A stretch of DNA of 64,000 nucleotides from Elusimicrobia bacterium UBA5214 (lineage in GTDB: Bacteria > Elusimicrobiota > UBA5214): NCBI GenBank assembly GCA_002412545.1, contig DHVG01000002.1, positions 241,872-305,871 of the forward strand, read 5' to 3'. The notes below the pieces were generated by a model, which had not been told where the DNA came from, ran no database searches, and saw only the letters and a list, made by a program, of their open reading frames with translations. The translations under genes were made by a program, and so were the position numbers. Positions 1 through 64,000 of the stretch are shown one piece after another. Within the stretch, counting starts at the first letter, position 1; every line of letters begins with the position of its first letter.

Positions 1-1244
1 GGGATAAAGTTCTTGTCCAGTTATTTGAAGGGACTACCGGATTAAATACTACCGAAAGCCGGGTACGTTTTTTAGGACGAGGAATTGAACTGCCGGTATC
101 TGCGGATATGCTCGGCAGAATTTTTGACGGACTGGGACGGCCGATTGATAAAGGCCCGGCAATTATCCCGGAAAAGAAACTGGATATTAACGGCAGCCCG
201 ATAAATCCCTACTCGCGCGATTTTCCTGAAGAGTTTATTCAAACTGGTGTTTCGGCAATTGACGGGATGAACACTTTAGTCCGTGGACAGAAATTACCGA
301 TTATGTCCGGCAGTGGTTTACCCCATAACCTTCTTGCGGCACAGATTGCTCGGCAAGCAAAAGTTTTGGGTAAAGAAGAGAAGTTTGCTGTCGTCTTCGC
401 CGCTATGGGTATAACTTTTGAAGAAGCAAATTTTTTCATTTCCGATTTCCGGCGTACTGGTGCAATTGAACGCACTGTCCTTTTTATTAATCTCGCTGAT
501 GACCCGGCAATTGAACGCATCTCTACCCCGCGGATGGCACTTACCTGTGCCGAATATTTCGCTTTTGAAAAAGATATGCATGTCTTAGTGATTCTTACCG
601 ATATGACCAACTACTGCGATGCTTTAAGAGAAATTTCGGCAGCGAGAAAAGAAGTGCCTGGACGAAGGGGTTATCCCGGATATATGTATACTGATTTAGC
701 GACCAATTACGAACGTGCCGGAAGAATCAAAGGCAAGAAAGGTTCAATTACCCAAATTCCGATTTTAACCATGCCCGAAGACGATAAAACCCACCCGATT
801 CCCGACTTGACCGGCTACATTACTGAAGGACAACTGATTCTTTCCCGCGAACTGCATCGCCAGGGCATCTATCCGCCGATTGATGTTCTACCTTCGCTTT
901 CCCGGTTGAAACAGAAAGGTATCGGTCCGGAAAGAACACGCGATGACCATGCTAATATTAGCAGTCAACTTTTTGCCGCTTATGCTCGTGGTCGTGATTT
1001 GAAAGAGTTAGCCCTCATTCTCGGTGAAGCAGCACTTTCTGAAACCGATAAAATGTTTATTAAATTTGCTGACCAATATGAGAATAAATTCGTCCAGCAG
1101 GGTGAAAACGAAAACCGGAGCATTGAGGAGACACTGGATTTAGGTTGGAATCTTTTGACCTTACTCCCGAAAACCGAACTCAAACGGGTCAAAGAAGAAG
1201 AAATAGAAAAATATCTTCCGAAAGAAATTAAGTCCGAATTATGA
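1..1244 (+). CDS. atpB: V-type (A/V) ATP synthase subunit B, 5' end outside the window
   Basis: The frame is open from nt 3 ([35 protein letters not shown] precedes the first Met at 108). The body matches V/A-ATPase B blocks ([67 protein letters not shown]). Confidence 0.93.
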
Positions 1245-1300
1245 ATGATGAATTATGAATCAAAATCATAACTCATACTTCATAACTCATAATTCATAAT
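1241..1300. repeat. Heptamer dyad array (ATGAATN x3, then TAANTCA x5) between atpB and atpD
   Basis: Period-7 words read directly. ATGAATTATGA is complementary to TCATAATTCAT in the second half. Confidence 0.8.
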
Positions 1301-1315
1301 TTGAGCGGAGCGTAT

Positions 1316-1936
1316 ATGCGTTTAGCCGTTGGTTCTACCCGGATGGAATTGTTGAAACTGAAAAGACGGATTGCCATTGCCCGCCGGGGACATCGTCTGC
1401 TTAAAGATAAACAGGATGAATTAGTCCGCCGATTCCTTCCTTTGATTGAGCAAGTGGTAAACCTGCGTAAAGAAGTTGAAGAAAAAATTGAACAAGCACA
1501 AAAAAGTTTTTTTCTCGCCCGGGCACTGATGCCCGAAGAAAACCTTGGTGAAGCGCTGAACTCTTCCCAGATGAAGACAAAAATTAATCTCCTTTATACC
1601 CAACTGCTTAATTTGCGCGTACCGAAAGTGTCAGTAGAATTTACCGGCAGTCCGCATACTTACGGGATGGTTTACACTTCCGCTGAACTTGACCTTGCCT
1701 TAATGCGTTACCATGAAGTTTTACCTTTAATGCTTGAACTTGCCGCTTTAGAAAAAACCGTAGAACTGCTCGCTTTAGAAATTGAAAAAACCCGACGCCG
1801 GGTTAATGCTTTAGAATACACCCTTATCCCCAACCTGTTGGAGACAATCAAATATATCACCGCAAAACTTACCGAGACCGAACGCGATAATCTTACCCGT
1901 CTGATGAAAATAAAAGAAATCGTGAGAGCACATTGA
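1316..1936 (+). CDS. atpD: V-type ATP synthase subunit D
   Basis: MRLAVGSTRMELLKLKRRIAIARRGHRLLKDKQDELVRRF is the canonical subunit D N-terminus, and there is an RRRVNALE block near the C-terminus. The gene directly follows subunit B. ATG 1316 is preferred over the TTG 1301 of the ORF track. Confidence 0.9.
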   Translation: MRLAVGSTRMELLKLKRRIAIARRGHRLLKDKQDELVRRFLPLIEQVVNLRKEVEEKIEQAQKSFFLARALMPEENLGEALNSSQMKTKINLLYTQLLNLRVPKVSVEFTGSPHTYGMVYTSAELDLALMRYHEVLPLMLELAALEKTVELLALEIEKTRRRVNALEYTLIPNLLETIKYITAKLTETERDNLTRLMKIKEIVRAH

Positions 1937-1943
1937 TAAAATC

Positions 1944-2012
1944 GGTGATTGGGTGATTGGGTTATTAGGTTATTGGGTCAATGAGTGGTTAAGTGGATAT
2001 GTGGTTAGGTAG
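1944..2012. repeat. Octamer array (GGTGATTG/GGTTATTG/AGTGGTTA words)
   Basis: Nine consecutive 8-nt degenerate words after the atpD stop. Confidence 0.75.
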
Positions 2013-2108
2013 AGGAAATTGCTGGGGAGAAACAGCAATGAAGTTGTTCAAAAACATCTTTGATTACCGCTGAAACAATTGGTAAAAATGTAGGAACATA
2101 CTAAAACC

Positions 2109-2855
2109 ATGGGGATGCTTATTATGAAAAAGGATTATTATAACAAGGCAGTGGAAGATTCTACGGAAGCAAAACAGACAAACACAAGAGAAGCAGAAGC
2201 ATACTGCAACCATGGGGTTGCTTGTTATAGAAAAGGATTACATGATAAGGCAATAGAATGCTACACAAGAGCAATACAGATAAACCCAAAATTAGAAGAC
2301 GCATATTACAACCGCGGGTTTGTTTATGCTGAAAAAGGATTATATGGTAAGGCAATAAAAGATTACACAAAAGCAATATGGATAAACCCAAAATCTAATG
2401 ATGCATATTACAACCGTGCGAATGTTTATATTGCTAAAAAACTATATGATAAGGCAATAGAAGATTATACAATGGCAATACAAATAAATCGAGAAGATAC
2501 ATTTGCATACTATAAGCGCGGGATTGCCTATTCTGGAAAAGGATTATATGACAAAGCAATAGAAAATTATACAAAAGTAATACAGATAAACCCGAAATTA
2601 GAAGGTGCATACTACGAGCGCGCACTTGCTTATAGTAAGAAGGGATTACTTGATGAAACAATCGAAGATTGCACAAATGCGATAAAAGCAAATCCAAAAT
2701 ATAGAAATGCATACCTTACCCGCGGTGCTGCTTATCATAGTAAAAGTTTAGATAAATTATGTATTTCTGATTGGGAAAAAGCCGCAGATTTAGGTGACGA
2801 AGAAGCAATACAAAAATTAGGAGAAATTTTTAATATTGACTATTTGGTCACCTAG
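2109..2855 (+). CDS. Tetratricopeptide (TPR) repeat protein
   Basis: About seven consecutive 34-residue repeats of the form AYYNRG..Y...G.YDKAIEDYTKAIQINP. Confidence 0.85.
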   Translation: MGMLIMKKDYYNKAVEDSTEAKQTNTREAEAYCNHGVACYRKGLHDKAIECYTRAIQINPKLEDAYYNRGFVYAEKGLYGKAIKDYTKAIWINPKSNDAYYNRANVYIAKKLYDKAIEDYTMAIQINREDTFAYYKRGIAYSGKGLYDKAIENYTKVIQINPKLEGAYYERALAYSKKGLLDETIEDCTNAIKANPKYRNAYLTRGAAYHSKSLDKLCISDWEKAADLGDEEAIQKLGEIFNIDYLVT

Positions 2856-2926
2856 AAATGGGTGTAGAAAAATCGGACAGAGGTAATTTCTAAAGTGATT
2901 AGTGATCTAAAAAGGGGGAGTTTAAA

Positions 2927-4099
2927 ATGGTTCCTTTTTTCGTAGACAACAGGGGAAAAACACTAATTTCTGTTTTCGATAAGTTGCTTCCTGAATCCGA
3001 AAAATGTTTAGTTGCAGTTGCCTATTTGACAAGTGATGGTCTAACGGCGCTCGGGAAAGTTTTAGGAAGAGTCAGAAATAACGTTAGAATGATTATCGGG
3101 ACAGGTTTTGGACTTTCTGATCCGAAGGCAATTAAGAAACTTAGGAGAATGCCAAAGATTACCTGTAAGATAATGGTAAGCGAATCAAAAGGATTGGATA
3201 GTTCATTCCATCCCAAACTTTACATTTTCTATCTCAAAAACAATGTTGTTCTCTCGGTTGGGTCGTCTAACTTAACCCATGGGGGGTTAGAAAGAAATGA
3301 GGAGGCGAATATAGTCTTGCAATTACCACAGGAGGCTCCATTGGTCAAACAAGCCGAAAAGAGCTTCGAAAGTTGGTGGGCGAAGGCTTTAATTCCTTCT
3401 GATGAACTTCTCAGAAAACTGCAACAAGCACATAGAAAGAGGCAAGAATGGGAAAGAAAAGTCACGAGAGAAGAGGAAAAACTACTCTCAGAATCGGAAG
3501 AAACGATACCAGTAAAATTTGGGGAGAATATGAAGAAGGAGATTAAACAGATATGCAAAGATGTGGGCCCCAAAAGAATACAAATCCGCCGGAGAAGTGA
3601 GAATGAAGCGATTAAAATTCTAAGAAAAAGCAGGAACAACTTCAATAAAAATCTCCTTGAAAAGTTCTTAGAAAAGGCCGATACGGATTACTCGGAGAGA
3701 GGGTCCTCTCAAGGACGATTTGTTTCCACAATTCTAGGTCGAAACAAGAATTTGATTCTCGGGGATAGCATAAAGAAAATACAGTTACTAATTCGTGAGA
3801 TTTTCTTTGAAGAAAGAATAGATAAGGTAGAAGAACTCGTCGGAGACCTAAAAGGAATTAAATACGGATTTGTTTCACTTTTATTATATTTAAAGGACCG
3901 AAACCGTTTTAACTTTTATACTCCACATAAGATAGAACGAGGATTAAGAAATATACGCAAGATAAAAGACAAATTCAGAGGAAATTTCCAAAAAAGATAC
4001 GAACAGTTCAATCACCTTGCCAACAAAATAAAATCAGACTGTAACTGTGAACCACAAGCCATGGATATTATATTTGCTGTTAAGGGAGAGGAAAAGTAA
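2927..4099 (+). CDS. PLD-family (HKD) nuclease-like protein with an uncharacterised C-terminal domain
   Basis: Single HKD-type motif FHPKLYIFYLKNNVVLSVGSSNLTHGGL at about residues 93-120, as in Nuc/BfiI/NgoFVII-type PLD nucleases. Strong RBS GGGGGAG 8 nt upstream. The C-terminal ~200 aa have no motif I recognise. Confidence 0.7.
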   Translation: MVPFFVDNRGKTLISVFDKLLPESEKCLVAVAYLTSDGLTALGKVLGRVRNNVRMIIGTGFGLSDPKAIKKLRRMPKITCKIMVSESKGLDSSFHPKLYIFYLKNNVVLSVGSSNLTHGGLERNEEANIVLQLPQEAPLVKQAEKSFESWWAKALIPSDELLRKLQQAHRKRQEWERKVTREEEKLLSESEETIPVKFGENMKKEIKQICKDVGPKRIQIRRRSENEAIKILRKSRNNFNKNLLEKFLEKADTDYSERGSSQGRFVSTILGRNKNLILGDSIKKIQLLIREIFFEERIDKVEELVGDLKGIKYGFVSLLLYLKDRNRFNFYTPHKIERGLRNIRKIKDKFRGNFQKRYEQFNHLANKIKSDCNCEPQAMDIIFAVKGEEK

Positions 4100-4112
4100 G
4101 AAAACTAGAATG

Positions 4113-4184
4113 TAGAAAATATAGGAATTAGAGGAACTAGGGGCGTTTCCTAATTAAATTAAAGATGGAGAAAGAATTTAAAAT
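4113..4184 (+). repeat. Left copy of an imperfect direct repeat bracketing the AIPR gene
   Basis: The core GGGGCGTTTCCTAATTAAATTAAAGATGGAGAAAGAATTTAAAAT (4140-4184) aligns with 6374-6419 at about 40 of 46 positions by hand. It includes a duplicated ATGGAGAAAGAA start. Confidence 0.7.
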
Positions 4185-4304
4185 AAAGGGACCGTTTCTG
4201 TTTTTTTTCTTATGACTTGAATCGTACAGGGCTTGGAGTGAAAATTTTAAAAGAAGTATAGTCTAAATTTGATTAAATAACACCTTTAATCTGGGAGGTT
4301 TAAA

Positions 4305-6035
4305 ATGAACAGAAAAGAATTGTTTGATTTTACGTTACGAAGCATTAAAGAAAAATCTAAAAAATTCCGGCTTGCAGAACCACAAGGTTTTATTAAATGG
4401 TTTATTGAGCTTTATTTTCTTAATCCGCAAGAAGTGTTTGTTTCTGATGGAAGTAAAGATGGTAAAATCGACTGCTTTTTTAACACCAATAATGGGCGAA
4501 ACGTTAAACATTATCTGGTAAATGCTAAATACACTTCCGAATATGATAATAAGGCTCCAGTTAAGTTTTATGAAGAGATTTCTTATTTTTGTCATGTTGT
4601 TCAAAATAAAGATGCTAGAGGAGAGTATTTGCAAAAAGCGGTTAAGCCAGAATTAGCCCAAAGATATAAAAAATTATTTGATTACTATGATGCTGGCACA
4701 GCCAATTTAGTTTTCGTAACTAATCATACGAAAAATGATCCCCATTATAAAGAAGTTAAAGAATTATCCATAAAGATATTTCATTTGGATGATCTCATCC
4801 AGTTTATTGTTGATGATATAGATATTGCGATGCCGAGAACAGACGACTTAGTACTTAATGATATTCATAATGTGTTATCGCCTGATAAAAAAGACACAGA
4901 AGTCTCTACTTCAATTGTTTTTGCTAAGTTATATGATTTTGTGAAATATATGGAAGATGATCCTTACGATTTACTTTTTGCGAGAAATGTAAGATTGGAT
5001 TTGGGGAATACTCAAGTCAATAAAGAAATAAAAAAAACATTTGAATCAAAGCCTACTGAATTCGCTTTTAGCAATAATGGAATTACGATGCTTTGCGAAC
5101 GTCACATACATAATCCCGGCACAAAAGAACTAACGATTGTAAATCCTCGCGTAGTAAATGGTTCTCAAACCTTGCATAGTATACGTACTATTCAAACTCC
5201 ACCATTAAATGCGAGAGTAATGTTGAGAATTATTGAAATACCGCCTCTGTATGGCGATGATTTACCTGAAAAAATATCTAAAAAGAAAGATATAATGAAT
5301 AAAATTGCAATAAGAAGCAATCAACAAAATCAAATAAAACTGTGGAATTTAGTCGCCAATGATGATTTCCAATTGGAGTTGTATAGATTTTTCAGGGGGA
5401 AGGGTTTTTTCTATGAACGCAGAGAAAAAGAGTATAAAACGAGAAGTAGAGAATTAAGGAGCGTCCAAATTTATCAAGGCCCATCATTAACAAGCATGTG
5501 TCAGCTTATTTGTTGTTACAAATGGCATGACAAAAAATTAGGACCTGCTGTTGCGAGGAATTTAGCGAAGTTATTCGATGGTGCCACGTATGATATTATC
5601 AAAGCAACCAATCCCGAACTTGCTTATCAGCTGTTTCTTTTGGATAAGATAATTTATAAATACTGGGGATTGTTAGCTAACAAAAAATATATCAGCAATC
5701 TAAAAAACTACCCGCATCAATCATTATTTTCTTTAATAATAAAAGTTACAGAATTATCAAATGTTAAGTGGGGGAATCCAGATTTAACTCCGATTTTGGA
5801 AGATTACTGTAATAATGATTCAGAATACAAGAATCTGCGCAACTTTGTTAAGTCTTGTATAGATTTTATATATCAACACTACAAAAAAACTAAACAAGCA
5901 TATCTGAAGAAAGAGAAAGATGCTCTTTCAATTGCTAATTATTTTAAGTCAAATTTATATATGTCGTCGCTATTGAAACAGAACATATATTTTCCGTATA
6001 AGAAATTTACCAAAAAATTATTTCTGAAAATATGA
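4305..6035 (+). CDS. AIPR-family abortive infection (phage resistance) protein
   Basis: N-terminal SDGSKDGKIDCFF...YLVNAKYT (DG.D.GID ... K pattern). Central FSNNGITMLCE...LTIVNPRVVNGSQTLHSI matches the AIPR NGITI / IVNG.QT blocks. RBS GGGAGG. Visibly more AT-rich than the flanking core genes. Confidence 0.75.
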   Translation: MNRKELFDFTLRSIKEKSKKFRLAEPQGFIKWFIELYFLNPQEVFVSDGSKDGKIDCFFNTNNGRNVKHYLVNAKYTSEYDNKAPVKFYEEISYFCHVVQNKDARGEYLQKAVKPELAQRYKKLFDYYDAGTANLVFVTNHTKNDPHYKEVKELSIKIFHLDDLIQFIVDDIDIAMPRTDDLVLNDIHNVLSPDKKDTEVSTSIVFAKLYDFVKYMEDDPYDLLFARNVRLDLGNTQVNKEIKKTFESKPTEFAFSNNGITMLCERHIHNPGTKELTIVNPRVVNGSQTLHSIRTIQTPPLNARVMLRIIEIPPLYGDDLPEKISKKKDIMNKIAIRSNQQNQIKLWNLVANDDFQLELYRFFRGKGFFYERREKEYKTRSRELRSVQIYQGPSLTSMCQLICCYKWHDKKLGPAVARNLAKLFDGATYDIIKATNPELAYQLFLLDKIIYKYWGLLANKKYISNLKNYPHQSLFSLIIKVTELSNVKWGNPDLTPILEDYCNNDSEYKNLRNFVKSCIDFIYQHYKKTKQAYLKKEKDALSIANYFKSNLYMSSLLKQNIYFPYKKFTKKLFLKI

Positions 6036-6361
6036 CCCGCTTATAAAGCTTATAAATCTGTAAATCTATATGACGTTTCTATCTTCTAAATGATTAACGG
6101 CGACCTTATTAAAACTAGGGACAGTTACCGTTATTTCGTAATAAAATAGTCGCTGTCCCATTTTATGTTTTCTCACAATAAAATAAGCGTTGCTTCCCAT
6201 TCCTATTTTGACTTGTTGTGCGCATAGATTATGAATAACTTATAAAAATGGGGACGCTTTTAATTATTTTATCGGATAAGAATAGAAAAATCGGAACATC
6301 CTTACTTTCGCATGGATGAATTACCCTTTCGGTCATCCCGTCGCCTCGCATAAAAAATATT

Positions 6362-6419
6362 TAGAAAGGAATTGGGGACGGTTCCTAATTGAATTAAAAA
6401 TGGAGAAAGAACTTAATAT
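6362..6419 (+). repeat. Right copy of the direct repeat (upstream region plus the first six codons of the DUF1805 gene)
   Basis: GGGGACGGTTCCTAATTGAATTAAAAATGGAGAAAGAACTTAATAT. See the left copy. Confidence 0.7.
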
Positions 6420-6687
6420 TGCCGGAAAAAAATTTCAGGGATACGAAATAAAGATTGGGGAGAAAACTTTAGTCTTGATTGTTGGCGAGAAGGGTTATCT
6501 TGCCTGCGGGTATTGGAATTTAGAAGCAGCGGATAAATTCAATGACTGCTGTGCAATTATTACCGGGGTGAAGATGGTTGAAGAAATGTTAGAAAAGAAA
6601 GTGGTCGCGGTAAGTAAAAAAGCGCTGGAATTAGGAATACATACCGAGATGACCGGAAAAGAAGTCCTTGAGAAAATTCCTGCCTGA
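6400..6687 (+). CDS. DUF1805 (YunC-like) small protein
   Basis: MEKELNIAGKKFQGYEIKIGEKTLVLIVGEKGYLACGYWNLEAADKF...ITGVKMVEEML has the length and pattern of B. subtilis YunC-type proteins. Internal ATG 6400 is preferred over the ORF-track start 6316. Confidence 0.7.
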   Translation: MEKELNIAGKKFQGYEIKIGEKTLVLIVGEKGYLACGYWNLEAADKFNDCCAIITGVKMVEEMLEKKVVAVSKKALELGIHTEMTGKEVLEKIPA

Positions 6688-6696
6688 AAACTTGAG

Positions 6697-7449
6697 TTAC
6701 TGGCGCAGGGAAGCTTTGGAAAAAATATGTTCGGGTATTTCCACATCAAAATCAATTGACTCAATTACCAGTTCGGTGCCGTCACCTTCCTTAAGCACAT
6801 CCTTAAAAACCATCCTTTTCGGGTACCAGCGTTCCCCAACCTTAAATACTTCATTGATTTGGAAAGTTTTCAGCAGTTTACCGCCCCGGGCAAAGAGGTC
6901 TTCCCGTAAAGGAAGGAATCTTTCCTTATCCACCCAGAGTTTACGAGAATAGTAAGCGGTATCTTTGGTGGCGTTCAGTTCAAGCAGGTAACATTGACGT
7001 TCACCGATTTTTTCTTCTCCGCTAACTTTTGCCTCGTAACTATTGCTTAAGACCGGGTCTTCCATAAAATCCTCATAGGAAATATCCGAACCGGACATTG
7101 ACTGCCGGAGCATATGCCCGGCAATCTTGATTATCCGGTCAGTAGAAGGTGACCACATCCAGAGTTCATCTTTCAGCTTAAGCATTTTCGTGCCTTTTTC
7201 CCGTGCCGGCTCAAGATATTCGGTGAACGCTTTTTCCTGTCCTTGAGCCCAGGTCTTGGTTTTAATCGTGCGGGTGCCCCGCCGTCCTTTGATTACCATT
7301 TGACCTACGGAGATATGGTTCGTTGCCGCATAATTCTTGTCCACTCTTTTCAGAATTTCTTTACCGGAAAGTTCCTCCGCATAAACCGAACTGTCTATTA
7401 AAAAGAATATTAAACTGAATGACAACAAAAACAAAATTAATTTCTTCAC
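6697..7449 (-). CDS. LolA-like outer-membrane lipoprotein-sorting family protein (secreted)
   Basis: Signal peptide MKKLILFLLSFSLIFFLIDSSVYA. The family is typically encoded next to paired FtsX-type permeases. It is the last gene of the ABC cluster. Confidence 0.6.
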   Translation of the reverse strand: MKKLILFLLSFSLIFFLIDSSVYAEELSGKEILKRVDKNYAATNHISVGQMVIKGRRGTRTIKTKTWAQGQEKAFTEYLEPAREKGTKMLKLKDELWMWSPSTDRIIKIAGHMLRQSMSGSDISYEDFMEDPVLSNSYEAKVSGEEKIGERQCYLLELNATKDTAYYSRKLWVDKERFLPLREDLFARGGKLLKTFQINEVFKVGERWYPKRMVFKDVLKEGDGTELVIESIDFDVEIPEHIFSKASLRQ

Positions 7450-7470
7450 TTCTTTACCCGCTCCTAATTC

Positions 7471-7705
7471 CTAGTGTAGTGTTCCTAACAGTTCTTTACA
7501 TTTGGTTGTCATTGCGAGGAGCGTTAGCGACGAAGCAATCTGACGCTAAAGGCGTCATTCTGAACAGAGTGAAAAATCTCCCATAAGACCCTTCGCTATG
7601 CTCAGGGTGACACTTCGTGTCAGATTGCCACGCTCCCTTCGGTCACTCGCAATGACAATTCAATGAATATTCAAATGTCAAGAGATTTATGGGACACTAC
7701 ACTAG
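7471..7705. repeat. About 235-bp nested imperfect palindrome (REP/MITE-like) filling an intergenic gap
   Basis: Arm pairs: CTAGTGTAGTGT (7471-7482) / ACACTACACTAG (7694-7705); ACATTTG / CAAATGT; TTGTCATTGCGAG (7505-7517) / CTCGCAATGACAA (7645-7657); GCAATCTGAC / GTCAGATTGC. There are also small internal hairpins. Confidence 0.75.
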
Positions 7706-8976
7706 ACTTCTAATTCTTTAAACAATTGTGAGGTTTGTCTTTTATAAACCCCGATTCCGGCAAACATCGTCCCGAGCACCGAAGCGAAAAGTCCCGGTAA
7801 AAAACCGATATAATAACTGGTTTCAGTCACCCTTGCACGGATAACTGAAGGAATAAGAATATTCGATTTCTGCAACATTTTGCTAATATCCAGTCCTACA
7901 TACTGTAACCAGTAAGATGCAACCAATCCGATTGCCGTGCCGAGTAGAGAACCGGCAATCCCGATACCTACCGATTCAAGGATTAACGAACGGTAGATGT
8001 CGCCTTTCGGTTCACCCATCGCTAAGCGCACTCCAATCTCACCGTAACGCCGGATACCGTTCATCAGTCCGGCATTCCAGAGGACAACCGACATCACAAA
8101 AATAAAAATAGTCACGATGATACTTCCCAAGGTAGAAGCCATCTGGAGGATATCTCTTAATCCACCCTGTTCACCCAAACTCAACATCAGTGGTGCGAAT
8201 TCATCGTTTTGGTTGGAATATTTCTGGTTAAATTCCCGGGCTACTTTAATCATTGAAGCATCGTCATAAACCATGTCTTTAGTAAATCCGAGAATCTCGC
8301 TTGCCCCGTCAGCCATATCCAGAGCAAGTCGGACATCATTGATATCCGCAAAAATCGTGCTCCGGTCAATTATAAGCATTCCGAATCTCACTGTACCGGC
8401 AATTTTGAAATTATACATCGCCATACTGCCATACATGGTTGAACCAAGCAGAGTAGCGGTTTCTCCGATATTTACACCGAGTTTTTCGGCAAACGCTTCA
8501 CTAATCAGTATTTCGTCTTTATTCTCGGGTAGTTTTCCCCGGACTAAAGATTTTTTCAGGTTCAAAAGTTTTATTTCCGGAGAATCCGGGTCACGCAGAT
8601 TTATCCCTAATCCGAATACCGGGCCCTGGGAACGGCTCTCACCCTTTTTATCCGGGATATCCAGTAAACCGCCGAATTTTATCCGCGGTAACCAGAGCAT
8701 CGCCGGTTTATTTTTCTTTAGTTGTGCCAATAAATCATTAACCCCGAGTAAAGCAAGGTCGTTAGGTAATTGGTCGGCCAGTTCTTTGTAGGCACGGGTC
8801 ATAATTTTGACCTGACCGGTATCAAAGCGGGCACTGACATCAACCATATCTCCCAAGATACCACGCATATAACTGTAAAGGAATACGGTTAAAAATACTC
8901 CGGCACTTACCATCAATATCGGGAACAAACTTCTTGAACGGTCTCGGAGTAATCCTTTAAGTAAAAATTTTATCAT
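7702..8976 (-). CDS. ABC transporter permease, FtsX/MacB-like
   Basis: An N-terminal TM segment, a large periplasmic domain and a C-terminal 3-TM FtsX domain. It has a 4-nt overlap with the upstream permease gene. Confidence 0.85.
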   Translation of the reverse strand: MIKFLLKGLLRDRSRSLFPILMVSAGVFLTVFLYSYMRGILGDMVDVSARFDTGQVKIMTRAYKELADQLPNDLALLGVNDLLAQLKKNKPAMLWLPRIKFGGLLDIPDKKGESRSQGPVFGLGINLRDPDSPEIKLLNLKKSLVRGKLPENKDEILISEAFAEKLGVNIGETATLLGSTMYGSMAMYNFKIAGTVRFGMLIIDRSTIFADINDVRLALDMADGASEILGFTKDMVYDDASMIKVAREFNQKYSNQNDEFAPLMLSLGEQGGLRDILQMASTLGSIIVTIFIFVMSVVLWNAGLMNGIRRYGEIGVRLAMGEPKGDIYRSLILESVGIGIAGSLLGTAIGLVASYWLQYVGLDISKMLQKSNILIPSVIRARVTETSYYIGFLPGLFASVLGTMFAGIGVYKRQTSQLFKELEV

Positions 8977-10142
8977 CCAATCTTTCCTTTCAAAGCTTCG
9001 GTTGGTTTTAATCCGGAAATACGGCGACTTGGTAAATAACTTACAATGGTCACGGTGAGCATCACAATCAATACGGTGCCGGTAATCAGCCAGGCAGAAT
9101 ATACCGGGAACATTCTTACTTTGAGTGCGAATCCGTATTCTTCCATCGCCTGGGGCAAAGGGATACCGGTATTGGCAGTATAAATCAGAACCGGGGTCCC
9201 GTAAATTGCCGCTACTCCGATACCAAGAATACCGTTCAATGTTCCTTCAATGGTAAAAAGCAAGATTACTTTCAGTCGGGTCATTCCCAAAGCCATCAGC
9301 GTGCCGATTTCCTTCCGGCGTCTGAAGATAGAAAGGACCTGGGTATCAAAAATTGCCAGCATAATCAGGAAAAGCAAGACCAGATACATAATTGCACTCG
9401 CAGTCCGTTTAGATTTTACCACATCACTGACATCTTTTAAAAGAAAATCTTGGTTCCGGAATTGCCAATCAGAAAGGTCTTTCTCTCCTACTACCTCTTT
9501 ACCGACCACGATTATCGTCGCCTGATTAGTCAGACCGGTCATTTTCCGTAATCTCTCCAGCGGTAGCCATATTTGTCCGTTATCAATCGTCGGCACATTG
9601 GTATTCATTATTTCCACAATTTCACCTTCCACGGCATCAAAAGTGCCATAAGCATCTCTCCAGCGAATCGTCACTGAATCACCGAGTTTAAGCGAATTTT
9701 TTCTGGCCATAATTTTTCCGACCATAACCGGCAGGATATCTTTCCCTGAATCAAGTTTAGCCGTAGGAATATCCAGTATTTTCTGCCCGGGGTCAATCCC
9801 TTTGATTAATACCGACTGAACCCTGCCTTTAGAATAGAGATTAGCCTGCCGAATTAAGATTGGCAGAGCTTTCTTCTTCGCAATTAAAGGTTTTAATTCC
9901 TGGGGAACCGAACCATGCCCTTCATCTAAAGAAAGGACATCGTAAGGGTCATAATTCTTATGCCAGTATTGCCCGCCAGCAATTTCGTCTTTAATTACAT
10001 CTCTGGTCGCCTGACGGTACATCCCGCTGAAAAGACCCTGGTGCCAGATAATCAGGACATAGGTCAAGGAAAGGACACCGACATTAAGAACAGTGCGTAA
10101 TTTTGCCCCGATAAGGTTCCGATAAGCCAATTTCAATAACAT
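8973..10142 (-). CDS. ABC transporter permease, FtsX/MacB-like
   Basis: Same architecture as its neighbour. C-terminal block RRKEIGTLMALGMTR is typical of FtsX-family permeases. Confidence 0.85.
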   Translation of the reverse strand: MLLKLAYRNLIGAKLRTVLNVGVLSLTYVLIIWHQGLFSGMYRQATRDVIKDEIAGGQYWHKNYDPYDVLSLDEGHGSVPQELKPLIAKKKALPILIRQANLYSKGRVQSVLIKGIDPGQKILDIPTAKLDSGKDILPVMVGKIMARKNSLKLGDSVTIRWRDAYGTFDAVEGEIVEIMNTNVPTIDNGQIWLPLERLRKMTGLTNQATIIVVGKEVVGEKDLSDWQFRNQDFLLKDVSDVVKSKRTASAIMYLVLLFLIMLAIFDTQVLSIFRRRKEIGTLMALGMTRLKVILLFTIEGTLNGILGIGVAAIYGTPVLIYTANTGIPLPQAMEEYGFALKVRMFPVYSAWLITGTVLIVMLTVTIVSYLPSRRISGLKPTEALKGKIG

Positions 10143-10160
10143 TTTTCTCTCCTTGTGCTA

Positions 10161-10238
10161 CTAACCACTACCCACTCACCACTCACCACTAACCACCAAC
10201 CACTAACCACTCTCTACTGTCTACTGACTACTCACTAC
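10161..10238. repeat. Heptamer array (CTNACCA x7, then CTNNCTA x4), running into the last codons of the ABC ATPase
   Basis: Read directly. The reverse complement of the second half (AGTAGNG words) is the same word family found inside hypF. Confidence 0.8.
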
Positions 10239-10913
10239 TTCGTCTTTTACCACTTTCCCGTCCACCAGATGCACTTTCCGTTTGAGATAACGGATTACTT
10301 TATCATCATGAGTAGCGAAAATAAAAGTGGTCTTCAATTCCTTATTCAGGTTGACCATGGTATCAAGAATATGATAAGAGTTTTCGGCATCGAGGTTAGC
10401 GGTAGGTTCATCGGCAAGCACCAGTTCCGGTTGTTTAACGATTGCCCGGGCAACCGCTACTCGCTGACATTCACCACCGGAAAGTTGACTCGGTCGGGAA
10501 TTGATTTTATCGGTCAAGTGCACCCATTCCAGTGCGGCTAAGACTTTTTTCCTTATTTCTTCCTCGGACATTTTCAAAATCAGTAACGGGAATTCCACAT
10601 TTTCGTAGACGGTATAAACCGGCAAGAGATTATAGGTCTGGAAAATAAAACCCATATACTTGCTTCTCAGTTTTGCTGCCTGTTTCTCGGTAAGTTTTTC
10701 TACCGGCTCACCAAGCACAACTGCACTGCCTTCCGAAGGCGTATCCAGTGAACCGATAATATTCAGGAGTGTGGTTTTCCCGGAGCCGCTCGGACCGATA
10801 ATTCCCGAGAATTCACCTTTTTCAAAACCGAGATTAATATCTTTCAAGGCGGTAAAATTACCTCCGCCAATCGGGAAATGTTTAAATACTTTTTCTAATT
10901 TTACCAAAGGCAT
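10221..10913 (-). CDS. ABC transporter ATP-binding protein (LolD/MacB-type)
   Basis: Walker A GPSGSGKTT, signature LSGGECQR, Walker B LVLADEPT. Confidence 0.93.
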   Translation of the reverse strand: MPLVKLEKVFKHFPIGGGNFTALKDINLGFEKGEFSGIIGPSGSGKTTLLNIIGSLDTPSEGSAVVLGEPVEKLTEKQAAKLRSKYMGFIFQTYNLLPVYTVYENVEFPLLILKMSEEEIRKKVLAALEWVHLTDKINSRPSQLSGGECQRVAVARAIVKQPELVLADEPTANLDAENSYHILDTMVNLNKELKTTFIFATHDDKVIRYLKRKVHLVDGKVVKDEVVSSQ

Positions 10914-10934
10914 CGTTTCCTCCTAATTTCTGAG

Positions 10935-11090
10935 TAATTCCATAATCAAATTCCAAATTCCAAATAATTTTAAAATTCAAATGTTCTAAATTCCGAATTG
11001 TTTTGTTTATTTGAATTTTGATTATTGAAATTTGTTTGGTATTTGTGATTTGAAATTTGGTATTTGGGATTTATAACCATAATCATTATG
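10935..11090. repeat. ORF-less palindromic AATTCCA/TTTGGTA-word element (same family as the four-helix-bundle element flanks)
   Basis: The left half AAATTCCAAATAATTTTAAAATTCAAATGTTCTAAATTCCGAA is close to 26333-26385. The right half is its approximate complement (GAAATTTGGTATTTGGGATTT). Confidence 0.65.
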
Positions 11091-11106
11091 CCAAAAAAAT
11101 AGGTTA

Positions 11107-12225
11107 TTAGTGGTTATAAGTGACCGTCAATTGCATTCCTTTACCGCTGAATGTAGCCGAACTATCTTCCTGGTTGGAAAAACCAATCAGATTAATCTGC
11201 CAGTTATCGTATGTCCTCTGCCAGCCGAGATAGGCATAGATATTTTCATTCTTCCAATCATAATAACCAATTATATTAATACTGTCAATTACCCCGATTT
11301 TATAATCCAGAGATAAAGCGGAAAGTTTACTTATTTCGTCCATTTTATCTATTTTTTCTCCGCTTGAATGGAGAAAATGTTCAACTAAGAGATGTATCCC
11401 CGACTGAAAAGTATAATCCGCACCGAGAGTAAAAAAATGTCGCCATTCTTGTTGTGTGGTATCAATTTTCGTTTCTCCGAGCGCCGATTCAAACCAGAGA
11501 CCGATTCCGATATCGGCGAAACCGTCCAGAGCGTAACGGTTTTCCTGCCCGTTTTTCAGCGTAGAACTCATTTTCTTATTCCAATCTTCAGTATCAAGAT
11601 ATCTTTGATGGTAACTAAATGCCAGTTCACTTTTATAGAGAGGAAAAGGTATTTGCACTCGCCCGCCGAATTCAGCCCGGTTCTTATCGGCTTTCACTAA
11701 TTCCAGTCCTTTGAGTTTATCGTTCCCGGATAATCCCCAGAACCAGAGATTAGTATTATTCAAGAAATAATAACGCAACAGTAAACCATATACGCCCTCG
11801 GTCAATTTGAACGGGTCCTGCGGGTCAAGCTGGTCAAACCACATCAGGGAACGGATAATTTTTGCCGGACCAAAATTTATTTTCTGTAAACCGAGCCGGG
11901 TTTCAAACTGGGGAACCGAGTAACGCAGCCAGAGACGGTAGAGTTTAATCTCGCTATTATCCTCAATCTCGGCTAAAGAATTAAGTGGAAAGGAAGTATA
12001 AGAATTAACTGCGAGTTCCAGGTCAAGGTTTTTTTTCTCGCTGATTTTTTTTACTGCTCGCAGTTCAGGGAGATAACGGAAACCGATTTTTGTCTTATCC
12101 GCTCCGGAATTACGGTAATTCAGCCATCCGGATAACTGTCCCTGGAAGGAGAAAGGTTGAGCGAAGATTGTATCCGCAAGAAAAAAAGGGGGAATAAGCA
12201 AAAAAACTTTCACCATTTTGTTCAT
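11107..12225 (-). CDS. Putative outer-membrane beta-barrel protein
   Basis: Signal peptide ending in AQ. Alternating aromatic/hydrophilic strand pattern throughout. It is the first gene of the ABC/LolA-like cluster. The function is not recognised. Confidence 0.5.
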   Translation of the reverse strand: MNKMVKVFLLIPPFFLADTIFAQPFSFQGQLSGWLNYRNSGADKTKIGFRYLPELRAVKKISEKKNLDLELAVNSYTSFPLNSLAEIEDNSEIKLYRLWLRYSVPQFETRLGLQKINFGPAKIIRSLMWFDQLDPQDPFKLTEGVYGLLLRYYFLNNTNLWFWGLSGNDKLKGLELVKADKNRAEFGGRVQIPFPLYKSELAFSYHQRYLDTEDWNKKMSSTLKNGQENRYALDGFADIGIGLWFESALGETKIDTTQQEWRHFFTLGADYTFQSGIHLLVEHFLHSSGEKIDKMDEISKLSALSLDYKIGVIDSINIIGYYDWKNENIYAYLGWQRTYDNWQINLIGFSNQEDSSATFSGKGMQLTVTYNH

Positions 12226-12320
12226 CAGCTTATGAAAAACAGAGAAGTTTTTCTGCTTTAAGTATACTATTTGTTTATTGTTTTGACAAGATGTGTTCTA
12301 AGATTAGAGAATGGATTATA

Positions 12321-13040
12321 TCAATAAATTGAGGGTAAATAGGATACCGGAGCTAACCCTTTTTGCGTTTCTTTATCCAGTAGTCCGTAATAAATATCCA
12401 TCAGGTGTTTAGGTTTGTATTCGCCGGATACTACCTTTTTTATTCTTTTAGTCCTCTCGGCATTTGCTGCTGGTTTGGTAAGAATATTGAAATTATTCGG
12501 AGCGATAATCATTGCCACTATTGAGAGGTATTCGTTTTCGGTTAATCGGCGAAATTTTTTGTGATAATAGAGTTCAGCGGCATTTTCCAAACCATAAACT
12601 TGTTTATCTCTCGCTTTTCCTAAATAAACATTATTGATAAATAATTTGAGTTGGTCATTTTTTGATACCAGTGGGTCAAGTGCAAAACGGGCGATTAATG
12701 TTTGTTTCAATTTTGCAAAAAAACCAGGTTTAAATTTATCAAAATAATATATTTTTACCAATGCCTGGGTTATAGTAGTTATCCCTGCTCCCGGTGTTTT
12801 CAGGTCAACCCCTTGATGTTTATAGAAATTTGGGTCTTCAACTGCAAGTAAAGCATTTAATTGCCACTGGCTGAGATTCTCAACTTTAAGGGTAATATTT
12901 TCTTTATTTAGCGCTTTCTTGATTATCGCCGGTGTCTCAGTCCGAGCTTTAACTACAATTACTATGTAGTAACCGGATATTAATAAGACAATTCCAATAA
13001 AAATTAAAAACATTTTACTAATTACTGCTAATATTTTCAT
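12321..13040 (-). CDS. Monofunctional peptidoglycan glycosyltransferase (GT51) domain protein
   Basis: N-terminal TM anchor, then GT51 motifs AVEDPNFYKHQGVD and GAGITTITQALVK. Confidence 0.8.
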   Translation of the reverse strand: MKILAVISKMFLIFIGIVLLISGYYIVIVVKARTETPAIIKKALNKENITLKVENLSQWQLNALLAVEDPNFYKHQGVDLKTPGAGITTITQALVKIYYFDKFKPGFFAKLKQTLIARFALDPLVSKNDQLKLFINNVYLGKARDKQVYGLENAAELYYHKKFRRLTENEYLSIVAMIIAPNNFNILTKPAANAERTKRIKKVVSGEYKPKHLMDIYYGLLDKETQKGLAPVSYLPSIY

Positions 13041-13116
13041 TTAATTTTTTTAGATAAATAAAAACGTCCGCATTTATTCTTCCAAGTTTCAGTTAAAATT
13101 ACTTTACATTTTTTTC

Positions 13117-13144
13117 TTGACTTTTAGAAATTAATTACTATAAT
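13117..13144 (+). promoter_or_regulatory. Sigma70-like promoter upstream of the methyltransferase
   Basis: TTGACT - 16 nt - TATAAT, about 30 nt upstream of ATG 13176. Confidence 0.5.
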
Positions 13145-13175
13145 ATAGTAAAAGACAACCAAATTGTAGATTATT

Positions 13176-15905
13176 ATGAATCAATTATTTAAAACTGTAT
13201 CTTTCCCCAAGGAAAAAAGCGAAACAAATAAAACTGAAATTGTTCGCCTAGCTTTCAACAAATCGACAGATTTAGATCTTTACAATATTCTTAATCCTCT
13301 TAGAAGCTCGGATATTAGGGCCCTCCTACCAGATACAAGCTTCAAGAAGTTAACCGAACAAGCGGAACTGGAACGACGTTCATTAAATCAATTGTGCTTG
13401 TTTTTGCTTTCAAAGAAAATAGAAGAAATCAAAAAATCATACGGCGAAAATGTATCTATCCCCCATATTCTAAGTAAAAATTTAGTATATACGGATATTA
13501 ATAAAAAATCAGCAACATTTCAAGACAATAAGATTAACAAAATTCATCGGTGGTATCCATACATTGAAGGTTTTTCATGCACATTTGTCCATGAAATAAT
13601 AGACAATCTACCTTACAAACCAAAATTAATATACGATCCTCTCGCCGGAACTGGTACTACTCAACTTGCCGCAAGTCATAAAAATATTCCTTCCGCATAT
13701 TCTGAAATAAATCCTTTTATGAGCTTCATTGGAGAGTGCAAAGTAAATAAAGTTATACACTTTATCAATGATTTCTACGTGAATCATAGAATGATTGAAA
13801 ATTTCATTAATTTTTTACCAAAGAAATTTAGAAAGCCAACTTCAAATTATATCCAATATGATCAATATTTGGAAAGATTAGGCACGTCAGCATATTTTGA
13901 AAAAGAAGTACTTGAAAGTTTATTAAAAATAAAATCTCTAATAAAAGATTTTTTCGAACCGAAATCTATATTAAAAGATTTTTGTTTATTTGCGTTATCT
14001 ACAATTATAGTTACTGTTTCAAATACAATTAGAAGGGCTGATTTACGGTATAAAAGAAAAGGTGAGAGAAAATATTCCGTAAATGATACTTTACCTTTAT
14101 TCATAAACAAATTGCAAGAAATCTTGTCTGATATTGATTCCATAAAAAATTTATCTTTGTGTGAAACCACACTTGTTTCTAATGATGCGAAAAACATACC
14201 AAAAAATCATGATAAGAAATTTGACTTAGTTATTACATCACCTCCATATGTAAATGGAACTAATTATTTTCGTAACACAAAACTCGAATTAGTTTTGCTA
14301 GATTTCGTTCATAATGTTCAAGAAATTAACTCATTAAAAAAAGAGTCTGTATCTTCGGGAATTAGTAATGTCATTTTGAAAAATAAGGTAAACAACATCA
14401 GAATTCCAGAACTTGAACCAATCGTTAATGAACTTACAAAGTGTGCATACGATAAAAGGATACCAGTTTTGATAGAAAGCTACTTCAGTGATATGCATAA
14501 AGTTTTATCAAATATATCTGAATATTTAGAATCGGAATCGCATTTTTATCTTGATATTGGAGACTCCCAATTTGCAGGTGTCCACATTCCAACAGATAAA
14601 ATATTAGTAACTATAGCTGAACGAAATAATTTTGAATTGATTGATACCAAATTTATTAGAGAGCGTTTTTCAAAAAATGGCATGCCTTTAAAACAAGTGC
14701 TATTATTATTTAAAAAAACCAGGAGTGCTAAAAAGATCTTATTTGGACACGTCGCCACGTGTAATACTGCAAAAGACCTTCTTTTGAAAAATTATCAATT
14801 TTTTAAAGAAACACTCCCGTATAAAGAACCTCCTTATAATAGTCGCAATTGGGGTCATGCTTTACACAATCTTTGTTCATATCAAGGGAAGATAAAACCT
14901 TCATTAGCTCATTTTTTAGTTAAGCTTTTTAGCAAGGAGGGCATGAGGGTTTTAGATCCTCTCTGTGGTGTCGGAACAATACCTCTAGAAGCATGCTTGC
15001 AAGGGCGCATTGGTCTAGGAAATGATCTAAGTTTATTAGCATATGTGAATACTTTTACTAAAGTCGGCAAACCCAATAGTAACAAAACCTACGACGAACT
15101 AGATAAATTAGATAAATATATTGAAAAATACTTGGTTTCTAAAGAAGAGGCGGAAAAAATACATTTTGGATATAATAGAAATATCACGGAGTATTATCAC
15201 GTAGACACTCTTAGAGAAATCATAACGGCCAGGAATTATTTTAAACAAATTGATTCATATGATTGTGAAAAGTCGCTATTGCTTTCTGCTATTTTACATA
15301 TTTTGCACGGGAATAGACCATATGCTCTTTCAAGAAGGTCGCATAATGTAACTCCTTTAGCACCTAATGGACCCTATAAATACAAATCATTAATTGAAAA
15401 AACAAGGATAAAAATAGAAAAAACATTAAAATTAGATCGTTATGATAATTTTAAGTTTGGAATGGTTTTTAACGAAGATTTTAGGAATTTAGACAATTAC
15501 ATTGAACCTAATTCTATTGATTTGATAGCCACATCCCCTCCTTTTTTTGATTCAACGCGTTTTTATATGAGTAACTGGATCAGAATGTGGTTTTGTGGTT
15601 GGGATAAAGAAGATTTTGATATAAAGAAAGAATACTACTTAGAAACACAACAAGTAAAAAATATAAAAGTCTATAATCAATTCTTTATAATATGTAAAGA
15701 CTTGCTAAAAAAAGACGGGAGTCTTGTTATGCATCTTGGAAAATCAGAAAAGCACAATATGGGTAAAACGTTAAGTGAAATTGCTGTCAATAATGGTTTT
15801 GAAGTCTTTGGACTTTTTGACGAAAATGTCTTACATTGTGAAAAGTTTGGTATAAAAGATCAAGGTAGTACAAAAGCCCATCAATTTCTTTTCCTTCTTA
15901 AGTAA
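13176..15905 (+). CDS. Tandem-duplicated DNA methyltransferase (two N6-A/N4-C type modules in one polypeptide)
   Basis: Module 1 has the AdoMet motif DPLAGTGTT (nt ~13634-13660) and the catalytic motif ITSPPYVNG (~14230-14258). Module 2 has LDPLCGVGTIP (~14951-14983) and ATSPPFFDS (~15529-15555). The order and spacing are the same in both halves. Confidence 0.8.
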   Translation: MNQLFKTVSFPKEKSETNKTEIVRLAFNKSTDLDLYNILNPLRSSDIRALLPDTSFKKLTEQAELERRSLNQLCLFLLSKKIEEIKKSYGENVSIPHILSKNLVYTDINKKSATFQDNKINKIHRWYPYIEGFSCTFVHEIIDNLPYKPKLIYDPLAGTGTTQLAASHKNIPSAYSEINPFMSFIGECKVNKVIHFINDFYVNHRMIENFINFLPKKFRKPTSNYIQYDQYLERLGTSAYFEKEVLESLLKIKSLIKDFFEPKSILKDFCLFALSTIIVTVSNTIRRADLRYKRKGERKYSVNDTLPLFINKLQEILSDIDSIKNLSLCETTLVSNDAKNIPKNHDKKFDLVITSPPYVNGTNYFRNTKLELVLLDFVHNVQEINSLKKESVSSGISNVILKNKVNNIRIPELEPIVNELTKCAYDKRIPVLIESYFSDMHKVLSNISEYLESESHFYLDIGDSQFAGVHIPTDKILVTIAERNNFELIDTKFIRERFSKNGMPLKQVLLLFKKTRSAKKILFGHVATCNTAKDLLLKNYQFFKETLPYKEPPYNSRNWGHALHNLCSYQGKIKPSLAHFLVKLFSKEGMRVLDPLCGVGTIPLEACLQGRIGLGNDLSLLAYVNTFTKVGKPNSNKTYDELDKLDKYIEKYLVSKEEAEKIHFGYNRNITEYYHVDTLREIITARNYFKQIDSYDCEKSLLLSAILHILHGNRPYALSRRSHNVTPLAPNGPYKYKSLIEKTRIKIEKTLKLDRYDNFKFGMVFNEDFRNLDNYIEPNSIDLIATSPPFFDSTRFYMSNWIRMWFCGWDKEDFDIKKEYYLETQQVKNIKVYNQFFIICKDLLKKDGSLVMHLGKSEKHNMGKTLSEIAVNNGFEVFGLFDENVLHCEKFGIKDQGSTKAHQFLFLLK

Positions 15906-15923
15906 CAAATACTGTCTTTTTAT

Positions 15924-16913
15924 TCATACATAACCTAATAGTTTTTTATTTTTTAAAGACAATTTATCAATTAACGCATAATCTTTAATCAATTTCTTCA
16001 ACTCCTTAATTCGTTTATTCAAATTTGATCGTTCACGTACCTGTAGATACCTAGTTACACACCTATCAACATTGACATTTGAGTTAACTGTAGGATCTTT
16101 CCGAGATAATAACGCTAAATCAGCACCTGTTATTCTTGCCAATCTTATTAATTCATTGTTAGTATAAAAATGACTGGGCCATTTATTTCTCTTGTTATTG
16201 TTTGCTTTTTTTGAAAGCAATGCTGCATTTTCTTTTGATAAAGGATATAACCAACTTGATGGTAATATGTGGTCTATTTCCCATGAGTCGCGATCATTTT
16301 TATTTAGCTTTTTGGCTGTCTTAAAACACGTGCTATTAAACCTTCTAAATAAATCATCTATAAAGTTTTTGTCTACTGCTTGATTTTCACTCTCAAGCAA
16401 CAAATCTCCCACTCTTCTTTTAATATTCGACTCATATAATTGTTGTTTTGTCCTTTTTGGATTCAAGTATGCATTAATAGCCCCTTTGCAGCTTCTACAT
16501 TCCATTTGTTTTTCCAATGGTCCCCATCCTGTATGTCTGTCAAAAGCATTTGATGGTAAAATTCGTCCACACGCATTACATTGCTTCCAATAAGATTCTT
16601 TGTTTTCTGTTATAATTCTAAAAAAAGCTTGCCAGAACCTTCGACATTTAATTGAAGTTGGGTCAGTAAATTCAGAAGGCCACTCACTAAATGGCAAAGG
16701 TGAGTCTTTACTATGTAAGTAATTACATTCTTTACATTTCCAAGCCGCAGTAGAGTATGCATCGTTGGGATTCAACAAAGTATCTCCTATAGAAAATAAA
16801 TTCAAAGCATCACAACAGATGCAAATATAACCAACCCATGCATTATGTACTTTCTTTCCAATTCCTTTGATTCTTGGTAGTCCCGTTCTATGTTTTGTTT
16901 TTCTCCTACTCAT
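15924..16913 (-). CDS. HNH endonuclease with multiple CxxC zinc-finger motifs (candidate restriction partner)
   Basis: CxxC pairs (CICC, CKEC, CNAC, CRSC) in the N-terminal half. HNH core WEIDHILPSSW...NNNKRNKWP. Convergent with the methyltransferase, with an 18-nt gap. Confidence 0.7.
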   Translation of the reverse strand: MSRRKTKHRTGLPRIKGIGKKVHNAWVGYICICCDALNLFSIGDTLLNPNDAYSTAAWKCKECNYLHSKDSPLPFSEWPSEFTDPTSIKCRRFWQAFFRIITENKESYWKQCNACGRILPSNAFDRHTGWGPLEKQMECRSCKGAINAYLNPKRTKQQLYESNIKRRVGDLLLESENQAVDKNFIDDLFRRFNSTCFKTAKKLNKNDRDSWEIDHILPSSWLYPLSKENAALLSKKANNNKRNKWPSHFYTNNELIRLARITGADLALLSRKDPTVNSNVNVDRCVTRYLQVRERSNLNKRIKELKKLIKDYALIDKLSLKNKKLLGYV

Positions 16914-17184
16914 TTCTATTTAATTTTTACCTTGATAATAGATTGTTATTACTATATTTACGAACAATACATTGTACATTATACAAAAATGCCTGGCAAA
17001 TTCCTACTAAGAAAGCAGAGAGTCATACCTTCTCTGAAAATTGACAATTTTATCTCTGATTTGTCCATTGTATAAGTATACCGAAATTTAGTAAAAATTA
17101 TGAACTTTTCAACGGATACTATTTATATAAAAGCAGAATTGTGACCTTCTAATTTTGGAGACAAGATAAGAACCATCTACTCCA

Positions 17185-17352
17185 TCATTTTGAGTATTTC
17201 TTTTCCTCAAGTTCTTTTTCCTTTTTCCTCTCCTTAAGAATCGCCTTAGTTAATTTTCCTTTTGTCTTCAAGATTCCGGCAATCTTTTCAAAATGTTCAT
17301 CGGCAGATGACTGAAAAACAATGCGGTGATGTTTGCGAATTTTAGCAGGCAT
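17185..17352 (-). CDS. Small Lys-rich hypothetical protein (55 aa) downstream of fic
   Basis: ORF below the track cutoff: MPAKIRKHHRIVFQSSADEHFEKIAGILKTKGKLTKAILKERKKEKELEEKKYSK. AAGGA lies ~10 nt upstream and the ORF starts 41 nt after the fic stop. No recognisable family. Confidence 0.3.
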   Translation of the reverse strand: MPAKIRKHHRIVFQSSADEHFEKIAGILKTKGKLTKAILKERKKEKELEEKKYSK

Positions 17353-17393
17353 TGTGATTCATCCTTTCAGCATTTATATTCCTATTCCTTGTT

Positions 17394-18416
17394 TTATCTT
17401 GCAAGTCCAAATTTACCGGTCTTTCTGCCCCCGTATCTTTTAACAATTTTTCCTTTGATTAAAGGATTGAGAAGAAAATGTGCTCCTTGAACGGTTACTT
17501 TTAACACTGACGATATCTCTTTTGCAGTTAGGTTTCCGGACTCGCGCAAAAGTAACAGTAATTTTTCCTGTTTAGGGGTTAAAGATAGTTGCTCAAGTCC
17601 TTTTGTTTTAGGTAAAGAGATAATCCTTTTCCAGGCACGCTCAAGCGAATCGGCAATTATTTCTAAATAAAACTCAAGCCATTGGGTTAAGTTACCTTTT
17701 TCTTCACGGACAGTATTTAAAGCCGAATAGTAACTGTGTCTGTGTTCATAGATGATGTCATCAATAGCAAATATATGCAGGGTGTCAAATTTACGTCTTA
17801 ACAATTCCCAAGTTCCCAGTGTCCGAGCAACTCTCCCGTTACCGTCAACGAAGGGGTGAATTGCGACAAATTGATAATGGGTAATTCCTGATGAAATTAC
17901 CGGTAAATATCTCGCTGATTCATTGTTTATCCATTCCAAAAATTCATTCATCAGTCCGGGAACGTTTTCTGGTGGTGGCGGGGTATAAATTACTCTGCCT
18001 ATTCCATCTACGATATAGTTCTGGATAGTCCGGTAAGTTCCCACGGGTTCGTGTTCAACCGCTCCTTCTCCGATTATTTTATGGAGTCGGCAGATGTCTT
18101 CGTTAGTCAAAAATTCTTTATCCGCATACTTCTGGATATAGCGGAGGACTGCAAGGTAGTTAACTACTGCTCTTTCGGTCATATTCAGTTTTTTGGTAAT
18201 TCTTTTTTCTGAAGCAAGGGCTCTAACTTCGGGTAAACTTAAAATAAACCCTTCAATAGCAGTTGACCCCATTGCATTTCTTATTGCTGTCTCTTTTTGT
18301 AATGTTGGTTTCCAGGCAACCTGAATCGGTGCACTGATGATTCGCTGACGCAGAGAACTTATTTCGTCAATGAGTTTGGTTAAATGTAAGGATATGGAAA
18401 ATTTTGGTTCTAACAT
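17394..18416 (-). CDS. Fic family protein (AMPylase-type) with C-terminal winged-helix domain
   Basis: Fic motif HPFVDGNGRVAR. N-terminal autoinhibitory-type motif STAIEG ([S/T]xxxE[G/N]). C-terminal LTPKQEKLLLLLRESGNLTAKEIS resembles a wHTH. Confidence 0.88.
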   Translation of the reverse strand: MLEPKFSISLHLTKLIDEISSLRQRIISAPIQVAWKPTLQKETAIRNAMGSTAIEGFILSLPEVRALASEKRITKKLNMTERAVVNYLAVLRYIQKYADKEFLTNEDICRLHKIIGEGAVEHEPVGTYRTIQNYIVDGIGRVIYTPPPPENVPGLMNEFLEWINNESARYLPVISSGITHYQFVAIHPFVDGNGRVARTLGTWELLRRKFDTLHIFAIDDIIYEHRHSYYSALNTVREEKGNLTQWLEFYLEIIADSLERAWKRIISLPKTKGLEQLSLTPKQEKLLLLLRESGNLTAKEISSVLKVTVQGAHFLLNPLIKGKIVKRYGGRKTGKFGLAR

Positions 18417-18501
18417 ATAAGTATCTCCACTACTTATATTAAAGCATATTTAAAGTAATATTTCAAGTGGTTAGTTACAAAAAAATTGGTTTCTTCTGGA
18501 T

Positions 18502-19569
18502 TTAGTTTCCGGTTTTTGTCTCAAGAGACGGAGGACGCATCAGAGTAGTGAGAATATCGGCAAGAAAACGGAAAAATACTACCAGAAGATAGGTGGAAAG
18601 AATTAAAAGAATAGCAATGATAAAGGCAAGAATTACATCCTGGATGAGAAAGACGAAGAAAATTACCGGGATAGTAATCACGCCGGTAACTCCGAATAAC
18701 CAGGATAAGAAGACAAAAGAATTGACTACCCGTTCCATACCCCGATAGGGAGTGAGCACCATTTTTTGTCTGGGTGCGGCAGTCGGTAACGGATGTCCGC
18801 AGGAAACACAATACCAGAACTTTAGTTGATTCTGTTTACCACAAGAAGCACAAACCTTTTTCTCCAATTTCGGGTCTTCCCGACGATGAAAAATATATAG
18901 TTTTTCTATAATTCCAATAAAAAACCATAACACTGCTCCGACTAAACCGCCGGAGGCACCTTCTACCAATCGTTTAATTAGCCAGCCCTGGGGATTAAAT
19001 TGAATCAGGATTGAACCATAAAAAACCGACCCAAGAAAACCGCCAATACCGCCGCCAATCAGTCCGAATAAAACACCGGCAAATATTTTTTTCTTATTTC
19101 TTTCAATAATTCCACTGGTTGCACCAATAAAAGTACCACCGATTGCCCAGGTAGCAAAAATAGTTAAAGAAGAGAGAAAATCGCTGCTTTGGAAAATGTC
19201 CTTAAGCGGTAAATTAAGCACTCCGCCCAATGCACCACCAAGTGTCCCGAGGATTCCTCCCAAAAATGCTTTGTATGCCGATTCTTCAATAATTCCACTT
19301 ACTGTCCCCAAAAATACTCCACAAATCATCCCACCGAATAAATCTTTGACGATTGGGTTGATATTTTCTCCGACAATACGCATAATCACAAAAACGATTA
19401 TCCAGCCAATAAACCCGGAAGCAAATCCCGCCCAACTACGGCGCCAGACCCAGGAAAAATTTGTCGCCAGATGCACCAGCAGTTCACTTCTTTTATTGAG
19501 AAACATACCACAATGTCCACAATATTTGGCATCGTCTTCCATTAATCGTTCACAACTCGGACAATACAT
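18502..19569 (-). CDS. Zinc-ribbon membrane protein with Gly-rich TM segments
   Basis: N-terminal CPSC...CGHCG ribbon and a second CASC...CVSCGH ribbon. Several GxxxG-rich TM helices lie between and after them. Confidence 0.6.
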   Translation of the reverse strand: MYCPSCERLMEDDAKYCGHCGMFLNKRSELLVHLATNFSWVWRRSWAGFASGFIGWIIVFVIMRIVGENINPIVKDLFGGMICGVFLGTVSGIIEESAYKAFLGGILGTLGGALGGVLNLPLKDIFQSSDFLSSLTIFATWAIGGTFIGATSGIIERNKKKIFAGVLFGLIGGGIGGFLGSVFYGSILIQFNPQGWLIKRLVEGASGGLVGAVLWFFIGIIEKLYIFHRREDPKLEKKVCASCGKQNQLKFWYCVSCGHPLPTAAPRQKMVLTPYRGMERVVNSFVFLSWLFGVTGVITIPVIFFVFLIQDVILAFIIAILLILSTYLLVVFFRFLADILTTLMRPPSLETKTGN

Positions 19570-19608
19570 GGTTAATCCTCCTTTGAGGACCTTTTTAACG
19601 GTCTTTCT

Positions 19609-20610
19609 TTAACAAATTCGTGGTAGTTGTTCTCCGGTAAGCATATCCACAATCCGGTGCCCGCCAATTAAAGTTTTAAGGATTACTTTTTCCGGTGTTT
19701 CCACAATTTCACCGATAATCCGACTCTCTTTACCTAATTTATCTTTCTTCATTACCCGAAGAACTTTTTCTGCTGCTTCCGGAGAAACCACAATTACCGC
19801 TTTACCTTCGTTAGCGACATAAAGCGGGTCTAAACCAAGCAGTTCAGAAATACCTTTTACTTCATCTTTCACCGGGATATCTTCTTCACGGATTAAAATA
19901 CCTAAATTGGTTCTGGCAACGATTTCGTTTAAGGTAGTGGCTAAACCGCCGCGGGTCGGGTCACGCATAAACTTCGCCCCGTTAGATACCCCTAATATCT
20001 TTTCTACTAAACTCCATAAAGGTGCGCAGTCACTCTTTAAACTGAAAGTGACTTTCAGTTTCATCCGTTCGCTCATTACTGCAATGCCGTGGTCACCGAT
20101 TGAACCGTTGATGATGATTTTATCACCTTTTCTAATTCTATCGGTAGAGAGTACGCGATTATTTTTAATAATCCCGACTCCGGCAGTATTGATAAAAATT
20201 TTATCCGCTGAATTTTTCTCTACAACTTTAGTGTCACCGGTAACGATTTTGACATTGGCATTTTTCCCGGCTGCTTCCATTGAAGCAAGGATTTTATCTA
20301 AAATTTCCGTCTCCAACCCTTCTTCAAGGATTACTCCGCAGGAGAGATATAAAGGTTCTGCACCGACCATACTTAAATCGTTTACCGTACCGTAAATTGC
20401 CAGTTTACCGATATCACCACCCGGGAAAAAGATTGGTTTGACCACATAAGAATCAGTAGTAAAAGCAAACTTTTGTTTCCCGATACTAAATACCGCCGAA
20501 TCAGCGAGGGGGGATAAAAAAGGATTAGCGAACCTTTTCAGGATTTCCTGTTCAATCAGGTTATGCATTAATTTCCCGCCACTGCCGTGAGCTAATAGAA
20601 TTTTAGACAT
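19609..20610 (-). CDS. hypE: Hydrogenase maturation protein HypE
   Basis: AIR-synthase-like fold blocks and the diagnostic C-terminal PRIC. Confidence 0.93.
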   Translation of the reverse strand: MSKILLAHGSGGKLMHNLIEQEILKRFANPFLSPLADSAVFSIGKQKFAFTTDSYVVKPIFFPGGDIGKLAIYGTVNDLSMVGAEPLYLSCGVILEEGLETEILDKILASMEAAGKNANVKIVTGDTKVVEKNSADKIFINTAGVGIIKNNRVLSTDRIRKGDKIIINGSIGDHGIAVMSERMKLKVTFSLKSDCAPLWSLVEKILGVSNGAKFMRDPTRGGLATTLNEIVARTNLGILIREEDIPVKDEVKGISELLGLDPLYVANEGKAVIVVSPEAAEKVLRVMKKDKLGKESRIIGEIVETPEKVILKTLIGGHRIVDMLTGEQLPRIC

Positions 20611-20627
20611 TGTCGGATATCCTTTGA

Positions 20628-20981
20628 CTACACACTTAGACCAAGTTTTTTAAGTTCGGTTTCGCCTGAAGGAGTAAGATAATACTTAGCGTCTCTGCCT
20701 TTGCCTTCTTGTTTTAGCCATCCCTGTTTGATGCAATAAGCAAGAAAACCGCCACCAATGGCAAACGGGTTAACCGGTCTTTCTTCTGATTTACCGGTCA
20801 AAAAATGCGATATACTATGTTTCCGATGCCATTCCCGGTCTTCGGCTTCATTGATACCCATCTTCTTCATCAATTTCTTATGTTCTTTCGGTGTGATTTT
20901 AATTTTTTTCTTATGCCATTTCCGATGCTCTTTTTCAGTAATCCTCATCCCCCGATGTTTGATTTTCTTAGTCATTTTCAT
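20628..20981 (-). CDS. His/Lys-rich small protein with three EH.KWH.K-like repeats
   Basis: ITEKEHRKWHKKK / TPKEHKKLMKKMG / AEDREWHRKHS repeats, then a globular C-terminal half (NPFAIGGGFLAYCIKQGWL...YYLTPSGETELKKLG). RBS AGGAAG. Lies 17 nt upstream of hypE. Confidence 0.55.
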   Translation of the reverse strand: MKMTKKIKHRGMRITEKEHRKWHKKKIKITPKEHKKLMKKMGINEAEDREWHRKHSISHFLTGKSEERPVNPFAIGGGFLAYCIKQGWLKQEGKGRDAKYYLTPSGETELKKLGLSV

Positions 20982-21194
20982 ATCTTCCTTACAAATTTCC
21001 TAAAATCAACTATTCCCCACCTCTTTCGGAGACAACCGAGGAGGTAGTCGGCAGGTCACCGATGAGGCGACAATTTATCCCTTAACTTCCTGCCGGTTTT
21101 TACCTAACGTTCTTGAGCTTTATGAAGTGGTACTTTGGCACCATTTAAAGGAGCTTTAATTCTTCATGAAGCCTTTGTTATGCGAAGGGCGAAT

Positions 21195-21932
21195 CTATAC
21201 AATTTTTTTGAATATTTCCTCCTCTCCAAAAGTATATATATTTTCTGTTTTTAATCGATGCAGCACATCTTCTTTTTTTACTTCTTTAAAAGTAACAATT
21301 TTTATTTTTAAGACAAAAATATTTATCATTTCTTTATTAAAATGTAATATTTTTATAGAGTTTCCTAATTTCTTTATAAATTCTTCCATAGCATCGGATG
21401 TATTATCATCATAGAAAATTTGGTAGATTACAAATGCAAACCTAGGTTTATCATAACAAGCGGATGCAATTCTATGTAGTAACTGATACGGAAAAGTATT
21501 TAGTTTTTCAAGATAAACAGGTTCTTTGGGTTCTAAAAAAGGGGTAATTATGTCAATCCAATGGGTAATTACATTCTTTTTATTTTCTGTTGAATCATTC
21601 CATTCTTCTATTGTTTCGTATTTATGCTCAACCTCTGTGTATTTACCTTCAATAGCTATTTTAAAATTATTTCCAATAATCATAATATCAGTCATTGAGC
21701 ATTTATTTGATTTATATGATCTCGTAGGATATTCATAACAAATTTTAATTTTGTCAGAGGTTAACCCTAATTTTTCAAAAAGATAATTTATACATTTGTC
21801 GGTATTTTTCCAATATTGCAAAAGAGGTATTGTCGATGTCTGGATAGAGTTTATTCCTGACAATGAATATTGATCAATTATTTCGGAGAATTCTTGAGAC
21901 TTTGGATTACCATAAAATTGTTCAATTACCAT
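21195..21932 (-). CDS. PD-(D/E)xK nuclease-like hypothetical protein
   Basis: YEYP...SMTDIMIIGNNFKIAIEGKYTE gives an E ... D ... E.K arrangement typical of restriction-endonuclease-fold proteins. Markedly AT-rich. It interrupts the hypD-hypE interval. Confidence 0.45.
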   Translation of the reverse strand: MVIEQFYGNPKSQEFSEIIDQYSLSGINSIQTSTIPLLQYWKNTDKCINYLFEKLGLTSDKIKICYEYPTRSYKSNKCSMTDIMIIGNNFKIAIEGKYTEVEHKYETIEEWNDSTENKKNVITHWIDIITPFLEPKEPVYLEKLNTFPYQLLHRIASACYDKPRFAFVIYQIFYDDNTSDAMEEFIKKLGNSIKILHFNKEMINIFVLKIKIVTFKEVKKEDVLHRLKTENIYTFGEEEIFKKIV

Positions 21933-22024
21933 TTTTTCTATTCGCCTTTCACATAACTACCAATAACCGTATTATTGCGATTATCCTTCCAATTGGTGTC
22001 ATATCCGCAATACCGTGTCTATTT

Positions 22025-23113
22025 TTATGTTCTTCCATATTTGTAATATGCCGCACAGGTGCCTTCGGAGGAGACCATGCAGGCACCGACCGGTTTTTCC
22101 GGGGTGCAGACCTTAGCAAAAAGCGGACATTCAAAAGGTGTCTTCAGTCCTTGCAAGACCTTACCACAGAGACAGCCGGGATTTTCTTTTGTTCTTTCCG
22201 CTTCTACCGGTAAATTTTCTTCAATATCAAATTCGCGATATTTGTCACTTAGTTGGTAACCGCTTTTCGGAATTACTCCAATCCCGCGCCAGTCCGAATC
22301 GGTTACCGCAAAAACTTCATTCAATAAAGAAACGGCTTTAGGGTTGCCTTCCGGTTGGACTGAACGGGTATATTGAATCTCAATCTTTGCTTCCTCATTA
22401 GTGACTTGTTTAACTAACATATAGATTCCTTGGAGAATGTCTAAAGGTTCAAAACCAACGATTACACCGGGAACCTTGTATTTCTTGGCAATAAATTCGT
22501 AAGGTCGTGAACCGATAATCGTGCTTACATGCCCGGGCAAAAGGAATCCTTCCACTTTTAACTCTTTAGTATTGACCAACGCTTCCAATGCCGGGGGAAC
22601 AATCTTGTGTCCACAAAGCACATAAAAATTTTTTATATTTTTCTTTTTTGCCTGGACAATAGCTGCGGCAATCGTCGGCGAGGTGGTCTCAAAACCGACG
22701 GCTAAGAAAACAATTTTTTTCTTCGGATTATTCTCGGCAATTTCTAATGCTTCTAAAGTGGAATAAACTACCCGGATATCCGCACCGTCAGCTTTTTCTT
22801 TCTCTAAACTGGAACTTGAACCGGGAACACGGAGCATATCACCGAAAGTAACGATAATCACATCTTTGAGTCGTGCGTAGGCAATTGCTTTATCCAGATA
22901 ATAATTTGGTGTAACACAGACTGGACATCCCGGACCGGAAAGGAGATGTAAATTTTCCGGTAGCAAAGATTTTATCCCGGAACGAAAAATTGCTACGGTA
23001 TGGGTTCCACAGACCTCCATCAGAACAATTTTTCTTTTGCCAACTGTTCGGTCAATCTTTTTTGCTAAATTTTGAGCTAACTGGTTATTCCGAAATTCGT
23101 CAATATATTTCAT
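22025..23113 (-). CDS. hypD: Hydrogenase maturation protein HypD
   Basis: MKYIDEFR N-terminus plus the CGTHT and GPGCPVCV motifs. Confidence 0.95.
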   Translation of the reverse strand: MKYIDEFRNNQLAQNLAKKIDRTVGKRKIVLMEVCGTHTVAIFRSGIKSLLPENLHLLSGPGCPVCVTPNYYLDKAIAYARLKDVIIVTFGDMLRVPGSSSSLEKEKADGADIRVVYSTLEALEIAENNPKKKIVFLAVGFETTSPTIAAAIVQAKKKNIKNFYVLCGHKIVPPALEALVNTKELKVEGFLLPGHVSTIIGSRPYEFIAKKYKVPGVIVGFEPLDILQGIYMLVKQVTNEEAKIEIQYTRSVQPEGNPKAVSLLNEVFAVTDSDWRGIGVIPKSGYQLSDKYREFDIEENLPVEAERTKENPGCLCGKVLQGLKTPFECPLFAKVCTPEKPVGACMVSSEGTCAAYYKYGRT

Positions 23114-23125
23114 ATTCTATAACAA

Positions 23126-23200
23126 GATTCCAGCGATTTTGAGGGGCGATTCCAGCGATTTATTTATCACCGTAATCGGTGACTTTATCACTGTAATCAA
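23126..23200. repeat. Heptamer dyad array (GATTCCAGCGATT ... ATCACTGTAATC words)
   Basis: Same word family as 45988-46079 and 48218-48340. Confidence 0.7.
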
Positions 23201-23208
23201 ACGTAAAT

Positions 23209-23430
23209 TTACGTAAGAGTTTCACCCCATTGGCGCATTAGTTGTAAGGTTTCTTCCGCTTGTTTTTTGTCTAATTTCTGGATTGCATAGCCAGCGTGGA
23301 CGATGACATAATCACCGACTTTGATGCCACTGACTAAAGTTAAACCGACTTGCCTTTTCGCTCCACCGACTTCAGCGACTGCAAGGTCATCTTTAATTTT
23401 CAAAATTTTCATTGGGATACCGAGACACAT
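23209..23430 (-). CDS. hypC: Hydrogenase maturation chaperone HypC
   Basis: The canonical N-terminus MCLGIPMKI starts at ATG 23430. The 14 extra residues in the ORF track translate the upstream repeat element. Confidence 0.9.
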   Translation of the reverse strand: MCLGIPMKILKIKDDLAVAEVGGAKRQVGLTLVSGIKVGDYVIVHAGYAIQKLDKKQAEETLQLMRQWGETLT

Positions 23431-23930
23431 CTTAATACCTCCTAGTACCAAGCACCAAATTCCAAGTTCCAAATAGCAAACAATAGTTAAATATCAAATA
23501 CAAAATGTCAAACTTATTTTGTTTTCTCAAGAATTTTACTAAATATTTTTATAAACTCACTTGCTTCTTTAATTAGTAATTCTCTCTCTGTTTCATCATT
23601 GTTATCCTTTATCTCCACCAATTTTAACCAGTATCTGCTTTCCTTAGATTCTTTTCGACATATCTTTATTCGCAAGGCAAAATCTTTTTTGCTTAATGCT
23701 TCATTTGCTTCAATATAATTTGCACCAACTGAACCAGATGCTATTTCAATATTAGCCATTGTTTTAGGCAGTTTCTTTGTAAATTCTATTACTCGTTTTG
23801 CGAACTCAAATGTTCTTTCTTCAAGGTCATAATGTTTTGAATTTGCAATTTGAACATTAGATATTGTTTGGGATTTGGAGTTTGGAGCTTGCAATTTACT
23901 GTTGTTAATTATATTCACAGTTGTATTTTT
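23431..23930 (-). mobile_element. Palindromic repeat element carrying the four-helix-bundle gene as cargo (candidate)
   Basis: Flank 23440-23513 (CCAAATTCCAAGTTCCAAATAGCAAACAAT...) and flank 23835-23925 (GTTTTGAATTTGCAATTTGA...TTGGGATTTGGAGTTTGGAG) are mutually complementary in word content. Both flanks recur without the ORF at 33690-33876. Confidence 0.45.
23514..23918 (-). CDS. Four-helix-bundle protein (23S rRNA intervening-sequence protein / Avd-like family)
   Basis: YDLEERTFEFAKRVIEFTKKLP...SGSVGANYIEANEALSKKDFALRIKICRKESKESRYWLKLV matches the family pattern. The first ~30 codons translate low-complexity repeat DNA. Confidence 0.8.
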   Translation of the reverse strand: MNIINNSKLQAPNSKSQTISNVQIANSKHYDLEERTFEFAKRVIEFTKKLPKTMANIEIASGSVGANYIEANEALSKKDFALRIKICRKESKESRYWLKLVEIKDNNDETERELLIKEASEFIKIFSKILEKTK

Positions 23931-26312
23931 TCATCGCTGATATCGCTTTATATTGAAGTGGGCGATGATTGCTTGGCCGAGAGAGACACCCCCGTCATTA
24001 CAAGGAACTTTTTTCTGGTAGTAAACCTTGAAATTATTTTTCTCTAAAAGAGCAACTGTTCTTTTCATTAAGTATAAATTCTGGAATACCCCACCGCTTA
24101 AGCAAACAGTATTTATTCCTCTATTTTGCAATATTTTTTTACAAAGTTCAAGAATAACCTGAGCAATGGTATTATGGAATCTTGCGGAAATTATTCCTTT
24201 ACTTGTTCCTCTCTTGAGGTGATTACCTCTCAAGTCATCTAAGACACAGGCAAAAATTGATAATTGGTCAAGAATGTATTTGCCATCAATAGATTTTATT
24301 TCAAATGGGTAACTACCCTCTTCTTTTTCATCAGTAACCATTTCTAATTCCATTGCTGCTTGGGCATCATAGTTTACTTCTTTTCTTATCCCTAAAAGAG
24401 CCGAGACCGCATCAAAAAATCGTCCACAACTGGATGTAAGCGGGGAATTAAAACCGCTTTTTAATTGAGCAATGGTTGCTTGGATTTCGTTTTCTTTTAA
24501 CCCTTTGCCTAGTGTTTCGGGTAAAGGTTCATTCAAACTATGCAGATAAGCAATGGCTATGCGGTAAGGTTTTTTGATTGCCAGTTCACCACCGGGCAGA
24601 GGTAGATAGGAAAAATGTCCTACGCGTTCAAAATCTTCGTAGTCGGCGAGAAGGAATTCGCCACCCCAGATTTTACCATCAGTTCCGTAACCGGTGCCGT
24701 CAAAAGCAACTCCGATGACTTTGGAATTAGGTAATTCATTTTCCAGCATACAACTGGCGATATGAGCGTGATGGTGCTGGACAGCAACAGTAGCGAGTAG
24801 CGAGTAGAGAGTAGAGAGTTCTAAAGCGTATTTGGTGGAGAAGTAGTCCGGATGGAGGTCGTAGGCGATAATTTTTGGGTTGACCCGAAAAAGTTTTTTG
24901 TAAAGTTTTAAAGTATTCTCAAAATGTTCCAGTGTTTCTAAATTTTCCATATCCCCGATATGTTGGCTGATGAAGGCATATTTTTCTTTGGTCAGACAGA
25001 AAGTATTTTTCAAGTCCGGACCAGTAGCAAGAATTTCTTCTACTTTAAAAGGCAGGCGTATGGGGTAAGGAGCATAACTTCTTGCCCGACGCAGAATTTG
25101 TGCCCCGTGATTAAAGACTCGGGTTACTGAATCATCGTATCTTGAATAAATATCACGGTTATGAAGCAGAAAATAGTCGGCAATGTTTTTTAACCGTCTT
25201 AATGCTTCTTCGTTTTCCATGGCGATTGGTTCTTCGCTGAGATTACCGCTGGTCATTACTAAACAATTGGTAATTGGTGATTGGTAATTGGTAATTGGGT
25301 GAAACAACAGATGGTGGAGGGGAGTGTAGGGGAGCATTACTCCTTGATATTTCTGGTAAGGAGCGACAAATCTGGAAATAGAAGAACCAGCTTTTTCTCC
25401 GAGTAAAACAATTGGTCGTTGGGGAGAAAGCAGTAATTTTGTTTCTTCCGCGGAAAGAAAACAATATTTTTTTATCGTTTCCAAGTCCGGCATCATTAAA
25501 GCGAATGGTTTATCCCGGCGCAGTTTTCTTTTCCGTAATTCTTTTACTGCCCGGTCATTAAGGGCATCACAAGCAAGATGGAATCCGCCTAATCCTTTAA
25601 GTGCAACAATTTTTCCCTCTTTAAGTAATTTGATTGTTTTCTCAATTGCCTTCTCACCTTTTATTGGCTCAATAAATTGAGCCGCTACATTATTTTTTTC
25701 ACCTTTTCCTAAACTCTTAGCCCTTAGCTCTAAGTTCTGAACTAATTCTACTTCCGGTCCACATTGCGGGCAAGCGTTAGGTTGGGCATGAAAACGCCGA
25801 TTTGCCGGGTCATCATATTCTTCTTGACATTCCGGACACATTTTAAAAGAACGCATTGTCGTTTTCGGTCGGTCGTAAGGTATATCTTCAATAATTGTGA
25901 ACCGTGGACCACAATTGGTACAATTGATGAAAGGGTAACGGTAGCGCCGGTCTTTTGGGTCAAAAAGTTCTTTTAAACAGTCATTACAGGTAGCAATATC
26001 CGGTGAGACGGGCTGGAATTCTTTTTCTATAGCGATACTTTCTTTGATTACAAAATTTATGTAGTTTTTCGGTTTAATATTTTCAACTGCTATGGAATCA
26101 ATTTTTGCTGCCGGTGGGGGAGATGTCTTTAATTCCTTAAGAAATGATTCCAGCGATTTTTTTTCTCCCACGATTTCAAAGATTACCCCTTGAGAAGTGT
26201 TACATACCCAACCTTTAAGATTATTTTTTTTCGCAATTCGGTAAACGAAGGGACGGAATCCGACACCCTGAACAATACCTTTTACCGTTATTCTCTGATA
26301 CTTCCTATTCAT
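23931..26312 (-). CDS. hypF: Carbamoyltransferase HypF
   Basis: Acylphosphatase-like N-terminus (VKGIVQGVGFRPFVY), two CxxC...CxxC zinc-finger pairs, YrdC-like and Kae1-like domains, and VQHHHAHIAS. Confidence 0.95.
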   Translation of the reverse strand: MNRKYQRITVKGIVQGVGFRPFVYRIAKKNNLKGWVCNTSQGVIFEIVGEKKSLESFLKELKTSPPPAAKIDSIAVENIKPKNYINFVIKESIAIEKEFQPVSPDIATCNDCLKELFDPKDRRYRYPFINCTNCGPRFTIIEDIPYDRPKTTMRSFKMCPECQEEYDDPANRRFHAQPNACPQCGPEVELVQNLELRAKSLGKGEKNNVAAQFIEPIKGEKAIEKTIKLLKEGKIVALKGLGGFHLACDALNDRAVKELRKRKLRRDKPFALMMPDLETIKKYCFLSAEETKLLLSPQRPIVLLGEKAGSSISRFVAPYQKYQGVMLPYTPLHHLLFHPITNYQSPITNCLVMTSGNLSEEPIAMENEEALRRLKNIADYFLLHNRDIYSRYDDSVTRVFNHGAQILRRARSYAPYPIRLPFKVEEILATGPDLKNTFCLTKEKYAFISQHIGDMENLETLEHFENTLKLYKKLFRVNPKIIAYDLHPDYFSTKYALELSTLYSLLATVAVQHHHAHIASCMLENELPNSKVIGVAFDGTGYGTDGKIWGGEFLLADYEDFERVGHFSYLPLPGGELAIKKPYRIAIAYLHSLNEPLPETLGKGLKENEIQATIAQLKSGFNSPLTSSCGRFFDAVSALLGIRKEVNYDAQAAMELEMVTDEKEEGSYPFEIKSIDGKYILDQLSIFACVLDDLRGNHLKRGTSKGIISARFHNTIAQVILELCKKILQNRGINTVCLSGGVFQNLYLMKRTVALLEKNNFKVYYQKKVPCNDGGVSLGQAIIAHFNIKRYQR
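24789..24818. repeat. In-frame heptamer array AGTAGCG x2, AGTAGAG x2 inside hypF
   Basis: Encodes LSTLYSLLAT just before the conserved VQHHHAH. Same word family as the reverse complement of 10208-10238. Confidence 0.7.
25267..25301. repeat. In-frame heptamer array TTGGTAA/TTGGTGA x5 inside hypF
   Basis: Encodes PITNYQSPITN. A 33-nt stretch is identical except for one base to 32325-32357 in an unrelated gene. Confidence 0.8.
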
Positions 26313-26457
26313 CTAATTTTAAAATTACAAATCCCAAATTCCAAACAATTTCTAAATTCAAATGTTCAAGATCCCAAACTATTTTGATCATTTAAGTTTA
26401 AACTACTCAAATTTATTTGGAATTTGGTGCTTGAGATTTAGGATTTGCTTTCGCGGG
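26313..26457. repeat. ORF-less palindromic AATTCCAAA/TTTGGAATT element between hypF and hypA
   Basis: Shares CAAATTCCAAACAATTTCTAAATTCAAATGTTC with 10948-10990 and ATTTGGTGCTTG with 33850-33862. Confidence 0.65.
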
Positions 26458-26802
26458 TTAATCTTCACCTTCAAGATGGTCAATATATATTTCGGTGCCA
26501 GCAATAATTTCTAAATTTTCATTTCCGCAGGAATTACATTTTGCTACGGTAATATTTTCATATTCTTGGTTACATTTTGGACAACGGAAACGGACTTTTT
26601 CTTGAACGATTTCCAATTCCGCCCCTTCAGCTAATGTTCCCGGGAAACGATGGTCAATTAAACTATGTTCAAGCAGTTCTTCTTCTACACCTGCTTGTTC
26701 ACCAACCTTTATTCTAATTTTGGTAATTTTCTTCAGGTTATTTTTCTTCGCCAGTTCTTCAATATTTTTAAATATTTCTTCGGCAAGACCTAATTCGTGC
26801 AT
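26458..26802 (-). CDS. hypA: Hydrogenase nickel-insertion protein HypA
   Basis: MHE N-terminus and CPKC...CNSCG zinc site. Starts 30 nt after the nuoN stop. Confidence 0.92.
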   Translation of the reverse strand: MHELGLAEEIFKNIEELAKKNNLKKITKIRIKVGEQAGVEEELLEHSLIDHRFPGTLAEGAELEIVQEKVRFRCPKCNQEYENITVAKCNSCGNENLEIIAGTEIYIDHLEGED

Positions 26803-26832
26803 TGGAGATTTTTACCTTTTGTAATGATATTT

Positions 26833-28353
26833 TTATTTAAGAAAAGTAATTGCTTCTTGTGCTAAGTTAGCGAAAGGTGAAGGATACAAACCGATAAAAA
26901 TTATTACCAGAAGGACGATAACTACCGCGGTGGTCAAGAAGGGGGAAAAGTAACTTTTCTTTACCGTGGGATTTACTTCTCGTAAACCCCGTAAAGAATT
27001 ATACGGGGCACGAGACTTTTCGTCTAAAGTAAGATTTGCTGTTTCCGTCTTTACTGAATACATTTGTTGGATAATTTTGAAATAATAAGAAAGAGAAAAA
27101 ACGCTATTCAACACACCGACTACTGCTAACCAGGTGTAACCACTGCGTACCGCTGCACTGAATAAATAGAGTTTACCCATAAATCCGGCTAACGGTGGTA
27201 CACCGGCTAAAGAAAGTAAAAAGAAAACCATAGTTACAGCAAAGAAAGGAAACCTTTGGTTGAATCCAGCAAAATCTTCTATCAATTCACCTTCTTTAGA
27301 GTTAGCGATGACAATCGCAAAAACACCAAGATTAGCGAAAAGATAAACAAAAAGGTAAAAAAGCATACTTGAAAGTGCTAACCTATCCGCAACTGCTAAA
27401 CCAACTAAAAGATAGCCAGTATGAGCAATACTTGAGTAAGCAAGCATCCGTTTAACATTCTGCTGCATTAAAGCCAAGAGATTACCTACGGTCATACTTG
27501 CTACTGAAAGGAGAGCAAAGATGGTCATCCATTGTAATTTAAACGGAGAAAAAATGGTAAGAAATATTCTTAGAATAATAGCAAAACCAGCAATTTTTGG
27601 TCCGACCGAAAGATAAGCAGTAACCGGTGTTGGTGCACCTTCATAAGCATCAGGTAGACGGAAATGGAATGGCACAGCAGCAATTTTTATTCCCAAACCA
27701 AAAATAACGAAACTCATGGAGAGAAAAATAAGTGGTTGCTCAAGAAGGAATAATTTCTTTGCCATTTCTTGAAGATTTGTTGTTCCGGTAAGACCGTAAA
27801 GGAAAGAAAAACCATAGAGCATCGTTACCGAACCTAAAATACCTAAAAGAAAATACTTTACTGCTCCTTCGGTTGATTTAGGATTATTCCTATCTAACCC
27901 AGCTAAAATATAAGTAGGGATAGAGCATAATTCCAAAGCAATGTAAATGCTGACGAGGTCGTTAGCACTGATAACAAAAAATGTCCCGATAAGAGATAAA
28001 AAGAGTAAAATATAATATTCATTTTGATACCTACTCTGCTGGAAGAAGTCAGCAGAAATCAGAACAACTAATAATCCAGTAAACAGAATTGGTAAGCGTA
28101 AAAAAAGAGTCAATTCATCAATACTAAATATTCTTTGGAGGGAAACAAATCCCAGATTAATGAATTGTAAAGAAATGACTAAAGAAACGATAAGTCCAAT
28201 TAGTCCCAAATATATAGAGGTGGTAATTCCTTGAAATGATTCTTCTTCTTTGGAGAAGAATACCATCCGTAAGAGTAGATACAAGGTTGTAATGACTACA
28301 GTTATTTCCGGAAGATAGACAAAAGAATCCAAATCAAATATTCCAATTTTCAT
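26833..28353 (-). CDS. nuoN: NADH-quinone oxidoreductase subunit N-like antiporter subunit
   Basis: Proton-antiporter M-family fold (KRMLAYSSIAHTGY). Terminal position after the L and M homologs. Confidence 0.8.
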   Translation of the reverse strand: MKIGIFDLDSFVYLPEITVVITTLYLLLRMVFFSKEEESFQGITTSIYLGLIGLIVSLVISLQFINLGFVSLQRIFSIDELTLFLRLPILFTGLLVVLISADFFQQSRYQNEYYILLFLSLIGTFFVISANDLVSIYIALELCSIPTYILAGLDRNNPKSTEGAVKYFLLGILGSVTMLYGFSFLYGLTGTTNLQEMAKKLFLLEQPLIFLSMSFVIFGLGIKIAAVPFHFRLPDAYEGAPTPVTAYLSVGPKIAGFAIILRIFLTIFSPFKLQWMTIFALLSVASMTVGNLLALMQQNVKRMLAYSSIAHTGYLLVGLAVADRLALSSMLFYLFVYLFANLGVFAIVIANSKEGELIEDFAGFNQRFPFFAVTMVFFLLSLAGVPPLAGFMGKLYLFSAAVRSGYTWLAVVGVLNSVFSLSYYFKIIQQMYSVKTETANLTLDEKSRAPYNSLRGLREVNPTVKKSYFSPFLTTAVVIVLLVIIFIGLYPSPFANLAQEAITFLK

Positions 28354-28368
28354 ATTACTATTTTTTCA

Positions 28369-29907
28369 TCATTTAACGACGATTTCCAATAAAGATGTAA
28401 CCGCTGGATTGATAAAATTCAAAATTGGTGCCGGGTAAAGTCCAAGAATCAGAACAATCACCATCAAAGGGATGAAAACAATCCATTCTCTTAGAGTTAA
28501 TCCACCAGGACCTTTATAATTTCCTTGACCCAGTTGGAGAAGGTTAATCCGAATAATCAGACGCAGAAAATAAATTATCGTTAGAATCATACCCGGGATG
28601 ACTAGAATGATAAGAATTTTGCTTAGCCAAGTAGATTGAAAAACTCCTAACAAAACCATAAATTCGTTAATGAAATTACTTAATCCGGGTAAGCCCAGTG
28701 CGGTTAGGGCGGCAAAAGTCAATATCCCGCTTAGAGAAGGTAACCAGAAAGATGTTCCCTCAAGTTCTTTTATTTCCCAGGTTTGTCTTCTTTCACTGAT
28801 TACACTACTTGAGAGAAAGAGCAGACCAATAATTATCCCGTGATTAAACATTCCTAAGACGGCACCGTTTAGACCACTTACCGTACCTGCAGCAATACCC
28901 AAAATGATATACCCCATATGACTTAAACTTGAATAAGCAATTAACCTTTTTAAATCTTTTTGAGCCATTGCTACTATTGCGCCATAGACGATGTTTACTA
29001 TTCCCAGAATTGCCAAAGGGGTGGCAAATAGTCGTAAAGCATCAGGTAATATTGGTAAGACAATCCGGATAAATCCGTAAGTCCCCATCTTTGCTAGTAT
29101 TCCTGCGAGAAATACGCTTCCGGCAATTGGTGCTTCAGTATAAGCATCGGGTAACCAGGTATGAAAAGGGAATAGTGGCACCTTAAAGGCAAAGCCAATA
29201 AATAAAGCAAGAAAAAATAAAGCTTGAAGATTAAGAGGGAACTTACATCTTGCGATATCCAAAATACTGAAAGTATTCAATCTCGCTGAAAAATACATTC
29301 CAAGAATTCCAATGAGCATAATTACACTACCAAAAAGTGTATAAAGAAGAAACTTTAACGCTGCATATTCTTTTCTTGGTCCACCCCAGATACTAATCAG
29401 GAAATACATTGGTACAAGAACCCATTCCCAAAAAATATAGAAGAGGATAAAGTCAAGAGCAAGAAATAAACCGAGTGCACCGGTTTCAAGGAGAAGCAAA
29501 AGGATAAAAAATGCTTTTACCCGATACGCAAGATTCCAGGAGAAAACTACTACCAATAAGCCGAGGAGCGAACCTAAAAATAACAAAGGAAGACTTATGC
29601 CATCAACCCCTAAGTGATATTCAATCCCCACATTCTTAATCCAAGTATACCTTTCTACGAATTGCATACTTGTATTGCTGTCGGTCAGCACCGACTTGCT
29701 GTCGGTCAGCACCGACTTGCTGTCGGTCAGTACCGACTTGCGGTAATCAAAATTTGTCACCACAAAAAGAGTAAGAAGAAATACTGCACAAGTAATAGAA
29801 AGAGAAACGAATTTGATTTCCTTTTCTTTCCTTCCGGAAATTAAGAGGATAAGAATTACACCGAAAATAGGTAAAAGAATGATTGAAGATAAAATAGGTA
29901 AATTCAT
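28369..29907 (-). CDS. nuoM: NADH-quinone oxidoreductase subunit M-like antiporter subunit
   Basis: HTWLPDAYTEAP and KRLIAYSSLSHMGY blocks. Carries an in-frame 3 x 7-aa tandem repeat near the N-terminus. Confidence 0.8.
   Translation of the reverse strand: MNLPILSSIILLPIFGVILILLISGRKEKEIKFVSLSITCAVFLLTLFVVTNFDYRKSVLTDSKSVLTDSKSVLTDSNTSMQFVERYTWIKNVGIEYHLGVDGISLPLLFLGSLLGLLVVVFSWNLAYRVKAFFILLLLLETGALGLFLALDFILFYIFWEWVLVPMYFLISIWGGPRKEYAALKFLLYTLFGSVIMLIGILGMYFSARLNTFSILDIARCKFPLNLQALFFLALFIGFAFKVPLFPFHTWLPDAYTEAPIAGSVFLAGILAKMGTYGFIRIVLPILPDALRLFATPLAILGIVNIVYGAIVAMAQKDLKRLIAYSSLSHMGYIILGIAAGTVSGLNGAVLGMFNHGIIIGLLFLSSSVISERRQTWEIKELEGTSFWLPSLSGILTFAALTALGLPGLSNFINEFMVLLGVFQSTWLSKILIILVIPGMILTIIYFLRLIIRINLLQLGQGNYKGPGGLTLREWIVFIPLMVIVLILGLYPAPILNFINPAVTSLLEIVVK
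29677..29739. repeat. In-frame 21-nt x 3 tandem repeat inside the nuoM-like gene
   Basis: GCTGTCGGTCAGCACCGACTT x3 (one C-to-T change in the last copy) encodes SVLTDSK x3. Each unit contains the inverted pair GTCGGT/ACCGAC. Confidence 0.9.
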
Positions 29908-29910
29908 TTC

Positions 29911-31830
29911 TTACCAGATTAATAAAAGTATAAGAATTACTACCAGTAAACCAACAAAGATTGCTCCCGCGTAGTTTTGCACATAACCGGTCTGTATCTT
30001 TCTTAGTTTTTTGCTTAAGTTGACTATAGAAGAACCAATTCTATTCGCCGCTCCATCAATAACTTCTTTATCAAAAAGATTAACTCTTTCGCTTGTTTCC
30101 ACGATTATCCCGCCACCATTTTTAATCATTTTTTCCACCCGTCCTTCTTCAGCAGTTATCCCCCACGATTCACGGGCGTAAGGGATAAGTTTCTCTATTG
30201 CTAAAGTGTAAGCAGTATCAACTTTAGCGATTAAACTTCGGCATAACCAGATGGAAAAATAAGCAATCTTCCTATAGAAATAGTCAAAATCCAAAGTAAA
30301 GAGTTCATGAGGGGCGAAATATTCCCGGGAAAGGAAGAAAATCAGTAAAGTAACAAGGTAAATTTGTGCCGCACCAACGAGGTTGTGCCCAGAATAAAAG
30401 TGCAGTTCTTCTAAAGGATAAGGAAGAATACTGATTACAAATTTGGGATATATTCCCGTGAGCAAACAGAGAAACGCAACAACAAGCATTGGAATTTGCA
30501 TATTCCAGGGTACTTCTCTAATTTGTGAATAGGTGGATAAGTGGTTAAGTGATTTGTTCTGTCGGAGGAAACCAAAATAGGTAAATTTTAAGAAAGAGAG
30601 CCAGGTACCGACACTGGCAAGTTTAAGAAGCAAATAGACCGTATAATTATGATTATGATGTGCCGCTTCACTGATAATCGTCTTACTGATAAAACCGTTA
30701 AATAGAGGAATCCCGGCAATAGATAGTGAAGCGACTACCGCAGTAATTGTTGTAACCGGCATTCTTTTTGCTAACTGTCCAAGATTACTTAACCTCTCCT
30801 CACCAAGACGATAAATTACTGCCCCGGCAGACATAAAGAGCAGTCCTTTATAAAGAATGTGGTGTAAAGCATGGGCAAGTCCGGCGTTTACACCGAGGTC
30901 GCTACCGAGACCAATTGCGGCAACCATATAACCAACCTGACTGATAATATGGTAGGAAAGAAGTTTACGCATACTGTTTTGCATCAAGGCGAAAGTTACA
31001 CCATAGATTGCCATCAGTGCACCCATATAAGCAACAAAGTTGACCCCGGGGAATAACCGCGCTAAAGCATAGACCGCAGTTTTTGTCGTGTAGACCGACA
31101 TCAAGACACTTGCCGTAAAAGGTGCTTTCGGATAAGCATCTGGTAGCCAGGTATGTAAAAGTATAAAAGCGGCATTTACACCAACCCCGAGCAGAATGAG
31201 AATAAAAGATAATTTTGTTGTCGGTGTAATAAGTAAAAATGAAGCGGGGTCACCAAAAGAGAAAGGCTTCGCCCCGAGGCTCAGCCCGAGGGGACGGTAA
31301 GTAAACTCAATAATTATTCCCGCAAGCAAAAGAAGTCCACCAATGAGGTGAAATATTAAGTAGCGATAACCGGCTTTTAATGATTCCTCTTCACGCTTCA
31401 GCCAGATAAGGAATGTCGGGGCAAGTGCCATTATTTCCCAGAAGATGAAGAAGGTCAAATAATCACCAGCAAATAATACACCTAAGGATGAACCGATATA
31501 AAGAAATGAAAAGACAAAAAATAAATCATCTTCTATTTTGAAAGCATAAATTATGATGAGAAAACCAATCAAAACAAAAATGTAACCCATAAACAAATTC
31601 ATTTTGTCAACATAAAAGAAGATTAATGGTAAATCAAATAGACGAGAAAATTTTACTGTTTGTGGTTTAAGAAGGAAAGTTATAAATAAAGCAAGTAGAG
31701 GTGTAAGAATAATGAAAACCTTACTCAAGGTTTGCTTCCGAGTATGACTTAAGTCCAATGTTTCTCGTTGGCAAACTTTTAAGAATACTAAAATTACTGC
31801 ACCAAAAAGATAAATCAACCCGGGATGCAT
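29911..31830 (-). CDS. nuoL: NADH-quinone oxidoreductase subunit L-like subunit (with C-terminal lateral-helix/anchor region)
   Basis: Antiporter core (HTWLPDAYPKAP, LLSYHIISQVGYM) plus the C-terminal FDKEVIDGAANRIG...LRKIQTGYVQNYAGAIFVGLLVV and a final TM helix. Confidence 0.8.
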   Translation of the reverse strand: MHPGLIYLFGAVILVFLKVCQRETLDLSHTRKQTLSKVFIILTPLLALFITFLLKPQTVKFSRLFDLPLIFFYVDKMNLFMGYIFVLIGFLIIIYAFKIEDDLFFVFSFLYIGSSLGVLFAGDYLTFFIFWEIMALAPTFLIWLKREEESLKAGYRYLIFHLIGGLLLLAGIIIEFTYRPLGLSLGAKPFSFGDPASFLLITPTTKLSFILILLGVGVNAAFILLHTWLPDAYPKAPFTASVLMSVYTTKTAVYALARLFPGVNFVAYMGALMAIYGVTFALMQNSMRKLLSYHIISQVGYMVAAIGLGSDLGVNAGLAHALHHILYKGLLFMSAGAVIYRLGEERLSNLGQLAKRMPVTTITAVVASLSIAGIPLFNGFISKTIISEAAHHNHNYTVYLLLKLASVGTWLSFLKFTYFGFLRQNKSLNHLSTYSQIREVPWNMQIPMLVVAFLCLLTGIYPKFVISILPYPLEELHFYSGHNLVGAAQIYLVTLLIFFLSREYFAPHELFTLDFDYFYRKIAYFSIWLCRSLIAKVDTAYTLAIEKLIPYARESWGITAEEGRVEKMIKNGGGIIVETSERVNLFDKEVIDGAANRIGSSIVNLSKKLRKIQTGYVQNYAGAIFVGLLVVILILLLIW

Positions 31831-31843
31831 CTTTTTCTCCTAT

Positions 31844-32146
31844 TTATGACTTTTGGTCCGAGGTTACATCGGACTTGATAGAATGTTTTTGTTCTTCAAT
31901 AAAATGAGACAAAACCTGAATTACAAAAATAAAATATAAACAACCAAAAATTGCAAGAAATATTTGGTAACCAGGTAGAATTTGCCACCATGGTTCAATT
32001 TGAAGGTTCACCTCTTCAGCAATTTTTTCTATTGCATAAACCCGGTTAGAATTTAACCCAATAAATAATATCAACTTCCAGAGGAAACTTAAAATCCTAA
32101 AAGGTACATACTTTCGTAACATTCTGACCGGGTAAAGATTAAGCAT
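31844..32146 (-). CDS. Small two-TM membrane protein, unknown function
   Basis: ORF embedded co-directionally between antiporter genes with short gaps. Two hydrophobic segments. No recognised family. Confidence 0.4.
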   Translation of the reverse strand: MLNLYPVRMLRKYVPFRILSFLWKLILFIGLNSNRVYAIEKIAEEVNLQIEPWWQILPGYQIFLAIFGCLYFIFVIQVLSHFIEEQKHSIKSDVTSDQKS

Positions 32147-32182
32147 TTGTTTTTCCTTTAAAATATTTTATGTTTACGGCGA

Positions 32183-33679
32183 TTACCTAAAAAAAGTTTC
32201 ACTAATCTGCCGAGTTAAATTCAATAACAATTTTGGATAAATTCCAAAAAATATAGTACACGCTGCAAGCAGAATTAAGGGTATTGCCATAAAGAAATTA
32301 GGGTCAACATTCTTTTGGTAATTGGTGGTTGGTAATTGGTAATTGGTAATCGGAGCAAACCAACCATTGTAAACGATTGGACCATAGTAAATCAAGTTCA
32401 TCAGGCTGCTTAAGAGAAGTATCCCTAAAGCAATTAAACCAGCGGTAGAACTGTAGTAGCCGATTTTTTCTGCTTCAAGAGTACCTAAAGCTAAGTACCA
32501 CTTACTAACGAAACCGTTTAAAGAAGGGAAACCAATCATTGAAAAAGCAAAAAGAGTGAAACAGAGTGTGACAAGGGGCATTCGTTTTCCGATACCACTG
32601 AGGTCTTTAATTTCGCGTAAACCAGTTTGATGAATAAATGTTCCTGCACAGAGAAATAAGCCACCTTTTATAATCGCATGGTTAAAGATATGAATTATTC
32701 CACCAGTTAAACTTAAAGGAGTAATTAAAACTAATCCAAGAATTATATAACCCATCTGGGAAATACTTGAGTACGCAAGCATTTTTTTTATTTCTGTCTG
32801 GGCAATTGCTACCGCTGAACCAAGAAGAATAGTAATTAAAGAAATAACAAACAAACTCGTCAATAACCAAGAATGTGTATAAAAAGATTCCCAGCCAAAA
32901 ACATTATAAATTGTCCTTAAAATTCCATAGCCACCAGCTTTAATCATAATTCCTGAAAGCAAAGCGCTTGCTGGTGAAGGAGCAATTGGATGTGCTTTCG
33001 GTAACCAGACATGTAGAGGAAAGAGACCGGCTTTTATTCCAAAACCAATAATATACCCCCAGAAGATATAAGGCATTAAAGGATGTTCTTTCAAACCCAT
33101 TCCGATGAGGTGAAGTTCTCCGGTATTAGTAATGGCGTAAGTAGCGATTACCGAGAGGAGGAGAATCAATCCCCCGGCGATACCAAGAAAAAGATAGAGG
33201 GTGCCAGCTCGAATTGCTTCTAAAGATTCCTCGTGGATAACTAAAACATAAGCGGCAATCGTAAGAAATTCAAAGAAAATGTATAAAGTCAAAAGGTTAC
33301 CACTAAAAGCCACACCAAGCATTCCCGTAAGTGAAAGTAAAGAAAAAAGGTTATAGCGACCCAGTTCCAAAGTTTCCCGACCCATATATTCAATACTGTA
33401 AATACTTGCTAACATCCAGAGGAATGCACTGATTAAACCAATAAGGAAACTGAGTGCATCCACACGTAGATAAAGATTTATTCCGATTCCCGGGTTCCAC
33501 ATTCCCGAGGTAACAACTTCATTTGCTCTAATCTTTGGATAAAGTGAAACCGTAGCAAAAAAACAGAGAAGACAAACTAATGCTACGAAGAAACTGCTTT
33601 TTCCTCGTTTTGTTTTTTCTATCTGAGGAACGAGAAAAGCAGAAAAAAAAGGTAAAAAAACAATCAATACTGGTAACAT
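32183..33679 (-). CDS. MrpD/NuoM-like antiporter subunit (extra copy, paralog of 44409-45959)
   Basis: HVWLPKAHPIAPSPASALLSG and KKMLAYSSISQMGY. Long stretches are shared with the 516-aa Mrp-cluster gene. Confidence 0.85.
   Translation of the reverse strand: MLPVLIVFLPFFSAFLVPQIEKTKRGKSSFFVALVCLLCFFATVSLYPKIRANEVVTSGMWNPGIGINLYLRVDALSFLIGLISAFLWMLASIYSIEYMGRETLELGRYNLFSLLSLTGMLGVAFSGNLLTLYIFFEFLTIAAYVLVIHEESLEAIRAGTLYLFLGIAGGLILLLSVIATYAITNTGELHLIGMGLKEHPLMPYIFWGYIIGFGIKAGLFPLHVWLPKAHPIAPSPASALLSGIMIKAGGYGILRTIYNVFGWESFYTHSWLLTSLFVISLITILLGSAVAIAQTEIKKMLAYSSISQMGYIILGLVLITPLSLTGGIIHIFNHAIIKGGLFLCAGTFIHQTGLREIKDLSGIGKRMPLVTLCFTLFAFSMIGFPSLNGFVSKWYLALGTLEAEKIGYYSSTAGLIALGILLLSSLMNLIYYGPIVYNGWFAPITNYQLPTTNYQKNVDPNFFMAIPLILLAACTIFFGIYPKLLLNLTRQISETFFR
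32325..32359. repeat. In-frame heptamer array TTGGTAA/TTGGTGG x5 inside an MrpD-like gene
   Basis: Encodes PITNYQLPTTNYQ in the loop before the last TM helix. See 25267-25301. Confidence 0.8.
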
Positions 33680-33689
33680 CCCAATTTCT

Positions 33690-33876
33690 CCCTAAAATAC
33701 CAAATCTCAAATTCCAAATAACAAACAATATTTAAGTTTTAAACTCCAAATTTCAAACATTAAGGTTCTCTCTTCTAAGTCATAGTGTTTTGAATTTGGA
33801 ATTTGAGTATTAGATATTGTTTGTAATTTGTGGTTTGGAGATTGTGATTTGGTGCTTGGAACTTGTAATTTATCCA
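33690..33876. repeat. Deletion derivative of the four-helix-bundle element between two MrpD-like genes
   Basis: 33775-33860 aligns with 23826-23900 (GTCATAnTGTTTTGAATTTGnAATTTGAnnATTAGATATTGTTTG...). 33700-33760 aligns with 23450-23513. About 375 bp of ORF are missing. Confidence 0.7.
33707..33876 (-). pseudogene. Remnant of a four-helix-bundle gene (N-terminal ~36 codons only) inside a repeat element
   Basis: Translates to ...LQVPSTKSQSPNHKLQTISNTQIPNSKHYDLEERT, which parallels NSKLQAPNSKSQTISNVQIANSKHYDLEERT of the intact gene at 23514-23918. It then breaks off. Confidence 0.6.
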
Positions 33877-35376
33877 TTATTTGAAGAACTCCGCTACTAT
33901 TGCTTTCGCTAAAATATGTGGTGCTCCTCCCCAAATACCAAAAATCAATGAAATAAATGCTACCGTTAAAATTGGAATAAGCATACTTAATCGTAATTCC
34001 AATTTCAGATTGCCGATTTCAGATTGCAGATTTTTGGAATTAGGAATTAGAAATTTGGAATTTGCAATCTCCGATTTAAAATAGGCGTAAACGATTGGGG
34101 GAAGAAAAAAACCCAACTCAATGAAACTACTTAAAAGATAGATAAAAACAAAACCGAATTGTCCGAGAGTAAAATATGTCTTTACTAAATAGAATTTACT
34201 TACCCAGCCAGCTACCGGTGGTAAGCCAACAATTCCCCAGGCACCGATAGCAAAAGCAAAACAGGTTAAAGGCATAAATTTTGCTAACCCAGCCATTTCT
34301 TTAATCATACTTTTACCAGTTTGTTTAATAATTGCTCCTGCAGTATAAAACAAAGTTATTTTCATAAATGAATGATAAACAAAATGGAGCAATGCGGCAA
34401 ATAAACCTAATGGATTAGCCGAAGCGGCACCAAGAATAACAAAACTTAACTGGTTTATTGTTGAATAGGCAAGCATTCTTTTTATTTTTGTCTGCCGTAG
34501 GGCGGTAAATGCGGCGATGAGGATAGTAATTGATGCCCAAATACCTAAGACCAAATTTAAATTTAACTGACGGAATAAATCTGCACCGAAAACGCAGTAA
34601 ATTGTGCGAATAATCCCAAAGAGTCCCACTTTAACTACGGCAACCGCATGAAGTAACGCACTAATTGGTGTAGGTGCAATCATCGCTCGTGGCAACCACG
34701 AATGTAAAGGCATTAATGTTGACTTAAATCCAAAGCCGAGCATAAACAAAATAAACAGTAGATAAAGTGTATTTCTATTTTGACCACCTAATTCAGAAAT
34801 ACCAGTGGGAGTAAAACTAATATTGCCACCGGTTAGTTTATAGGTTAAAAATATAGCGAAAAGGAGCGTCAACCCACCAGTGAGAAGATAAACAAAATAG
34901 ATTACTCCGGCACGGAATGCTTCTTCAGTTTCTTCATGAATTACCAGTGGATAGACGACATAAGTTAAAAGTTCATAAAAAATAAACAAAGTTAATAAAT
35001 TAGCGGCAAAGACTATTCCTAATGTAGCAGTAAGTGCAAAAGTTAGACAGGCAAAATAGCGTGTCTGCTGATGTTCTCCGGACATATAACCAAATGAATA
35101 AAGTTCAGTGAAAATCCATAAGAAACTTACTAATAAACCCATAAAGAGACCAAATTTGTCAACTTGAAATTGTAATACAAAAAGTGGTGTTTCTACAAGA
35201 GTGAAAGATGGATAAATACCAGCAAGGACTCCCTTGGTAATCCTTAAAACAAGAATAAAATCAAATAAACAGGTAAGAATAATAATACCGTTCCGCAAAG
35301 ATTTATTTCTTTCTCCAATAAGAATAATAAAAATTGTTGCTAAAACAGGAGTAAGTAGAGAAAATAGTATTAACAT
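33877..35376 (-). CDS. MrpD/NuoN-like antiporter subunit (extra copy, paralog of 46709-48205)
   Basis: HSWLPRAMIAPTPISALLHA and KRMLAYSTINQLSF. About 90 of 139 residues are identical to the 498-aa Mrp-cluster gene in a hand-compared N-terminal stretch. Confidence 0.85.
   Translation of the reverse strand: MLILFSLLTPVLATIFIILIGERNKSLRNGIIILTCLFDFILVLRITKGVLAGIYPSFTLVETPLFVLQFQVDKFGLFMGLLVSFLWIFTELYSFGYMSGEHQQTRYFACLTFALTATLGIVFAANLLTLFIFYELLTYVVYPLVIHEETEEAFRAGVIYFVYLLTGGLTLLFAIFLTYKLTGGNISFTPTGISELGGQNRNTLYLLFILFMLGFGFKSTLMPLHSWLPRAMIAPTPISALLHAVAVVKVGLFGIIRTIYCVFGADLFRQLNLNLVLGIWASITILIAAFTALRQTKIKRMLAYSTINQLSFVILGAASANPLGLFAALLHFVYHSFMKITLFYTAGAIIKQTGKSMIKEMAGLAKFMPLTCFAFAIGAWGIVGLPPVAGWVSKFYLVKTYFTLGQFGFVFIYLLSSFIELGFFLPPIVYAYFKSEIANSKFLIPNSKNLQSEIGNLKLELRLSMLIPILTVAFISLIFGIWGGAPHILAKAIVAEFFK
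33995..34077. repeat. In-frame heptamer arrays (NNNGATT x4, then TTNGNAA x5) inside an MrpD-like gene
   Basis: Encodes SEIANSKFLIPNSKNLQSEIGNLKLE in the loop before the last TM helix. AATTCCAAA word family. Confidence 0.75.
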
Positions 35377-35377
35377 A

Positions 35378-35686
35378 TTATCCTTTTAATAAATTTACTT
35401 TATCAATATATAAAGTGCCAAAATTACGGACAAGAACAAAAATCAAAGCGAAACCTATTGCCGCTTCGGTAGCTGCTAAAGTAATGATAAATAAAGCAAA
35501 CATCTGTCCAGAAAGATTTAAAGGTTCAAATAATTGAGAAAAAGCAACCAGGTTTATATTTACCGAGTTAAGCATCAGTTCAATTGACATTAATATACCG
35601 ATGGCATTACGCCGGGTTAAAACACCATAAATACCAATTACAAAAAGTAATGCACTCAAAATTAAATAATGATATACAGTAATCAA
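35378..35686 (-). CDS. nuoK: NADH-quinone oxidoreductase subunit K
   Basis: About 100 aa and 3 TM, with the GVLTRRNAIGILMSIELMLNSVNINLVAF block. 4-nt overlap with nuoJ. Confidence 0.9.
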   Translation of the reverse strand: MITVYHYLILSALLFVIGIYGVLTRRNAIGILMSIELMLNSVNINLVAFSQLFEPLNLSGQMFALFIITLAATEAAIGFALIFVLVRNFGTLYIDKVNLLKG

Positions 35687-36192
35687 TTCTTCTCCTCCCG
35701 AGTTAAAATTGCTACTCCTACGATAGTGGAGAGAAAAATTAATGATAGTAATTCAATTACGATTAAATAATTGCCAAAAATTAGTTTAGCAAAAGAAATA
35801 ATTTCTCTTGGTTGAGGAAAGATAAATTTAGTGCTCAGCACAAGAAAAGTTACCATAAAGACAAAAAGTAAAAGCCCACCTAAAGAGAAAACAATTAATA
35901 AAGCCGGTATTTTCTGTTCGCTACTTTGTTTTTCTTGTGGGTCAGCAATATTTGGTGTAAGCATTATTCCAAAAAGAACCAGCACAACCACTCCGCCAAC
36001 ATAAAGAAGGATTTGACTTGCAGCAACAAAATGTGCGTTAAGATGGAAATATAATCCCCCGATAGTGAAAAAAAACAATCCTAAAGCAAGCACATTACGG
36101 AAAAGATTTTTACCACTTACTACAACTAAAGCACTAATTACTGTAATGAGAGCAAAAAAATAAAAACTAACTGCATGAATTATTTTAGCCAT
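35683..36192 (-). CDS. nuoJ: NADH-quinone oxidoreductase subunit J
   Basis: Size, TM pattern and position between I and K. The VAASQILLYVGGVVVLVLF block is typical. Confidence 0.85.
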   Translation of the reverse strand: MAKIIHAVSFYFFALITVISALVVVSGKNLFRNVLALGLFFFTIGGLYFHLNAHFVAASQILLYVGGVVVLVLFGIMLTPNIADPQEKQSSEQKIPALLIVFSLGGLLLFVFMVTFLVLSTKFIFPQPREIISFAKLIFGNYLIVIELLSLIFLSTIVGVAILTREEKN

Positions 36193-38116
36193 CTGATTTT
36201 CTAAGCATTTTTTCTATCTGGTAAAAGATTTTTTCACGACTGTATTCGCCTAATTCATATTCTTTACTCATCACTAAAGTCTTGGTTGGACATTGTTCGG
36301 CACACAATCCACAGAACATACATTTGCTGATATCAAAATCATAAATGGTAACTTTCCTTTCCGGACTGCCTGCCGGTGTTCGTTCTACATGGATTGCATA
36401 GACCGGGCAGGTGCGTTCACAGAAACGACAACCAACACAAATCCAAGAATGACAACGCAAACATCTTTCCGCTTCTAATAGGGCTGATTCAGGAGGTAAA
36501 GTTTTTTCAATTTCCGTAAAATTAGTTTTTCTTATTTCTGGAGATAAAAGTGGTATTTTTTTTCTTAATCTTTCCTCTTCAATATTAACAAGGTCAACTG
36601 GTGGGTATTGGTATTTAAGTGCTACCGGTGGGAGGCGGTTTGCTTTCAAATCTTCACCACTTAAATAACGGTCAATAGATACTGCCGCCTGATGTCCAGA
36701 AGCAATTGAACCAACCGCTGAACCCGGACCAGTAACAATTTCACCTGAGACAAAAACACCTGAGACACTTGTTTCTTGAGTAATTTTATCAAAAACAATC
36801 TGCCCACGTTCGGTTAACTCTACACCACTGTCTTTCAGGAGAGATAAATCCGCTGCTTGTCCAATTGCAACAATTACCGTATCCCCTTCAATAGTGGTTG
36901 TTACCTCTTTATTAAACTTAGGATTAAATCTTCCGGCATCATCAAAAACACGGACGCATTCTTCTACTTCTAAACCGTTGACTCGTCCATTTTTACCTTC
37001 GAGAAATCTTTTTGGACCCCAAGAACAATGGATTTTTATTCCTTCTTCTAATGCTTCTTCAATTTCCCAACAGTATGCAGGCATTTCTTTTTTTGCTTCC
37101 AAGCAGACCATAATTACTTCCTTTGCACCAAGTCGTAAAGCACAACGTGCCACATCAACTGCTACATTCCCGCCCCCGATAACAATTACTCTTTTCCCAA
37201 GGTCAGTTTTTTCACCAAAATTTGCCGCATAAAGAAAAGGTAAAGCAAGCAATATACCTTTAAATTCTGCTCCTGGGATTGGCAAACTGCGACTTACTTG
37301 TAAACCAGCGGCAATAAGTAAAGCATCATATTTCCTTCTTAGTTCATTAAAAGATATATCTTTACCAATTTCTATTCCAGTTTTAATTTCAAAACCACTT
37401 TTTGCTAATTCATTTGTCTCTTCAGCAAGTATTTCCCGTGGGAGACGATATTTGGGAATCGTACTATAAAGTTGTCCACCCGGTGCTTGGCGTTTTTCAA
37501 AGATAGTTACTTGGTAACCAGATTTTGTTAAATCGTAAGCAGCGGCTACCCCCGATGGTCCGGAACCAATAATGCCGACTTTCCCATATTTTGTTACCCG
37601 TTTTCCGTTTTCCGTTTTCCGTTTTTTATTTTTGAAATATGCTTCCGCAATTACCCGATGGAGGACGCGTATTGAAATACTTTCGTCATAATAATTTCTC
37701 TTGCAGGCAGTTTCACAAGGATGATGACAAATTCTGCCTAATACTGCGGGGTAAATATTCCTTTCTCGGACTAGTAAATATGCTTCTTCGTAATTTCCTT
37801 CCGCAATAAGTGCATTTTGTCCACGGGCATCAACATTTGCTGGACAGGAACTTGTGCAAGGTGCTAATTTATCCGCATTCAATTTTTCGTTGACTAAGAA
37901 ATCGTAACTTGAAAATTCTGGATTTAAGTATTCAAGTTCAGTTTCACCCATTACATTTTTTAATTTCAATGCTCCCCGGTAGCGTTCCGGTAATTCCCAG
38001 CGCTCGTCAGGATACTGCATCGTTACCGCTCGACGGAAGAGATATTTCATACTGATACTCATCCCGGTAAAAATACTTTTGAAAGCATTGAAAAAATTAG
38101 TTATTTTCTCAGTCAT
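36185..38116 (-). CDS. nuoI: NuoI (2x[4Fe-4S] subunit) interrupted by a GltD/SudA-like NAD(P)H-FAD oxidoreductase module
   Basis: N-terminus KYLFRRAVTMQYPDERWELPERYRGALKL and C-terminus CLRCHSWICVGCRFCERTCP...CMFCGLCAEQCPTKTL are the NuoI parts. The residues between (~60-530) carry CTSSCPANVD, CHHPCETACKR, GIIGSGPSGVAAAYDL, VIVIGGGNVAVDVARCA and VFVSGEIVTG. Confidence 0.85.
   Translation of the reverse strand: MTEKITNFFNAFKSIFTGMSISMKYLFRRAVTMQYPDERWELPERYRGALKLKNVMGETELEYLNPEFSSYDFLVNEKLNADKLAPCTSSCPANVDARGQNALIAEGNYEEAYLLVRERNIYPAVLGRICHHPCETACKRNYYDESISIRVLHRVIAEAYFKNKKRKTENGKRVTKYGKVGIIGSGPSGVAAAYDLTKSGYQVTIFEKRQAPGGQLYSTIPKYRLPREILAEETNELAKSGFEIKTGIEIGKDISFNELRRKYDALLIAAGLQVSRSLPIPGAEFKGILLALPFLYAANFGEKTDLGKRVIVIGGGNVAVDVARCALRLGAKEVIMVCLEAKKEMPAYCWEIEEALEEGIKIHCSWGPKRFLEGKNGRVNGLEVEECVRVFDDAGRFNPKFNKEVTTTIEGDTVIVAIGQAADLSLLKDSGVELTERGQIVFDKITQETSVSGVFVSGEIVTGPGSAVGSIASGHQAAVSIDRYLSGEDLKANRLPPVALKYQYPPVDLVNIEEERLRKKIPLLSPEIRKTNFTEIEKTLPPESALLEAERCLRCHSWICVGCRFCERTCPVYAIHVERTPAGSPERKVTIYDFDISKCMFCGLCAEQCPTKTLVMSKEYELGEYSREKIFYQIEKMLRKSDG
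37608..37635. repeat. In-frame CCGTTTT x4 array inside nuoI-gltD
   Basis: Encodes KRKTENGKRV immediately before the FAD-binding GIIGSGPSG fold. Confidence 0.8.
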
Positions 38117-38120
38117 TTTT

Positions 38121-38170
38121 GCTGTCAGCCATCAGCCTATAGCCGTTAACCGAGGGCTGTGGGCTAATTG
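38121..38170. repeat. Heptamer dyad array (NNNAGCC x3, then NNGGGCT)
   Basis: AGCC/GGCT word family, also at 40297, 50461 and 57088. Confidence 0.7.
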
Positions 38171-38185
38171 TTAAAGGCGAAGTTT

Positions 38186-39139
38186 TCAAAATAAAAGTAT
38201 CCCCAATCCAGTAATTATCAGATTAAATAGAGATAAAGGCAAGAGAATATACCAGTTTAGATACATATGTTGGTCCATCCGAAATCTTGGCAATGTCCAG
38301 CGTAACAAAAGCACAATAAAAACTAAAAAAGATGTCTTCAAGAGAAACCAGAAAAATGGTGGTAAAAATACACCGCGCCAACCACCAAGGAAAAGGATTG
38401 TTGCCATTGCACAACCAGCAATTACATGAGTATATTCAGCCATAAAAAATAGACCAAAGCGCATACCACTATATTCAGTATGATACCCGGAAACTAACTC
38501 TGATTCCGCTTCAGGTAAATCAAAGGGTGTACGGTTGCATTCGGCTAAAGTAGAAATAAAATAAATAAGAAACCCTAAAGGTTGCAAAAAAATATACCAT
38601 ACTTTCTCCTGCGCATTAACAATAGACACAGTACTTAAAGAACCGGTTAACATTATTACCGGGAGTATAGAAAGTAAATGTGGTATTTCATAACTAATCA
38701 CCTGTGCGGTTGAACGCAAACCACCGATTAAAGAATATTTATTGTAAGAACTCCAGCCAGCCATAATAATTCCAATTGCACCAACTGAAGATATAGCTAA
38801 GAAATAAAGAATACCGATATTTAAATCTTTTACGATTAACCCCGGTCCGAGAGGAATTGCGATAAAAGAAAGAAAAACAGGTAGAAAAGCCACATACGGA
38901 GCAATTAAAAAAATAAGTTTATCAATTTTTCCTGGTAAAATTTCTTCTTTCAGTAATAATTTTATCATATCCGCAATACCTTGTAATGAACCATGCCAGC
39001 CGGTACGCATATAACCTAATTTTGATTGAACATGGGAAGCAACTTTTATTTCCGAATAAAGGGTAACTGCTACCGCCGCACCAACAATTGCAAATACAAT
39101 TAACGCTTGAATTATAATAAAAATTAAACTTAGTAACAT
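38186..39139 (-). CDS. nuoH: NADH-quinone oxidoreductase subunit H
   Basis: Blocks GLLQ-type (GSLQGIADMIKLL), NRTPFDLPEAESELVSGYHTEYSG and RWTLPRFRMDQ. Confidence 0.93.
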   Translation of the reverse strand: MLLSLIFIIIQALIVFAIVGAAVAVTLYSEIKVASHVQSKLGYMRTGWHGSLQGIADMIKLLLKEEILPGKIDKLIFLIAPYVAFLPVFLSFIAIPLGPGLIVKDLNIGILYFLAISSVGAIGIIMAGWSSYNKYSLIGGLRSTAQVISYEIPHLLSILPVIMLTGSLSTVSIVNAQEKVWYIFLQPLGFLIYFISTLAECNRTPFDLPEAESELVSGYHTEYSGMRFGLFFMAEYTHVIAGCAMATILFLGGWRGVFLPPFFWFLLKTSFLVFIVLLLRWTLPRFRMDQHMYLNWYILLPLSLFNLIITGLGILLF

Positions 39140-39144
39140 TTTAT

Positions 39145-39190
39145 CTAATTACCTAATTACCCAATCACCCAATTAACCAATTCACTAACT
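39145..39190. repeat. Octamer array (CTAATTAC/CCAATCAC/CCAATTAA)
   Basis: Reverse-complement word family of the GGTAATTGG arrays at 1944, 25267 and 32325. Confidence 0.7.
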
Positions 39191-40289
39191 ACCGGTCTAT
39201 TTCGCCGAAACAAGGGTCTAAACTACCAATAATTATTATTAAGTCAGCAATCAATAATCCCGGTGAAATTAACGGGATGATACTGAGATTACTAAATGCT
39301 GGACTACGAGCCTTAATCCGATAAGGACGAGAAGAACCGTCGCTGACAATATAAAATCCAAGTTCACCACGAGGTGATTCTATATGATGGTAAACATCAC
39401 CCACTGGTGGTTTAAGTAATCTTGGCACCTGGGAATTAAGATACTCACCATCGGGTATGGTTTCTAACGCTTGTTCAATGATTCTTACACTTTGACGCAT
39501 TTCTTCTAATCTCACTTTCGCTCGGTCCCAGCAGTCACCATTTTTACCAACTGGTATATCAAAATCAAATTCGTTATACACAGAATAGGGTTCATCTTTA
39601 CGCAAGTCGTATTTCACACCACAAGCACGGAGAACCGGTCCACTTGCACCATAACTTAATGCATTTTCTTTTTTTAAGATACCGACATTTTTTGCCCTTT
39701 GTGAATAAATGTAATTATTGAGGAGGAAATCTTCGTATTCGTCAATTTTTGGTTTGAAATAGTTACAAAATTCTTTTGTCTTCTCAATAAATCCTTCTGG
39801 TAAATCTTGACTTACGCCACCGAAACGTAAATAGTTGTAGGTCAACCTTGCTCCGCAAAGCATTTCAAAGAGGTCAACAATAAATTCTCTTTCCCGGAAA
39901 CAATAAAGAAAAATTGTAAATGCACCGGCATCCATTCCACTCGCACCGAAAGAAAGAAGGTGGCTGGCAATCCGGTTAAGTTCAGCAACAATGACACGAA
40001 TATACTCTGCTCTTTTTGGCACAGTTATGCCAGCGAGTTTTTCTACGGTCATAGAGTAGGCTAAATTGTTCACCATAGAACTGGGATAATCTAACCGGTC
40101 AGTAAAAGGAATAACTTGTGTGTAGGTACGTGATTCGCATATTTTTTCAAAATTACGATGTAAATATCCGATGTCCGGTTTTGCCTCAACAATTCTTTCT
40201 CCATCAAGTTTAACTATAACTCTTAAAACACCGTGTGTACTCGGATGTTGAGGTCCAACATTTAAATAAAGTTCTTCGGTTTTAATCAT
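39189..40289 (-). CDS. nuoD: NADH-quinone oxidoreductase subunit D
   Basis: GPQHPSTHGVLR and GYLHRNFEKI...TDRLDY. The C-terminus is DPCFGEIDR. There is no hydrogenase-type CxxC nickel ligand pair. Confidence 0.92.
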   Translation of the reverse strand: MIKTEELYLNVGPQHPSTHGVLRVIVKLDGERIVEAKPDIGYLHRNFEKICESRTYTQVIPFTDRLDYPSSMVNNLAYSMTVEKLAGITVPKRAEYIRVIVAELNRIASHLLSFGASGMDAGAFTIFLYCFREREFIVDLFEMLCGARLTYNYLRFGGVSQDLPEGFIEKTKEFCNYFKPKIDEYEDFLLNNYIYSQRAKNVGILKKENALSYGASGPVLRACGVKYDLRKDEPYSVYNEFDFDIPVGKNGDCWDRAKVRLEEMRQSVRIIEQALETIPDGEYLNSQVPRLLKPPVGDVYHHIESPRGELGFYIVSDGSSRPYRIKARSPAFSNLSIIPLISPGLLIADLIIIIGSLDPCFGEIDR

Positions 40290-40296
40290 TGAATTC

Positions 40297-40332
40297 GCCT
40301 TTGGCTATTAGCCATTAGCTATTGGCTAAGAG
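40297..40332. repeat. Heptamer array (GCTATTA/GCCATTA/GCTATTG)
   Basis: Read directly between nuoD and nuoC. Confidence 0.65.
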
Positions 40333-40344
40333 CAGAATTTTAAA

Positions 40345-40740
40345 TCAGTAAAAGTCTGGTCTTTTGGTAATTCTTTCGTCTTGATAATCTTTCCTTAACG
40401 GATGGCCTTCCCAGTATTCCGGTAACAATATTCTTCGTAAATCAGGATGTCCTTCAAAAATTATACCAAACAAATCATAAACTTCACGTTCCTGCCAGTT
40501 TGCTCCTGCCCAAAGTGAAGTCAGGGAATCAATAACCGGATTATCTCGTGGTATTTTAACTTTAATCGTTATACTATTTTTATTTTCTAAAGAGGAAAGA
40601 CGATAGCATAACGAAAATTTTTCCTTTTCATCAACCGCAGTCATAAAAGAAAAATAAGTATATCCCTTGTTCTTAAATTCTTCAGCAATTTTCAGTAATT
40701 CTTCAGTTTTAATTTCAACTATTCTTTCTTCTCCCATCAT
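40345..40740 (-). CDS. nuoC: NADH-quinone oxidoreductase subunit C
   Basis: [27 protein letters not shown] block. Start placed at the ATG forming an ATGA overlap with the nuoB stop, rather than the ORF-track start 40809. Confidence 0.88.
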
Positions 40741-41198
40741 TTTCCTTTTCTCACTTTTTCTTGGAGTTCCATAAATCCGTGAATTATTGCTTCTGGTCGC
40801 GGTGGACAACCGGGAATATATACATCCACTTGAATAATTTTATCCACACCTTTAACTACCGAATAAGTATCATAATGGTAAGGTCCACCGGAAATAGCAC
40901 AACTGCCAATTGCAATTACATATTTGGGTGTAGCCATCTGTTCGTATAAACGTTTAACTAACGGTGCCATCTTTTCCGTAATTGTCCCCGCAACCGTCAT
41001 TAAATCTGCCTGCCGGGGAGTTGAACGAGGAATTACACCAAACCGCATCAAGTCATACCGAGCAGCATTAACGGCAATCAATTCCATTCCACAACAGGCT
41101 GTGCCAAAGGGGAACATATAAATTGAATGGCTTAATGCCCAACGGAAAAAAGGTTCTAATTTAGTTAGAATGATATTATTAGGCAGTTCTATATCCAT
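40737..41198 (-). CDS. nuoB: NADH-quinone oxidoreductase subunit B
   Basis: N2-cluster ligand motifs [16 protein letters not shown] and GCPPRPE. Confidence 0.95.
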
Positions 41199-41560
41199 TT
41201 TAATATTCCTTTACGGGTGAGATAAATCAGTCCTATTACTGGTATACAAACAAAAATTATTCCGGCAAGAAATACTCTTGTTCCCAATTCTTTAAATACA
41301 ATCGCCCAGGGAAATAAAAATATGAATACTGCATCAAAAACAACAAAAATTAAAGCAAAAATATAATAGTGTATACGGAACTGTATCCAAGGTTTACCGG
41401 TGGGTATATTCCCACATTCGTAAGGGAGGAGTTTATCCGGAGTAGATTTGGAGGAAGGACGAATTAAACTTGAGATAAATAAAATTATTCCCAAGATACT
41501 ACTACCAGTGAGAATAAAAATTATTAAAATTAAGTAGTCAAATGTAAAAGAATAGTCCAT
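41189..41560 (-). CDS. nuoA: NADH-quinone oxidoreductase subunit A
   Basis: About 120 aa and 3 TM, with YECG (PYECGNIP) and FLFPWA blocks. First gene after a consensus promoter. Confidence 0.9.
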
Positions 41561-41600
41561 TGTTCTTTACTTAAATATATTTTTTTACAAAATTGTAAGA

Positions 41601-41629
41601 ATTTTAACAAAAAGATTATCTTTTGTCAA
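41601..41629 (-). promoter_or_regulatory. Sigma70-like promoter of the nuo operon
   Basis: On the minus strand, TTGACA - 17 nt - TAAAAT, about 40 nt upstream of the nuoA ATG. Confidence 0.6.
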
Positions 41630-41680
41630 GGAAAAAATTTAAAAATTTGGTGAGTAATATTGAGTTGACCCTTATGTCGT

Positions 41681-44401
41681 TTAATTTTTCGTGGTTCCTT
41701 TTCTTGATTTGGTTAAAAAAAGAGAAAAAATCGTAAAAAGGATTATTATTGACAAAATAATGATTATCGTCTCAAAAGAACGAATATAAAGTGTTCCCAC
41801 CAATACGGCTAAAGAGATTGTCAAAATGAAAACAATTGAGATTACATATCGGCTTAAGTCGCCGGTATGTTGTAAGTTGCTTAAATTTCTACATAAATGT
41901 ACAAACCAAGGTGCAATTTCTTCACCCGTAATCCGTCTTTCTTTTTCCGGAAGAATTTCCCATTCTTCTTTAGCCGCAGGAAGAACTTTTTCTGCTGCAT
42001 GTTCATATTTCTTATCTAACTTACTTAATGCACGCCAGGCAGCAAATTCTTTTCCCGCACCAGAAATTGCATTATGCGCAGTGGCTTCGTAACCAAAATC
42101 TAATTTGCTTAATCCTCGGCAAATTTTAAATACTGCGCCAGGTGTGGGAGTTGTTTTACTCACAATTGTTTCATAATCTAAGTCCAACTTACCTAACCCT
42201 TGACAAGCTTTGAATACTACACCAGGGGTGGGAATTAGTTCACCGGCGGTTGTTTCATATTCCAATTCTTTCTTGGCTAAGTATCCCCAAGTGATAATTT
42301 TTGGATTCCAAATTCCAATTACTATAGTTGAAATAATTTTATCTACGAATTTAGCAAAGATAACGAAATTCCGTTGGCAAAAATTCTTAAATCCATTGAA
42401 TATTTTTAAATAATAATATTCAACTTGTAAATACTGAGAAACGGTAAGGTGAAACCATCCGAACCTAAATCCGAGAATGTACATTATTCCACCAATTAGT
42501 ATCGCGCTACTTACCGCAAGAAGATTATGCATAACCTGTGGGTTGGTAATAAAAGTTTTCTCAATTGGGTGATACAAAATTTCAATAGTTGAACGGATTG
42601 CTTCTTCAGGATGAATATTGTAGAGTAAATGATAAGAATGTGAACTAGGATTGAAATTAAAATATGCTAATGCTGGACCAATAATTTTTTCCAAGAGCCA
42701 GTTTGGAAATAAACCAATAAAAACTATTATTGCAATAAGAATTAAAATCGGTATTTGCATTGACCAAGGTGCCGATTTTACTTGGTTATACTTTTCCGGT
42801 CTTTTCCGTAAAAAAGTTAAAATGAATAATTTTGTATTGGAAGCAAAAGTTCCTGCACAAGTTATAATAAAAATTATTTCCGCAATTCTTAACCCAAAAT
42901 CAGGTGTATAAGTTTTTGAGAAATGTAGCGAATGCTGGTACGCTTCTACAATCGCATGATGAAGTAAGCATTTACTGGCAAAACCATTAAACCCAGGAAT
43001 TCCCGAAATCCCGCAGACAGCAATAAACATACCGATTGCTACCAGAGGCATATTTCGCCAAAGACCACCTAATTTATACATATCTAATTCATCCGTTTTT
43101 AAATATACTGCACCAACGGTAAGAAATAGACACGCCTTGAAAAGTGAGTGGTTAACCATATGATAGAGCGCACCGGCTAAACCCATTGCTCCTTCGGTGC
43201 CCAGATAGGCAGCACAACCGATACCCATAACGATGAACCCCATCTGACTGATACTGTGGTAAGCAAGCATTCTTTTGGAATTGCTTGAAATAAGTGCACT
43301 CAAAACAGCAAGAAACATTGTAATTACACCAATCCAAATTACAATGTAACCGATATTACTTAAAGTTAGCCATTCGTTAATAAGGGCTACATTCTCGGGC
43401 ACAAAGAGCATATTTACGGTTCGGAAAATACCGTAAGCGCCGGCTTTAATCATTGCTCCGGAAGATAATGCTGCGGTAGGTTCAGGTGATTCCGGATATG
43501 CTGCCGGTAACCAGAGATGTTCAAGAAATATTCCGGCTTTACCTCCAAAACCAATAATCATTAGTCCAGCTAGAATATATTTAAATATACCGGGCATAAC
43601 TGTATTTATTTTTTCGGCCATTGGTTTTATTTCCAAATTCCCAGTAAAAGTATAAAGCAAGAAAATACCCGCTAATAAACAGAGTCCAGAAATTATACCA
43701 ATATAAAGAGCAATATTTGCTCCTCGGAGTGCTCTTTTAGTTGCCCGATGAGCAAATAAAGCGTAAGGTAAAAATACCATCCCTTCAAAAAAGATATACA
43801 GAGTAAACAAATCACCAGCAAAGAGAACACCAAGATTTGCTGCGTAGGTAGTCAGAGAAAAAAACTGGTAACGAAGGAAATGTTTCTCTTGTTTGAATGA
43901 AGAAAAAGAAAATAGTGTTCCGACAAACCAAATTAACCCGGAAATTAAAGCAATCAATAGTCCCGCCGGGTCAACTTTGAAGGTTAAATTAAAAAAGGGA
44001 AAGAAAGGGAGAGAATAAAAAGTACCTTTATATTGGTGCTCATTGACTATAATACCCTGAACAACCGGTTTGAAAAGACTTAAAAGTAAAAGAAGAATAA
44101 ATAGAGTTGACAAAAAAAGGATAACCTTTTGCAGTTTTTCATTTTTGCCGACTAAAAGGATAAATCCTGCACTAACTAAAGGGATTAAAATTATCCAGAA
44201 AGGTAATTTTGCATAAGGACTTATTTCTTCGGTTAAAAGCGAAGGGACTTCTTTCTTTAAGGTAATCACCTCATGAGTTTGGGTTAACGTTTCCTCAGCA
44301 TGCTGGATTTCCTTTTCGCTCCCAAGGAGAGTTGCGGAAAATAAAATAGTTAAACTTAAAACATAAAGAAGAATTTTTTTCTTAGTAAACATCGTTTTCA
44401 A
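41681..44401 (-). CDS. MrpA/NuoL-like antiporter subunit (906 aa) with signal-like N-terminus and repeat-containing C-terminal extension
   Basis: Antiporter core (HLWLPAAYPESPEPTAALSSG, KRMLAYHSISQMGF). The C-terminus has three ~28-aa repeats, then LQHTGDLSRYV and a final TM helix (NuoL-like anchor). Confidence 0.8.
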   Translation of the reverse strand: MKTMFTKKKILLYVLSLTILFSATLLGSEKEIQHAEETLTQTHEVITLKKEVPSLLTEEISPYAKLPFWIILIPLVSAGFILLVGKNEKLQKVILFLSTLFILLLLLSLFKPVVQGIIVNEHQYKGTFYSLPFFPFFNLTFKVDPAGLLIALISGLIWFVGTLFSFSSFKQEKHFLRYQFFSLTTYAANLGVLFAGDLFTLYIFFEGMVFLPYALFAHRATKRALRGANIALYIGIISGLCLLAGIFLLYTFTGNLEIKPMAEKINTVMPGIFKYILAGLMIIGFGGKAGIFLEHLWLPAAYPESPEPTAALSSGAMIKAGAYGIFRTVNMLFVPENVALINEWLTLSNIGYIVIWIGVITMFLAVLSALISSNSKRMLAYHSISQMGFIVMGIGCAAYLGTEGAMGLAGALYHMVNHSLFKACLFLTVGAVYLKTDELDMYKLGGLWRNMPLVAIGMFIAVCGISGIPGFNGFASKCLLHHAIVEAYQHSLHFSKTYTPDFGLRIAEIIFIITCAGTFASNTKLFILTFLRKRPEKYNQVKSAPWSMQIPILILIAIIVFIGLFPNWLLEKIIGPALAYFNFNPSSHSYHLLYNIHPEEAIRSTIEILYHPIEKTFITNPQVMHNLLAVSSAILIGGIMYILGFRFGWFHLTVSQYLQVEYYYLKIFNGFKNFCQRNFVIFAKFVDKIISTIVIGIWNPKIITWGYLAKKELEYETTAGELIPTPGVVFKACQGLGKLDLDYETIVSKTTPTPGAVFKICRGLSKLDFGYEATAHNAISGAGKEFAAWRALSKLDKKYEHAAEKVLPAAKEEWEILPEKERRITGEEIAPWFVHLCRNLSNLQHTGDLSRYVISIVFILTISLAVLVGTLYIRSFETIIIILSIIILFTIFSLFLTKSRKGTTKN

Positions 44402-44408
44402 AAATTAG

Positions 44409-45959
44409 CTACCTTGGAAAAAAAGTATGACTGAATGCGCGCACTAATTCTAAAGGTAAATGGGGAAAAATACCCAAAATTACTGTTCCCAGAGCTAAAA
44501 GAATCATCGGGATGAGCATCACCAAATTGGGGTCATCCTTTTTTACTTTTTCTCCAGGATTGTGGTATTCTGCAGTGCTTACTTCTGGAGTGGCAACACT
44601 TGTTTTTTCTTCCTCTTCACCGAACCAAGCACCATATACCACTGGACCATAGTAGATTAAATTCATAAAACTGCTTAATAAAAGCATACCTAAACAAATC
44701 ATTCCGACCAGCGGTCCGTAGGAACCAGTTTTGCTTACTTCAAGCGCACCGAGTGCTAAGTACCATTTACTGACAAAACCGTTAAATGGAGGAAATCCAA
44801 TCATAGATAGTGCACCTAAAGTAAAACATAAAGCAGTAATTGGCATACGCTTTCCGATTCCTTTAAGGTCTTCAATCATGCGTAACCCAGTTTGGTGAAT
44901 AAACGCGCCGGCACATAAGAACAAACCACCTTTGATAATTGCATGATTGAAGATATGTACCACTCCACCAGTTAATCCTAATGGTGACATTAAGGCGGCA
45001 CCTAAGACTACATAACCAATCTGTGAAATACTGGAATAGGCGAGCATCCTTTTTATTTCCATCTGAGCGATTGCTACCGCTGAACCAAGAAAAATACTGA
45101 TTAAAGCCAAAATTAACAAACCACCAACCATAATTACCCGCCCAGGAAGAAGGGCTTCTAATCCACCAATACTATAGATTGTTCTAATAATTCCGTAGGC
45201 ACCCGCTTTAATCATTACTCCGGAAAGTAAAGCACTTGCTGGAGAAGGAGCAATCGGATGTGCGCTGGGTAACCAGATATGCACCGGGAAAATGCCTGCT
45301 TTTACTCCGAATCCAAGAATAAATCCCCAAAAAATAAATGGTAAAAGCGGTTCACCTTTTAAACCTATTCCAATAAGTGAAAGTTCACCAGTCCCGGTGA
45401 TTACATAAGTAGCAATAATTGAAAATAATAAAATCAGTCCCCCAGCAATACCCATAAACAAGTAAAGTAAGCCCGCACTCATTGCTTCTGGTGATTCTTC
45501 GTGAATAACTAACACATAGGAAGCAATACTGAGCACTTCAAAACAGATATATAGACTCAATAAGTTACCAGTAAAAAAAGTGCCCATTAAACCAAAAAGT
45601 GAAAGTAAAGAAAAAATATTGTATCTCGTCTGTGCATGTTCTTTACGCATATACTCAATTGCATAAATACTGGAAAGTGTCCAAAGAATTATGCCAATCA
45701 ACCCAGCTAAAAAACCTAATTCATCTACTCGTAAAGAAAAATCTGCCCCTAATCCAGTCTGCCAGACTGGACAGATGATTTTTACTCCCGCACTTATTTG
45801 GGGGTACATAAATAGGACAGCAAAGAAAACAACTACACAGGTTAAAGCGGTGAAAATGTTACCTGTCCCTTTACGCATTTTTTCTACTACCGGAACAATA
45901 AATACAGCTAACAAAGGAAAAAATACAGCAATTACCGGTAAGTAACTAATTGTTTCCAT
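44409..45959 (-). CDS. MrpD/NuoM-like antiporter subunit
   Basis: HIWLPSAHPIAPSPASALLSG and KRMLAYSSISQIGY. Paralog of 32183-33679. Confidence 0.85.
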   Translation of the reverse strand: METISYLPVIAVFFPLLAVFIVPVVEKMRKGTGNIFTALTCVVVFFAVLFMYPQISAGVKIICPVWQTGLGADFSLRVDELGFLAGLIGIILWTLSSIYAIEYMRKEHAQTRYNIFSLLSLFGLMGTFFTGNLLSLYICFEVLSIASYVLVIHEESPEAMSAGLLYLFMGIAGGLILLFSIIATYVITGTGELSLIGIGLKGEPLLPFIFWGFILGFGVKAGIFPVHIWLPSAHPIAPSPASALLSGVMIKAGAYGIIRTIYSIGGLEALLPGRVIMVGGLLILALISIFLGSAVAIAQMEIKRMLAYSSISQIGYVVLGAALMSPLGLTGGVVHIFNHAIIKGGLFLCAGAFIHQTGLRMIEDLKGIGKRMPITALCFTLGALSMIGFPPFNGFVSKWYLALGALEVSKTGSYGPLVGMICLGMLLLSSFMNLIYYGPVVYGAWFGEEEEKTSVATPEVSTAEYHNPGEKVKKDDPNLVMLIPMILLALGTVILGIFPHLPLELVRAFSHTFFPR

Positions 45960-45987
45960 TTGTTTTTTCTCCTTTCTTGCATAATAT

Positions 45988-46079
45988 GATTACAGCGATT
46001 ATTGAAGGCGATTACAGTGATTAATAACTTTGATTTTATCTCCGTAATCGATGTTTCTATCACCGTAATCATAGATTAC
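45988..46079. repeat. Dyad array (GATTACAGCGATT ... ATCACCGTAATC)
   Basis: The first half has GATTACAG(C/T)GATT twice. The second half has ATC(T/A)CCGTAATC twice. Confidence 0.75.
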
Positions 46080-46574
46080 TTATTTATGTTCTTCGTGTAT
46101 ACCTAAAAAAGCATAAACTACTAAGAGTATACCTAAAACTGTTTTATAGATAAGTCTTAAAGAACTTGTAACTACTGATTCGTGATAACCTTCAACAAAA
46201 ATTTTTTTCTCAGTATCAAAATACCCGGCTAAAGAAGGCATCTGTTCGATAATATACAAGACTAACCCAAGAATAATTAGTAGTTTTGCTAAAGCCAATG
46301 TCTCGCGCTTGGGTAATTCACCGTGGGTCCGATAAAAATATGCTACTACAATCAATAAAGTCAGCAGTAGAACTATCCAATAGAAGTAATATACCTTTGG
46401 TACCGGCGCAACTGCATGAGGTTCAGGATGCATTTCTTCGTGGGTTTCTTCGGTGATTTTCTGTTCGGTTACTTGATGTTGTTCACTGGTTTCTTCACCA
46501 GTTAATACAATAAGATTTGTATTTAATAAAACGAACACTAAGCACAGAAACATTATCATCAATCTTTTTTTCAT
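46080..46574 (-). CDS. Membrane protein with acidic/His-rich exoplasmic N-terminal region, unknown function
   Basis: Signal/TM segment, then EETSEQHQVTEQKITEETHEEMHPEPH, then three TM segments. Embedded between antiporter genes. Confidence 0.5.
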   Translation of the reverse strand: MKKRLMIMFLCLVFVLLNTNLIVLTGEETSEQHQVTEQKITEETHEEMHPEPHAVAPVPKVYYFYWIVLLLTLLIVVAYFYRTHGELPKRETLALAKLLIILGLVLYIIEQMPSLAGYFDTEKKIFVEGYHESVVTSSLRLIYKTVLGILLVVYAFLGIHEEHK

Positions 46575-46582
46575 ATCTTTTT

Positions 46583-46700
46583 TTGGCGTTTTTTTAACGC
46601 CAAATCACCAAAAAATGCCGTTGATTTTTTAGCCTTCTTTATTTTTGCGTTCTCGCTTTTCTCTTAGCGTTTTTGCGGAGATTCATCTTTTGCGTTTTAG
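46583..46700. repeat. TTGGCGTTTTTGCG-word array with a perfect hairpin TTGGCGTT-TTTTT-AACGCCAA
   Basis: Word family shared with 49941-50056 and 54387-54500. Confidence 0.7.
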
Positions 46701-46708
46701 TGGTCTCT

Positions 46709-48205
46709 TTATGGAAAAAATTCTTTTACCGTCGCTTGAGATAACACATAAGGTGCACCACCAATCAAACCAAAGGCTAAAGATAATACTGCAGTGATAA
46801 TAATTGGTATCAACATACTTAATGGTACTTCAAGAAAATATTTTTCTTTAGAGGTGGTTACCTCAAATTCTAACCCTGTCAGTGGAATAAGATTCTCTCC
46901 CTTTTTGAAATAAGCATAAATAAGTGGACGCATCAGAAAACCTAATTCCAGTATTGAACTGATTAAGAAAACTATCGCAAAATATGGCTGTCGCAAATTT
47001 AGATATCCTTGAATCAGATAAACCTTACTTACCCAACCGGCTACTGGTGGAATACCAACTATCCCCCAGGCAGCAATCGCGAAAGCCCCCCAGCTTAGAG
47101 GCATCTGCCGAGCTAGACCCGACATTTCTTTAATTAATGTTTTGCCAGTTTGTTTGATTACTGCACCTACTGCGTAGAACATTGTAATTTTCATTATTGA
47201 ATGAAATAAAAGATGGAGTAGAGCACCCATTAAAGCGATGGGATGAGCGGCTGCCGCACCTAAAATTACAAAACTTAACTGGTTAGCTGTAGAGTAGGCA
47301 AGAAGACGTTTTATCTGTCGTTGCCGTAAAGCAAAAATTGCCGAAAGAATAGTAGTTATTGTTGCCAGAATACCCAATCCATAAGTAAGATATAATTGAT
47401 GAAATAATCCAGGTCCTAAAACACTATAGATAACTCTGATTAATCCATATACACCGGCATTCACTACTGCTACTGCATGAAGTAAAGCACTAATTGGAGT
47501 AGGTGCAACCATTGCTTGAGGTAGCCAGGCATGAAAAGGCATCAGACAACCTTTCACTCCAAAACCAAAAATAAAAAGTAGAGAAAGCAAATACAAAATA
47601 AACCTACTCTTGTTTATTAATTCAGGAATGCCTCCTGCAGTAAAGGTGATATTCCCGCCAGTGGTAAGATAAGTCAAAAGAATAGCAAAAAGAACCATTA
47701 TTCCGCCACCTAAAAGATAAACCAAATAAACTATTCCCGCATGGTATGCTTCAGTTGATTGTTCGTGAATCACTAAAGGGTAAACAACAATGGTCAGAAA
47801 TTCATAAAAAATGTATAAACTCAAAAGATTAGCACTGAAGATTATGCCCATCTCTGCACTTAAAGCAAGGGTTAAACAAAAATAGTATCTTGTTTGCGCA
47901 TGTTCACCGGACATATAGCCGAAAGAATAGATTTCAGTAAATATCCAGAGGAAAGTAACCAATATTCCCATCAATAAACTAAGATTATCTACACGGAACT
48001 GTAAAGCGAAAAGGTTCAGGTCAACCAGAGTAAAAGAAGGGAAATTCCCACCGAGAACTGATGGCGCAATCCAAAGAACAATAACAAAATTAGTAAGACA
48101 GGTGATTAGAATCACTAAATTACGCAGAGGACGATTTCTTTCACCAATCAAACCAATCAGAATTGCTCCCACAATCGGTATAATTACCGTTGAAAAAATT
48201 AACAT
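46709..48205 (-). CDS. MrpD/NuoN-like antiporter subunit
   Basis: HAWLPQAMVAPTPISALLHA and KRLLAYSTANQLSF. Paralog of 33877-35376. Confidence 0.85.
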   Translation of the reverse strand: MLIFSTVIIPIVGAILIGLIGERNRPLRNLVILITCLTNFVIVLWIAPSVLGGNFPSFTLVDLNLFALQFRVDNLSLLMGILVTFLWIFTEIYSFGYMSGEHAQTRYYFCLTLALSAEMGIIFSANLLSLYIFYEFLTIVVYPLVIHEQSTEAYHAGIVYLVYLLGGGIMVLFAILLTYLTTGGNITFTAGGIPELINKSRFILYLLSLLFIFGFGVKGCLMPFHAWLPQAMVAPTPISALLHAVAVVNAGVYGLIRVIYSVLGPGLFHQLYLTYGLGILATITTILSAIFALRQRQIKRLLAYSTANQLSFVILGAAAAHPIALMGALLHLLFHSIMKITMFYAVGAVIKQTGKTLIKEMSGLARQMPLSWGAFAIAAWGIVGIPPVAGWVSKVYLIQGYLNLRQPYFAIVFLISSILELGFLMRPLIYAYFKKGENLIPLTGLEFEVTTSKEKYFLEVPLSMLIPIIITAVLSLAFGLIGGAPYVLSQATVKEFFP

Positions 48206-48217
48206 TTCCTATATATT

Positions 48218-48340
48218 AATTACAGCGATTATTGTCGGCGATTACAGCGATACAATTCTCTCTCATTATCGCTGGCATCGTCTGTTTATCCCGTTTGGAA
48301 ATCGCTCCATTTCTAACGGGATTTATCGTCGTAATCGTAG
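48218..48340. repeat. Dyad array (GATTACAGCGAT ... ATCGTCGTAATC; inner ATCCCGTT/AACGGGAT)
   Basis: Read directly between two antiporter genes. Confidence 0.75.
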
Positions 48341-48345
48341 TAAAG

Positions 48346-49932
48346 TTACTTGAGTAAAATTTCTGCCGCCCGACTTACCACTTTTAAAGGTATACGCACG
48401 AATATGCCCATAAAGATGACTGCTAAAGTAAGACAAATTAACGGAATTAACATTGAAATCGGTGCTTCTTCAATCCGATGTTCAACTTCTTGAATTTGAC
48501 CTCCGTTCGTCTTATTAATGTTGTTATGTCTGGCTGGCGGAACAAAAAATGCTATCCCGACTACCCGCAGATAATAAATTGCTGCTAAAAGACTACTGGT
48601 TAGCAGAACGACTATCAATATTGGATACCCGGCTTTTGCCGAAGCAGTCAAGAGATACCATTTACTCATAAACCCACAAAGTGGCGGGATGCCCATCATG
48701 GCTAAAGCACCAATTGTAAAACATCCCATCGTTACTGGCATTTTGTAACCAATTCCGCGTAAGTCACTGATGTTCCGTATGCCAGTTTTGTAAATAATTG
48801 CACCGGCACAAAGGAAGAGTAATCCTTTCATTAAAGCATGATTAAAAATATGTAAAATTGAGCCGGTTAAACCATCTTTACTGATTAAGGCAATACCGGC
48901 GAGAATATAACCCATCTGGGCAATCGTAGAGAAAGCAAGCATTCTTTTTAAATTAGTTTGGGCAATCGCAAAGACCGAACCACCAATAGCGGTGAGTATA
49001 GTTACAACGATAAAAAAAGGAGGTAAAAAGAAACCGTAGTAACCTTTATGTGCACCAAAAATGGTAAACAGAAATCGGATTAAATAGAAAAGTCCACTTA
49101 TCTTTACAAATATACCGGAAAGGAGAGCACTCACCGGTGACGGTGCCGCTGGGTGTGCATCAGCTAACCAGGCATGTACCGGGAAAAATGCCGATTTTAT
49201 ACTAAACCCAGCAATCAAAAGTCCTAAAGCAGCATAGATATGGTAACGGAAATGGGTTAAATACAGCGGTGCATCCGGTGCAAAAATTTTGTCAATTTGT
49301 GTAGCGGCATAAAACATATTCAAAGTGCCAGTAGAGGCATAAAGTAAAAGGATACCAAAGAGTAAAAAAATGGAACCCATTGTGCCAATAACTGCATATT
49401 TAAAAGCTGCTTCGGTTGATTCTTTATTAGTAGAAATTGCTACCAAAGCATAGGAACTAATTCCAGATAACTCCAGAAAAATATAAAAATTGAAGAAGTC
49501 GCCAGTTATGGATAAGCCAGACATTCCGGCAGTGAATAAAAGTAACAAAGTGTAGTAAAATCCAATTTTCTCTTCAGGAATAAGATGGGGGACATACCTT
49601 TTTGAGTAGAGAGTAGCCAGAAAACATAATCCGCTAATTTGGATTAGCATAAACGCACCGAGTAAATCAGTCCGCATCACTATTCCAATTGGTTCGCCAG
49701 TAGGTAAATATCTTAGACCACTCCAGGAATATCCTAAAAAGTATTGAATTGTTCCTTCGGAAGAACTTATAACTCTCAAGAAAATCAACCAGGAAAAAAT
49801 CAAACTTAATAAACTGGCGGCGATTGCTACTGGTTCAGACAATTTTCTTCGCCAACGAAAAATTACCGGCATAAAAAATGCACTGACAATTAGACCAACC
49901 GGTAGCAAAACTTGTAAATGTGTTCCTTCCAT
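48346..49932 (-). CDS. mrpD: MrpD/MbhH-like antiporter subunit
   Basis: HAWLADAHPAAPSPVSALLSG and KRMLAFSTIAQMGY. Follows mrpC, as in Mrp/Mbh operons. Confidence 0.85.
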   Translation of the reverse strand: MEGTHLQVLLPVGLIVSAFFMPVIFRWRRKLSEPVAIAASLLSLIFSWLIFLRVISSSEGTIQYFLGYSWSGLRYLPTGEPIGIVMRTDLLGAFMLIQISGLCFLATLYSKRYVPHLIPEEKIGFYYTLLLLFTAGMSGLSITGDFFNFYIFLELSGISSYALVAISTNKESTEAAFKYAVIGTMGSIFLLFGILLLYASTGTLNMFYAATQIDKIFAPDAPLYLTHFRYHIYAALGLLIAGFSIKSAFFPVHAWLADAHPAAPSPVSALLSGIFVKISGLFYLIRFLFTIFGAHKGYYGFFLPPFFIVVTILTAIGGSVFAIAQTNLKRMLAFSTIAQMGYILAGIALISKDGLTGSILHIFNHALMKGLLFLCAGAIIYKTGIRNISDLRGIGYKMPVTMGCFTIGALAMMGIPPLCGFMSKWYLLTASAKAGYPILIVVLLTSSLLAAIYYLRVVGIAFFVPPARHNNINKTNGGQIQEVEHRIEEAPISMLIPLICLTLAVIFMGIFVRIPLKVVSRAAEILLK

Positions 49933-49940
49933 TTCTTTTT

Positions 49941-50056
49941 CGCTAAAGCGCTAAATGCCGATAAATCGCCTCCGCCATTGAGTCAGTGGCGGATTGTATT
50001 TTTGCGGATTCTTTTCTTTTTGGCGTTTTTGCGTTTAATTTAGCGTTTTTGGCGTC
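49941..50056. repeat. GCGCTAAA/GGCGTTTTTGCG-word array with hairpin CCGCCA...TGGCGG
   Basis: Read directly between mrpC and mrpD. Confidence 0.65.
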
Positions 50057-50446
50057 TTAACCTTTAAGTGCCGTTATTTTTCTTGTATCCAGAGTCCCAA
50101 AATATTGGTAAAGTTTCACTACTAAACTTAAACTAAATGCAGTGATACAAACACAGACGACAATCGCGGTAAGAATTAGTCCAGTTGGGATGGGGTTAAC
50201 CATTATCTCTTTACCGGTCCAAGCAGCAATTGCATCTTTTAAATAGGGTGATTTCGCCCAGGAGGTGGTAATTTTACCTAATCGGACATCACCCAAAGCA
50301 ATATAAGATAAATAAACTGATGTTTCCAAAATGTTTAGGGCAAGAAGTTTCTTGAAAACATTATGTTTAAAAACCAGACCATATAAACCAATCGTGAATA
50401 AAATTACTGAGACGACATAATCAATATTGCTGAGTATTGTTTTCAT
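50057..50446 (-). CDS. mrpC: Na+/H+ antiporter subunit C (MrpC/MbhG, NuoK-like)
   Basis: About 130 aa and 3 TM, with a LALNILETSVYLSYIALG block. Position between B and D. Confidence 0.8.
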   Translation of the reverse strand: MKTILSNIDYVVSVILFTIGLYGLVFKHNVFKKLLALNILETSVYLSYIALGDVRLGKITTSWAKSPYLKDAIAAWTGKEIMVNPIPTGLILTAIVVCVCITAFSLSLVVKLYQYFGTLDTRKITALKG

Positions 50447-50460
50447 TTCATCTCCGTAGT

Positions 50461-50510
50461 TGCGCCATTAGCCCATAGCCATTGGCTAACGGCTATAGGC
50501 TGACGGCTAA
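50461..50510. repeat. Heptamer dyad array (AGCCNNN x3, then GGCTNNN x4), centred on CCATTGG
   Basis: CCATTAGCCCATAGCCATTGGCTAACGGCTATAGGCTGACGGCT. Confidence 0.8.
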
Positions 50511-50512
50511 AC

Positions 50513-51313
50513 TTATTTTTGAGTATCTAGCGGTCTTTCAGTAACATATCCGTAAAAAATATGAGTGATAATACTCCCTACGCCAAAACCAATACCAAGT
50601 TCAATAAGTAATAAAGGTAACGAACTGAAAAGCGTGCCTTCAATTCCATGCGGGATTGTTTTGATTACCTTATTTGCTAAAAATGTATAACCAGTAACTA
50701 TTCCGATTAAACCGACAAGAGCATACATAAAAGGTCCAAGGGCATTAACAATTCTTAAAGTATCCGAGGGCATCTTTTTTTCGCCTTCTTCATAACTGAA
50801 AATAAGTGCATAAAGAACAAAACTTGCCCCTAAAATTACTCCTCCCTGGAAACCACCACCTGGTGATACTTCACCATGGAAAATTACATAAAGACCATAC
50901 ATTACCATAAAAGGGACTATTTTTTTTATCACTGTTCCGACAATAGTGTAACGAGTTACTCCTATCCAGGTCTCGGTATCTTCCTCTTTTTTTCTTTTTC
51001 CTACTAAGACCGATAATGCGGCAATCATGGCTAAAAAAATTACTGTGGTTTCATATAAAGTATCATACCCACGATAATCAAGTATCATTGCCGTAATTGC
51101 ACTCGGTGAACCGCAATTTTTAATTGCACCGCGGTTGTAATATAATCCTACCGCATTACTCTGTTTGGTAATTTCTTCAACTGGTACATCAGGGGGAAGA
51201 TAACCTGCATAGGATGGGACATGTGGGTCACCTACTGGAGGAAGTTGCAACACAACAACAATTGTCAAAAGAAGAAAAATGAAAAACATCAGAAACATCA
51301 GAATTTTTCTCAT
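50513..51313 (-). CDS. mrpB: Na+/H+ antiporter subunit B-like (MnhB domain; MbhE/F-like)
   Basis: ITAMILDYRGYDTLYETTVIFLA and HGEVSPGGGFQGGVILGA are the MnhB-domain blocks. Confidence 0.8.
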   Translation of the reverse strand: MRKILMFLMFFIFLLLTIVVVLQLPPVGDPHVPSYAGYLPPDVPVEEITKQSNAVGLYYNRGAIKNCGSPSAITAMILDYRGYDTLYETTVIFLAMIAALSVLVGKRKKEEDTETWIGVTRYTIVGTVIKKIVPFMVMYGLYVIFHGEVSPGGGFQGGVILGASFVLYALIFSYEEGEKKMPSDTLRIVNALGPFMYALVGLIGIVTGYTFLANKVIKTIPHGIEGTLFSSLPLLLIELGIGFGVGSIITHIFYGYVTERPLDTQK

Positions 51314-51389
51314 AGGTCGCTACACTCACCATGACCCTGTCTTCGGTAAACTTAGACCCCAAGCCTGCCGAGGGGAATTTGCTGAAAGG

Positions 51390-51671
51390 TCATCTTTTTT
51401 CCAGCTCATTCTTTTCCTCAAGTTCTTTCTCGTAGCGAGGTATTTTACTTAGTGCCGCAACAAATAGTAATGTACTTATTCCTGCACCAACTGCCGCTTC
51501 AGTCATTGCTACATCGGGACTGCGCAGAATTAAATAAGTTATCGCCATAGAAAAACTATAAACACTAAAAATTATTACCGCATGCAGTAAATCTTTAGTT
51601 ACGATTGTGGCTAATGCCGAAATGATTAGTAAAAGCAAGATTAAAATGTGACTAATAATCAGTAAATCCAT
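51390..51671 (-). CDS. DUF4040 / MbhD-like (MrpA C-terminal-like) membrane subunit
   Basis: 3-TM, 93-aa protein with SPDVAMTEAAVGAGISTLLF, which matches the MrpA C-terminal/MbhD module. Confidence 0.7.
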   Translation of the reverse strand: MDLLIISHILILLLLIISALATIVTKDLLHAVIIFSVYSFSMAITYLILRSPDVAMTEAAVGAGISTLLFVAALSKIPRYEKELEEKNELEKR

Positions 51672-51683
51672 TTTACTTCCATT

Positions 51684-51788
51684 AAATCGTTAATTCCGTT
51701 GTGTCCGTTAATACCGTTTTGACCGTTAGACCGTTCAATGGACATAACTGACTAAACGGACTCAACGGAATTAACGGACTTAACGCCC
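51684..51788. repeat. Dyad array (NNNCCGTT x6, then NNAACGGA x4), overlapping the mrpG stop
   Basis: TCCGTTAAT is complementary to ATTAACGGA. Period 8-9. Confidence 0.75.
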
Positions 51789-52130
51789 TTCTATTTTTTC
51801 TTCAAGGAGATGAAATGTCGTCTCCGGACAAGGTTTAACTCCCGCTTTACGACAATAGCGTAAAAGAATATGAATCACAATTGGATTAACAAAAAGCATA
51901 AAAATTATAATCACTAAAATTTTTATGCTTTCTATCGGGTTTACAGTTAGCCAATATATCCAGAGACCGGCTAATGAAAATAAGAAACCGGGACTATCAC
52001 CTTTACCGGCAACATGTCCACGGGTATAAGGGCAAGGCATTCGGAGAATCCCGACGGTTGCCGCAATGAAAAAAATTATTCCACCGGTCATTAGGATTAT
52101 TGCGATAACATAGGCTAAAGCAAGGGTCAT
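51780..52130 (-). CDS. mrpG: Na+/H+ antiporter subunit G (MrpG/MbhC)
   Basis: GILRMPCPYTRGHVAGKGDSPGF corresponds to the G..R.PD.Y.R.HA family block. Confidence 0.85.
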   Translation of the reverse strand: MTLALAYVIAIILMTGGIIFFIAATVGILRMPCPYTRGHVAGKGDSPGFLFSLAGLWIYWLTVNPIESIKILVIIIFMLFVNPIVIHILLRYCRKAGVKPCPETTFHLLEEKIEGR

Positions 52131-52399
52131 TTATCTAAACTCCTTACTTCCAGATATTTGACAAAAGCTAAAGTTGAAATGAAAAGTAAAAATACATAAA
52201 CCATCGCTAAATCAAAAAAGAAAGGTTCGTTAAATACCGCACCGACATAAGCCATTAGAACGGTTATTTTCGTTCCAATAATGTTCACACTGATTACCCG
52301 GTCAGCCGTAGTTGGACCAATCACTGCACGGTAAAGACATAAAATGATTGTAACTGACAAGATAATCATTAAAATTTTCAAAAATATTAGAAAAACCAT
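52127..52399 (-). CDS. mrpF: Na+/H+ antiporter subunit F (MrpF/MbhB)
   Basis: LYRAVIGPTTADRVISVNIIGTKI block. 90 aa and 3 TM. 4-nt overlap with mrpG. Confidence 0.85.
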   Translation of the reverse strand: MVFLIFLKILMIILSVTIILCLYRAVIGPTTADRVISVNIIGTKITVLMAYVGAVFNEPFFFDLAMVYVFLLFISTLAFVKYLEVRSLDK

Positions 52400-52947
52400 C
52401 TAAAGACCTTCTGTATTCTTTTCACAAAACCAGCATCTTTAAGAATACTTTCTGCATTTTCCTGACTGATACAATGGACAGTAAAGATATACCCTTCAGC
52501 AGTTTTTTCTACATCAATAGTGATTGTTCCCGGAGTTAAAGTTATAGAATTTGCATTAATCGTATTTTGTAAAGCATCAGGGAGTGGTGATTTTACCTGG
52601 ACAATCGCTGGCGAGATACGCATATTTATTCTTAATACGCGGTTGGCGACATCTATCCCCGCAAGAAGAATATCCCAGGTTAGACGGATACTATACAAAA
52701 ATATGCGGAATAGATTGCTTGGCTTGAGGAGATATAATTCTTCCGGTGGAATGATTGATTGGGGGAAGAGTGAACTAACTAAAACGGCTAAAACTAAACC
52801 AACAATAACATGCTGAATTAAGTTGAGAAAACCGATAGGAGTAGCAAAATCCGGGGGGAAACTGATTGCTAACCAAAAGAGAAAAAGAATTATTGTCTGG
52901 ACTAAAAAACTCTGACGCTGAATTTCGCCAGTCCTTGTAGTCCTCAT
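52387..52947 (-). CDS. mrpE: Na+/H+ antiporter subunit E (MrpE/MbhA)
   Basis: NANSITLTPGTITIDV block. Start set at ATG 52947 because the TTG at 52986 used by the ORF track is the first half of a consensus -35 hexamer (TTGACA). Confidence 0.8.
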   Translation of the reverse strand: MRTTRTGEIQRQSFLVQTIILFLFWLAISFPPDFATPIGFLNLIQHVIVGLVLAVLVSSLFPQSIIPPEELYLLKPSNLFRIFLYSIRLTWDILLAGIDVANRVLRINMRISPAIVQVKSPLPDALQNTINANSITLTPGTITIDVEKTAEGYIFTVHCISQENAESILKDAGFVKRIQKVFRWFF

Positions 52948-52957
52948 CAAATATTGA

Positions 52958-52986
52958 ATTTTACTAAAAAAATACAAATTTGTCAA
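52958..52986 (-). promoter_or_regulatory. Sigma70-like promoter of the mrp operon (would give a near-leaderless mrpE mRNA)
   Basis: On the minus strand, TTGACA - 17 nt - TAAAAT, ending 10 nt before ATG 52947. Confidence 0.5.
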
Positions 52987-53134
52987 TACTCCGCAAGAAT
53001 TTCTTTTTTTAGGGAGTTACATTTTTCCAAACAAAAAAACCGCCTGTGTCTATGTCATCAGTGGTCATTACGATTAACCTGCAGTTGGCGGGCGGATATT
53101 TAACCGTATTTGTCAAAGAAAATCAGTGTTGTCT

Positions 53135-53872
53135 CTATTTTGCAATTAGCGTTTTACATTTTGTGATGATATTCTCCCAGAGGGCTACTGTACTTTGGAC
53201 ACTTTCCTTAAGAAAAATACCTAAAGAGATTTGAGTTGGCCAGACTAATTTTAAAACCAGTATTATCACTATCAGATTGGCTATCAGGATAAAGACCAAA
53301 GAAAAAAAGATACCGGTTTTATGAATATCAGATTGCCGCTGGCACAGTGAATCAAAAGTTAATGCTAAATGGAAGGCTAAAGTGAATCCTACCAAAAAAA
53401 GCATCACAATTTCTAACTGAGGTTTTCCAAAAAAAGTGAAATGTTCCGGATATGTTTTAAGCAAAATCCTAAAAAGAGAATATATTGCAAGGGTGAGAAA
53501 AGTATAAATTGGGAAGAAATAGGGTGCCAGGGTTACCAGGATATTAGACTTTGTTAAAAGGACACTTCCTCCACTTTTAGAAACTTTCAATCTCTTGACT
53601 TTACCTCCGAAGATTAACGACCAGAAAGCGTGAGTCAACTCGTGCCCAAAAATGTAAGTTCTTATCGGTTTAAAGAAAACCAACTGCAAGACAAAATAAC
53701 CAGCAAAACCGATTAAGAAATAGAATTGTCTTCCGGAAAATTCTCCTACCGAAGATAATTGTCCGACCAGTGCTTTTGTCAGACCAAAACATAGAGGCAA
53801 AAGAATGAAACCAAGCGAAAATTTTACTAATTGTTTCATCAGGTTAGTCCAAGCACTCCCTTTTTTTAACAT
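53135..53872 (-). CDS. Polytopic membrane protein with HExxH motif (putative zincin peptidase, DUF3267-like)
   Basis: IFGHELTHAFW lies between TM segments, with about six TM helices in total. Confidence 0.5.
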   Translation of the reverse strand: MLKKGSAWTNLMKQLVKFSLGFILLPLCFGLTKALVGQLSSVGEFSGRQFYFLIGFAGYFVLQLVFFKPIRTYIFGHELTHAFWSLIFGGKVKRLKVSKSGGSVLLTKSNILVTLAPYFFPIYTFLTLAIYSLFRILLKTYPEHFTFFGKPQLEIVMLFLVGFTLAFHLALTFDSLCQRQSDIHKTGIFFSLVFILIANLIVIILVLKLVWPTQISLGIFLKESVQSTVALWENIITKCKTLIAK

Positions 53873-53901
53873 CTAAGATACTAAAAAATATCCATTTTCA
53901 C

Positions 53902-53940
53902 AAATAAAAAGAACCGCCCTAAACCAATCTAAGGACGGTT
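53902..53940 (-). terminator. Intrinsic-terminator-like hairpin inside the leader of the 53872 gene (possible attenuator)
   Basis: Minus strand AACCGTCC - 13-nt loop - GGGCGGTT (8 bp, one G-U), followed by CTTTTTATTT. Confidence 0.4.
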
Positions 53941-53994
53941 AAATTTCTGATTTCAGCGTAGACCCTTACCTCAAAAAATTAGAAACATTCCATT

Positions 53995-54046
53995 TAAACA
54001 TAAAAACCGACCCGCCCGGAAGTTACATTGGAACAAAAGTCGGTTT
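53995..54046 (-). terminator. Second terminator-like hairpin in the same leader
   Basis: Minus strand AAACCGAC - 27-nt loop - GTCGGTTT (8 bp perfect), followed by TTATGTTT. Confidence 0.35.
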
Positions 54047-54063
54047 GAAAATTCAACTTTCTA

Positions 54064-54092
54064 ATATTACCAAATTATTCGTAATTCGTCAA
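54064..54092 (-). promoter_or_regulatory. Sigma70-like promoter for the HExxH membrane protein gene (long leader)
   Basis: On the minus strand, TTGACG - 17 nt - TAATAT, about 185 nt upstream of ATG 53872. Confidence 0.4.
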
Positions 54093-54357
54093 GAGAAAGA
54101 AATAAATCCATATCGGTAGATTGTACTCTATAAAATTTCTCATGGGGTTGACCCTGAACCGATTACTGGTTCAGGATTGACCCCGTAGATGATAATCTTT
54201 ACGGGATTGTCCCCGCACCTATCAGTCATAATTGGTTTTGAATATGCCATTTACTTATAATCTTTTTTCCAAAACTACCTAAAATTTATCAGTTAGATAA
54301 TTTCTTTCTTTACTCTAATTGGAGAATAAACGGCATGGATGACTAATAGGTGCGGGG

Positions 54358-54386
54358 TTGACAGAAATATTTTTTTGTGGTATTCT
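54358..54386 (+). promoter_or_regulatory. Sigma70-like promoter for the HAD-like gene
   Basis: TTGACA - 17 nt - TATTCT, about 120 nt upstream of ATG 54506. Confidence 0.45.
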
Positions 54387-54500
54387 GTAATCGCTAAATC
54401 GCCAAATACCACCAAAGTGCTAAATACTTCTTTTGGCGATTTAGCGGAATCTTTGCGATTTTGCGATTGGCGTTTTTGCGGATTTTAGCGGGTTAGCATT
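54387..54500. repeat. GCGATTT/GGCGTTTTTGCG-word array in the leader of the HAD-like gene
   Basis: ATCGCTAAATCGCCAAA (54389-54405) pairs with TTTGGCGATTTAGCGGA (54432-54448) at 15 of 17 positions. Confidence 0.7.
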
Positions 54501-54505
54501 AAAAA

Positions 54506-55507
54506 ATGAAATATTTTTTTACTGACTGTGAAGGTCCCTTAACGAAAAATGATAATGCTTATGAATTGACGGCTTGTTTTCTTCCTTGGGGAGAAAAACT
54601 TTTTCGTCAGTTAAGTGTTTACGATGATATCCTTGCCTACTTGGTAAAGAAACCGGGCTACAATGCCGGGGGAACACTGAAACTGATTCTTCCCTTTTTT
54701 AAAGCATACGATTTGAATAATCAGGAAATTGAGAAATTTTCCCAAAAGAATTTTCTTTTTGTGCCGCACATTATTGAAACTTTAAATTTTTTACAGAAAA
54801 TAATGCCCTGTTTTATTGTCAGCACCAGTTACCGTCCTTATATTCATGCTTTATGTAAGACAATCAATTTTCCCGAAAAGAATACTTATGCTACCGAGAT
54901 TGATTTGGATAAGTTAAAAATAGGGGTAAAAGAAAAAATAAAATTGAAAAATTATGCCCAGGAGATTATTAACCTGCCTGAATTAGAACTGTCGGCAGGA
55001 GTGAAAAAATTTTCTCAACTTCCGGATAGAGTTAAAAAGAGTGTCCAACGATTGAATAAAATTTTCTGGGAAGAAATGAATAATTTAAGAAGTAATAAAT
55101 TCTTTGAAATAATCAGACCGGTGGGGGGGGAAGAAAAAGCCGAGGCAATTCTTTCCCAGTTGGGTGGAAGAAAAGAATTGCTCGAAAATGTAGTTTATGT
55201 CGGTGACAGTATTACTGACCGGCAGGCATTCCAGGTAGTGCGGAAAAATGGTGGATTGACCATTTCTTTTAATGGTAACCGTTATGCGATAGAATCAGCA
55301 GAGATTGCCGTAATTAGCCGGAGTGCTTATATTTTAGGTCTTCTTAGTGCACTTTTTGTTCATTTCGGTAAGGAAAAAGTTTTAGAATTATCTAAAAAAT
55401 TTGCACTGGCACAAGTAGTTAATCAGACAAACCGTAAAGAAATTATCCAAAAAAGTGAAATATTTAGAAAAAGATTTCGTGGAGAAAGAATTGGACAATT
55501 GGGTTAG
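54506..55507 (+). CDS. HAD-like hydrolase family protein (resembles the family annotated EhaR, energy-converting hydrogenase A subunit R)
   Basis: N-terminal FFTDCEGPLTKNDNAYEL (variant HAD motif I) and C-terminal VVYVGDSITDRQAF (HAD motif IV). The family assignment is from memory of the N-terminal pattern. Confidence 0.5.
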   Translation: MKYFFTDCEGPLTKNDNAYELTACFLPWGEKLFRQLSVYDDILAYLVKKPGYNAGGTLKLILPFFKAYDLNNQEIEKFSQKNFLFVPHIIETLNFLQKIMPCFIVSTSYRPYIHALCKTINFPEKNTYATEIDLDKLKIGVKEKIKLKNYAQEIINLPELELSAGVKKFSQLPDRVKKSVQRLNKIFWEEMNNLRSNKFFEIIRPVGGEEKAEAILSQLGGRKELLENVVYVGDSITDRQAFQVVRKNGGLTISFNGNRYAIESAEIAVISRSAYILGLLSALFVHFGKEKVLELSKKFALAQVVNQTNRKEIIQKSEIFRKRFRGERIGQLG

Positions 55508-55722
55508 TCTCGGAACCTTTTTCTTGCTCAGTAATTCTTTGAAAAGAAAGAGAAGAGAGTTTCGGGAATCCTTTCTTCACTCTATGATTTTTTGACCAGA
55601 AACAGGAAGCGCTCGCCTTGCTTCGTTCGGCGAAGCGGGTCAAAAACTCTGATGTCGTTCAGAAATGTCCCCGAAACTCTAAATGATGAGTGAATGCTTG
55701 AAAATAATCACTCTACTAACCC
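55501..55722. repeat. About 220-bp nested imperfect palindrome between the HAD-like gene and purB
   Basis: Arm pairs: GGGTTAGT / ACTAACCC; AGAGTTTCGGG (55556-55566) / CCCGAAACTCT (55670-55680); TTTTTGACC / GGTCAAAAA. Central hairpin CTTCG-TTCGG-CGAAG. Confidence 0.7.
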
Positions 55723-55784
55723 AAGTTGTAAGGAGAACAGAGATGAATATGGTTGTCTACAGTTAACCTAAAAGGAGAGAAAGA

Positions 55785-57074
55785 ATGATTGAGAGATACA
55801 GTTTATCCGAGATGAAGAAGATTTGGTCAGAAGAAAATAAATTTAGCAAAATGCTGGAAGTAGAACTTGCGGTGTGTGAGGGATTAATGCATCTGAGAAT
55901 TATTCCAAAAAACGATTATGCGAAAATTATAAAAGGAGCAAGACTTAACCTGAAACGAGTAAAAGAAATTGAAAAGATTACCAAGCATGACCTTGCGGCT
56001 TTTGTTGACCAAATCAGCGAGAATTTAGGTAAGGAGGCACGCTGGATACATTATGGATTAACTTCCTCCGATGTATTGGACACAGTGACTGCCTTACAAC
56101 TAAAAGAATCTTCTCTTTTACTGATAAAAAAATTAAATAAATTTGCTCAGACATTAAAGAACCTTGCACTTAAATACAAGAATACAGTTATGCTCGGACG
56201 GACTCATGGAATCCAGGCAGAACCAATCACTTTTGGTTGGAAACTTCTTACTTTTTACAGTGAAATAAAACGGCATCTGCAGATGCTGGGGTCAGTAAAA
56301 GAAGTTGTCAGGTATGGTAAAATTTCCTGTGCGGTAGGGACTTATGCTCATCTTGACCCGAAAGTGGAAGAACAGGTAATGAAAAAAATTGGACTAAGAA
56401 ACGAGCCGGTATCTACCCAGATTATTCCCCGCGACCGGTATGCAGTATATCTCTCTTCTTTAGCGATAATTGCCTCTTCATTAGAAAAATTTGCTACCGA
56501 AATCAGGAACTTGCAAAGAAGCGAAATTGCCGAAGTAGAGGAATATTTTTCAGCCGGGCAGAAAGGTTCTTCGGCAATGCCGCATAAACGAAATCCGATT
56601 CTTTCCGAGAATCTTTGCGGGTTAGCCCGCCTGATGCGTTCTTACTGCTTGGTTGGTTTAGAAAACATTCCGCTCTGGCATGAACGCGATATTTCGCATT
56701 CTTCCGCTGAACGGATTGTTTTACCTGATGCGAGTATCCTTTTAGATTTTATGCTCACCCGGATTGAAAACATTTTTAAAAATCTTGTGGTCTATCCAGA
56801 AAATATGCAAAAAAATTTAGAGAAATCATATCGCACCTATTTTTCACAAAAAATACTTTTGAAACTGATTGAGAAAGGTCTTAAACGGGACGATGTTTAT
56901 CGGATTGTGCAGGAATTAGCTCATCAGGCGTTAGAAGAGAAAAAAGATTTTGTTTCTTTAGTAGAAGAAGATAAAGAAATAAAAAGATATCTTACCGGGA
57001 AAGAAATTAAAGAATGTCTGGAGGAAAAATCTTTTCTGAAGAATATTGACCAGATATTTGCAAGATTTAGATAA
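55785..57074 (+). CDS. purB: Adenylosuccinate lyase
   Basis: MIERYS N-terminus, fumarate-lyase signature GSSAMPHKRNP, strong RBS. Confidence 0.95.
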   Translation: MIERYSLSEMKKIWSEENKFSKMLEVELAVCEGLMHLRIIPKNDYAKIIKGARLNLKRVKEIEKITKHDLAAFVDQISENLGKEARWIHYGLTSSDVLDTVTALQLKESSLLLIKKLNKFAQTLKNLALKYKNTVMLGRTHGIQAEPITFGWKLLTFYSEIKRHLQMLGSVKEVVRYGKISCAVGTYAHLDPKVEEQVMKKIGLRNEPVSTQIIPRDRYAVYLSSLAIIASSLEKFATEIRNLQRSEIAEVEEYFSAGQKGSSAMPHKRNPILSENLCGLARLMRSYCLVGLENIPLWHERDISHSSAERIVLPDASILLDFMLTRIENIFKNLVVYPENMQKNLEKSYRTYFSQKILLKLIEKGLKRDDVYRIVQELAHQALEEKKDFVSLVEEDKEIKRYLTGKEIKECLEEKSFLKNIDQIFARFR

Positions 57075-57087
57075 GAAAGTTTTTTGC

Positions 57088-57217
57088 TCTTAGCCAATAG
57101 CCAATGGCTGAAGGCTGATGGCTGTTTCTTAATATTTGCCCGCTTTAAGTAAGAAAGCCTTTAGCTTTTAGCCAATAGCCAATGACTCAGGCTAACGGCT
57201 AATTGCTGATGGCTGTT
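57088..57217. repeat. Two AGCCAATAGCCAATGGCTGAAGGCTGATGGCT-type heptamer dyad arrays between purB and purA
   Basis: AGCCAAT x2 followed by GGCTNNN x3, present twice (57088-57125 and 57157-57217). Confidence 0.8.
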
Positions 57218-57222
57218 GATGA

Positions 57223-58536
<1,314 letters not shown>

Positions 58537-58652
58537 AATGAATATCTCAAGGCTCGGAGACACTTTTTTCACTCGGTAATTTATTTCCAAAAATCAAAAA
58601 ATGGAAATAAATTTGAAGTCGTTCAAAAAGGTCTCCTTGCCTTGCATTCATT
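58537..58652. repeat. About 115-bp nested imperfect palindrome between purA and acyP
   Basis: Outer arms AATGAAT..CAAGG..GGAGAC / GTCTCC..CCTTG..ATTCATT. Inner perfect 9-bp arms TTATTTCCA / TGGAAATAA. Confidence 0.65.
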
Positions 58653-58681
58653 TTTGTTGGAGGCGACGGGCTTAATAAAAA

Positions 58682-58960
58682 ATGAAGACAAGGATACACG
58701 TCTATATTAGCGGTAGAGTGCAGGGTGTATTTTTTCGTGATTTTACCTCTACGGAAGCAACATTTCTTGGGCTTGCTGGTTGGGTAAAAAATCTTTTTGA
58801 TGGACGAGTGGAAGTTCTTGCTGAAGGTGAAAAAGAAGATTTAGAAAAATTACTTACTAAATTGAAACAAGGTCCACCGGGGGCAAGAGTTAAAAATGTA
58901 GAAGTAATTTGGGAAGATTATCTTGGTGAATTTCACGAATTTAGAATTACTTGGTATTAG
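58682..58960 (+). CDS. acyP: Acylphosphatase
   Basis: VSGRVQGVFFR and GWVKNLFDGRVEV motifs. 92 aa. Confidence 0.9.
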   Translation: MKTRIHVYISGRVQGVFFRDFTSTEATFLGLAGWVKNLFDGRVEVLAEGEKEDLEKLLTKLKQGPPGARVKNVEVIWEDYLGEFHEFRITWY

Positions 58961-58998
58961 ATAAAATAGAATTGTAAAAAAAATTACATTTTTTTCTC

Positions 58999-59028
58999 TT
59001 GACTATTAAGAACTTTTTTTAGTAAAAT
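58999..59028 (+). promoter_or_regulatory. Sigma70-like promoter upstream of the FecR-domain gene
   Basis: TTGACT - 18 nt - TAAAAT. A second candidate, TTGACA - 16 nt - TATAAA, lies at about 59066-59093. Confidence 0.4.
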
Positions 59029-59122
59029 ACTTACCAGGTTGTTCCCGTAAAGAAAATCTAACGGGGTTGACAAATTTAAGATAAATATTATAAACTTAAT
59101 CCTAAAGGAGGTAAAGAAAGAA

Positions 59123-61303
59123 ATGATAAAAAGATTTTGTGTTTTTATTCTTTCTTGTTCAATTTTGTTTAGCACAGTAGTGCTCAATGCTCAAGAGAAA
59201 AAAGCAGCACCGGTTGTTGAAGAAAAGAAATTACCACCGGTAGTTGAAGAAAAAAAACAACCAGTAACTGAGGAGAAAAAACCTGTACCGATAGTTGAGG
59301 AAAAGAAATTAGCACCGGTTACTGAAGAGAAAAAAGCAGCACCTACAGTTGAAGAAAAGAAACCCACCCCAGTAGTTGAAGAACAAAAAACAGTACCCGC
59401 AGTTGAAGAGAAGAAACCAACTCCTCCGGTTGAAGAAAAACAGCCAGCACCAGCAGTTGAAGAAAAGAAACCAACTATTGAAGAGAAAAAAATAGTTGTT
59501 ACTGTAGAATCAGTAGAAGGAACAGCGAGATTACAATTAGCTGGAACTAACCAGTTTGAAATTCTCAAACTCGGGATGACTTTATCTCCGGGTGATATAA
59601 TTATGGCTTTCGCAAAATCTAAAGTAATTTTGAAATTTGAAGATGAAAGCACAATTGAACTGCAGGAAAATTCAATCTTCACGGTCAAAGAATTGAAAAA
59701 AACGGTTATTGTTGAGACAAAAGAAGAAAGGAGAGAGTCGCATCTTGTCTTATCCCTTGGGAAAGCAAATGCAAAAACAAAGAAATTAGGACCTAAAGAT
59801 AAATTCGAAATATATACACCAGCAGCAGTTTGCTCAGTAAGAGGAACGAATTTTACGGTTGAAGTGGATGAAAAGAAAGAAACAAAAGTTAAAGTTTGGG
59901 AAGGGATGGTTGGAGTAAAAGAAATCAGTGGTCTTATTGGTGGAGAAATGTTAGTTAAACAAAACCAGCAAAGTATTGTCCAACCGGGAACTGCACCAAG
60001 TATCCCCGAGGCAATACCACCGGAGAAAACTGAAGCACCTAAGGAAGAGAAAAAAGAAGAAAAGGCAACTGAACCTGAAGAAGAAGCGAAACCAGCTCCT
60101 AAAGAAGAAAAACCAGCGGAAGCAGGAAAAGCAAAACCATTTGGTATGGGTGGCAATTTTGGTGCGGTAACTTTAACTGACCCGAAAACCGGACAACAAA
60201 AAACATACTCGCAGATAAGTTTACAACCGGAATTCAATCTTGGAAAATTTGGCATTGGGTTAGATTTATATCTTTATTTTGATGAGAGTAACAATCTGCG
60301 TAAAGAAGATTGGGATGGACCGGAGGACATTCTGACCAAGATAATGTATGTTCGTTACGGGAAAAAGAGAGAACCAATTTATGTTTATTTAGGTGTATTC
60401 CCAAGTATAACTCTTGGTCATGGGTTAATTATGAACCGTTATTCAAATATGTTAAAATATCCGGACGAAAGAAAAATCGGTTTTGAACTTGACCTTGATT
60501 TAGGGCTGATTGGTTTTGAATCTTTGGTTACTGACCTTCAATACCCTGAAATATTTGGGGGAAGAGCATACATTCGTCCTTTCTGGCGTTCCGGGATGCC
60601 CTTATTGAAGAAATTAGCAATTGGTGGTTCAGGAGTGCATGATATTGACCCGAGTGTTCCGGATACAAAAGGGAATACGAAAGATGATGGGGTGAGCATT
60701 ATTGGTGTAGATTTGGATTTACCGCTTTCGGAAAAACCCGCATTCTCTTTACTTGCCTATGCTGATGCTGCCCGGATGGAAATCGGAAAAATATACAAAG
60801 ATGCTGGTCATAAGAGTGGAGGTATGGGCTATGCTTTCGGTTTTATGGGAAATATAGTTAAGTTTATCGGTTACCGACTGGAATATCGTGGTTCACAGAG
60901 GAATTTTATTTCCCAGTATTTTGATTCCTATTATGAAAACACAAGGACAAGGAAACCATCGGATATAGCGAAAACTGACGACTTGGATATTAATCAGACA
61001 AAGCAAGGTCCTTATCTGGAGATTGGATTTAATCTCTTAGGTAAGATTAGTTTCATCACTACTTACGAGAATATGGATGAACCTTACCTTTACTCCGAGT
61101 TTAATGTTGACCCCGCATTATTGATGAACAAGTGTAGTTTTTCTATTGCCTACGCAAAGAAAGGTGACGAACCGATAATGACGACGAGATTGGGTTACCA
61201 GGTTTCCAGTGGTGTTTTCCTAATTCTTACACGGAAAAAGACATTTGACCCTGCTGGTAAATCGATTGAAACGACTTATATTGAAACCAAGATGAAATTA
61301 TAA
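59123..61303 (+). CDS. Secreted FecR-domain protein with N-terminal EEKK..P.V tandem repeats and C-terminal beta-rich domain
   Basis: Signal peptide. About 10 degenerate 11-aa repeats (nt ~59189-59492). FecR-like block PGDIIMAFAKSKVILKFEDESTIELQENS...VRGTNFTVEV. A second Lys/Glu/Pro-rich linker. A C-terminal ~380 aa aromatic-rich domain. Confidence 0.7.
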   Translation: MIKRFCVFILSCSILFSTVVLNAQEKKAAPVVEEKKLPPVVEEKKQPVTEEKKPVPIVEEKKLAPVTEEKKAAPTVEEKKPTPVVEEQKTVPAVEEKKPTPPVEEKQPAPAVEEKKPTIEEKKIVVTVESVEGTARLQLAGTNQFEILKLGMTLSPGDIIMAFAKSKVILKFEDESTIELQENSIFTVKELKKTVIVETKEERRESHLVLSLGKANAKTKKLGPKDKFEIYTPAAVCSVRGTNFTVEVDEKKETKVKVWEGMVGVKEISGLIGGEMLVKQNQQSIVQPGTAPSIPEAIPPEKTEAPKEEKKEEKATEPEEEAKPAPKEEKPAEAGKAKPFGMGGNFGAVTLTDPKTGQQKTYSQISLQPEFNLGKFGIGLDLYLYFDESNNLRKEDWDGPEDILTKIMYVRYGKKREPIYVYLGVFPSITLGHGLIMNRYSNMLKYPDERKIGFELDLDLGLIGFESLVTDLQYPEIFGGRAYIRPFWRSGMPLLKKLAIGGSGVHDIDPSVPDTKGNTKDDGVSIIGVDLDLPLSEKPAFSLLAYADAARMEIGKIYKDAGHKSGGMGYAFGFMGNIVKFIGYRLEYRGSQRNFISQYFDSYYENTRTRKPSDIAKTDDLDINQTKQGPYLEIGFNLLGKISFITTYENMDEPYLYSEFNVDPALLMNKCSFSIAYAKKGDEPIMTTRLGYQVSSGVFLILTRKKTFDPAGKSIETTYIETKMKL

Positions 61304-61420
61304 AACCTAATTCATCTACTCAAATTTAATCTCCTACCCAAGAATTTTTGTATGTTTCTTTCGTTTTGAAATATTCACCTATTTAAAATTCAGGGATAGA
61401 CAGAAAAGGTACTATTTCCA

Positions 61421-63079
61421 ATGGAAGAGAAATTTCCAATAACTGAGACAATGTCTTCTTTTGACGATTTCGCTCCTAAAGAACTTAATGAAGGTGAAAT
61501 TGTTTACGCACGGGTAGTGGGAATTACCACAAAAGATGTAATTGTTGATTTAGGATTAAAAGCAGAAGGGATTATTCCCCGAGAAGAATTTAATCATCCG
61601 GTCTCCTTAAACGAAGAAATTCCTGTTCTAGTCAAGAAAAAAGAAACCTCTGACGGTCGTCCCCAAGTATCCTACCGGCTTGCCCAGTTAACTAAAATTT
61701 GGGAGGAACTAACCCGAGTATTTCATCAGAATTCTAATCTGGAAGCAAGTATTAGCCGTAAAATTAAGGGTGGTTTCTTGGTTACTCTTAGGTTTAATCC
61801 TTTAGAGATTGAAGCATTCTTGCCCGCTGGAGAAATTATTGGAACTTATAATGAGATAAACCGGATTACTGCTGGGGAAAAAATTAAAGTAAAAATAATT
61901 GAACTAACCCAGAAAAATAAAAATGTGGTTGTTTCAGAAAAGAAATATTTTGATGATTTCCTTAAAAACCTTAAAGAAAATGGCATAATTAAAGGTAAAG
62001 TGATAAAAATTACTAATTTTGGTGCTTTCCTTGATTTAGAAGATGCAACCGGATACAGTGGGATTAGAGGGTTGTTGCATATTTCCGATATTTCTTGGAG
62101 TAAAATAGAAAAGGTTGAGGATATTCTTAAACTTGGTGATGAAATAAAAGTTAAAGTTACTAAAGTTGACCACCAGAAGAAACAAATATCACTAAGTTTA
62201 AAAGAATTGACCGCTCATCCGTGGGAAGATGTTGAAAAAAAATATCCGGTAGGAAGTATTGTCTCAGGTAAAGTTACCTCTCTGACAAAATTTGGTGTTT
62301 TTGTGGAACTCGAACCAGGGGTGGAAGGATTAGTGCACATTTCCGAACTTTCTTGGTTAGGAAATATTAAAGAACCGGGAGAAATTGTTAAATTAGGAGA
62401 AATACTTAGATTACAAGTTTTATTGGTTGACCGAGAGAAGGAAAAAATTTCTTTAAGTCTCAGAAAAACTTTATCTAATCCTTGGGAGGAAGCAAAAATT
62501 AAGTATCCTTCGGGAACGAGAGTATTTGGTGAAGTTACCCATTTAACACCTTTTGGTGCTTTTGTCAAATTACCGATCGGGATTGAAGGGTTGATTCATA
62601 TTTCTGATTTTTCTTGGACAAAAAAAGTTAAACATCCACGTGAATTTGTAAAAGTAGGTGAACAAGTAGAAACGGTAGTCTTAGAAGTAATCCCAGAAAA
62701 AGAAAAAATTGTTCTTAGTTTAAAGTGGTTAACTCCTGACCCTTACGCAAAATATCAACCAGCGATGAATATTCAGGGTAAAGTCAGTGGAATAAATGAT
62801 TTTGGTATTTTTGTTGAACTTGAACCGGGAATTGAAGGGATGATTCATTATTCAGAAATAACTTTGCCGAAAGGAAAAAATCTTAAAGAAATATTTAAAA
62901 TTGGTGAAATAGTTACTGCCAAAATTATTCGGGTGAGCCCTGCAGAAAGAAAAATTTCACTTTCTCTGAAGAGGTATGAAAAAGAAAAAGAATGGCAAGA
63001 AATGAGTAGATACATCGGTGGGGAAAATAATAAAATTACTTTAGGAGAAATTATTCAAGATAAAGAAAACAAAAAATAG
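61421..63079 (+). CDS. rpsA: 30S ribosomal protein S1
   Basis: Six S1 (OB-fold) repeats with the recurring G..V.G.V..i..FGaFV.L..GveGLiHiSe pattern. Confidence 0.93.
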   Translation: MEEKFPITETMSSFDDFAPKELNEGEIVYARVVGITTKDVIVDLGLKAEGIIPREEFNHPVSLNEEIPVLVKKKETSDGRPQVSYRLAQLTKIWEELTRVFHQNSNLEASISRKIKGGFLVTLRFNPLEIEAFLPAGEIIGTYNEINRITAGEKIKVKIIELTQKNKNVVVSEKKYFDDFLKNLKENGIIKGKVIKITNFGAFLDLEDATGYSGIRGLLHISDISWSKIEKVEDILKLGDEIKVKVTKVDHQKKQISLSLKELTAHPWEDVEKKYPVGSIVSGKVTSLTKFGVFVELEPGVEGLVHISELSWLGNIKEPGEIVKLGEILRLQVLLVDREKEKISLSLRKTLSNPWEEAKIKYPSGTRVFGEVTHLTPFGAFVKLPIGIEGLIHISDFSWTKKVKHPREFVKVGEQVETVVLEVIPEKEKIVLSLKWLTPDPYAKYQPAMNIQGKVSGINDFGIFVELEPGIEGMIHYSEITLPKGKNLKEIFKIGEIVTAKIIRVSPAERKISLSLKRYEKEKEWQEMSRYIGGENNKITLGEIIQDKENKK

Positions 63080-63091
63080 TTTCAATCAAAA

Positions 63092-63349
63092 ATGCCAATT
63101 TATGAATATTTCTGTGAAAATTGTCAAAAAAAATATGAAATTCTTGTTTTTTCTCGTGGTATGAACCAGAACGGTTCATACCGTGGGGAAAAAGTTGTGT
63201 GTCCAGTTTGTGGGAATACTAATTTGACTCGTCTTTTTTCCCGATTTGCTTTCTCTAGAGGTATAAAAAATACTGGCAATGAATCTTCAAGCGGAGTTTC
63301 TTCCTGTGCAACTTGTTCCGGTGGTGATTGTTCAACTTGTGCACGATGA
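63092..63349 (+). CDS. FmdB-family zinc-ribbon protein
   Basis: MPIYEYFCENCQKKYE...CPVCG is the family signature. Cys-rich tail. Confidence 0.85.
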   Translation: MPIYEYFCENCQKKYEILVFSRGMNQNGSYRGEKVVCPVCGNTNLTRLFSRFAFSRGIKNTGNESSSGVSSCATCSGGDCSTCAR

Positions 63350-64000
63350 AAATAAAATGGTTCTTAATTTTATCTTTCATAATATATCCCACACTTAACC
63401 CTACTTTTCTCTTAGCAAAGGTTATTGTTGATGATTTCCACTGGCAGATAAGCGAGACCCCACATTTTCAAATCTATCATTATGAAAAATCAAATAATAT
63501 TCTCCCTTTAGTTGCCTACCATTTAGAAAAAGGATATAAAAAAGTTATTCGTGATTTTGATTACAAACCTAAAGAAAAAACACCATTCTTTCTTTATTTA
63601 ACCCATAACCAGTTTGAACAAACAAATATTGTTGATATTGATGAAGGGACCGGCGGTGTTTCAGAAATGCTCAAAAACCGTTTTATTGTTCCGCATACCG
63701 GTTCAGAGAAAGAATTAGAACATGTCCTTACTCATGAATTTACCCATATTTTAACCTTTAATATTCTTTACGGAACCGGTTTTTGGAAATCGTTAAGGTT
63801 ATTGAAAACACCGGTTTATCCTCTATGGGTAATGGAAGGTATTGCTGAATACGAAGGGGGAGAAAATGATGCCACTACAAGGGAAATGTATTTGCGGGAT
63901 GCAACACTGAATAAACAACTCATACCTCTAACCCAATTACATAATTTTAATCATCTTAAACCACATCAGGTGATTCTTGCTTATAAAGAGGGAGAAAGCA
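63346..64000 (+). CDS. Secreted HExxH (zincin-like peptidase) protein, 3' end outside the window
   Basis: ATG 63346 forms an ATGA overlap with the upstream stop. The frame stays open to the window end. Signal-like MKIKWFLILSFIIYP and the LTHEFTHIL motif. Not in the ORF track because it has no stop. Confidence 0.55.
   Translation, partial: MKIKWFLILSFIIYPTLNPTFLLAKVIVDDFHWQISETPHFQIYHYEKSNNILPLVAYHLEKGYKKVIRDFDYKPKEKTPFFLYLTHNQFEQTNIVDIDEGTGGVSEMLKNRFIVPHTGSEKELEHVLTHEFTHILTFNILYGTGFWKSLRLLKTPVYPLWVMEGIAEYEGGENDATTREMYLRDATLNKQLIPLTQLHNFNHLKPHQVILAYKEGES

Follow-up and report, generated by a model that had tools for sequence, protein, structure and literature searches.

A direct repeat of the DUF1805 gene start around an apparently captured AIPR gene at a variable defence-gene spot in an uncultured Elusimicrobia lineage

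In the window, by which we mean the whole stretch of 64,000 nucleotides analysed, an AIPR gene lies between the two copies of a direct repeat that duplicates the start of the downstream DUF1805 gene. This is an ordinary gene-capture footprint at a variable hotspot and not a new kind of mobile cassette. The mechanism we consider most likely, with a probability of roughly 0.45, is homology-anchored capture, in which the AIPR gene would have come in on DNA that recombined at the 5' end of DUF1805, leaving copy A of the repeat behind. The preliminary description of this DNA had proposed a repeat-bounded cassette. There is indeed an insertion site, empty in relatives, but the mobile unit does not run from repeat to repeat and comprises positions 4264-6108 only.

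The direct repeat and the start of DUF1805

A repeat search of the window aligned positions 4132-4184 (copy A) with 6367-6419 (copy B), both on the forward strand, over 53 nt without gaps, with 45 of 53 positions matching (85%; blastn E = 6.7e-10). Where about 40 matches in 46 positions had been counted before, we find 39 of 46, and that count holds. The similarity of copy A may extend over 4113-4191; the further ~25 nt upstream (TAGAAA..GGAATT) that had been added to the repeat require gaps and are not significant on their own.

In copy B, a 21-nt palindrome (6370-6390), which reads AATTAGGGAC-G-GTTCCTAATT with its arms 1 nt apart, is followed by AAATTAAA and then by the start codon of DUF1805 (6400-6687, forward strand; Pfam DUF1805, E = 2e-18), whose homologues are 62-83% identical and begin with MEKE or VEKE in eight of eight cases. 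Copy A has a degenerate palindrome at 4135-4155, then AAATTAAA, then an ATG at 4165. Both copies contain ATGGAGAAAGAA, as originally noticed; it is the true start of DUF1805 at 6400, and at 4165 it opens a dead-end ORF of 16 codons (MEKEFKIKGPFLFFFL, then a stop; 4165-4215, forward strand), which reads as a remnant of the DUF1805 start. The translation of copy A resembles the DUF1805 N-terminus up to 4191 (20 aa, 75%, tblastn), and an nhmmer model of the repeat core recovers copy A with E = 1.3e-8 and copy B with E = 7e-9. The same element is found upstream of DUF1805 in two relatives, L014 and L033, and the homology starts at the same nucleotide in all three lineages (window 6368, L014 140/141, L033 1391/1392); copy B is therefore the native DUF1805 5' control region and start. 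Copy A, in turn, is an orphaned duplicate of this region carrying the DUF1805 start codon and ~8 codons.

That the two copies resemble each other by chance, or belong to a genome-wide family of intergenic spacer repeats, is a reading we regard as effectively refuted. Short 7-8-nt tandem arrays are frequent in the intergenic regions of this genome, and the left arm of the element, with its AGGAATT units, does resemble them. Against this stand the length and identity of the match, which no shuffle reproduced, and the inclusion of a gene's start codon and first codons. Scanned with a 30-nt degenerate pattern of the repeat, the 64 kb yielded these two sites and no others, 100 shuffled versions yielded none, and the 21-nt palindrome likewise occurs only twice in the window. 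Across the window and 13 related loci, only five copies of the core reach significance, each directly upstream of DUF1805 or of a DUF1805 orphan, and no third copy was found in the 64 kb or in ~300 kb of related loci. Dispersed families of the REP, MITE or spacer type have many genomic copies, compared with two in 64 kb here. A search of the stretches flanking the AIPR fragment and of the ATPase D/TPR and TPR/PLD junctions gave no significant further copy.

The palindromic element in front of DUF1805, defined by this work, is conserved. Its core is constrained between lineages, with 26/32 identical positions against a neutral expectation of 53% (P = 7e-4); the significance holds only against neutral expectation, as a Fisher test for the core being more conserved than the gene was not significant. 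In L033 the palindromic core occurs twice, at a distance of 62 nt, without an intervening gene and without a copy of the start codon. These observations bear on the proposal that copy A has been kept by selection, as a DUF1805 promoter or operator co-opted for AIPR, which would place both genes under one regulator. Besides the constraint on the core and the two intact palindromes kept in L033, it could draw on the position of copy A, which precedes AIPR by 120 nt on the same strand, and on its divergence, which is no greater than that of the functional copy in L014 (4/40 each). We nevertheless find co-option improbable: the copy A palindrome is the most degenerate of the five (three consensus mismatches, against 0-2 elsewhere), no sigma-70-like promoter was detected in either copy, the palindrome folds only weakly as an RNA hairpin (z-scores -0.9 to -1.5), and AIPR brought in 41 nt of its own upstream DNA together with its Shine-Dalgarno sequence. 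Co-option would also account for the persistence of copy A and not for its origin.

The AIPR gene and the fragment that carries it

The AIPR gene (4305-6035, forward strand) is intact and encodes 576 aa. Its product scores 101.9 bits against Pfam PF10592, where the cut-off for family membership is 25, and matches the PADLOC AbiU model with E = 9.5e-36 over profile positions 76-525 of 537, nearly its full length. Judged by these matches to both models, the protein is a member of the AIPR/AbiU family, a family of single-gene abortive-infection systems, and a role in abortive infection is predicted for it. The gene has a dN/dS of 0.12-0.14, and in every context examined it is surrounded by restriction and defence genes.

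The same allele, at 93-94% nt identity, sits in an unrelated defence island in L016 and L037. Window positions 4283-6108 match L016 9979-11804 at 93.5%, and 4264-6093 match L037 9960-11789 at 92.5% (blastn), so that 4264-6108 (forward strand) is the only part common to the other hosts of the allele. In the comparison with L016 and L037, dS is 0.23-0.26 for AIPR and 0.80 for the host gene beside it. This AbiU-like allele is thus present in three host backgrounds, with a synonymous divergence 3-4 times below that of the surrounding host genes. The earlier reading of AIPR as a horizontally acquired insertion is borne out, and the gene is foreign.

The right end of the fragment offers a view of how it was cut. 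In L016 and L037, AIPR is followed by a 59-aa zinc-ribbon ORF. The window retains only the first ~6 codons of it (6090-6108, forward strand), reading ATGATTAACGGCGACCTTA where L016 has ATGACTAGCGGCGACCTTA (MINGDL... and MTSGDL...), and the match stops at about codon 6-7. An end inside a truncated neighbouring ORF is an illegitimate breakpoint and not a cassette end, and the fragment was therefore cut arbitrarily, with no defined ends of its own.

Two stretches between the repeat copies fall outside the shared fragment, a left filler of 79 nt (4185-4263) and a right filler of 258 nt (6109-6366). The left filler has no significant similarity to L016, L037, the relatives, Rfam, phages or plasmids, and the right filler has none under strict scoring. 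An apparent resemblance of the right filler to DNA downstream in L016 (p < 0.005 with cheap gaps) was lost under stricter scoring and was dismissed as a gap artefact. Neither filler holds pseudogene remnants of DUF1805, of the relatives' cargo genes or of window genes, nor does either match an Rfam family or any phage, plasmid or viral-collection sequence. The non-coding DNA flanking AIPR has clustered GGGAC motifs, and in L016 AGGGACGTTTCTT stands directly before the AIPR unit; both are suggestive in position and sub-significant (nhmmer E = 3.4-15; Smith-Waterman p = 0.19).

Base composition is a weaker guide than the preliminary description implied when it called the segment visibly more AT-rich than its flanks. 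The GC content of AIPR, 0.314, is lower than the 0.43-0.44 of the ATPase and LolA/FtsX genes, but the comparison misleads. It is the flanks that are unusual, being GC-rich; TPR (0.341) and PLD (0.377) fall in the same lower-GC stretch as AIPR, which lies only ~1.4 sd low in a window with a mean GC of 0.369 (gene median 0.37, sd 0.04).

A variable spot between ATPase D and DUF1805

The spot is bounded on the left by the gene for V-type ATPase subunit D (1301-1936, forward strand; Pfam ATP-synt_D, E = 4e-53) and on the right by DUF1805, both conserved. On the ATPase side the closest relative is L015 (84-87.5% nt), whose ATPase D gene is 87.5% identical to that of the window, the homology ending at the stop codon. 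Behind the gene follows a native spacer of 7-8-nt tandem repeats (1944-2010; TRF: GGTGATTG x4.4), which aligns with the heptamer spacer in the same place in L015 (p = 0.01). The first cargo gene is a TPR-repeat gene (2109-2855, forward strand; Pfam TPR_1, E = 6e-48) that is absent from the relatives, and the second is a PLD-family nuclease gene (2927-4099, forward strand; Pfam PLDc_2, E = 7e-12) with an RE_NgoFVII N-terminal domain and, in PADLOC, weak matches to mREase_IV, PbeA and DrmC. Downstream of the spacer, 2000-2016 resembles L026 (uncorrected p = 0.02) as a possible relic of an ancestral DUF1805 start, and tests at the protein and codon levels gave this no support.

In three contigs from two lineages (L015, L025 and L026), ATPase D is followed directly by DUF1805, with nothing in between, and the repeat element is missing altogether. 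Elsewhere the cargo differs. A PDDEXK_3 gene lies between ATPase D and DUF1805 in L006 and L012, ATPase_2 precedes DUF1805 in L033 and AbiEi/AbiEii precede it in L008, while the window carries TPR, PLD and AIPR. The same flanks with different or no cargo in relatives are the mark of a defence hotspot, and in this lineage defence-type genes accumulate in the variable interval between ATPase D and DUF1805. The empty site envisaged in the preliminary description, PLD directly before DUF1805 with a single repeat copy, was not found; the empty sites that do exist join ATPase D to DUF1805 without the repeat. All five of the contigs with the exact PLD protein also carry AIPR, and there was no AIPR-less strain variant among them.

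Defence islands and core-genome hotspots, as known from E. coli and Pseudomonas, hold variable defence cargo between conserved flanking genes. The spot resembles them in its conserved flanks, its empty sites and its varied cargo (AbiU-like, PLD nuclease, PDDEXK_3, AbiE, ATPase_2). It differs in being very small (0-4.5 kb), in having no mobile-element genes and in belonging to an uncultured lineage known from metagenomes alone. It makes a clean small example of single defence genes that move between unrelated bacteria and gather at one fixed place in the chromosome with no mobile-element machinery, and it leaves the current understanding of defence-island dynamics unchanged.

Routes of capture

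None of the 46 ORFs in the 64-kb window that reach 120 aa or more encodes an integrase or transposase, in agreement with the preliminary description, and between the flanks Pfam finds only TPR, PLD and AIPR. No terminal inverted repeats bracket 4185-6366. A transposon or insertion sequence with a target-site duplication was rejected on both counts, and also because such duplications are short (2-15 bp) and initially identical, while the repeat here spans 53-79 nt at 85%. IS200/IS605-type (PATE) ends were discarded as well, since the similarity runs on for 29 nt beyond the hairpin, into the target gene, and neither a Y1 transposase nor any further copy was seen. The locus resembles integrative elements that insert at the end of a tRNA or protein gene and rebuild it, leaving att repeats, in that the insert lies between direct repeats of which the gene-side copy restores an intact gene end. 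It departs from them in having no tyrosine or serine recombinase in the segment or the 64-kb window, an identity of only 85% between the repeats and arbitrary ends to the insert, and the unit bounded by the repeats is not the one in L016 and L037, which share 4264-6108 only; an attL/attR element was rejected accordingly.

Integron cassettes are bordered by attC sites, imperfect palindromes with RYYYAAC...GTTRRRY boxes at each cassette border, and are moved by IntI. The locus shares with integron cassettes and CALINs a palindromic element at cassette borders and single-gene cargo that is stacked on the promoter-proximal side. It is unlike them in having no IntI and no attC architecture, the palindrome lacking a GTTRRRY box, and in an element that includes part of the target gene and is missing from two of the four junctions (ATPase D/TPR and TPR/PLD); this candidate was also rejected.

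A looser version would make the palindrome an attachment site for a recombinase encoded elsewhere, with one copy left per insertion in an integron-like array. Several features could be read this way, namely the left edge of the element, at which homology breaks off at one and the same nucleotide in three lineages, the distance of ~10-35 nt from the stop codon of the cargo gene to the upstream element copy in both the window (PLD) and L033 (ATPase_2), and the presence of a constrained 21-nt palindrome duplicated in two lineages. We consider site-specific capture quite improbable all the same. Tyrosine-recombinase core sites have 6-8-bp spacers between their arms, and the arms here are 1 nt apart. 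The repeat takes in 21-37 nt of the target gene past the palindrome, as a simple core crossover would not, and the element is absent from the viral contigs, phages and plasmids searched. The missing recombinase, the missing attC signature, the arbitrary ends of the AIPR fragment and the restriction to two copies in the window weigh against it too. We give a similarly low probability to the idea that the palindrome and AAATTAAA form the recombination site of an unrecognised, trans-acting cassette-stacking system. If true, cargo would be inserted at the very start of DUF1805 and the gene start rebuilt each time, which would explain the shared breakpoint nucleotide, the constraint and the independent duplication of the element in two lineages, once with cargo and once without. 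Of the earlier proposal of site-specific or homology-assisted capture with duplication of the target, the duplicated DUF1805 start stands, but nothing indicates site-specific recombination or a transposase-made duplication.

Under homology-anchored capture, the AIPR gene would have reached the spot as an arbitrarily cut foreign piece (window 4264-6108) that stemmed originally from an L016/L037-type genome. The incoming DNA would have recombined at the DUF1805 5' region, its homologous anchor, and been joined illegitimately at the other end, copy A being left behind by the anchored recombination; a single crossover of the Campbell type would lead to the same arrangement. DUF1805 would thereby have been kept intact and the new cargo stacked behind the older TPR and PLD genes. 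We infer both the anchor-based recombination step and a related intermediate donor, the incoming DNA most likely having come from a related strain that already had AIPR upstream of DUF1805. Among the matches listed there was no AIPR upstream of DUF1805 in other species and no donor allele of the form X-AIPR-filler-repeat-DUF1805 without PLD. Of the traces expected from an event of homology-facilitated illegitimate recombination (HFIR), an orphaned anchor-gene fragment beside older cargo is found in copy A, directly after PLD, and an arbitrary end of the incoming DNA is found at the right end of the AIPR fragment. A mosaic structure inside DUF1805, as a trace of the crossover, gave no clear signal. 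We count against anchored capture that it leaves the fillers unaccounted for and that the core has been duplicated without cargo in L033.

This last point makes a serious rival of a duplication that came first. Slippage or unequal exchange would have produced a ~60-90-nt tandem duplication of the DUF1805 upstream element and first codons, and the AIPR fragment would later have been inserted between the copies, illegitimately at both ends, so that the repeat would not be a product of the insertion. The cargo-free tandem core in L033 implies that duplicating the element needs no insertion, short tandem arrays abound in the genome, and elsewhere in the window a gene boundary carries another short tandem duplication (57054-57109 and 57132-57187; 78-nt period, 82%). 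The arbitrary ends of the AIPR fragment, with no homology to the recipient, would fit as well. On balance we hold this order of events to be unlikely, if clearly worth keeping in view: joining at both ends by illegitimate means is expected to be rarer than anchored recombination (PMC5361080), and the insertion must have fallen exactly between copies only tens of nucleotides apart. The L033 duplication also differs in phase, excluding the start codon and matching in only 7/21 positions of the tail after the core, and it is therefore an event independent of that in the window.

HFIR has been proposed for T6SS effector-immunity and Rhs/CDI orphan-module arrays (Kirchberger et al. 2017, PMC5361080, which cites de Vries & Wackernagel 2002 and Prudhomme et al. 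2002 as sources). Homology-anchored capture at the present locus would mirror the sequential-displacement model of those arrays. As in them, new cargo would have come in beside a conserved anchor gene, by homology at one end and illegitimately at the other, displacing the previous occupant and orphaning a fragment of the conserved gene without the help of a dedicated recombinase. Where those arrays are anchored on the 3' end of a toxin gene and carry toxin-immunity pairs, the present locus would be anchored on the 5' end of a small gene downstream of its cargo, carries phage-defence genes and has only one orphan fragment.

The age of copy A can be roughly compared with that of the AIPR fragment. 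Of 40 conserved sites, 4 have changed in copy A alone, against the ~4.3 changes that the AIPR branch length predicts; a copy as old as the split between the window and L014, its nearest relative, is rejected (P = 0.003). An old tandem duplication shared with L033 was set aside on the same low divergence and on the difference in phase. The rough age of copy A would thus fit the arrival of AIPR, a weak dating because it rests on only 53 nt whose core is under constraint. Read together with the layout of the spot, the orphaned gene start would record the order of arrivals, with TPR and PLD first and AIPR later.

The direct repeat and the element before DUF1805

On the plus strand of the window, genes for V-ATPase B (108-1244) and D (1301-1936), a TPR protein (2109-2855), a PLD-family nuclease (2927-4099), an AIPR protein (4305-6035) and a DUF1805 protein (6400-6687) follow one another, and a LolA-like gene (6697-7449) is convergent to the last. 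The same arrangement is found in the metagenome contig JGI 3300038308 and in four other assemblies, including GCA_002400355.1. The preliminary description held that a direct repeat around the AIPR gene duplicates the start of DUF1805, and our repeat search of the window bears this out: copy A (4132-4184) and copy B (6367-6419) align ungapped over 53 nt at 85% identity. Both contain ATGGAGAAAGAA, which marks the true beginning of DUF1805 at 6400, as the MEKE or VEKE start of every homologue shows, and opens a dead-end ORF of 16 codons at 4165. Copy A lies 33 nt past the PLD stop and consists of the DUF1805 element, the start codon and about eight codons before it is broken off, with translated similarity to DUF1805 extending to 4191. 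In some public gene predictions DUF1805 starts at an ATG at 6316 (6316-6687, 123 aa) and reads through copy B; this is probably an annotation artefact, because every homologue starts at the position corresponding to 6400.

We considered whether the pair might be a chance resemblance or, as the preliminary description allowed, part of a genome-wide spacer family, and this reading is effectively refuted. The blastn E-value of the pair is 6.7e-10. Searches of the 64 kb with a 30-nt degenerate form of the repeat, and with its 21-nt palindrome, each hit these two sites alone, and shuffled sequences gave none. Across the window and 13 related loci, an nhmmer core model returns just five significant hits, each directly before DUF1805 or an upstream duplicate of that element. 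The 7-8-nt spacer family of this genome is real but different from the core element, and was rejected as the source of the repeat.

Relatives of DUF1805 form only seven other clusters, at 62-83% identity, in a collection of 5.8 billion proteins. In two of these lineages, L014 (the closest, 83% nt identity) and L033, DUF1805 is preceded by the same element as in copy B, in which the palindrome AATTAGGGAC-G-GTTCCTAATT is followed first by AAATTAAA and next by the ATG. Homology begins at the same nucleotide in all three lineages (window 6368, L014 140/141, L033 1391/1392). Between lineages the 32-nt core keeps 81-88% identity. Neutrally, 53% would be expected, since the adjacent gene is close to saturation at its synonymous sites (dS 0.75), and the excess is significant (P = 7e-4). 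It follows that in these lineages the core is a cis element under constraint that belongs to DUF1805, and that copy B is the native copy. Regulatory co-option of copy A, as an explanation of the repeat, is clearly unlikely: it could account for the persistence of copy A and not for its origin, the palindrome is most degraded in that copy, and no promoter-like site was detected in either copy.

Source of the AIPR gene

By sequence, the AIPR gene belongs to the AIPR/AbiU family, its product matching the Pfam AIPR model at 101.9 bits and the PADLOC AbiU model over nearly its full length (E = 9.5e-36). An allele with 94% protein and 93.5% DNA identity is present in a completely different place in loci L016-L023, between type III restriction, OLD/UvrD (Gabija-like), DUF2130 and PIF1 genes upstream and, downstream, a 59-aa ORF and UvrD/PDDEXK_1 genes. 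In L037, a second host of this type, the upstream genes are SIR2 and HerA-like ones, and NCBI labels one member of this protein cluster "Patescibacteria group bacterium". According to blastn, the window shares 4283-6108 with L016 and 4264-6093 with L037, that is, from 41 nt before the AIPR ATG to 73 nt past its stop, not from repeat to repeat. The segment between the repeats is thus not the cassette that the preliminary description took it to be. At the right end the first codons of the 59-aa ORF are kept (ATGATTAACGGCGACCTTA vs ATGACTAGCGGCGACCTTA) before the sequences diverge, so the fragment was cut at an arbitrary point out of an L016/L037-type context. The fillers between fragment and repeats, 4185-4263 (79 nt) and 6109-6366 (258 nt), have no match in anything searched.

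The low AIPR dS among the three hosts (0.23-0.26), compared with 0.80 for the neighbouring UvrD gene between L016 and L037, and a dN/dS of 0.12-0.14, show that the allele spread horizontally and recently and is under purifying selection. The base composition, on which the preliminary description also relied, is a weak argument here. The AIPR gene (GC 0.314) does have a lower GC than its immediate flanks (0.43-0.44), but the window average is 0.369 and the gene median 0.37 (sd 0.04); it is the flanks that are the outliers, and the TPR and PLD genes share the lower GC.

L016 and L037 are related hosts, 85% identical at the nucleotide level over 10.7 kb, that carry different defence cargo upstream of AIPR, within positions 1-10000 of each (OLD/AAA_15 and UvrD, DUF2130 and PIF1 in one; SIR2_2, DUF87/HerA-like and KTSC in the other), with the breakpoint 22 nt before the AIPR start and an AIPR dS of 0.235 against the 0.80 of the adjacent UvrD gene. 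Within the window, an exact 13-nt match, TAGAAAAATCGGA, occurs just past the TPR stop (2865-2877) and in the tail after AIPR (6283-6295), which falls short of significance over the whole window (e = 0.3), and TGTAGAAAA is found after the PLD stop too, at 4111. The TPR gene contains six tandem 102-nt (34-aa) units (2097-2714) with 70-83% DNA identity, a pattern that suggests a recently expanded repeat protein.

Variable genes between ATPase D and DUF1805 and proposed origin of the repeat

In the relatives L015 (84% nt identity to the window in ATPase B, 87.5% in D), L025 and L026, nothing but a spacer of 68-100 nt separates ATPase D from DUF1805. These are empty sites, though not of the form named in the preliminary description (a PLD or TPR gene directly before DUF1805 with a single repeat copy), and the repeat element is absent from them. 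Other relatives carry varied cargo: a PDDEXK_3 gene between ATPase D and DUF1805 in L006/L012, an ATPase_2 gene before DUF1805 in L033, itself preceded by the tail of another gene, and a DUF6036 nucleotidyltransferase gene with AbiEi/AbiEii in L008-L011. The direct neighbourhood of D and DUF1805 is thus ancestral, and the window lineage has gained about 4.4 kb (TPR, PLD, AIPR). In L014 a Fic gene (491-1516) stands on the other side of DUF1805, before the LolA-like gene, where the same two genes are 10 nt apart in the window; cargo has therefore been taken up on both sides of DUF1805. The PDDEXK_3 gene of L006 and L012 (9517-9981) is flanked by a 12-nt direct repeat, CGTGCCCAT[TC]AG, duplicating the last ATPase D codons, and also by a 14-nt inverted repeat; these may be chance, though they parallel the AIPR finding.

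The locus behaves as a small defence hotspot. That it was filled by capture anchored in homology is the leading explanation of the repeat, to which we assign a probability of roughly 0.45, since no donor allele was found among the matches listed and the fillers are unexplained. Incoming DNA carrying AIPR and an element-DUF1805 unit would recombine with the chromosome, using the DUF1805 region as a homologous anchor at one end and an illegitimate join just inside the start of the resident DUF1805 at the other; the result would look no different had a circle bearing the element integrated by a single crossover. Either way the resident 5' end would be orphaned and an intact one supplied. A like course of events has been proposed for the orphan arrays of T6SS, Rhs and CDI loci (PMC5361080); by the defining tests the AIPR locus is neither a transposon insertion, nor an integrase-borne island, nor an integron cassette. 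What stands of the earlier interpretation, then, is a homology-assisted insertion without a recombinase. Copy A has four private changes at the 40 sites where the three gene-linked copies agree, which is compatible with the arrival of AIPR (about 4.3 expected for half the AIPR dS); an origin at the window/L014 split was rejected (about 11.8 expected, P = 0.003).

It may instead be that the duplication came first and AIPR landed between existing copies, which we consider rather unlikely. L033 has two core copies 62 nt apart with no cargo between them, and in the window a tandem duplication with a 78-nt period and 82% identity (57054-57109 and 57132-57187) sits at a gene boundary, where it takes in the adenylosuccinate lyase gene's 3' end as well as a TAGCCAA array, so short tandem duplication of such regions does happen. 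The L033 event is, however, independent, because it is in a different phase and lacks the start codon. That a trans-acting recombinase captured the insert site-specifically at the palindrome is very unlikely: the shared breakpoint and recurrent duplication are suggestive, but there is no integrase or transposase, as the preliminary description had noted, nor any other recombinase among the 46 window ORFs of at least 120 aa, the other two cargo junctions lack the element, the repeat takes in gene sequence beyond the palindrome, and the ends of the insert are arbitrary. A trans-acting system stacking cassettes by means of the palindrome is highly improbable.

Other repeats and gene blocks in the window

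Tandem arrays of 7-8-nt units occupy many intergenic spacers (for example 1944-1978, 10160-10232, 25265-25298, 32315-32350, 34002-34068 and 39147-39182), and L015 has an array of this kind behind ATPase D; they are a lineage-wide feature. Between ATPase B and D (1236-1301), two heptamer arrays stand in inverted orientation with 23-nt arms that are 91% complementary. In relatives the same interval (L006/L012 8361-8901; L015 2093-2569) holds a PF05635 (23S rRNA IVS protein) gene between inverted repeats of 21-29 nt, and another PF05635 gene lies at 23514-23918 in the window. A 100-nt direct repeat (23798-23897 and 33751-33850, 80%), with heptamer arrays and an apparent minus-strand gene start, adjoins paralogous Mrp/Nuo-type antiporter gene sets (26.8-35.4 kb and 41.7-50 kb). 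A second lower-GC block (12321-18416, 0.31-0.34), located between the LolA/FtsX/ABC genes and the hyp genes, contains a 909-aa Eco57I/N6_N4_Mtase-type gene and an HNH gene, then a Fic gene (GC 0.39). In L006/L012, the AIRS (HypE-like) and hyp genes come directly after DUF1805. Finally, a 27-nt (9-aa) tandem repeat (59190-59507) lies within the gene for a FecR-domain protein (59123-61303).

Follow-up and report, generated by a model that had tools for sequence, protein, structure and literature searches.

A four-helix-bundle gene between hypF and hypC of an Elusimicrobia bacterium as a probably decaying copy of a hairpin-flanked cassette of operon junctions

In the window analysed here, a stretch of 64 kb from an Elusimicrobia bacterium, a small gene for a four-helix-bundle protein is wedged between hypF (23931..26312) and hypC (23209..23430). 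As called, the ORF lies at 23514..23918 on the minus strand, starts with GTG and encodes 134 amino acids. Profile search assigned it to PF05635 (E 2.2e-11, 44.4 bits, cut-off 33.8) and TIGR02436 (E 3.2e-15, 56.3 bits, cut-off 24), and PDB entry 2RLD was found as a sequence match (E 3e-8); these matches and the gene positions agree with an earlier note on this DNA, which had placed a four-helix-bundle gene between hypC and hypF. The AF2 model (pTM 0.63) predicted an up-down four-helix bundle with a shortened helix 2 and a pLDDT below 50 for residues 1-29, and its top Foldseek matches were 2RLD (TMt 0.74), 2GSC and Avd (4DWL), with the sequence of the ORF being nearer to S23-family 2RLD than to Avd. 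Searches of PADLOC and PHROGs with the ORF gave no match, and neither a nuclease nor a transposase domain was found in it, the PF05635 gene being the sole ORF of the cassette described below. No relatives were found in the viral contigs searched, and no RNA-seq run was found to contain the locus.

The gene is enclosed by two inverted arms of about 60 nt, composed of AAATTCC-type heptamers. On the minus strand, the 5' arm (23834..23898) contains AAAyyCC-type words and an AAACAAT core and overlaps approximately codons 8-29 of the ORF as called; the 3' arm (23449..23513) begins directly after the TAA stop codon and ends about 18 nt ahead of the start codon of hypC, immediately upstream of that gene's ribosome-binding site. 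The arms are 71% complementary over 58 nt (23456-23513 / 23834-23891), in accordance with the earlier description of words on one side and their complements on the other. Arm profiles (nhmmer), built from other metagenomes only and then run on the window, matched the 5' arm (23898-23843, E 1e-7), the 3' arm (23512-23452, E 3e-5) and three gene-less places, with best E-values of 1e-7 to 2e-4. All other profile matches were weak (E > 0.2; near 34004-34071, 25251-25296, 42305-42339 and 1231-1281), the first two of these lying inside genes. A count of 9-mer words in the window gave a modest excess (89 vs 67 ± 8 by chance); despite this mild excess, a chance origin of the words is ruled out by their clustering, their pairing and the independent profile matches. 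Direct repeats near the gene were short word matches only.

The same gene-in-hairpin architecture was recovered at 80 metagenomic loci, ranging from ANME-1 archaea to Aminicenantia; in ANME-1 (L003), L009, L011 and Aminicenantia (L013), it is each time a lone gene between unrelated housekeeping genes. Proteins from archaeal and bacterial hosts are 65-72% identical, and the median dN/dS of about 0.08 (58 pairs) shows that purifying selection on the four-helix-bundle protein is strong across hosts that differ widely. The duplex energy between 5' and 3' flanks had a median of -40.5 kcal/mol compared with -22.9 kcal/mol for shuffled flanks; z was below -3 in 49/74 loci and above -3 in 25/74, so that about a third have weak or no arm pairing in this crude test. 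The word variant agrees between both arms in 55 of 68 loci, and word type follows the protein clades, switching several times across the protein tree. Arms and gene co-occur across phyla, and the start codon is located inside the 5' arm at a fixed distance. Perfect inverted tandem heptamers were seen in the Nostoc, Aulosira, Planktothrix and Chlorohelix plasmid copies, one Planktothrix cassette being preceded by (CCCCAAT)x6, and the cassette is also present in the cultured strains Nostoc punctiforme PCC 73102 and Anabaena cylindrica PCC 7122. The flank repeats of one Bacteroidota copy are direct, not inverted. Taken over all loci, the comparison marks the gene and its inverted flanks as one unit, which recurs in unrelated contexts and hosts and is conserved in its entirety in both bacteria and archaea.

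RNAalifold on the 74 full elements returned a trivial 2-bp pair only and missed the long-range stem; the pairing register was therefore taken from alignment columns and counted with controls. In alignment A1 (the window element and 73 relatives; 34 column pairs), 75.4% of the cells were paired, compared with 71.1 ± 0.5% after shuffling (0/500 shuffles), and 191 cells were changed on both sides, compared with 117 after shuffling (0/500 shuffles). Slid-register controls gave 26-54% paired cells, and four word columns each showed UA, GC and CG. By this count, arm complementarity is shown to be maintained by compensatory changes. Matching inverted words, on which the earlier note had let its proposal depend, are a feature of the other copies too, as seen from duplex energies and covariation. 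Stem mismatches of the G·U and A·C types were equally frequent (205 vs 185). Given this lack of asymmetry, a stem constraint specific to the sense RNA was rejected; the pairing constraint may act on DNA.

Among 44 loci, 37 distinct insertion sites were counted, the host operons including those for hyp, V-ATPase, heme, fatty-acid (fab), cas, DISARM and restriction-modification functions. Between co-directional neighbours, the orientation was sense in 23 cases and antisense in 3 (p = 9e-5). The cassette is shown to sit in many operon junctions unrelated to one another, mostly reading the same way as the host genes, and to fill the spacer from the upstream stop codon to the downstream ribosome-binding site. 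Several insertions are common to related genomes, which implies that movement is not frequent.

The hypF-hypC junction itself differs between relatives. In most of 80 distant relatives, hypF and hypC adjoin without a four-helix-bundle gene; the best HypD match in the genome collection is 65%, the species of the window being absent from that collection. The closest relative, L177 (HypD 92%), carries a PDDEXK_3 gene with its own word arms at this junction, L178 (HypD 76%) has a gene-less copy of the window's cassette family, and short hairpins of a different word family, CACGAAT/ATTCGTG, occupy it in L095 and L096. The latter two were therefore rejected as clean empty sites, and since the orthologous spacers of all four are filled by hairpin elements, no junction or target duplication is readable. 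At the V-ATPase operon, L177 contains a 557-nt cassette between the B and D genes, where the window has a 94-nt palindrome. Judged from these spacers, the cassette is shown to have been gained, lost or replaced between close relatives. Vertical inheritance of a repeat-free gene in the hypC-hypF spacer, which the earlier note had named as the finding that would speak against it, was not seen in L177, L178, L095, L096 or most of the 80 distant relatives. The parallel with PDDEXK_3 genes is firm only in L177; PDDEXK_3 genes in plasmids have mixed flanks (inverted in Treponema, direct in a Fusobacteria plasmid, none obvious in Sphingomonas). Between hypF and hypC of a Stahlbacteria relative lies an ORF with an N-terminal sequence that resembles IS200/RAYT by eye only.

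The window holds four copies in 64 kb, of which three are gene-less and lie at other operon junctions. The first (33690..33876, minus strand) comprises the 5' arm, the first ~37 codons of the ORF (MDKLQVP...KHYDLEERT) and the 3' arm, and leaves a remnant 56-aa ORF (33706..33876, minus strand) whose ATG overlaps the stop codon of the upstream antiporter gene (TAATG). Positions 33765-33840 are 85.5% identical to 23812-23887 over 76 nt (E 4e-13), 33699-33735 match 23454-23490 at 86.5%, and the copy has an RNA fold z of -4.2 with arms of 68 nt that are 72% complementary. The two flanks, which the earlier note had described as fused here without the ORF, do match in both arms, but about 37 ORF codons are still present, and their retention marks the copy as a product of internal deletion. 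The second hairpin (26313..26457, minus strand) occupies the hypA-hypF spacer and retains the AAATGATCAAAATAG start region (fold z -4.45; arm3 profile E 1e-6 and 9e-6). The third (10930..11090, minus strand; arm profile E 3e-5) lies between an ABC-transporter ATPase gene and the next gene; its positions 10947-10986 match 26328-26367 at 90%, and the region 10914-11106 has a fold z of -2.1. The profile matches and folds of the last two substantiate the ORF-less relatives previously noted at 10935-11090 and 26313-26457. Retention of 5' codons or of the start region supports the view that the gene-less palindromes are deletion derivatives of a gene-bearing unit, and the cassette is shown, by comparison of long and short copies, to decay to gene-less hairpins through internal deletion. 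Word-built palindromes of other families, likewise without an ORF, were observed in the window at 51688-51785 and 1236-1301.

The gene-bearing copy at hypF-hypC itself looks damaged at two places. An ATG 27 nt ahead of the YDLEERT codons is the start in 60 of 74 relatives; an ATG is found at the same alignment column in 63/74 and is in frame in 61, and it is preceded by an SD-like motif in 4/63. In the window, this canonical start (23857..23855, minus strand) lies 26 nt, not 27, before the Tyr30 codon and is consequently out of frame, the window element being the sole copy among 74 with that distance. The long N-terminal leader of the ORF as called is due to the arm having no stop codon in the frame used. 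Of the earlier statement that the first ~30 codons are repeat DNA, the arm-encoded nature of residues 1-29 stands, but the canonical ATG is not in their frame. The second lesion is an 18-nt in-frame deletion at ~23741/23742, which takes out IKQLVR of helix 2 including the motif Arg, which leaves NIEI------ASGSVGANYIEANE in the window copy, with K-Q-L-x-R lost and the S, N and E positions retained. The lost K, Q and R are near-invariant in an alignment of 15 relatives. The signature GxxRxxxSxxxNxxE of the PF05635/TIGR02436 four-helix-bundle family (PMC3936711) is present in the relatives and incomplete in the window copy, which implies that the latter is a family member by descent and probably defective. 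From the frameshifted start and the six missing amino acids, the window copy is probably a decaying cassette, and the gene-less copies nearby are unlikely to have it as their active partner. The earlier suggestion of an autonomous/non-autonomous, MITE-like pair is therefore upheld only in part: the inverted repeats are common to long and short forms and the short form is an internal deletion, as in MITE pairs, but "autonomous" would require a four-helix-bundle protein that itself drives mobility, and the gene-bearing member found here looks defective.

A scan for mobility domains covered the gene calls of JGI within ±10 kb and 30 further ORFs, together all but a few ORFs of the window. Neither a transposase nor a reverse transcriptase domain of Pfam was detected among them, in line with the earlier remark that none is nearby, and no Y1 (IS200-like) RAYT gene was found among the scanned or annotated ORFs of the 64-kb window. 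As no reverse transcriptase was present among these ORFs, the locus was rejected as a DGR. The window, L177 and L178 gave no Rfam match, and the window contains no rRNA. It has no tRNA genes either, which excludes tRNA-linked integration here.

We consider it fairly probable that the window element is one copy, probably decaying, of a compact selfish cassette of ~0.5 kb and of the rRNA-IVS type that resides in operon junctions. Such a cassette consists of a PF05635 gene within a long imperfect hairpin, on this reading with neither promoter nor Shine-Dalgarno sequence; its arms are two inverted arrays of 7-nt words, with the start and the first ~9 codons in the 5' arm and the 3' arm starting at the stop codon. 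Transcription would occur by read-through from the host operon. By analogy with rRNA IVSs, the stem would be cut by RNase III, freeing the cassette RNA from the neighbouring cistrons; on this proposal, the separation of the cistrons would make the insertion cheap for the host, and the cut would release an mRNA with a start codon that the stem would otherwise hide. The Avd-related protein would probably bind its own word arrays or hairpin and serve the element rather than the host.

The closest known counterpart in cargo is the rRNA IVS of Leptospira, Coxiella burnetii, Brucella and CPR bacteria, located in 23S or 16S rRNA, with an S23p (PF05635) ORF of the same family. IVSs with a PF05635-type ORF have complementary sequences at their borders and are excised by RNase III (PMC4990558); an ORF within complementary ends that form a stem is likewise found in the window cassette. 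Further likenesses are the lack of an own promoter or good SD within a host transcript, as would apply to the cassette, and a sporadic, horizontally acquired distribution with an ORF prone to decay (PMC4990558, PMC11270868). The IVS sits in a helix of 16S or 23S rRNA, whereas the cassette sits in intercistronic spacers of protein-coding operons, and, unlike the IVS, it has arms of 7-nt word arrays with concerted variants and commonly occurs as gene-less, fused-arm derivatives. Excision by RNase III is an established step for rRNA IVSs and a proposed one for the cassette.

It is unlikely, in our estimate, that the word hairpins are REP/BIME- or MITE-like repeats moved in trans, for instance by a Y1 enzyme of the IS200/RAYT type with hairpin DNA as its substrate, and with the gene as a passenger of the loop. 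The absence of a mobility gene from the cassette and from the scanned or annotated ORFs of the window would fit this explanation, as would the further ORF-less word palindromes of the window and the CACGAAT/ATTCGTG hairpins of L095 and L096, the Stahlbacteria ORF with its by-eye resemblance, and the strand-symmetric stem mismatches, which are compatible with a constraint at the DNA level. However, arms and gene travel jointly across phyla with the start codon at a fixed distance in the arm, word type tracks the protein clades, and the protein is strongly purified by selection in very different hosts; moreover, the gene-less copies keep ORF codons and hence derive from ORF-bearing units, not vice versa. 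Correia elements are RNase III substrates, and those of Neisseria resemble the cassette hairpins, as do ERIC/IRU and other MITEs, in being short, non-coding, multicopy intergenic inverted repeats that are co-transcribed and form mRNA hairpins. Their presumed parents, though, are transposase-bearing IS elements, and they have target duplications (TA for Correia), whereas the parent of the cassette hairpins carries a four-helix-bundle gene, and neither a transposase nor a duplication was found. REP/BIME sequences are likewise palindromic units in spacers of convergent or co-directional genes, occur as many families per genome and are moved in trans; yet REPs measure 20-40 nt, share a conserved 5' tetranucleotide and are grouped around a RAYT gene, in contrast to ~60-nt heptamer-word arms, which lack the short GTAG-headed REP form and surround a conserved ORF, with no RAYT among the scanned or annotated ORFs of the window.

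Quite improbable is a spread via RNA, in which the Avd-like protein would bind the hairpin RNA, a reverse transcriptase supplied in trans would copy it, and the cDNA would integrate at operon junctions. The window protein is homologous to the Avd of DGRs and has the same fold (Foldseek matches 4DWL, 8UB7; PMC10053308); Avd is a pentamer resembling S23-family proteins, is needed by its reverse transcriptase and binds a structured RNA element (bioRxiv 10.1101/2023.10.23.563531), all of which would suit such a route. The strong sense bias in operons fits elements that need transcription, and the family is known at transcribed rRNA sites (PMC4990558, PMC11270868). Against this stand the lack of a reverse transcriptase domain among the scanned or annotated ORFs of the window, where the gene differs from a DGR also in having no template/variable repeats seen near it, the balance of G·U and A·C mismatches, and the lack of poly-A or other marks of retro-insertion. 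Least credible of all is an ordinary host gene with cis-regulatory flanks (a start-codon lock or operator-like sites for its own product) and a patchiness due to horizontal transfer and loss: a stem-sequestered start codon without SD, a conserved protein and some vertically inherited insertions would agree with it, but not the 37 neighbourhoods in 44 loci, the three gene-less copies at other junctions within 64 kb, the reciprocal presence and absence at two junctions of two close relatives, or the other small gene, bordered by word arms of its own, at this very hypF-hypC junction.

Returning to the IVS-type cassette, a wider claim is put forward tentatively, as a possibility that we hold to be less likely than the cassette itself: PF05635 genes could constitute a new class of transposase-free mobile cassettes, in which the protein is the sole element-encoded factor, recognises the heptamer arms as DNA or RNA hairpins and promotes copying into operon junctions and rRNA helices. 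STRR arrays of cyanobacteria and those of Xanthomonas and others would then be arms or remnants, and PDDEXK_3 (GxxExxY) genes would form a parallel class. The origin of tandem heptamer arrays has been open since their description in cyanobacteria. Like the cassette arms, STRR-type arrays repeat a 7-nt unit in tandem; they lie in intergenic DNA, most of it transcribed. Arrays have been described with GGGAATC in Xanthomonas, including ~70 convergent (inverted) pairs of unknown function, with GGGGA(C/T)T in Nostoc (PMC4692102) and with TAACTGA in Beggiatoaceae (PMC4679880); these reports make no link to a four-helix-bundle gene or a hairpin cassette.

In the genomes of bacteria and archaea, PF05635 members rank with the most numerous small proteins of unknown function; at least 8000 close relatives were scored. 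Their genes have been recorded in rRNA IVSs and DGRs (Avd) and also, without an explanation, as "associates" of cas and defence operons. Many are carried as cargo by a hairpin cassette whose landing sites are operon junctions. This reading offers one account of the scatter of PF05635 across genomes and of its presence in cas, DISARM, restriction-modification, fab, heme, hyp and ATPase operons, and it also accounts for odd low-complexity N-termini in databases. In annotations, the cassettes give rise to leaders encoded by an arm, to remnant mini-ORFs and to host proteins whose C-terminal tail is read from an arm, and guilt-by-association screens for defence genes may pick up cassette genes spuriously. 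The cassette, which behaves like an undescribed selfish element, ties the protein family to tandem heptamer arrays, and its cultured, tractable carriers (PCC 73102, PCC 7122) provide material for testing its processing, binding and mobility.

The minus-strand four-helix-bundle ORF (23514..23918), which starts with GTG and encodes 134 aa, occupies the interior of a hyp operon, bordered by hypF (23931..26312) and hypC (23209..23430), with hypA before and hypD after; the operon adjoins a membrane-bound hydrogenase/antiporter cluster. Profile scores above the curated cut-offs were obtained with PF05635 (E 2.2e-11) and with TIGR02436 (E 3.2e-15), and the gene calls confirmed the position between hypC and hypF given in an earlier note. 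The S23-family structure 2RLD was a sequence match of the protein (E 3e-8), and an AlphaFold model computed from 16 sequences (pTM 0.63) had 2RLD, 2GSC and the diversity-generating retroelement (DGR) protein Avd (4DWL, 8UB7) as best fold matches, residues 1-29 showing a pLDDT < 50.

Inverted arms of AAATTCC-like heptamers and their complements (23456-23513 and 23834-23891; 58 nt each, 71% complementary) surround the gene, which bears out the inverted-word flanks described earlier. The 5' arm, in coding-strand reading, overlaps codons ~8-29, refining the earlier claim that the first ~30 codons are translated repeat DNA. The bare 9-mer word count of the window was in only mild excess (89 versus 67 ± 8 expected by chance); the signal for repeat units is the clustering and pairing of words, not their bare count.

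Decay into gene-less hairpins was evident within the window. The region 33690-33876, reported in the note as fused flanks without the ORF, did match the cassette flanks (33765-33840 versus 23812-23887, 85.5% over 76 nt, E 4e-13; 33699-33735 versus 23454-23490, 86.5%), but 5' ORF codons are still encoded there: its minus strand reads MDKLQVPSTKSQ...IPNSKHYDLEERT, directly continued by the 3' arm. The region thus derives from an ORF-bearing unit by internal deletion rather than being a bare palindrome. By direct sequence reading, every difference from the 23.8-kb copy in the KHYDLEERT codons was synonymous. The start region AAATGATCAAAATAG is retained between the arms of 26313-26457, and 10947-10986 matched 26328-26367 at 90%. 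Predicted RNA folds of these regions were much better than those of shuffled sequence, with z values of -4.2 (33690-33876), -4.45 (26313-26457) and -2.1 (10914-11106). Arm profiles built from other metagenomes only matched the four cassette or hairpin places (best E 1e-7 to 2e-4), the remaining matches being weak (E > 0.2; two within genes, plus 42305-42339 and 1231-1281); profiles and folds alike support the related ORF-less palindromes noted earlier.

The gene-plus-arms unit is widely conserved. A protein search scored at least 8000 candidates, all at E < 1e-5, with matches of 65-72% identity in Methanophagales (ANME-1) archaea, other Euryarchaeota, Deltaproteobacteria, Aminicenantia and Omnitrophica. 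On four contigs from such hosts, a lone small four-helix-bundle ORF with the cassette architecture was found amid unrelated housekeeping genes (glutamate-synthase-like paralogues; hemB/hemD; a ferredoxin gene/TM1506; IF-2B/tsaD). A metagenome scan added 80 loci, with both flanks present in 74. Pairing of 5' with 3' flanks had a median of -40.5 kcal/mol versus -22.9 when shuffled, with z < -3 in 49 of the 74, so that other copies do carry inverted matching words. The 5' consensus runs from 3-5 AAATyCn words through AAACAAAT to TCAAATGACCnAAAT...AAAAC, and the 3' consensus, from the stop onward, from GTTTTGAnCATTTG...GATATTGTTT to nGrATTT words. ATG occupies a fixed alignment column in 63/74 elements; it is in frame in 61, and in 60 its distance to the downstream Tyr codon is exactly 27 nt. 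A Shine-Dalgarno-like motif within 20 nt upstream was present in only 4 of the 63. Purifying selection on the protein was reflected by a median dN/dS of 0.08 (58 gap-free pairs), internal stops occurring in 5/82 loci. In the 160-aa homologue P0021, the stop region is read through into a second leader-like peptide, NSKYQTPNHKQIPMTKIQNSKQ, which suggests tandem or nested cassettes; an extra arm or gene-less copy lies directly upstream in several metagenome loci (L103, L122, L128, L131).

The window copy departs from this pattern. In it, as in a near-duplicate from another sample (99% identity), the canonical ATG lies 26 nt from the Tyr codon and is thus out of frame, the sole such case among the 74, and six residues of helix 2 (IKQLVR, including near-invariant K, Q and R) are absent. 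The deleted Arg is part of the GxxRxxxSxxxNxxE signature of the family (PMC3936711), and helix 2 of the predicted model is shortened, with low confidence. We read this copy as decaying and probably defective, similar to the reported state of the Coxiella ORF in an rRNA intervening sequence (IVS) (PMC4990558); judged from sequence, the protein appears functional in general, not obviously so here. The autonomous/non-autonomous pair proposed in the note is supported in part: the cassette and its gene-less derivatives are real, while "autonomous" is unproven.

The two arms were found to covary. Within one element, the variable word base (T, G or C) of the 5' arm has its counterpart (A, C or G) in the 3' arm, and the two match in 55/68 loci. 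With the pairing register taken from the columns of an alignment of the window copy and 73 relatives (best offset, then offsets at ±7), 34 column pairs had 75.4% of cells paired versus 71.1 ± 0.5 shuffled, 191 cells changed on both sides versus 117, and a covariation score of 0.228 versus 0.156 (0/500 shuffles each); slid controls gave 26-54% paired. UA, GC and CG all occurred at column pairs 32/639, 39/607, 46/599 and 53/592. Word type tracked protein clades, yet switched several times on the protein tree, so the signal does not stem from one inherited event. Stem mismatches of the G·U type (205) and A·C type (185) were equally common; the pairing constraint is therefore not sense-RNA-specific and may reflect a DNA-level or strand-symmetric process.

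Insertion sites were varied, with 37 distinct neighbourhoods in the 44 loci with enough flank, and orientation was biased: with co-directional neighbours, the gene was sense in 23 and antisense in 3 (p = 9e-5). In most of 80 distant relatives hypF and hypC adjoin without an intervening four-helix-bundle gene, and nearer relatives lack it there too. The closest one found (L177, HypD 92% identical) has a 133-aa PDDEXK_3 gene (PF13366, "GxxExxY") with its own inverted arms, CACGAAT.../...ATTCGTG; L094 also has a PDDEXK_3-type gene, L095 and L096 short gene-less hairpins of the CACGAAT/ATTCGTG family, L178 (HypD 76%) a four-helix-bundle-type hairpin that has lost the gene, and a sediment relative (~88% nucleotide identity) 527 unalignable letters. 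Conversely, the V-ATPase B-D junction holds a 557-nt four-helix-bundle cassette in L177 and a 94-nt ATGAATT-word palindrome (1220-1313) in the window, so that the two, ~81-88% identical in these genes, differ in cassette positions. Because every orthologous spacer compared is filled by some hairpin element, from upstream stop to downstream ribosome-binding site, no target duplication or clean empty site was readable in them. The last ~9 HypF residues vary among close relatives (AHFNIKRYQR, ANTRMSTNK, ASFTNRHE; window 23931-23960, L095:560-590, L177:9140-9169) and are encoded by the abutting hairpin arm; hairpin elements thus rewrite host protein C-termini.

Further word arrays were seen in the window. 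A CCGTTAA-word palindrome (51688-51785) fills the junction of two Mrp/Mbh subunit genes, and in-frame arrays (PITNYQSPITN, IANSKFLIPNSKNLQSEIGNLK, PITNYQLPTTNYQ) occur in coding loops of hypF (25265-25298), an antiporter subunit (33877..35376, at 33990-34075) and its paralogue (32183..33679, at ~32310-32360); in related sediment metagenomes, the hypF array is repeated at high copy number (depth spike to 2104 versus ~130). Defence-type genes (PLD/NgoFVII-like nuclease, AIPR, Eco57I-like methylase-nuclease fusion, HNH_4 protein, Fic) lie at 2927-6035 and 13176-18416; since L177 has other genes past hypD, e.g. SLFN_AlbA_2, this stretch looks like a variable island.

PDDEXK_3 genes in word-built arms (L177:9166-9567, L177:16300-16677, L094:2-136) used CACGAAT/ATTCGTG and CACAGAT/ATCTGTG words. 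In plasmid records their flanks were mixed: inverted in Treponema and direct on a Fusobacteria plasmid, whereas the Sphingomonas gene, placed between fabD and fabG, had no obvious flanking repeats. The L177 four-helix-bundle gene is interrupted by a ~170-nt insert (17640-17810) with a GC-rich stem, CCCACCAC...GTGGTGGG, and a piece, TCGGTAGACCATGACCTATCGGG, recurring in reverse orientation in the hypA-hypF spacer (L177:6560-6600); it had no Rfam match and looks like another small repeat element. In Candidatus Stahlbacteria (L018), an ORF at the hypF-hypC junction (4750-5700; N-terminus MARPMRIDYPGAIHHIFFRGN...) is IS200/RAYT-like by eye only, and a four-helix-bundle gene after hypD (7227-7565) has inverted flanks with different words.

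As the earlier note had stated, no transposase or reverse transcriptase is nearby: the JGI gene calls spanning ±10 kb and the 30 further window ORFs scanned yielded neither these nor RAYT domains. We regard movement in trans by a Y1/RAYT-type enzyme as unlikely. The lack of a reverse transcriptase domain among these ORFs speaks against spread through an RNA intermediate with a reverse transcriptase in trans, which seems somewhat less likely still. An ordinary gene with a purely regulatory hairpin is the least probable reading.

The cassette is best filed as an IVS-type selfish element residing in protein-coding operon junctions across many phyla, a host context that differs from that of rRNA IVS elements. 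23S rRNA IVSs with an S23-type ORF have complementary borders, are excised by RNase III, occur sporadically and are regarded as selfish (PMC4990558); CPR bacteria have the domain in insertions of both 16S and 23S rRNA (PMC11270868). The pentameric Avd resembles S23-family proteins and, within the DGR ribonucleoprotein, binds a structured RNA element (bioRxiv 10.1101/2023.10.23.563531; PMC10053308). By analogy, the cassette would be transcribed via read-through from the host operon, and its stem would act as a double-stranded RNase III substrate; release of the cassette RNA would leave the host cistrons intact and expose the start codon lacking a Shine-Dalgarno motif. The Avd-like protein may bind its own cassette's arrays or hairpin. 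Two features, the balance of mismatch types and the coordinated change of every word across the two arms, hint at a DNA-level copying step, with unit duplication plus arm-to-arm templating, or hairpin-DNA recognition, as candidates.

Cultured carriers were found by translated search of plasmid records, with annotated four-helix-bundle genes in Nostoc, Anabaena, Planktothrix, Dolichospermum, Aulosira, Pseudanabaena, Chlorohelix and Bacteroidota. The gene is flanked by (AATTCGC)x4 before the start and (GCGAATT)x4 after the stop in Nostoc punctiforme PCC 73102, (AATTCGT)x4 and (ACGAATT)x4 in N. flagelliforme (z -11.8), (TTCAAAA)x4 and (TTTTGAA)x5 in Aulosira, (CGTAAAT)x4 and its complement in Planktothrix, and ATGAAGG-type words in Chlorohelix; one Bacteroidota copy has direct, not inverted, repeats. 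In Planktothrix agardhii, (CCCCAAT)x6, a heptamer of the classical cyanobacterial STRR1 type, lies ahead of the cassette arm (L182:1350-1480), and a second array, (AAATCCC)x6(AAATCGT)x6, lies downstream (L182:1950-2010). Neighbours included cas2/cas1 (Anabaena cylindrica PCC 7122), cas1 downstream (Pseudanabaena), drmD and an MmeI-like gene (Planktothrix), helicase/methylase genes (Chlorohelix), an RND adaptor/permease and fabH/peptidase, the loci with cas or defence neighbours being L180, L182, L186 and L187.

In the full-text literature searched, which did not cover subscription journals, a hairpin cassette outside rRNA, its gene-less derivatives and a heptamer-array link were not described; an earlier description elsewhere is possible. 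Published papers describe the family as "associated" with CRISPR-Cas loci (PMC3936711, PMC10910872), and such CRISPR or defence associations may reflect places of cassette insertion rather than shared function. Heptamer arrays have been reported in Xanthomonas (~70 convergent pairs) and Nostoc (PMC4692102) and in Beggiatoaceae (PMC4679880), with no link to the four-helix-bundle protein in these reports; the cassette possibly bears on the origin of bacterial heptamer arrays.

Follow-up and report, generated by a model that had tools for sequence, protein, structure and literature searches.

The closest described relatives of the repeats considered here are the STRR heptanucleotides of filamentous cyanobacteria, also termed heptameric long simple-sequence repeats in the part of PMC4692102 that cites Mazel 1990 and Mrazek 2007. 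Direct repeats of TAACTGA are known from Beggiatoaceae, cyanobacteria, and Bacteroidetes (MacGregor 2015, PMC4679880). Four- and five-unit heptanucleotide elements, also intragenic, have been described in Geobacter metallireducens (PMC2700814), and GGGAATC/GGGGAYT heptamer repeats in Xanthomonas and Nostoc (PMC4692102). With the Geobacter, Xanthomonas, and Nostoc families our arrays share 4-5 tandem heptamers at dozens of intergenic sites; those families, however, are G-rich, with a proposed G-quadruplex or regulatory role and one unit per genome, whereas the arrays here are AT-rich and diverse. Two further systems with which the locus can be compared are the Rickettsia palindromic elements (RPEs), which are dispersed and 100-150 bp long, and the phase-variable simple-sequence contingency loci of Haemophilus, Neisseria, and Campylobacter.

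The window, that is, the whole 64-kb stretch of DNA analyzed, does not come from a cyanobacterium, a difference from the STRR hosts that is taxonomic rather than mechanistic. It has a GC content of 36.9%, no HIP1 sites, and a gene for a V-type ATPase B subunit; outside its own clade, the ribosomal protein S1 finds no match above 51% identity, as befits a deep-branching uncultured lineage, and its nearest named matches (42-48% identical) are from Elusimicrobiota, Muiribacteriota, and Poribacteria. An earlier note on this DNA had reported the same heptamer array in frame in hypF and in an MrpD-like gene, and the sequence, the ORFs, and TRF all bear this out. The features concerned are as follows.

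23931-26312, minus strand: hypF (carbamoyltransferase HypF, 793 aa), which contains two heptamer arrays as well as a small palindromic insert
25265-25299, minus strand: hypF site-1 array, coding strand CCAATTA x ~5 with one CCAATCA, encoding PITNYQSPITN at HypF residues ~339-349
24789-24819, minus strand: hypF site-2 array, coding strand CTCTCTA/CTCGCTA x 4.4, encoding LSTLYSLLAT
32183-33679, minus strand: MrpD/NuoN-like antiporter subunit (Mrp/Nuo-type, 498 aa; Pfam Proton_antipo_M, 2.8e-62)
32315-32350, minus strand: antiporter array, coding strand (G)ATTACC AATTACC AATTACC AACCACC AATTACC, encoding PITNYQLPTTNYQ

The string TTGGTAATTGGTGATTGGTAATTGGTAATTGGG lies at exactly 25267-25299 in hypF, where it had been placed before; its near-identical counterpart in the antiporter-like gene, TTGGTAATTGGTGGTTGGTAATTGGTAATTGGT, lies at 32315-32347, the coordinates given earlier (32325-32357) being 10 nt too high. 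The two differ, as had been said, at a single base over the first 32 nt (position 14, A versus G). In both arrays the variant unit is the second on the plus strand, a placement that would also fit copying. By TRF, both have a period of 7, with copy numbers of 4.9 and 5.1 and matches of 92% and 86%, and their lengths are 33-36 nt. Both host ORFs are long and on the minus strand, and their translations include HPITNYQSPITNC and APITNYQLPTTNYQK; read on that strand both arrays give PITNYQ-type peptides, and the PITNYQSPITN attributed to the hypF array is seen in the translation. The word TTGGTAATTGGT, with at most one mismatch, occurs 11 times against 0.87 expected, a count reached in none of 100 shuffles. 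The similarity of the hypF and antiporter arrays ends at the array edges, with no common flanks, terminal repeats, or target duplications, and when the two are aligned as DNA their codon phases are 1 nt apart. DNA folding gave no hairpin potential for either (-1.9 and 0 kcal/mol; z-scores, +0.30 and +1.35). Both arrays are identical in GCA_003530275.1 (contig DPTL01000179.1; here L131), an independent public assembly that represents the same organism.

The hypF ORF has the Acylphosphatase, zf-HYPF, Sua5_yciO_yrdC, HypF_C, and HypF_C_2 domains, all of them HypF domains in Pfam, and its product matches PDB 3VTH at E 1e-239. In an AF2 model, site 1 is a low-confidence coil between helix 331-337 and strand 351-355 (pLDDT below 50 at residues 342-346; mean of 57 over block 341-350). 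It is 7 aa longer than in PDB 3VTH and 21 nt longer than the common 31-nt spacer, and the spacer ranges from 31 to 58 nt across metagenomes. The antiporter array lies in the loop preceding the last TM helix, which measures 0 to about 60 aa in homologues and which, in the outgroup L130, lacks an array and is 6 aa shorter than in the window. Both arrays sit, as the earlier note said, in segments whose length varies in the HypF and antiporter alignments, and each is an addition specific to the lineage when set against distant homologues. The idea that additions come in multiples of 21 nt did not survive: the arrays measure 33-36 nt, the inserts are +7 and +6 aa, and orthologues differ in length by 3 nt.

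The two arrays belong to a larger set. TRF finds 17 period-7 tandem arrays with 13 canonical units in the window; 7 fall within real ORFs, and the other 10 lie in the little of the window that is non-coding. Besides hypF, in which the window shows two array sites and relatives add a third, three other genes in the 64 kb carry arrays.

34002-34068, minus strand: two adjacent arrays, ATTTCAG x4.6 and TTTGGAA x5.1 (plus-strand units), in the homologous pre-last-TM loop of a paralogous antiporter gene (33877-35376)
37598-37625, minus strand: perfect (CCGTTTT)4 in a GltD-like/NuoI-like oxidoreductase ORF (36185-38116)
23866-23891, minus strand: GTTTGGA x3.7 in ORF 23514-23918; syntenic loci have a PDDEXK_3 gene there
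1944-1978, intergenic: period-8 array GGTGATTG x4.4, a TTGGTGA relative one base longer
39147-39182, intergenic: period-8 array AATTACCC x4.5 between nuoD-like and nuoH-like genes, with the nuoH-like start codon about 8 nt downstream of its end
10160-10232, intergenic: period-7 arrays ACTAACC x7.4 and ACTGTCT x3.4
1236-1301, 10936-10965, 11035-11072, 23455-23474, 33695-33725, 40304-40328, and 50484-50510, intergenic: further period-7 arrays (TRF)

Heptamer arrays of about 4-5 units are numerous in this lineage, both between and inside genes, and their units belong to a restricted vocabulary. Every genic array is stop-free on the coding strand, and such arrays occur only in the orientation in which all three reading phases are stop-free; the orientation is forced because TTGGTAA contains TAA, so that only TTACCAA is translatable. 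The arrays at 1944 and 39147 (39145 in the earlier note) had been named as kin of the genic pair, and they are indeed real, intergenic, and of the same repeat class, but their period is 8, each unit being a heptamer plus one extra G/C.

The vocabulary is narrow enough to be visible within the window: 3.7% of array pairs have identical units and 9.6% are one step apart, compared to 0.2% and 2.5% for random AT-rich heptamers. From base composition alone, two stop-free arrays should share a unit about once in 1000 cases, which for the 21 genic pairs amounts to an expectation of ~0.02; it is therefore an empirically restricted vocabulary that has to carry the coincidence. Arrays of TTGGTAA/TTGGTGA occur at no fewer than 120 loci in other genomes, mostly of filamentous cyanobacteria among the matches listed, and are abundant there in Microcoleus, Dolichospermum, Rivularia, Tolypothrix, and other genera, with WOR-3, Calditrichia, and Anaerolineae MAGs also among the matches listed; the scan pattern had RR at the variant unit and so also matched pure TTGGTAA arrays, and the variant units among the matches listed were GA in 11 cases and AG in 5. 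Nine of 138 TTGGTAA-type arrays among these matches are in frame in conserved proteins (among them histidine kinases, an FMN dehydrogenase, RsmG, and an ABC ATPase), where they read LPITNYQ. A genome-specific "flavor" of unit, as ectopic homogenization might leave, was considered and rejected, the within- and between-genome distances being equal at 2.79 (permutation p = 0.49) in what is a small data set. In the sister genome L001, three sites have three different units.

In all this the arrays resemble the STRR repeats, which likewise are direct tandem 7-nt units, with many arrays per genome, several units, and mostly intergenic positions. They differ in that 7 of 17 lie in frame in conserved enzymes, and orthologous persistence and unit turnover are documented here. 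The TAACTGA repeats are also mainly intergenic, with ORF copies only in the reverse, stop-free orientation, read as the 7-aa periodic peptide LSVISYQ. However, the window unit TTGGTAA/TTACCAA is not of that family; TCAGTTA appears only in the hypF orthologue L124, where the site-1 unit CAGTTAT equals TCAGTTA and reads QLSVISHQLSV. In BOGUAY, moreover, the TAACTGA system has one dominant unit, and its copies in ORFs fall mainly in hypothetical proteins or at the ends of proteins, whereas here there are many units, in arrays internal to well-conserved enzymes and at positions conserved across species. The arrays are of the heptanucleotide class known from cyanobacteria and are probably not a recently inserted mobile element.

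The age of the arrays can be judged from orthologues in five or six metagenome genomes of relatives, which have a heptamer array in the same loop but with another unit. Orthologues that share 75-82% amino acid identity already have heptamer arrays at these sites, built from other units but spanning an unchanged anchor-to-anchor length. At HypF site 1, the units are CCAATTA in the window, CCACTCA in L001, CCAGTCA in L126, CAACTAT in L125, and CAGTTAT in L124; the peptides by orthologue are PITNYQS, SHSPLTA, QSPVTSH, QLSTINY, and QLSVISH, and 4 of 6 orthologues measure 27 aa between the anchors. At site 2, all six have an array and all measure 26 aa from anchor to anchor, again with differing units. 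In the antiporter loop, the units are AATTACC (window), GATTACA/AATTACA (L128), AACTACA (L001), and CAGTTAA (L129). Lag-7 identity inside arrays is 0.71-0.96, and the mean identity between orthologous arrays is 0.53-0.68, to be compared with about 75% nucleotide identity over the whole gene, a pattern that marks concerted evolution. A distant HypF (L183; 46% identical, 56% GC) has an independently acquired CCCTTCACCCCTCA array at site 1.

By sequence comparison, then, array presence and loop length are kept among the orthologues while the unit differs by lineage, which argues that the arrays are old; they would predate the clade and have turned over in place. An ancestral array kept in strict register was rejected, since flank-anchored phases, read at site 1 from the aligned sequences, differ by 1-3 nt among orthologues. 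The claim is therefore limited to a conserved site and length, and pure whole-unit slippage is insufficient; compensated indels or re-seeding must also occur. At each site the closest relatives lack the array: at hypF site 1, L123 has instead an inverted-repeat insert that is GC-rich, and L127 has no antiporter array and a truncated antiporter. Arrays are therefore replaced at times. Among the assemblies and samples compared, no length polymorphism was seen of the kind that would show slippage directly.

These comparisons speak against a recent insertion of a single 33-nt cassette, given that orthologue arrays have the same site and length, other units, and unshared flanks. What remains of the proposal that the intergenic repeat system also colonizes ORFs is the common repeat class, not a recent mobile insertion, and the suggested alignment of orthologues points the same way: distant homologues lack the segment, in keeping with an addition, but related orthologues have arrays rather than empty sites. 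The analogy drawn with RPEs falls for similar reasons, the arrays being direct tandem repeats without a hairpin and the orthologous sites being filled by arrays of equal length. Common to both systems is that repeat-derived in-frame sequence is tolerated at permissive surface positions of conserved proteins; the arrays here, however, are 33-36 nt of direct repeats with no fold and no element ends, and they evolve locally. A closer RPE analogue than the heptamer arrays is a 45-nt palindrome-bearing insert with direct-repeat flanks in hypF, at about 25640-25700. It was rejected as a dispersed family: with up to 3 mismatches allowed, the window has no second copy of its palindrome, GGCTCAATnnATTGAGCC.

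It seems probable that hypF and the antiporter gene each have a long-resident heptanucleotide microsatellite of the STRR/LSSR type, separate from the other and placed where a loop of the protein is structurally permissive. On this reading, replication slippage or unequal exchange would homogenize the units inside each array, possibly with compensated frameshifts, which an array open in all three frames could tolerate, while selection would keep the loop length and the reading frame. The likeness between the hypF and antiporter arrays would reflect a shared favored unit, TTACCAA, the usual number of about 5 units, and a common A-to-G variant unit; a restricted vocabulary, this length, and the stop-codon rule on orientation would account for their near-identity. 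We infer that they were not copied as a single cassette.

An unlikely alternative is that, once the nearest relatives had split off, both loops were re-seeded from one recent source, by way of a small mobile repeat cassette (RPE/MITE/SDR-like) or of ectopic gene conversion among a genome's own heptamer arrays. One difference over 32 nt, with the variant unit equally placed, is what copying would leave, and a shared unit is unexpected on composition (about 1 in 1000 per pair). L123 and L127 have no array at the respective site, so the window arrays could be young, and small inserts flanked by direct repeats, such as the 45-nt one, do exist in hypF. The arrays, however, are not palindromic, and their edges bound the similarity, with no flanks, terminal repeats, or target duplications shared; other orthologues have arrays of the same length at the same site, with units chained by one or two substitutions. 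Nor is there a difference between within- and between-genome unit similarity (2.79 versus 2.79, p = 0.49), the L001 units differ at all three sites, and the codon phases of the aligned arrays differ.

We give rather little credence to a wider reading. An active process, for which templated break repair and ectopic conversion are candidates, would write or re-homogenize arrays of 4-5 units from a small preferred vocabulary; arrays in essential genes would persist over long evolutionary times, switch unit in concert, and might be reversible frameshift switches for hydrogenase maturation and antiporter-like modules, and the process would extend to other heptamer-rich bacteria.

Switching could also be proposed in its own right, with slippage by plus or minus one unit acting within the population as a reversible on-off control of HypF (hydrogenase maturation) and of an antiporter-like module. 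A non-triplet unit inside coding sequence, where one slip shifts the frame, is the architecture of phase-variable contingency loci; near-perfect arrays have been maintained over long times, and the independent contig breaks exactly at a hypF array, as heterogeneous repeats might cause. Nevertheless, we regard this as improbable. With 4-5 units, the arrays are short for slippage to be efficient, the hosts are housekeeping enzymes rather than surface or restriction functions, and multiple arrays per gene raise the chance of an off state. No length variant was seen in the assemblies compared: the two from the window organism are identical at both arrays, and the array of the sister organism is identical in JGI samples L185 and L193 and in a Logan (SRA-run) contig, with the same protein.

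It is very improbable that the product itself is selected, whether as a PITNYQ-type linker or as an mRNA or DNA site for a heptamer-recognizing protein (e.g., Csp/S1-like). The conserved loop length of orthologues, the intergenic relatives near start codons (e.g., 39147-39182), and the translational role proposed for TAACTGA repeats (PMC4679880) would fit such a function, but there is no protein-level conservation, because the site-1 peptide changes completely between orthologues; the unit changes too, leaving no fixed nucleic acid motif, and distant homologues work without the segment. That an assembly or sequencing artifact made one low-complexity string twice is hardly credible: repeats may be assembled wrongly, and L131 has N-gaps and a contig end that coincides exactly with the hypF site-2 array, but long ORFs stay open through both arrays, the independent assembly is identical at both, and same-site arrays are found in orthologues from different samples and pipelines.

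In metagenome-assembled genomes, such arrays have the practical effect of contig breaks, as in L131, which ends at one, and of truncated gene calls; in protein alignments, they appear as spurious PITNYQ-type peptides. Coding DNA is normally purged of repeats with a unit length not divisible by three. At this locus, in a host outside the cyanobacteria, heptamer arrays are kept in frame at fixed loops of conserved enzymes, and across five or six related genomes the array length is kept while the unit has changed in concert. The locus thereby offers a clean comparative system for how arrays are generated and homogenized, by slippage, conversion, or re-seeding, and for the related question of why the same few units recur across phyla.

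In the window are 17 period-7 tandem arrays, each with 2.8 copies or more, and 13 distinct canonical units among them; 10 are intergenic, and 7 lie in real genes, as follows.

23931-26312, minus strand: hypF, a long ORF of 793 aa with the complete HypF domain set; two arrays, at 25265-25299 (site 1) and 24789-24819 (site 2)
32183-33679, minus strand: antiporter gene, a long ORF of 498 aa encoding a Proton_antipo_M protein; one array
33877-35376: paralogous antiporter; two adjoining arrays at 34002-34068, in the loop homologous to that of the antiporter above
37598-37625: perfect (CCGTTTT)4 in a GltD/NuoI-like oxidoreductase
23514-23918: ORF with one array

Two of these, hypF site 1 and the antiporter loop, share the unit TTGGTAA/TTACCAA. 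The hypF string lies exactly where an earlier note had placed it (25267-25299), and the single base difference between the two strings over the first 32 nt was confirmed; the second, TTGGTAATTGGTGGTTGGTAATTGGTAATTGGT, spans 32315-32347, which is 10 nt lower than the 32325-32357 reported. Tandem Repeats Finder (TRF) recovers both arrays as period 7, with 4.9 and 5.1 copies, and they encode HPITNYQSPITNC and APITNYQLPTTNYQK, respectively. Allowing up to one mismatch, the window has 11 copies of the word TTGGTAATTGGT where 0.87 would be expected, and none of 100 shuffles gave as many. A second public assembly of this organism, independent of the first (L131; GCA_003530275.1, DPTL01000179.1), is identical to the window across both arrays; at the assembly level, this answers the concern that the strings might not survive resequencing. 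Neither array folds (DNA minimum free energies of -1.9 and 0 kcal/mol, with positive z-scores), and they are direct microsatellites rather than palindromic elements; the proposed analogy with Rickettsia palindromic elements (RPEs) fails on palindromy, size, and element structure.

Reading frame constrains such arrays in a simple way. A 7-nt unit has no factor in common with the codon, so any stretch of at least three units passes through every phase; as TTGGTAA contains TAA, translation is open only to its complement, TTACCAA. Every genic array in the window has a stop-free coding strand, and the common orientation of the two focal arrays is thus forced. MacGregor described the same forced orientation for TAACTGA repeats, which occur in ORFs in reverse orientation only (PMC4679880).

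The claim that the HypF array occupies a variable segment was borne out: it is a lineage-specific addition in a permissive loop, since the spacer before LVMTSGN is short in distant HypF proteins (31 nt in most metagenome matches, 58 nt at most), PDB 3VTH is 7 aa shorter at this site, and an AF2 model renders the array peptide as a low-confidence coil between helix 331-337 and strand 351-355 (pLDDT below 50 for residues 342-346; mean of 57 over block 341-350). The expectation of a recent insertion did not hold, as none of five close HypF orthologs (75 to 82% aa identity) has an empty site. Instead, the unit changes from one genome to the next (coding strand).

Window: CCAATTA x5
L001 (sister genome): CCACTCA x4
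L126: CCAGTCA x5
L125: CAACTAT x4
L124: CAGTTAT/CAGTCAT x5, the reverse of TAACTGA
L123: no heptamers; a G/C-rich inverted-repeat insert in place

Four of the six measure 27 aa from anchor to anchor. At site 2, all six orthologs measure 26 aa and each has a heptamer array, with units including CTCTCTA/CTCGCTA, CTATCAA, CTTGCAA, and CTCGTTA. In L123 (2790-2900, ortholog P0001), site 1 is a 36-aa segment from the inverted repeat CCCTCCCCACCTGCGGGGAAGGGTAGGGTGAGGGG, which suggests that a small palindromic element took the place of the array or went into it. An array of CCCTTCACCCCTCA x2.3, a heptamer pair, was gained independently in the same pre-LVMTSGN loop of a HypF only 46% identical (L183:10699-10730; Ga0209697_10001391, 56% GC), confirming site 1 as a tolerant landing or expansion spot.

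The antiporter loop behaves like the hypF sites.

Window: AATTACC
L128: GATTACA/AATTACA
L001: AACTACA
L129: CAGTTAA
L130 (outgroup, 67% identical): no array; loop shorter by 6 aa
L127 (closest relative, 86 to 87% aa identity): no heptamers; gene ends before the last TM helix

In L127 (1370-1480, ortholog P0122), the loop is GCGGATAACCGC-type sequence and an MbhD-like gene directly follows the early stop, suggesting that the array site has undergone a deletion or rearrangement.

These arrays are thus frame-compatible microsatellites that sit in permissive loops and keep their position and length but vary in unit. Identity at lag 7 within arrays is 0.71 to 0.96, whereas orthologous arrays average 0.53 to 0.68, below the value for the entire genes, roughly 75% nucleotide identity; arrays that are uniform inside but less alike from lineage to lineage bear the mark of concerted evolution. 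They are old at their sites, probably homogenized by a DNA-level process, and constrained in total length. We infer that slippage or unequal exchange inside the array homogenizes it, that compensated frameshifts are tolerated since no phase of the array contains a stop, and that purifying selection holds frame and loop length. The suggestion that multiples of 21 nt preserve the frame would fit single slippage events. The data differ: the arrays are 33 to 36 nt, the additions are 7 aa (relative to 3VTH), 21 nt (relative to the common 31-nt spacer), and 6 aa (antiporter relative to outgroup), and orthologs differ in length by 3 nt.

That leaves the likeness of the two focal arrays, taken in the earlier note as one inserted cassette. 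From base composition, two stop-free arrays would share a unit about once in 1000, or 0.02 times among 21 genic pairs. Units in use are far from random: 3.7% of array pairs in the window are identical and 9.6% are one substitution apart, compared to 0.2% and 2.5% for random AT-rich heptamers, and AAATTCC is present three times. Drawing on the vocabulary actually observed, the 21 pairs should include about 0.8 identical ones. Since arrays typically run to 4 or 5 units and A-to-G variant units are common, those on one unit are near-identical almost by construction. Ectopic conversion may also have contributed: the variant unit has the same position in both arrays, arrays are absent at both sites in the nearest relatives, and array phase relative to the flanks differs by 1 to 3 nt among orthologs, requiring more than whole-unit slippage. 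We nevertheless favor independent arrays over a copied cassette because there is no genome-specific unit flavor (distances within and between genomes are both 2.79; P = 0.49), the three sites in L001 each have a unit of their own, the flanks of the two arrays have nothing in common, and their codon phases are 1 nt apart when aligned as DNA. Phase variation of the host genes is possible in principle, but the two assemblies of the window organism show no length variant, nor does the sister organism, in which two JGI samples and a Logan contig for the same protein have an identical array.

Compared to window positions 24789-35363, the L131 contig ends exactly at the hypF site 2 array, with N-gaps at 33676-33814, an intergenic repeat region, and at three other junctions; repeats therefore fragment assemblies and shorten gene calls (HypF was called as 508 aa).

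Other repeats are present. The arrays at 1944-1978 and 39147-39182 are intergenic, as the earlier note stated, and kin to the focal unit, but they are period 8 (GGTGATTG and AATTACCC). In the mRNA sense they give repeated GGGUGA/GGGUAA words, one array ending about 8 nt upstream of a nuoH-like start codon, and they could be putative repeated Shine-Dalgarno-like sites; a translational role has been proposed for TAACTGA repeats (PMC4679880). On the minus strand of hypF, at 25640-25700, is an in-frame 45-nt insert, NNVAAQFIEPIKGEK, missing from L125, L001, and L124 and single-copy in the window. It contains a perfect 8-bp-stem palindrome, GGCTCAAT-AA-ATTGAGCC (25666-25683; DNA fold of -6.5 kcal/mol, z of -2.3), and is flanked by a 9-bp direct repeat, AAAAGGTGA, that resembles a target-site duplication; the ends of the insert are also present in L123, where an extra GC-rich insert is nested in the hairpin loop. 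This insert resembles RPE/MITE-like in-frame insertion more closely than the heptamer arrays do. In the antiporter-like ORF 28369-29907 (minus strand), positions 29675-29741 hold 3.2 copies (97% matches) of the 21-nt unit TTGCTGTCGGTCAGCACCGAC, each with an inverted repeat, GTCGGT...ACCGAC. The repeat encodes KSVLTDS x3, an exact 21-aa in-frame insertion missing from the L001 ortholog; it is distinct in type from the heptamers and obeys the 21-nt rule. The long imperfect 27/54/81/108-nt tandem repeat at 59193-59476, inside ORF 59123-61303, appears from the TRF consensus to encode Glu/Lys/Pro-rich repeats and is probably an ordinary low-complexity linker.

At 36.9% GC and lacking HIP1 sites, the window encodes a V-type ATPase B subunit, purA, purB, and rpsA. 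The closest relatives of S1 are metagenome proteins at 77, 75, 70, 69, and 60% identity, with all others at or below 51%; named matches, at 42 to 48%, are Elusimicrobiota, Endomicrobiales, Muiribacteriota, and Poribacteria. HypF and the antiporter share this pattern, which makes the host a deep-branching uncultured bacterium outside the cyanobacteria. Its complex-I-like module has many antiporter-like subunits: at 26833-49932, at least nine Proton_antipo_M (MrpD/NuoL/M/N-like) genes in two clusters flank NuoD-, NuoH-, and NuoI/GltD-like genes and adjoin hypA, hypF, hypC, and hypD. Such a gene content is unusual and resembles a complex-I or group-4-hydrogenase-like module in which antiporters are very numerous.

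Despite this host, the TTGGTAA/TTACCAA unit is common as a repeat in cyanobacteria. The focal pattern was found at 120 loci or more in a scan of species-representative genomes; among those listed, the majority are from Microcoleus, Dolichospermum, Rivularia, Tolypothrix, Microseira, and Richelia, and a few are from WOR-3, Calditrichia, Anaerolineae, Planctomycetota, and Bacteroidota MAGs, with TTGGTGA and TTGGTAG variants frequent inside the arrays. Nine of 138 perfect (TTACCAA) arrays of at least three units in the listed loci lie within long open frames resembling real proteins, including histidine kinases, an FMN-dependent dehydrogenase, an AMP-binding enzyme, an ABC ATPase, and RsmG, and every one reads LPITNYQ. 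Finding one array in frame in several unrelated genes is therefore a recurrent trait of heptamer-rich genomes, if little described.

The window arrays are not a new kind of element. They belong with the cyanobacterial STRR and heptameric LSSRs, a class already known (PMC4692102), and with the TAACTGA repeats (PMC4679880), and they share their class with the intragenic four-unit heptamer elements of Geobacter (PMC2700814). What is new is the host lineage outside the cyanobacteria, the high density of in-frame arrays in conserved enzymes, and an ortholog series that combines conservation of site and length with concerted turnover of the unit. For comparative work on how heptamer arrays arise, which is still unexplained, these arrays are thus a good handle.
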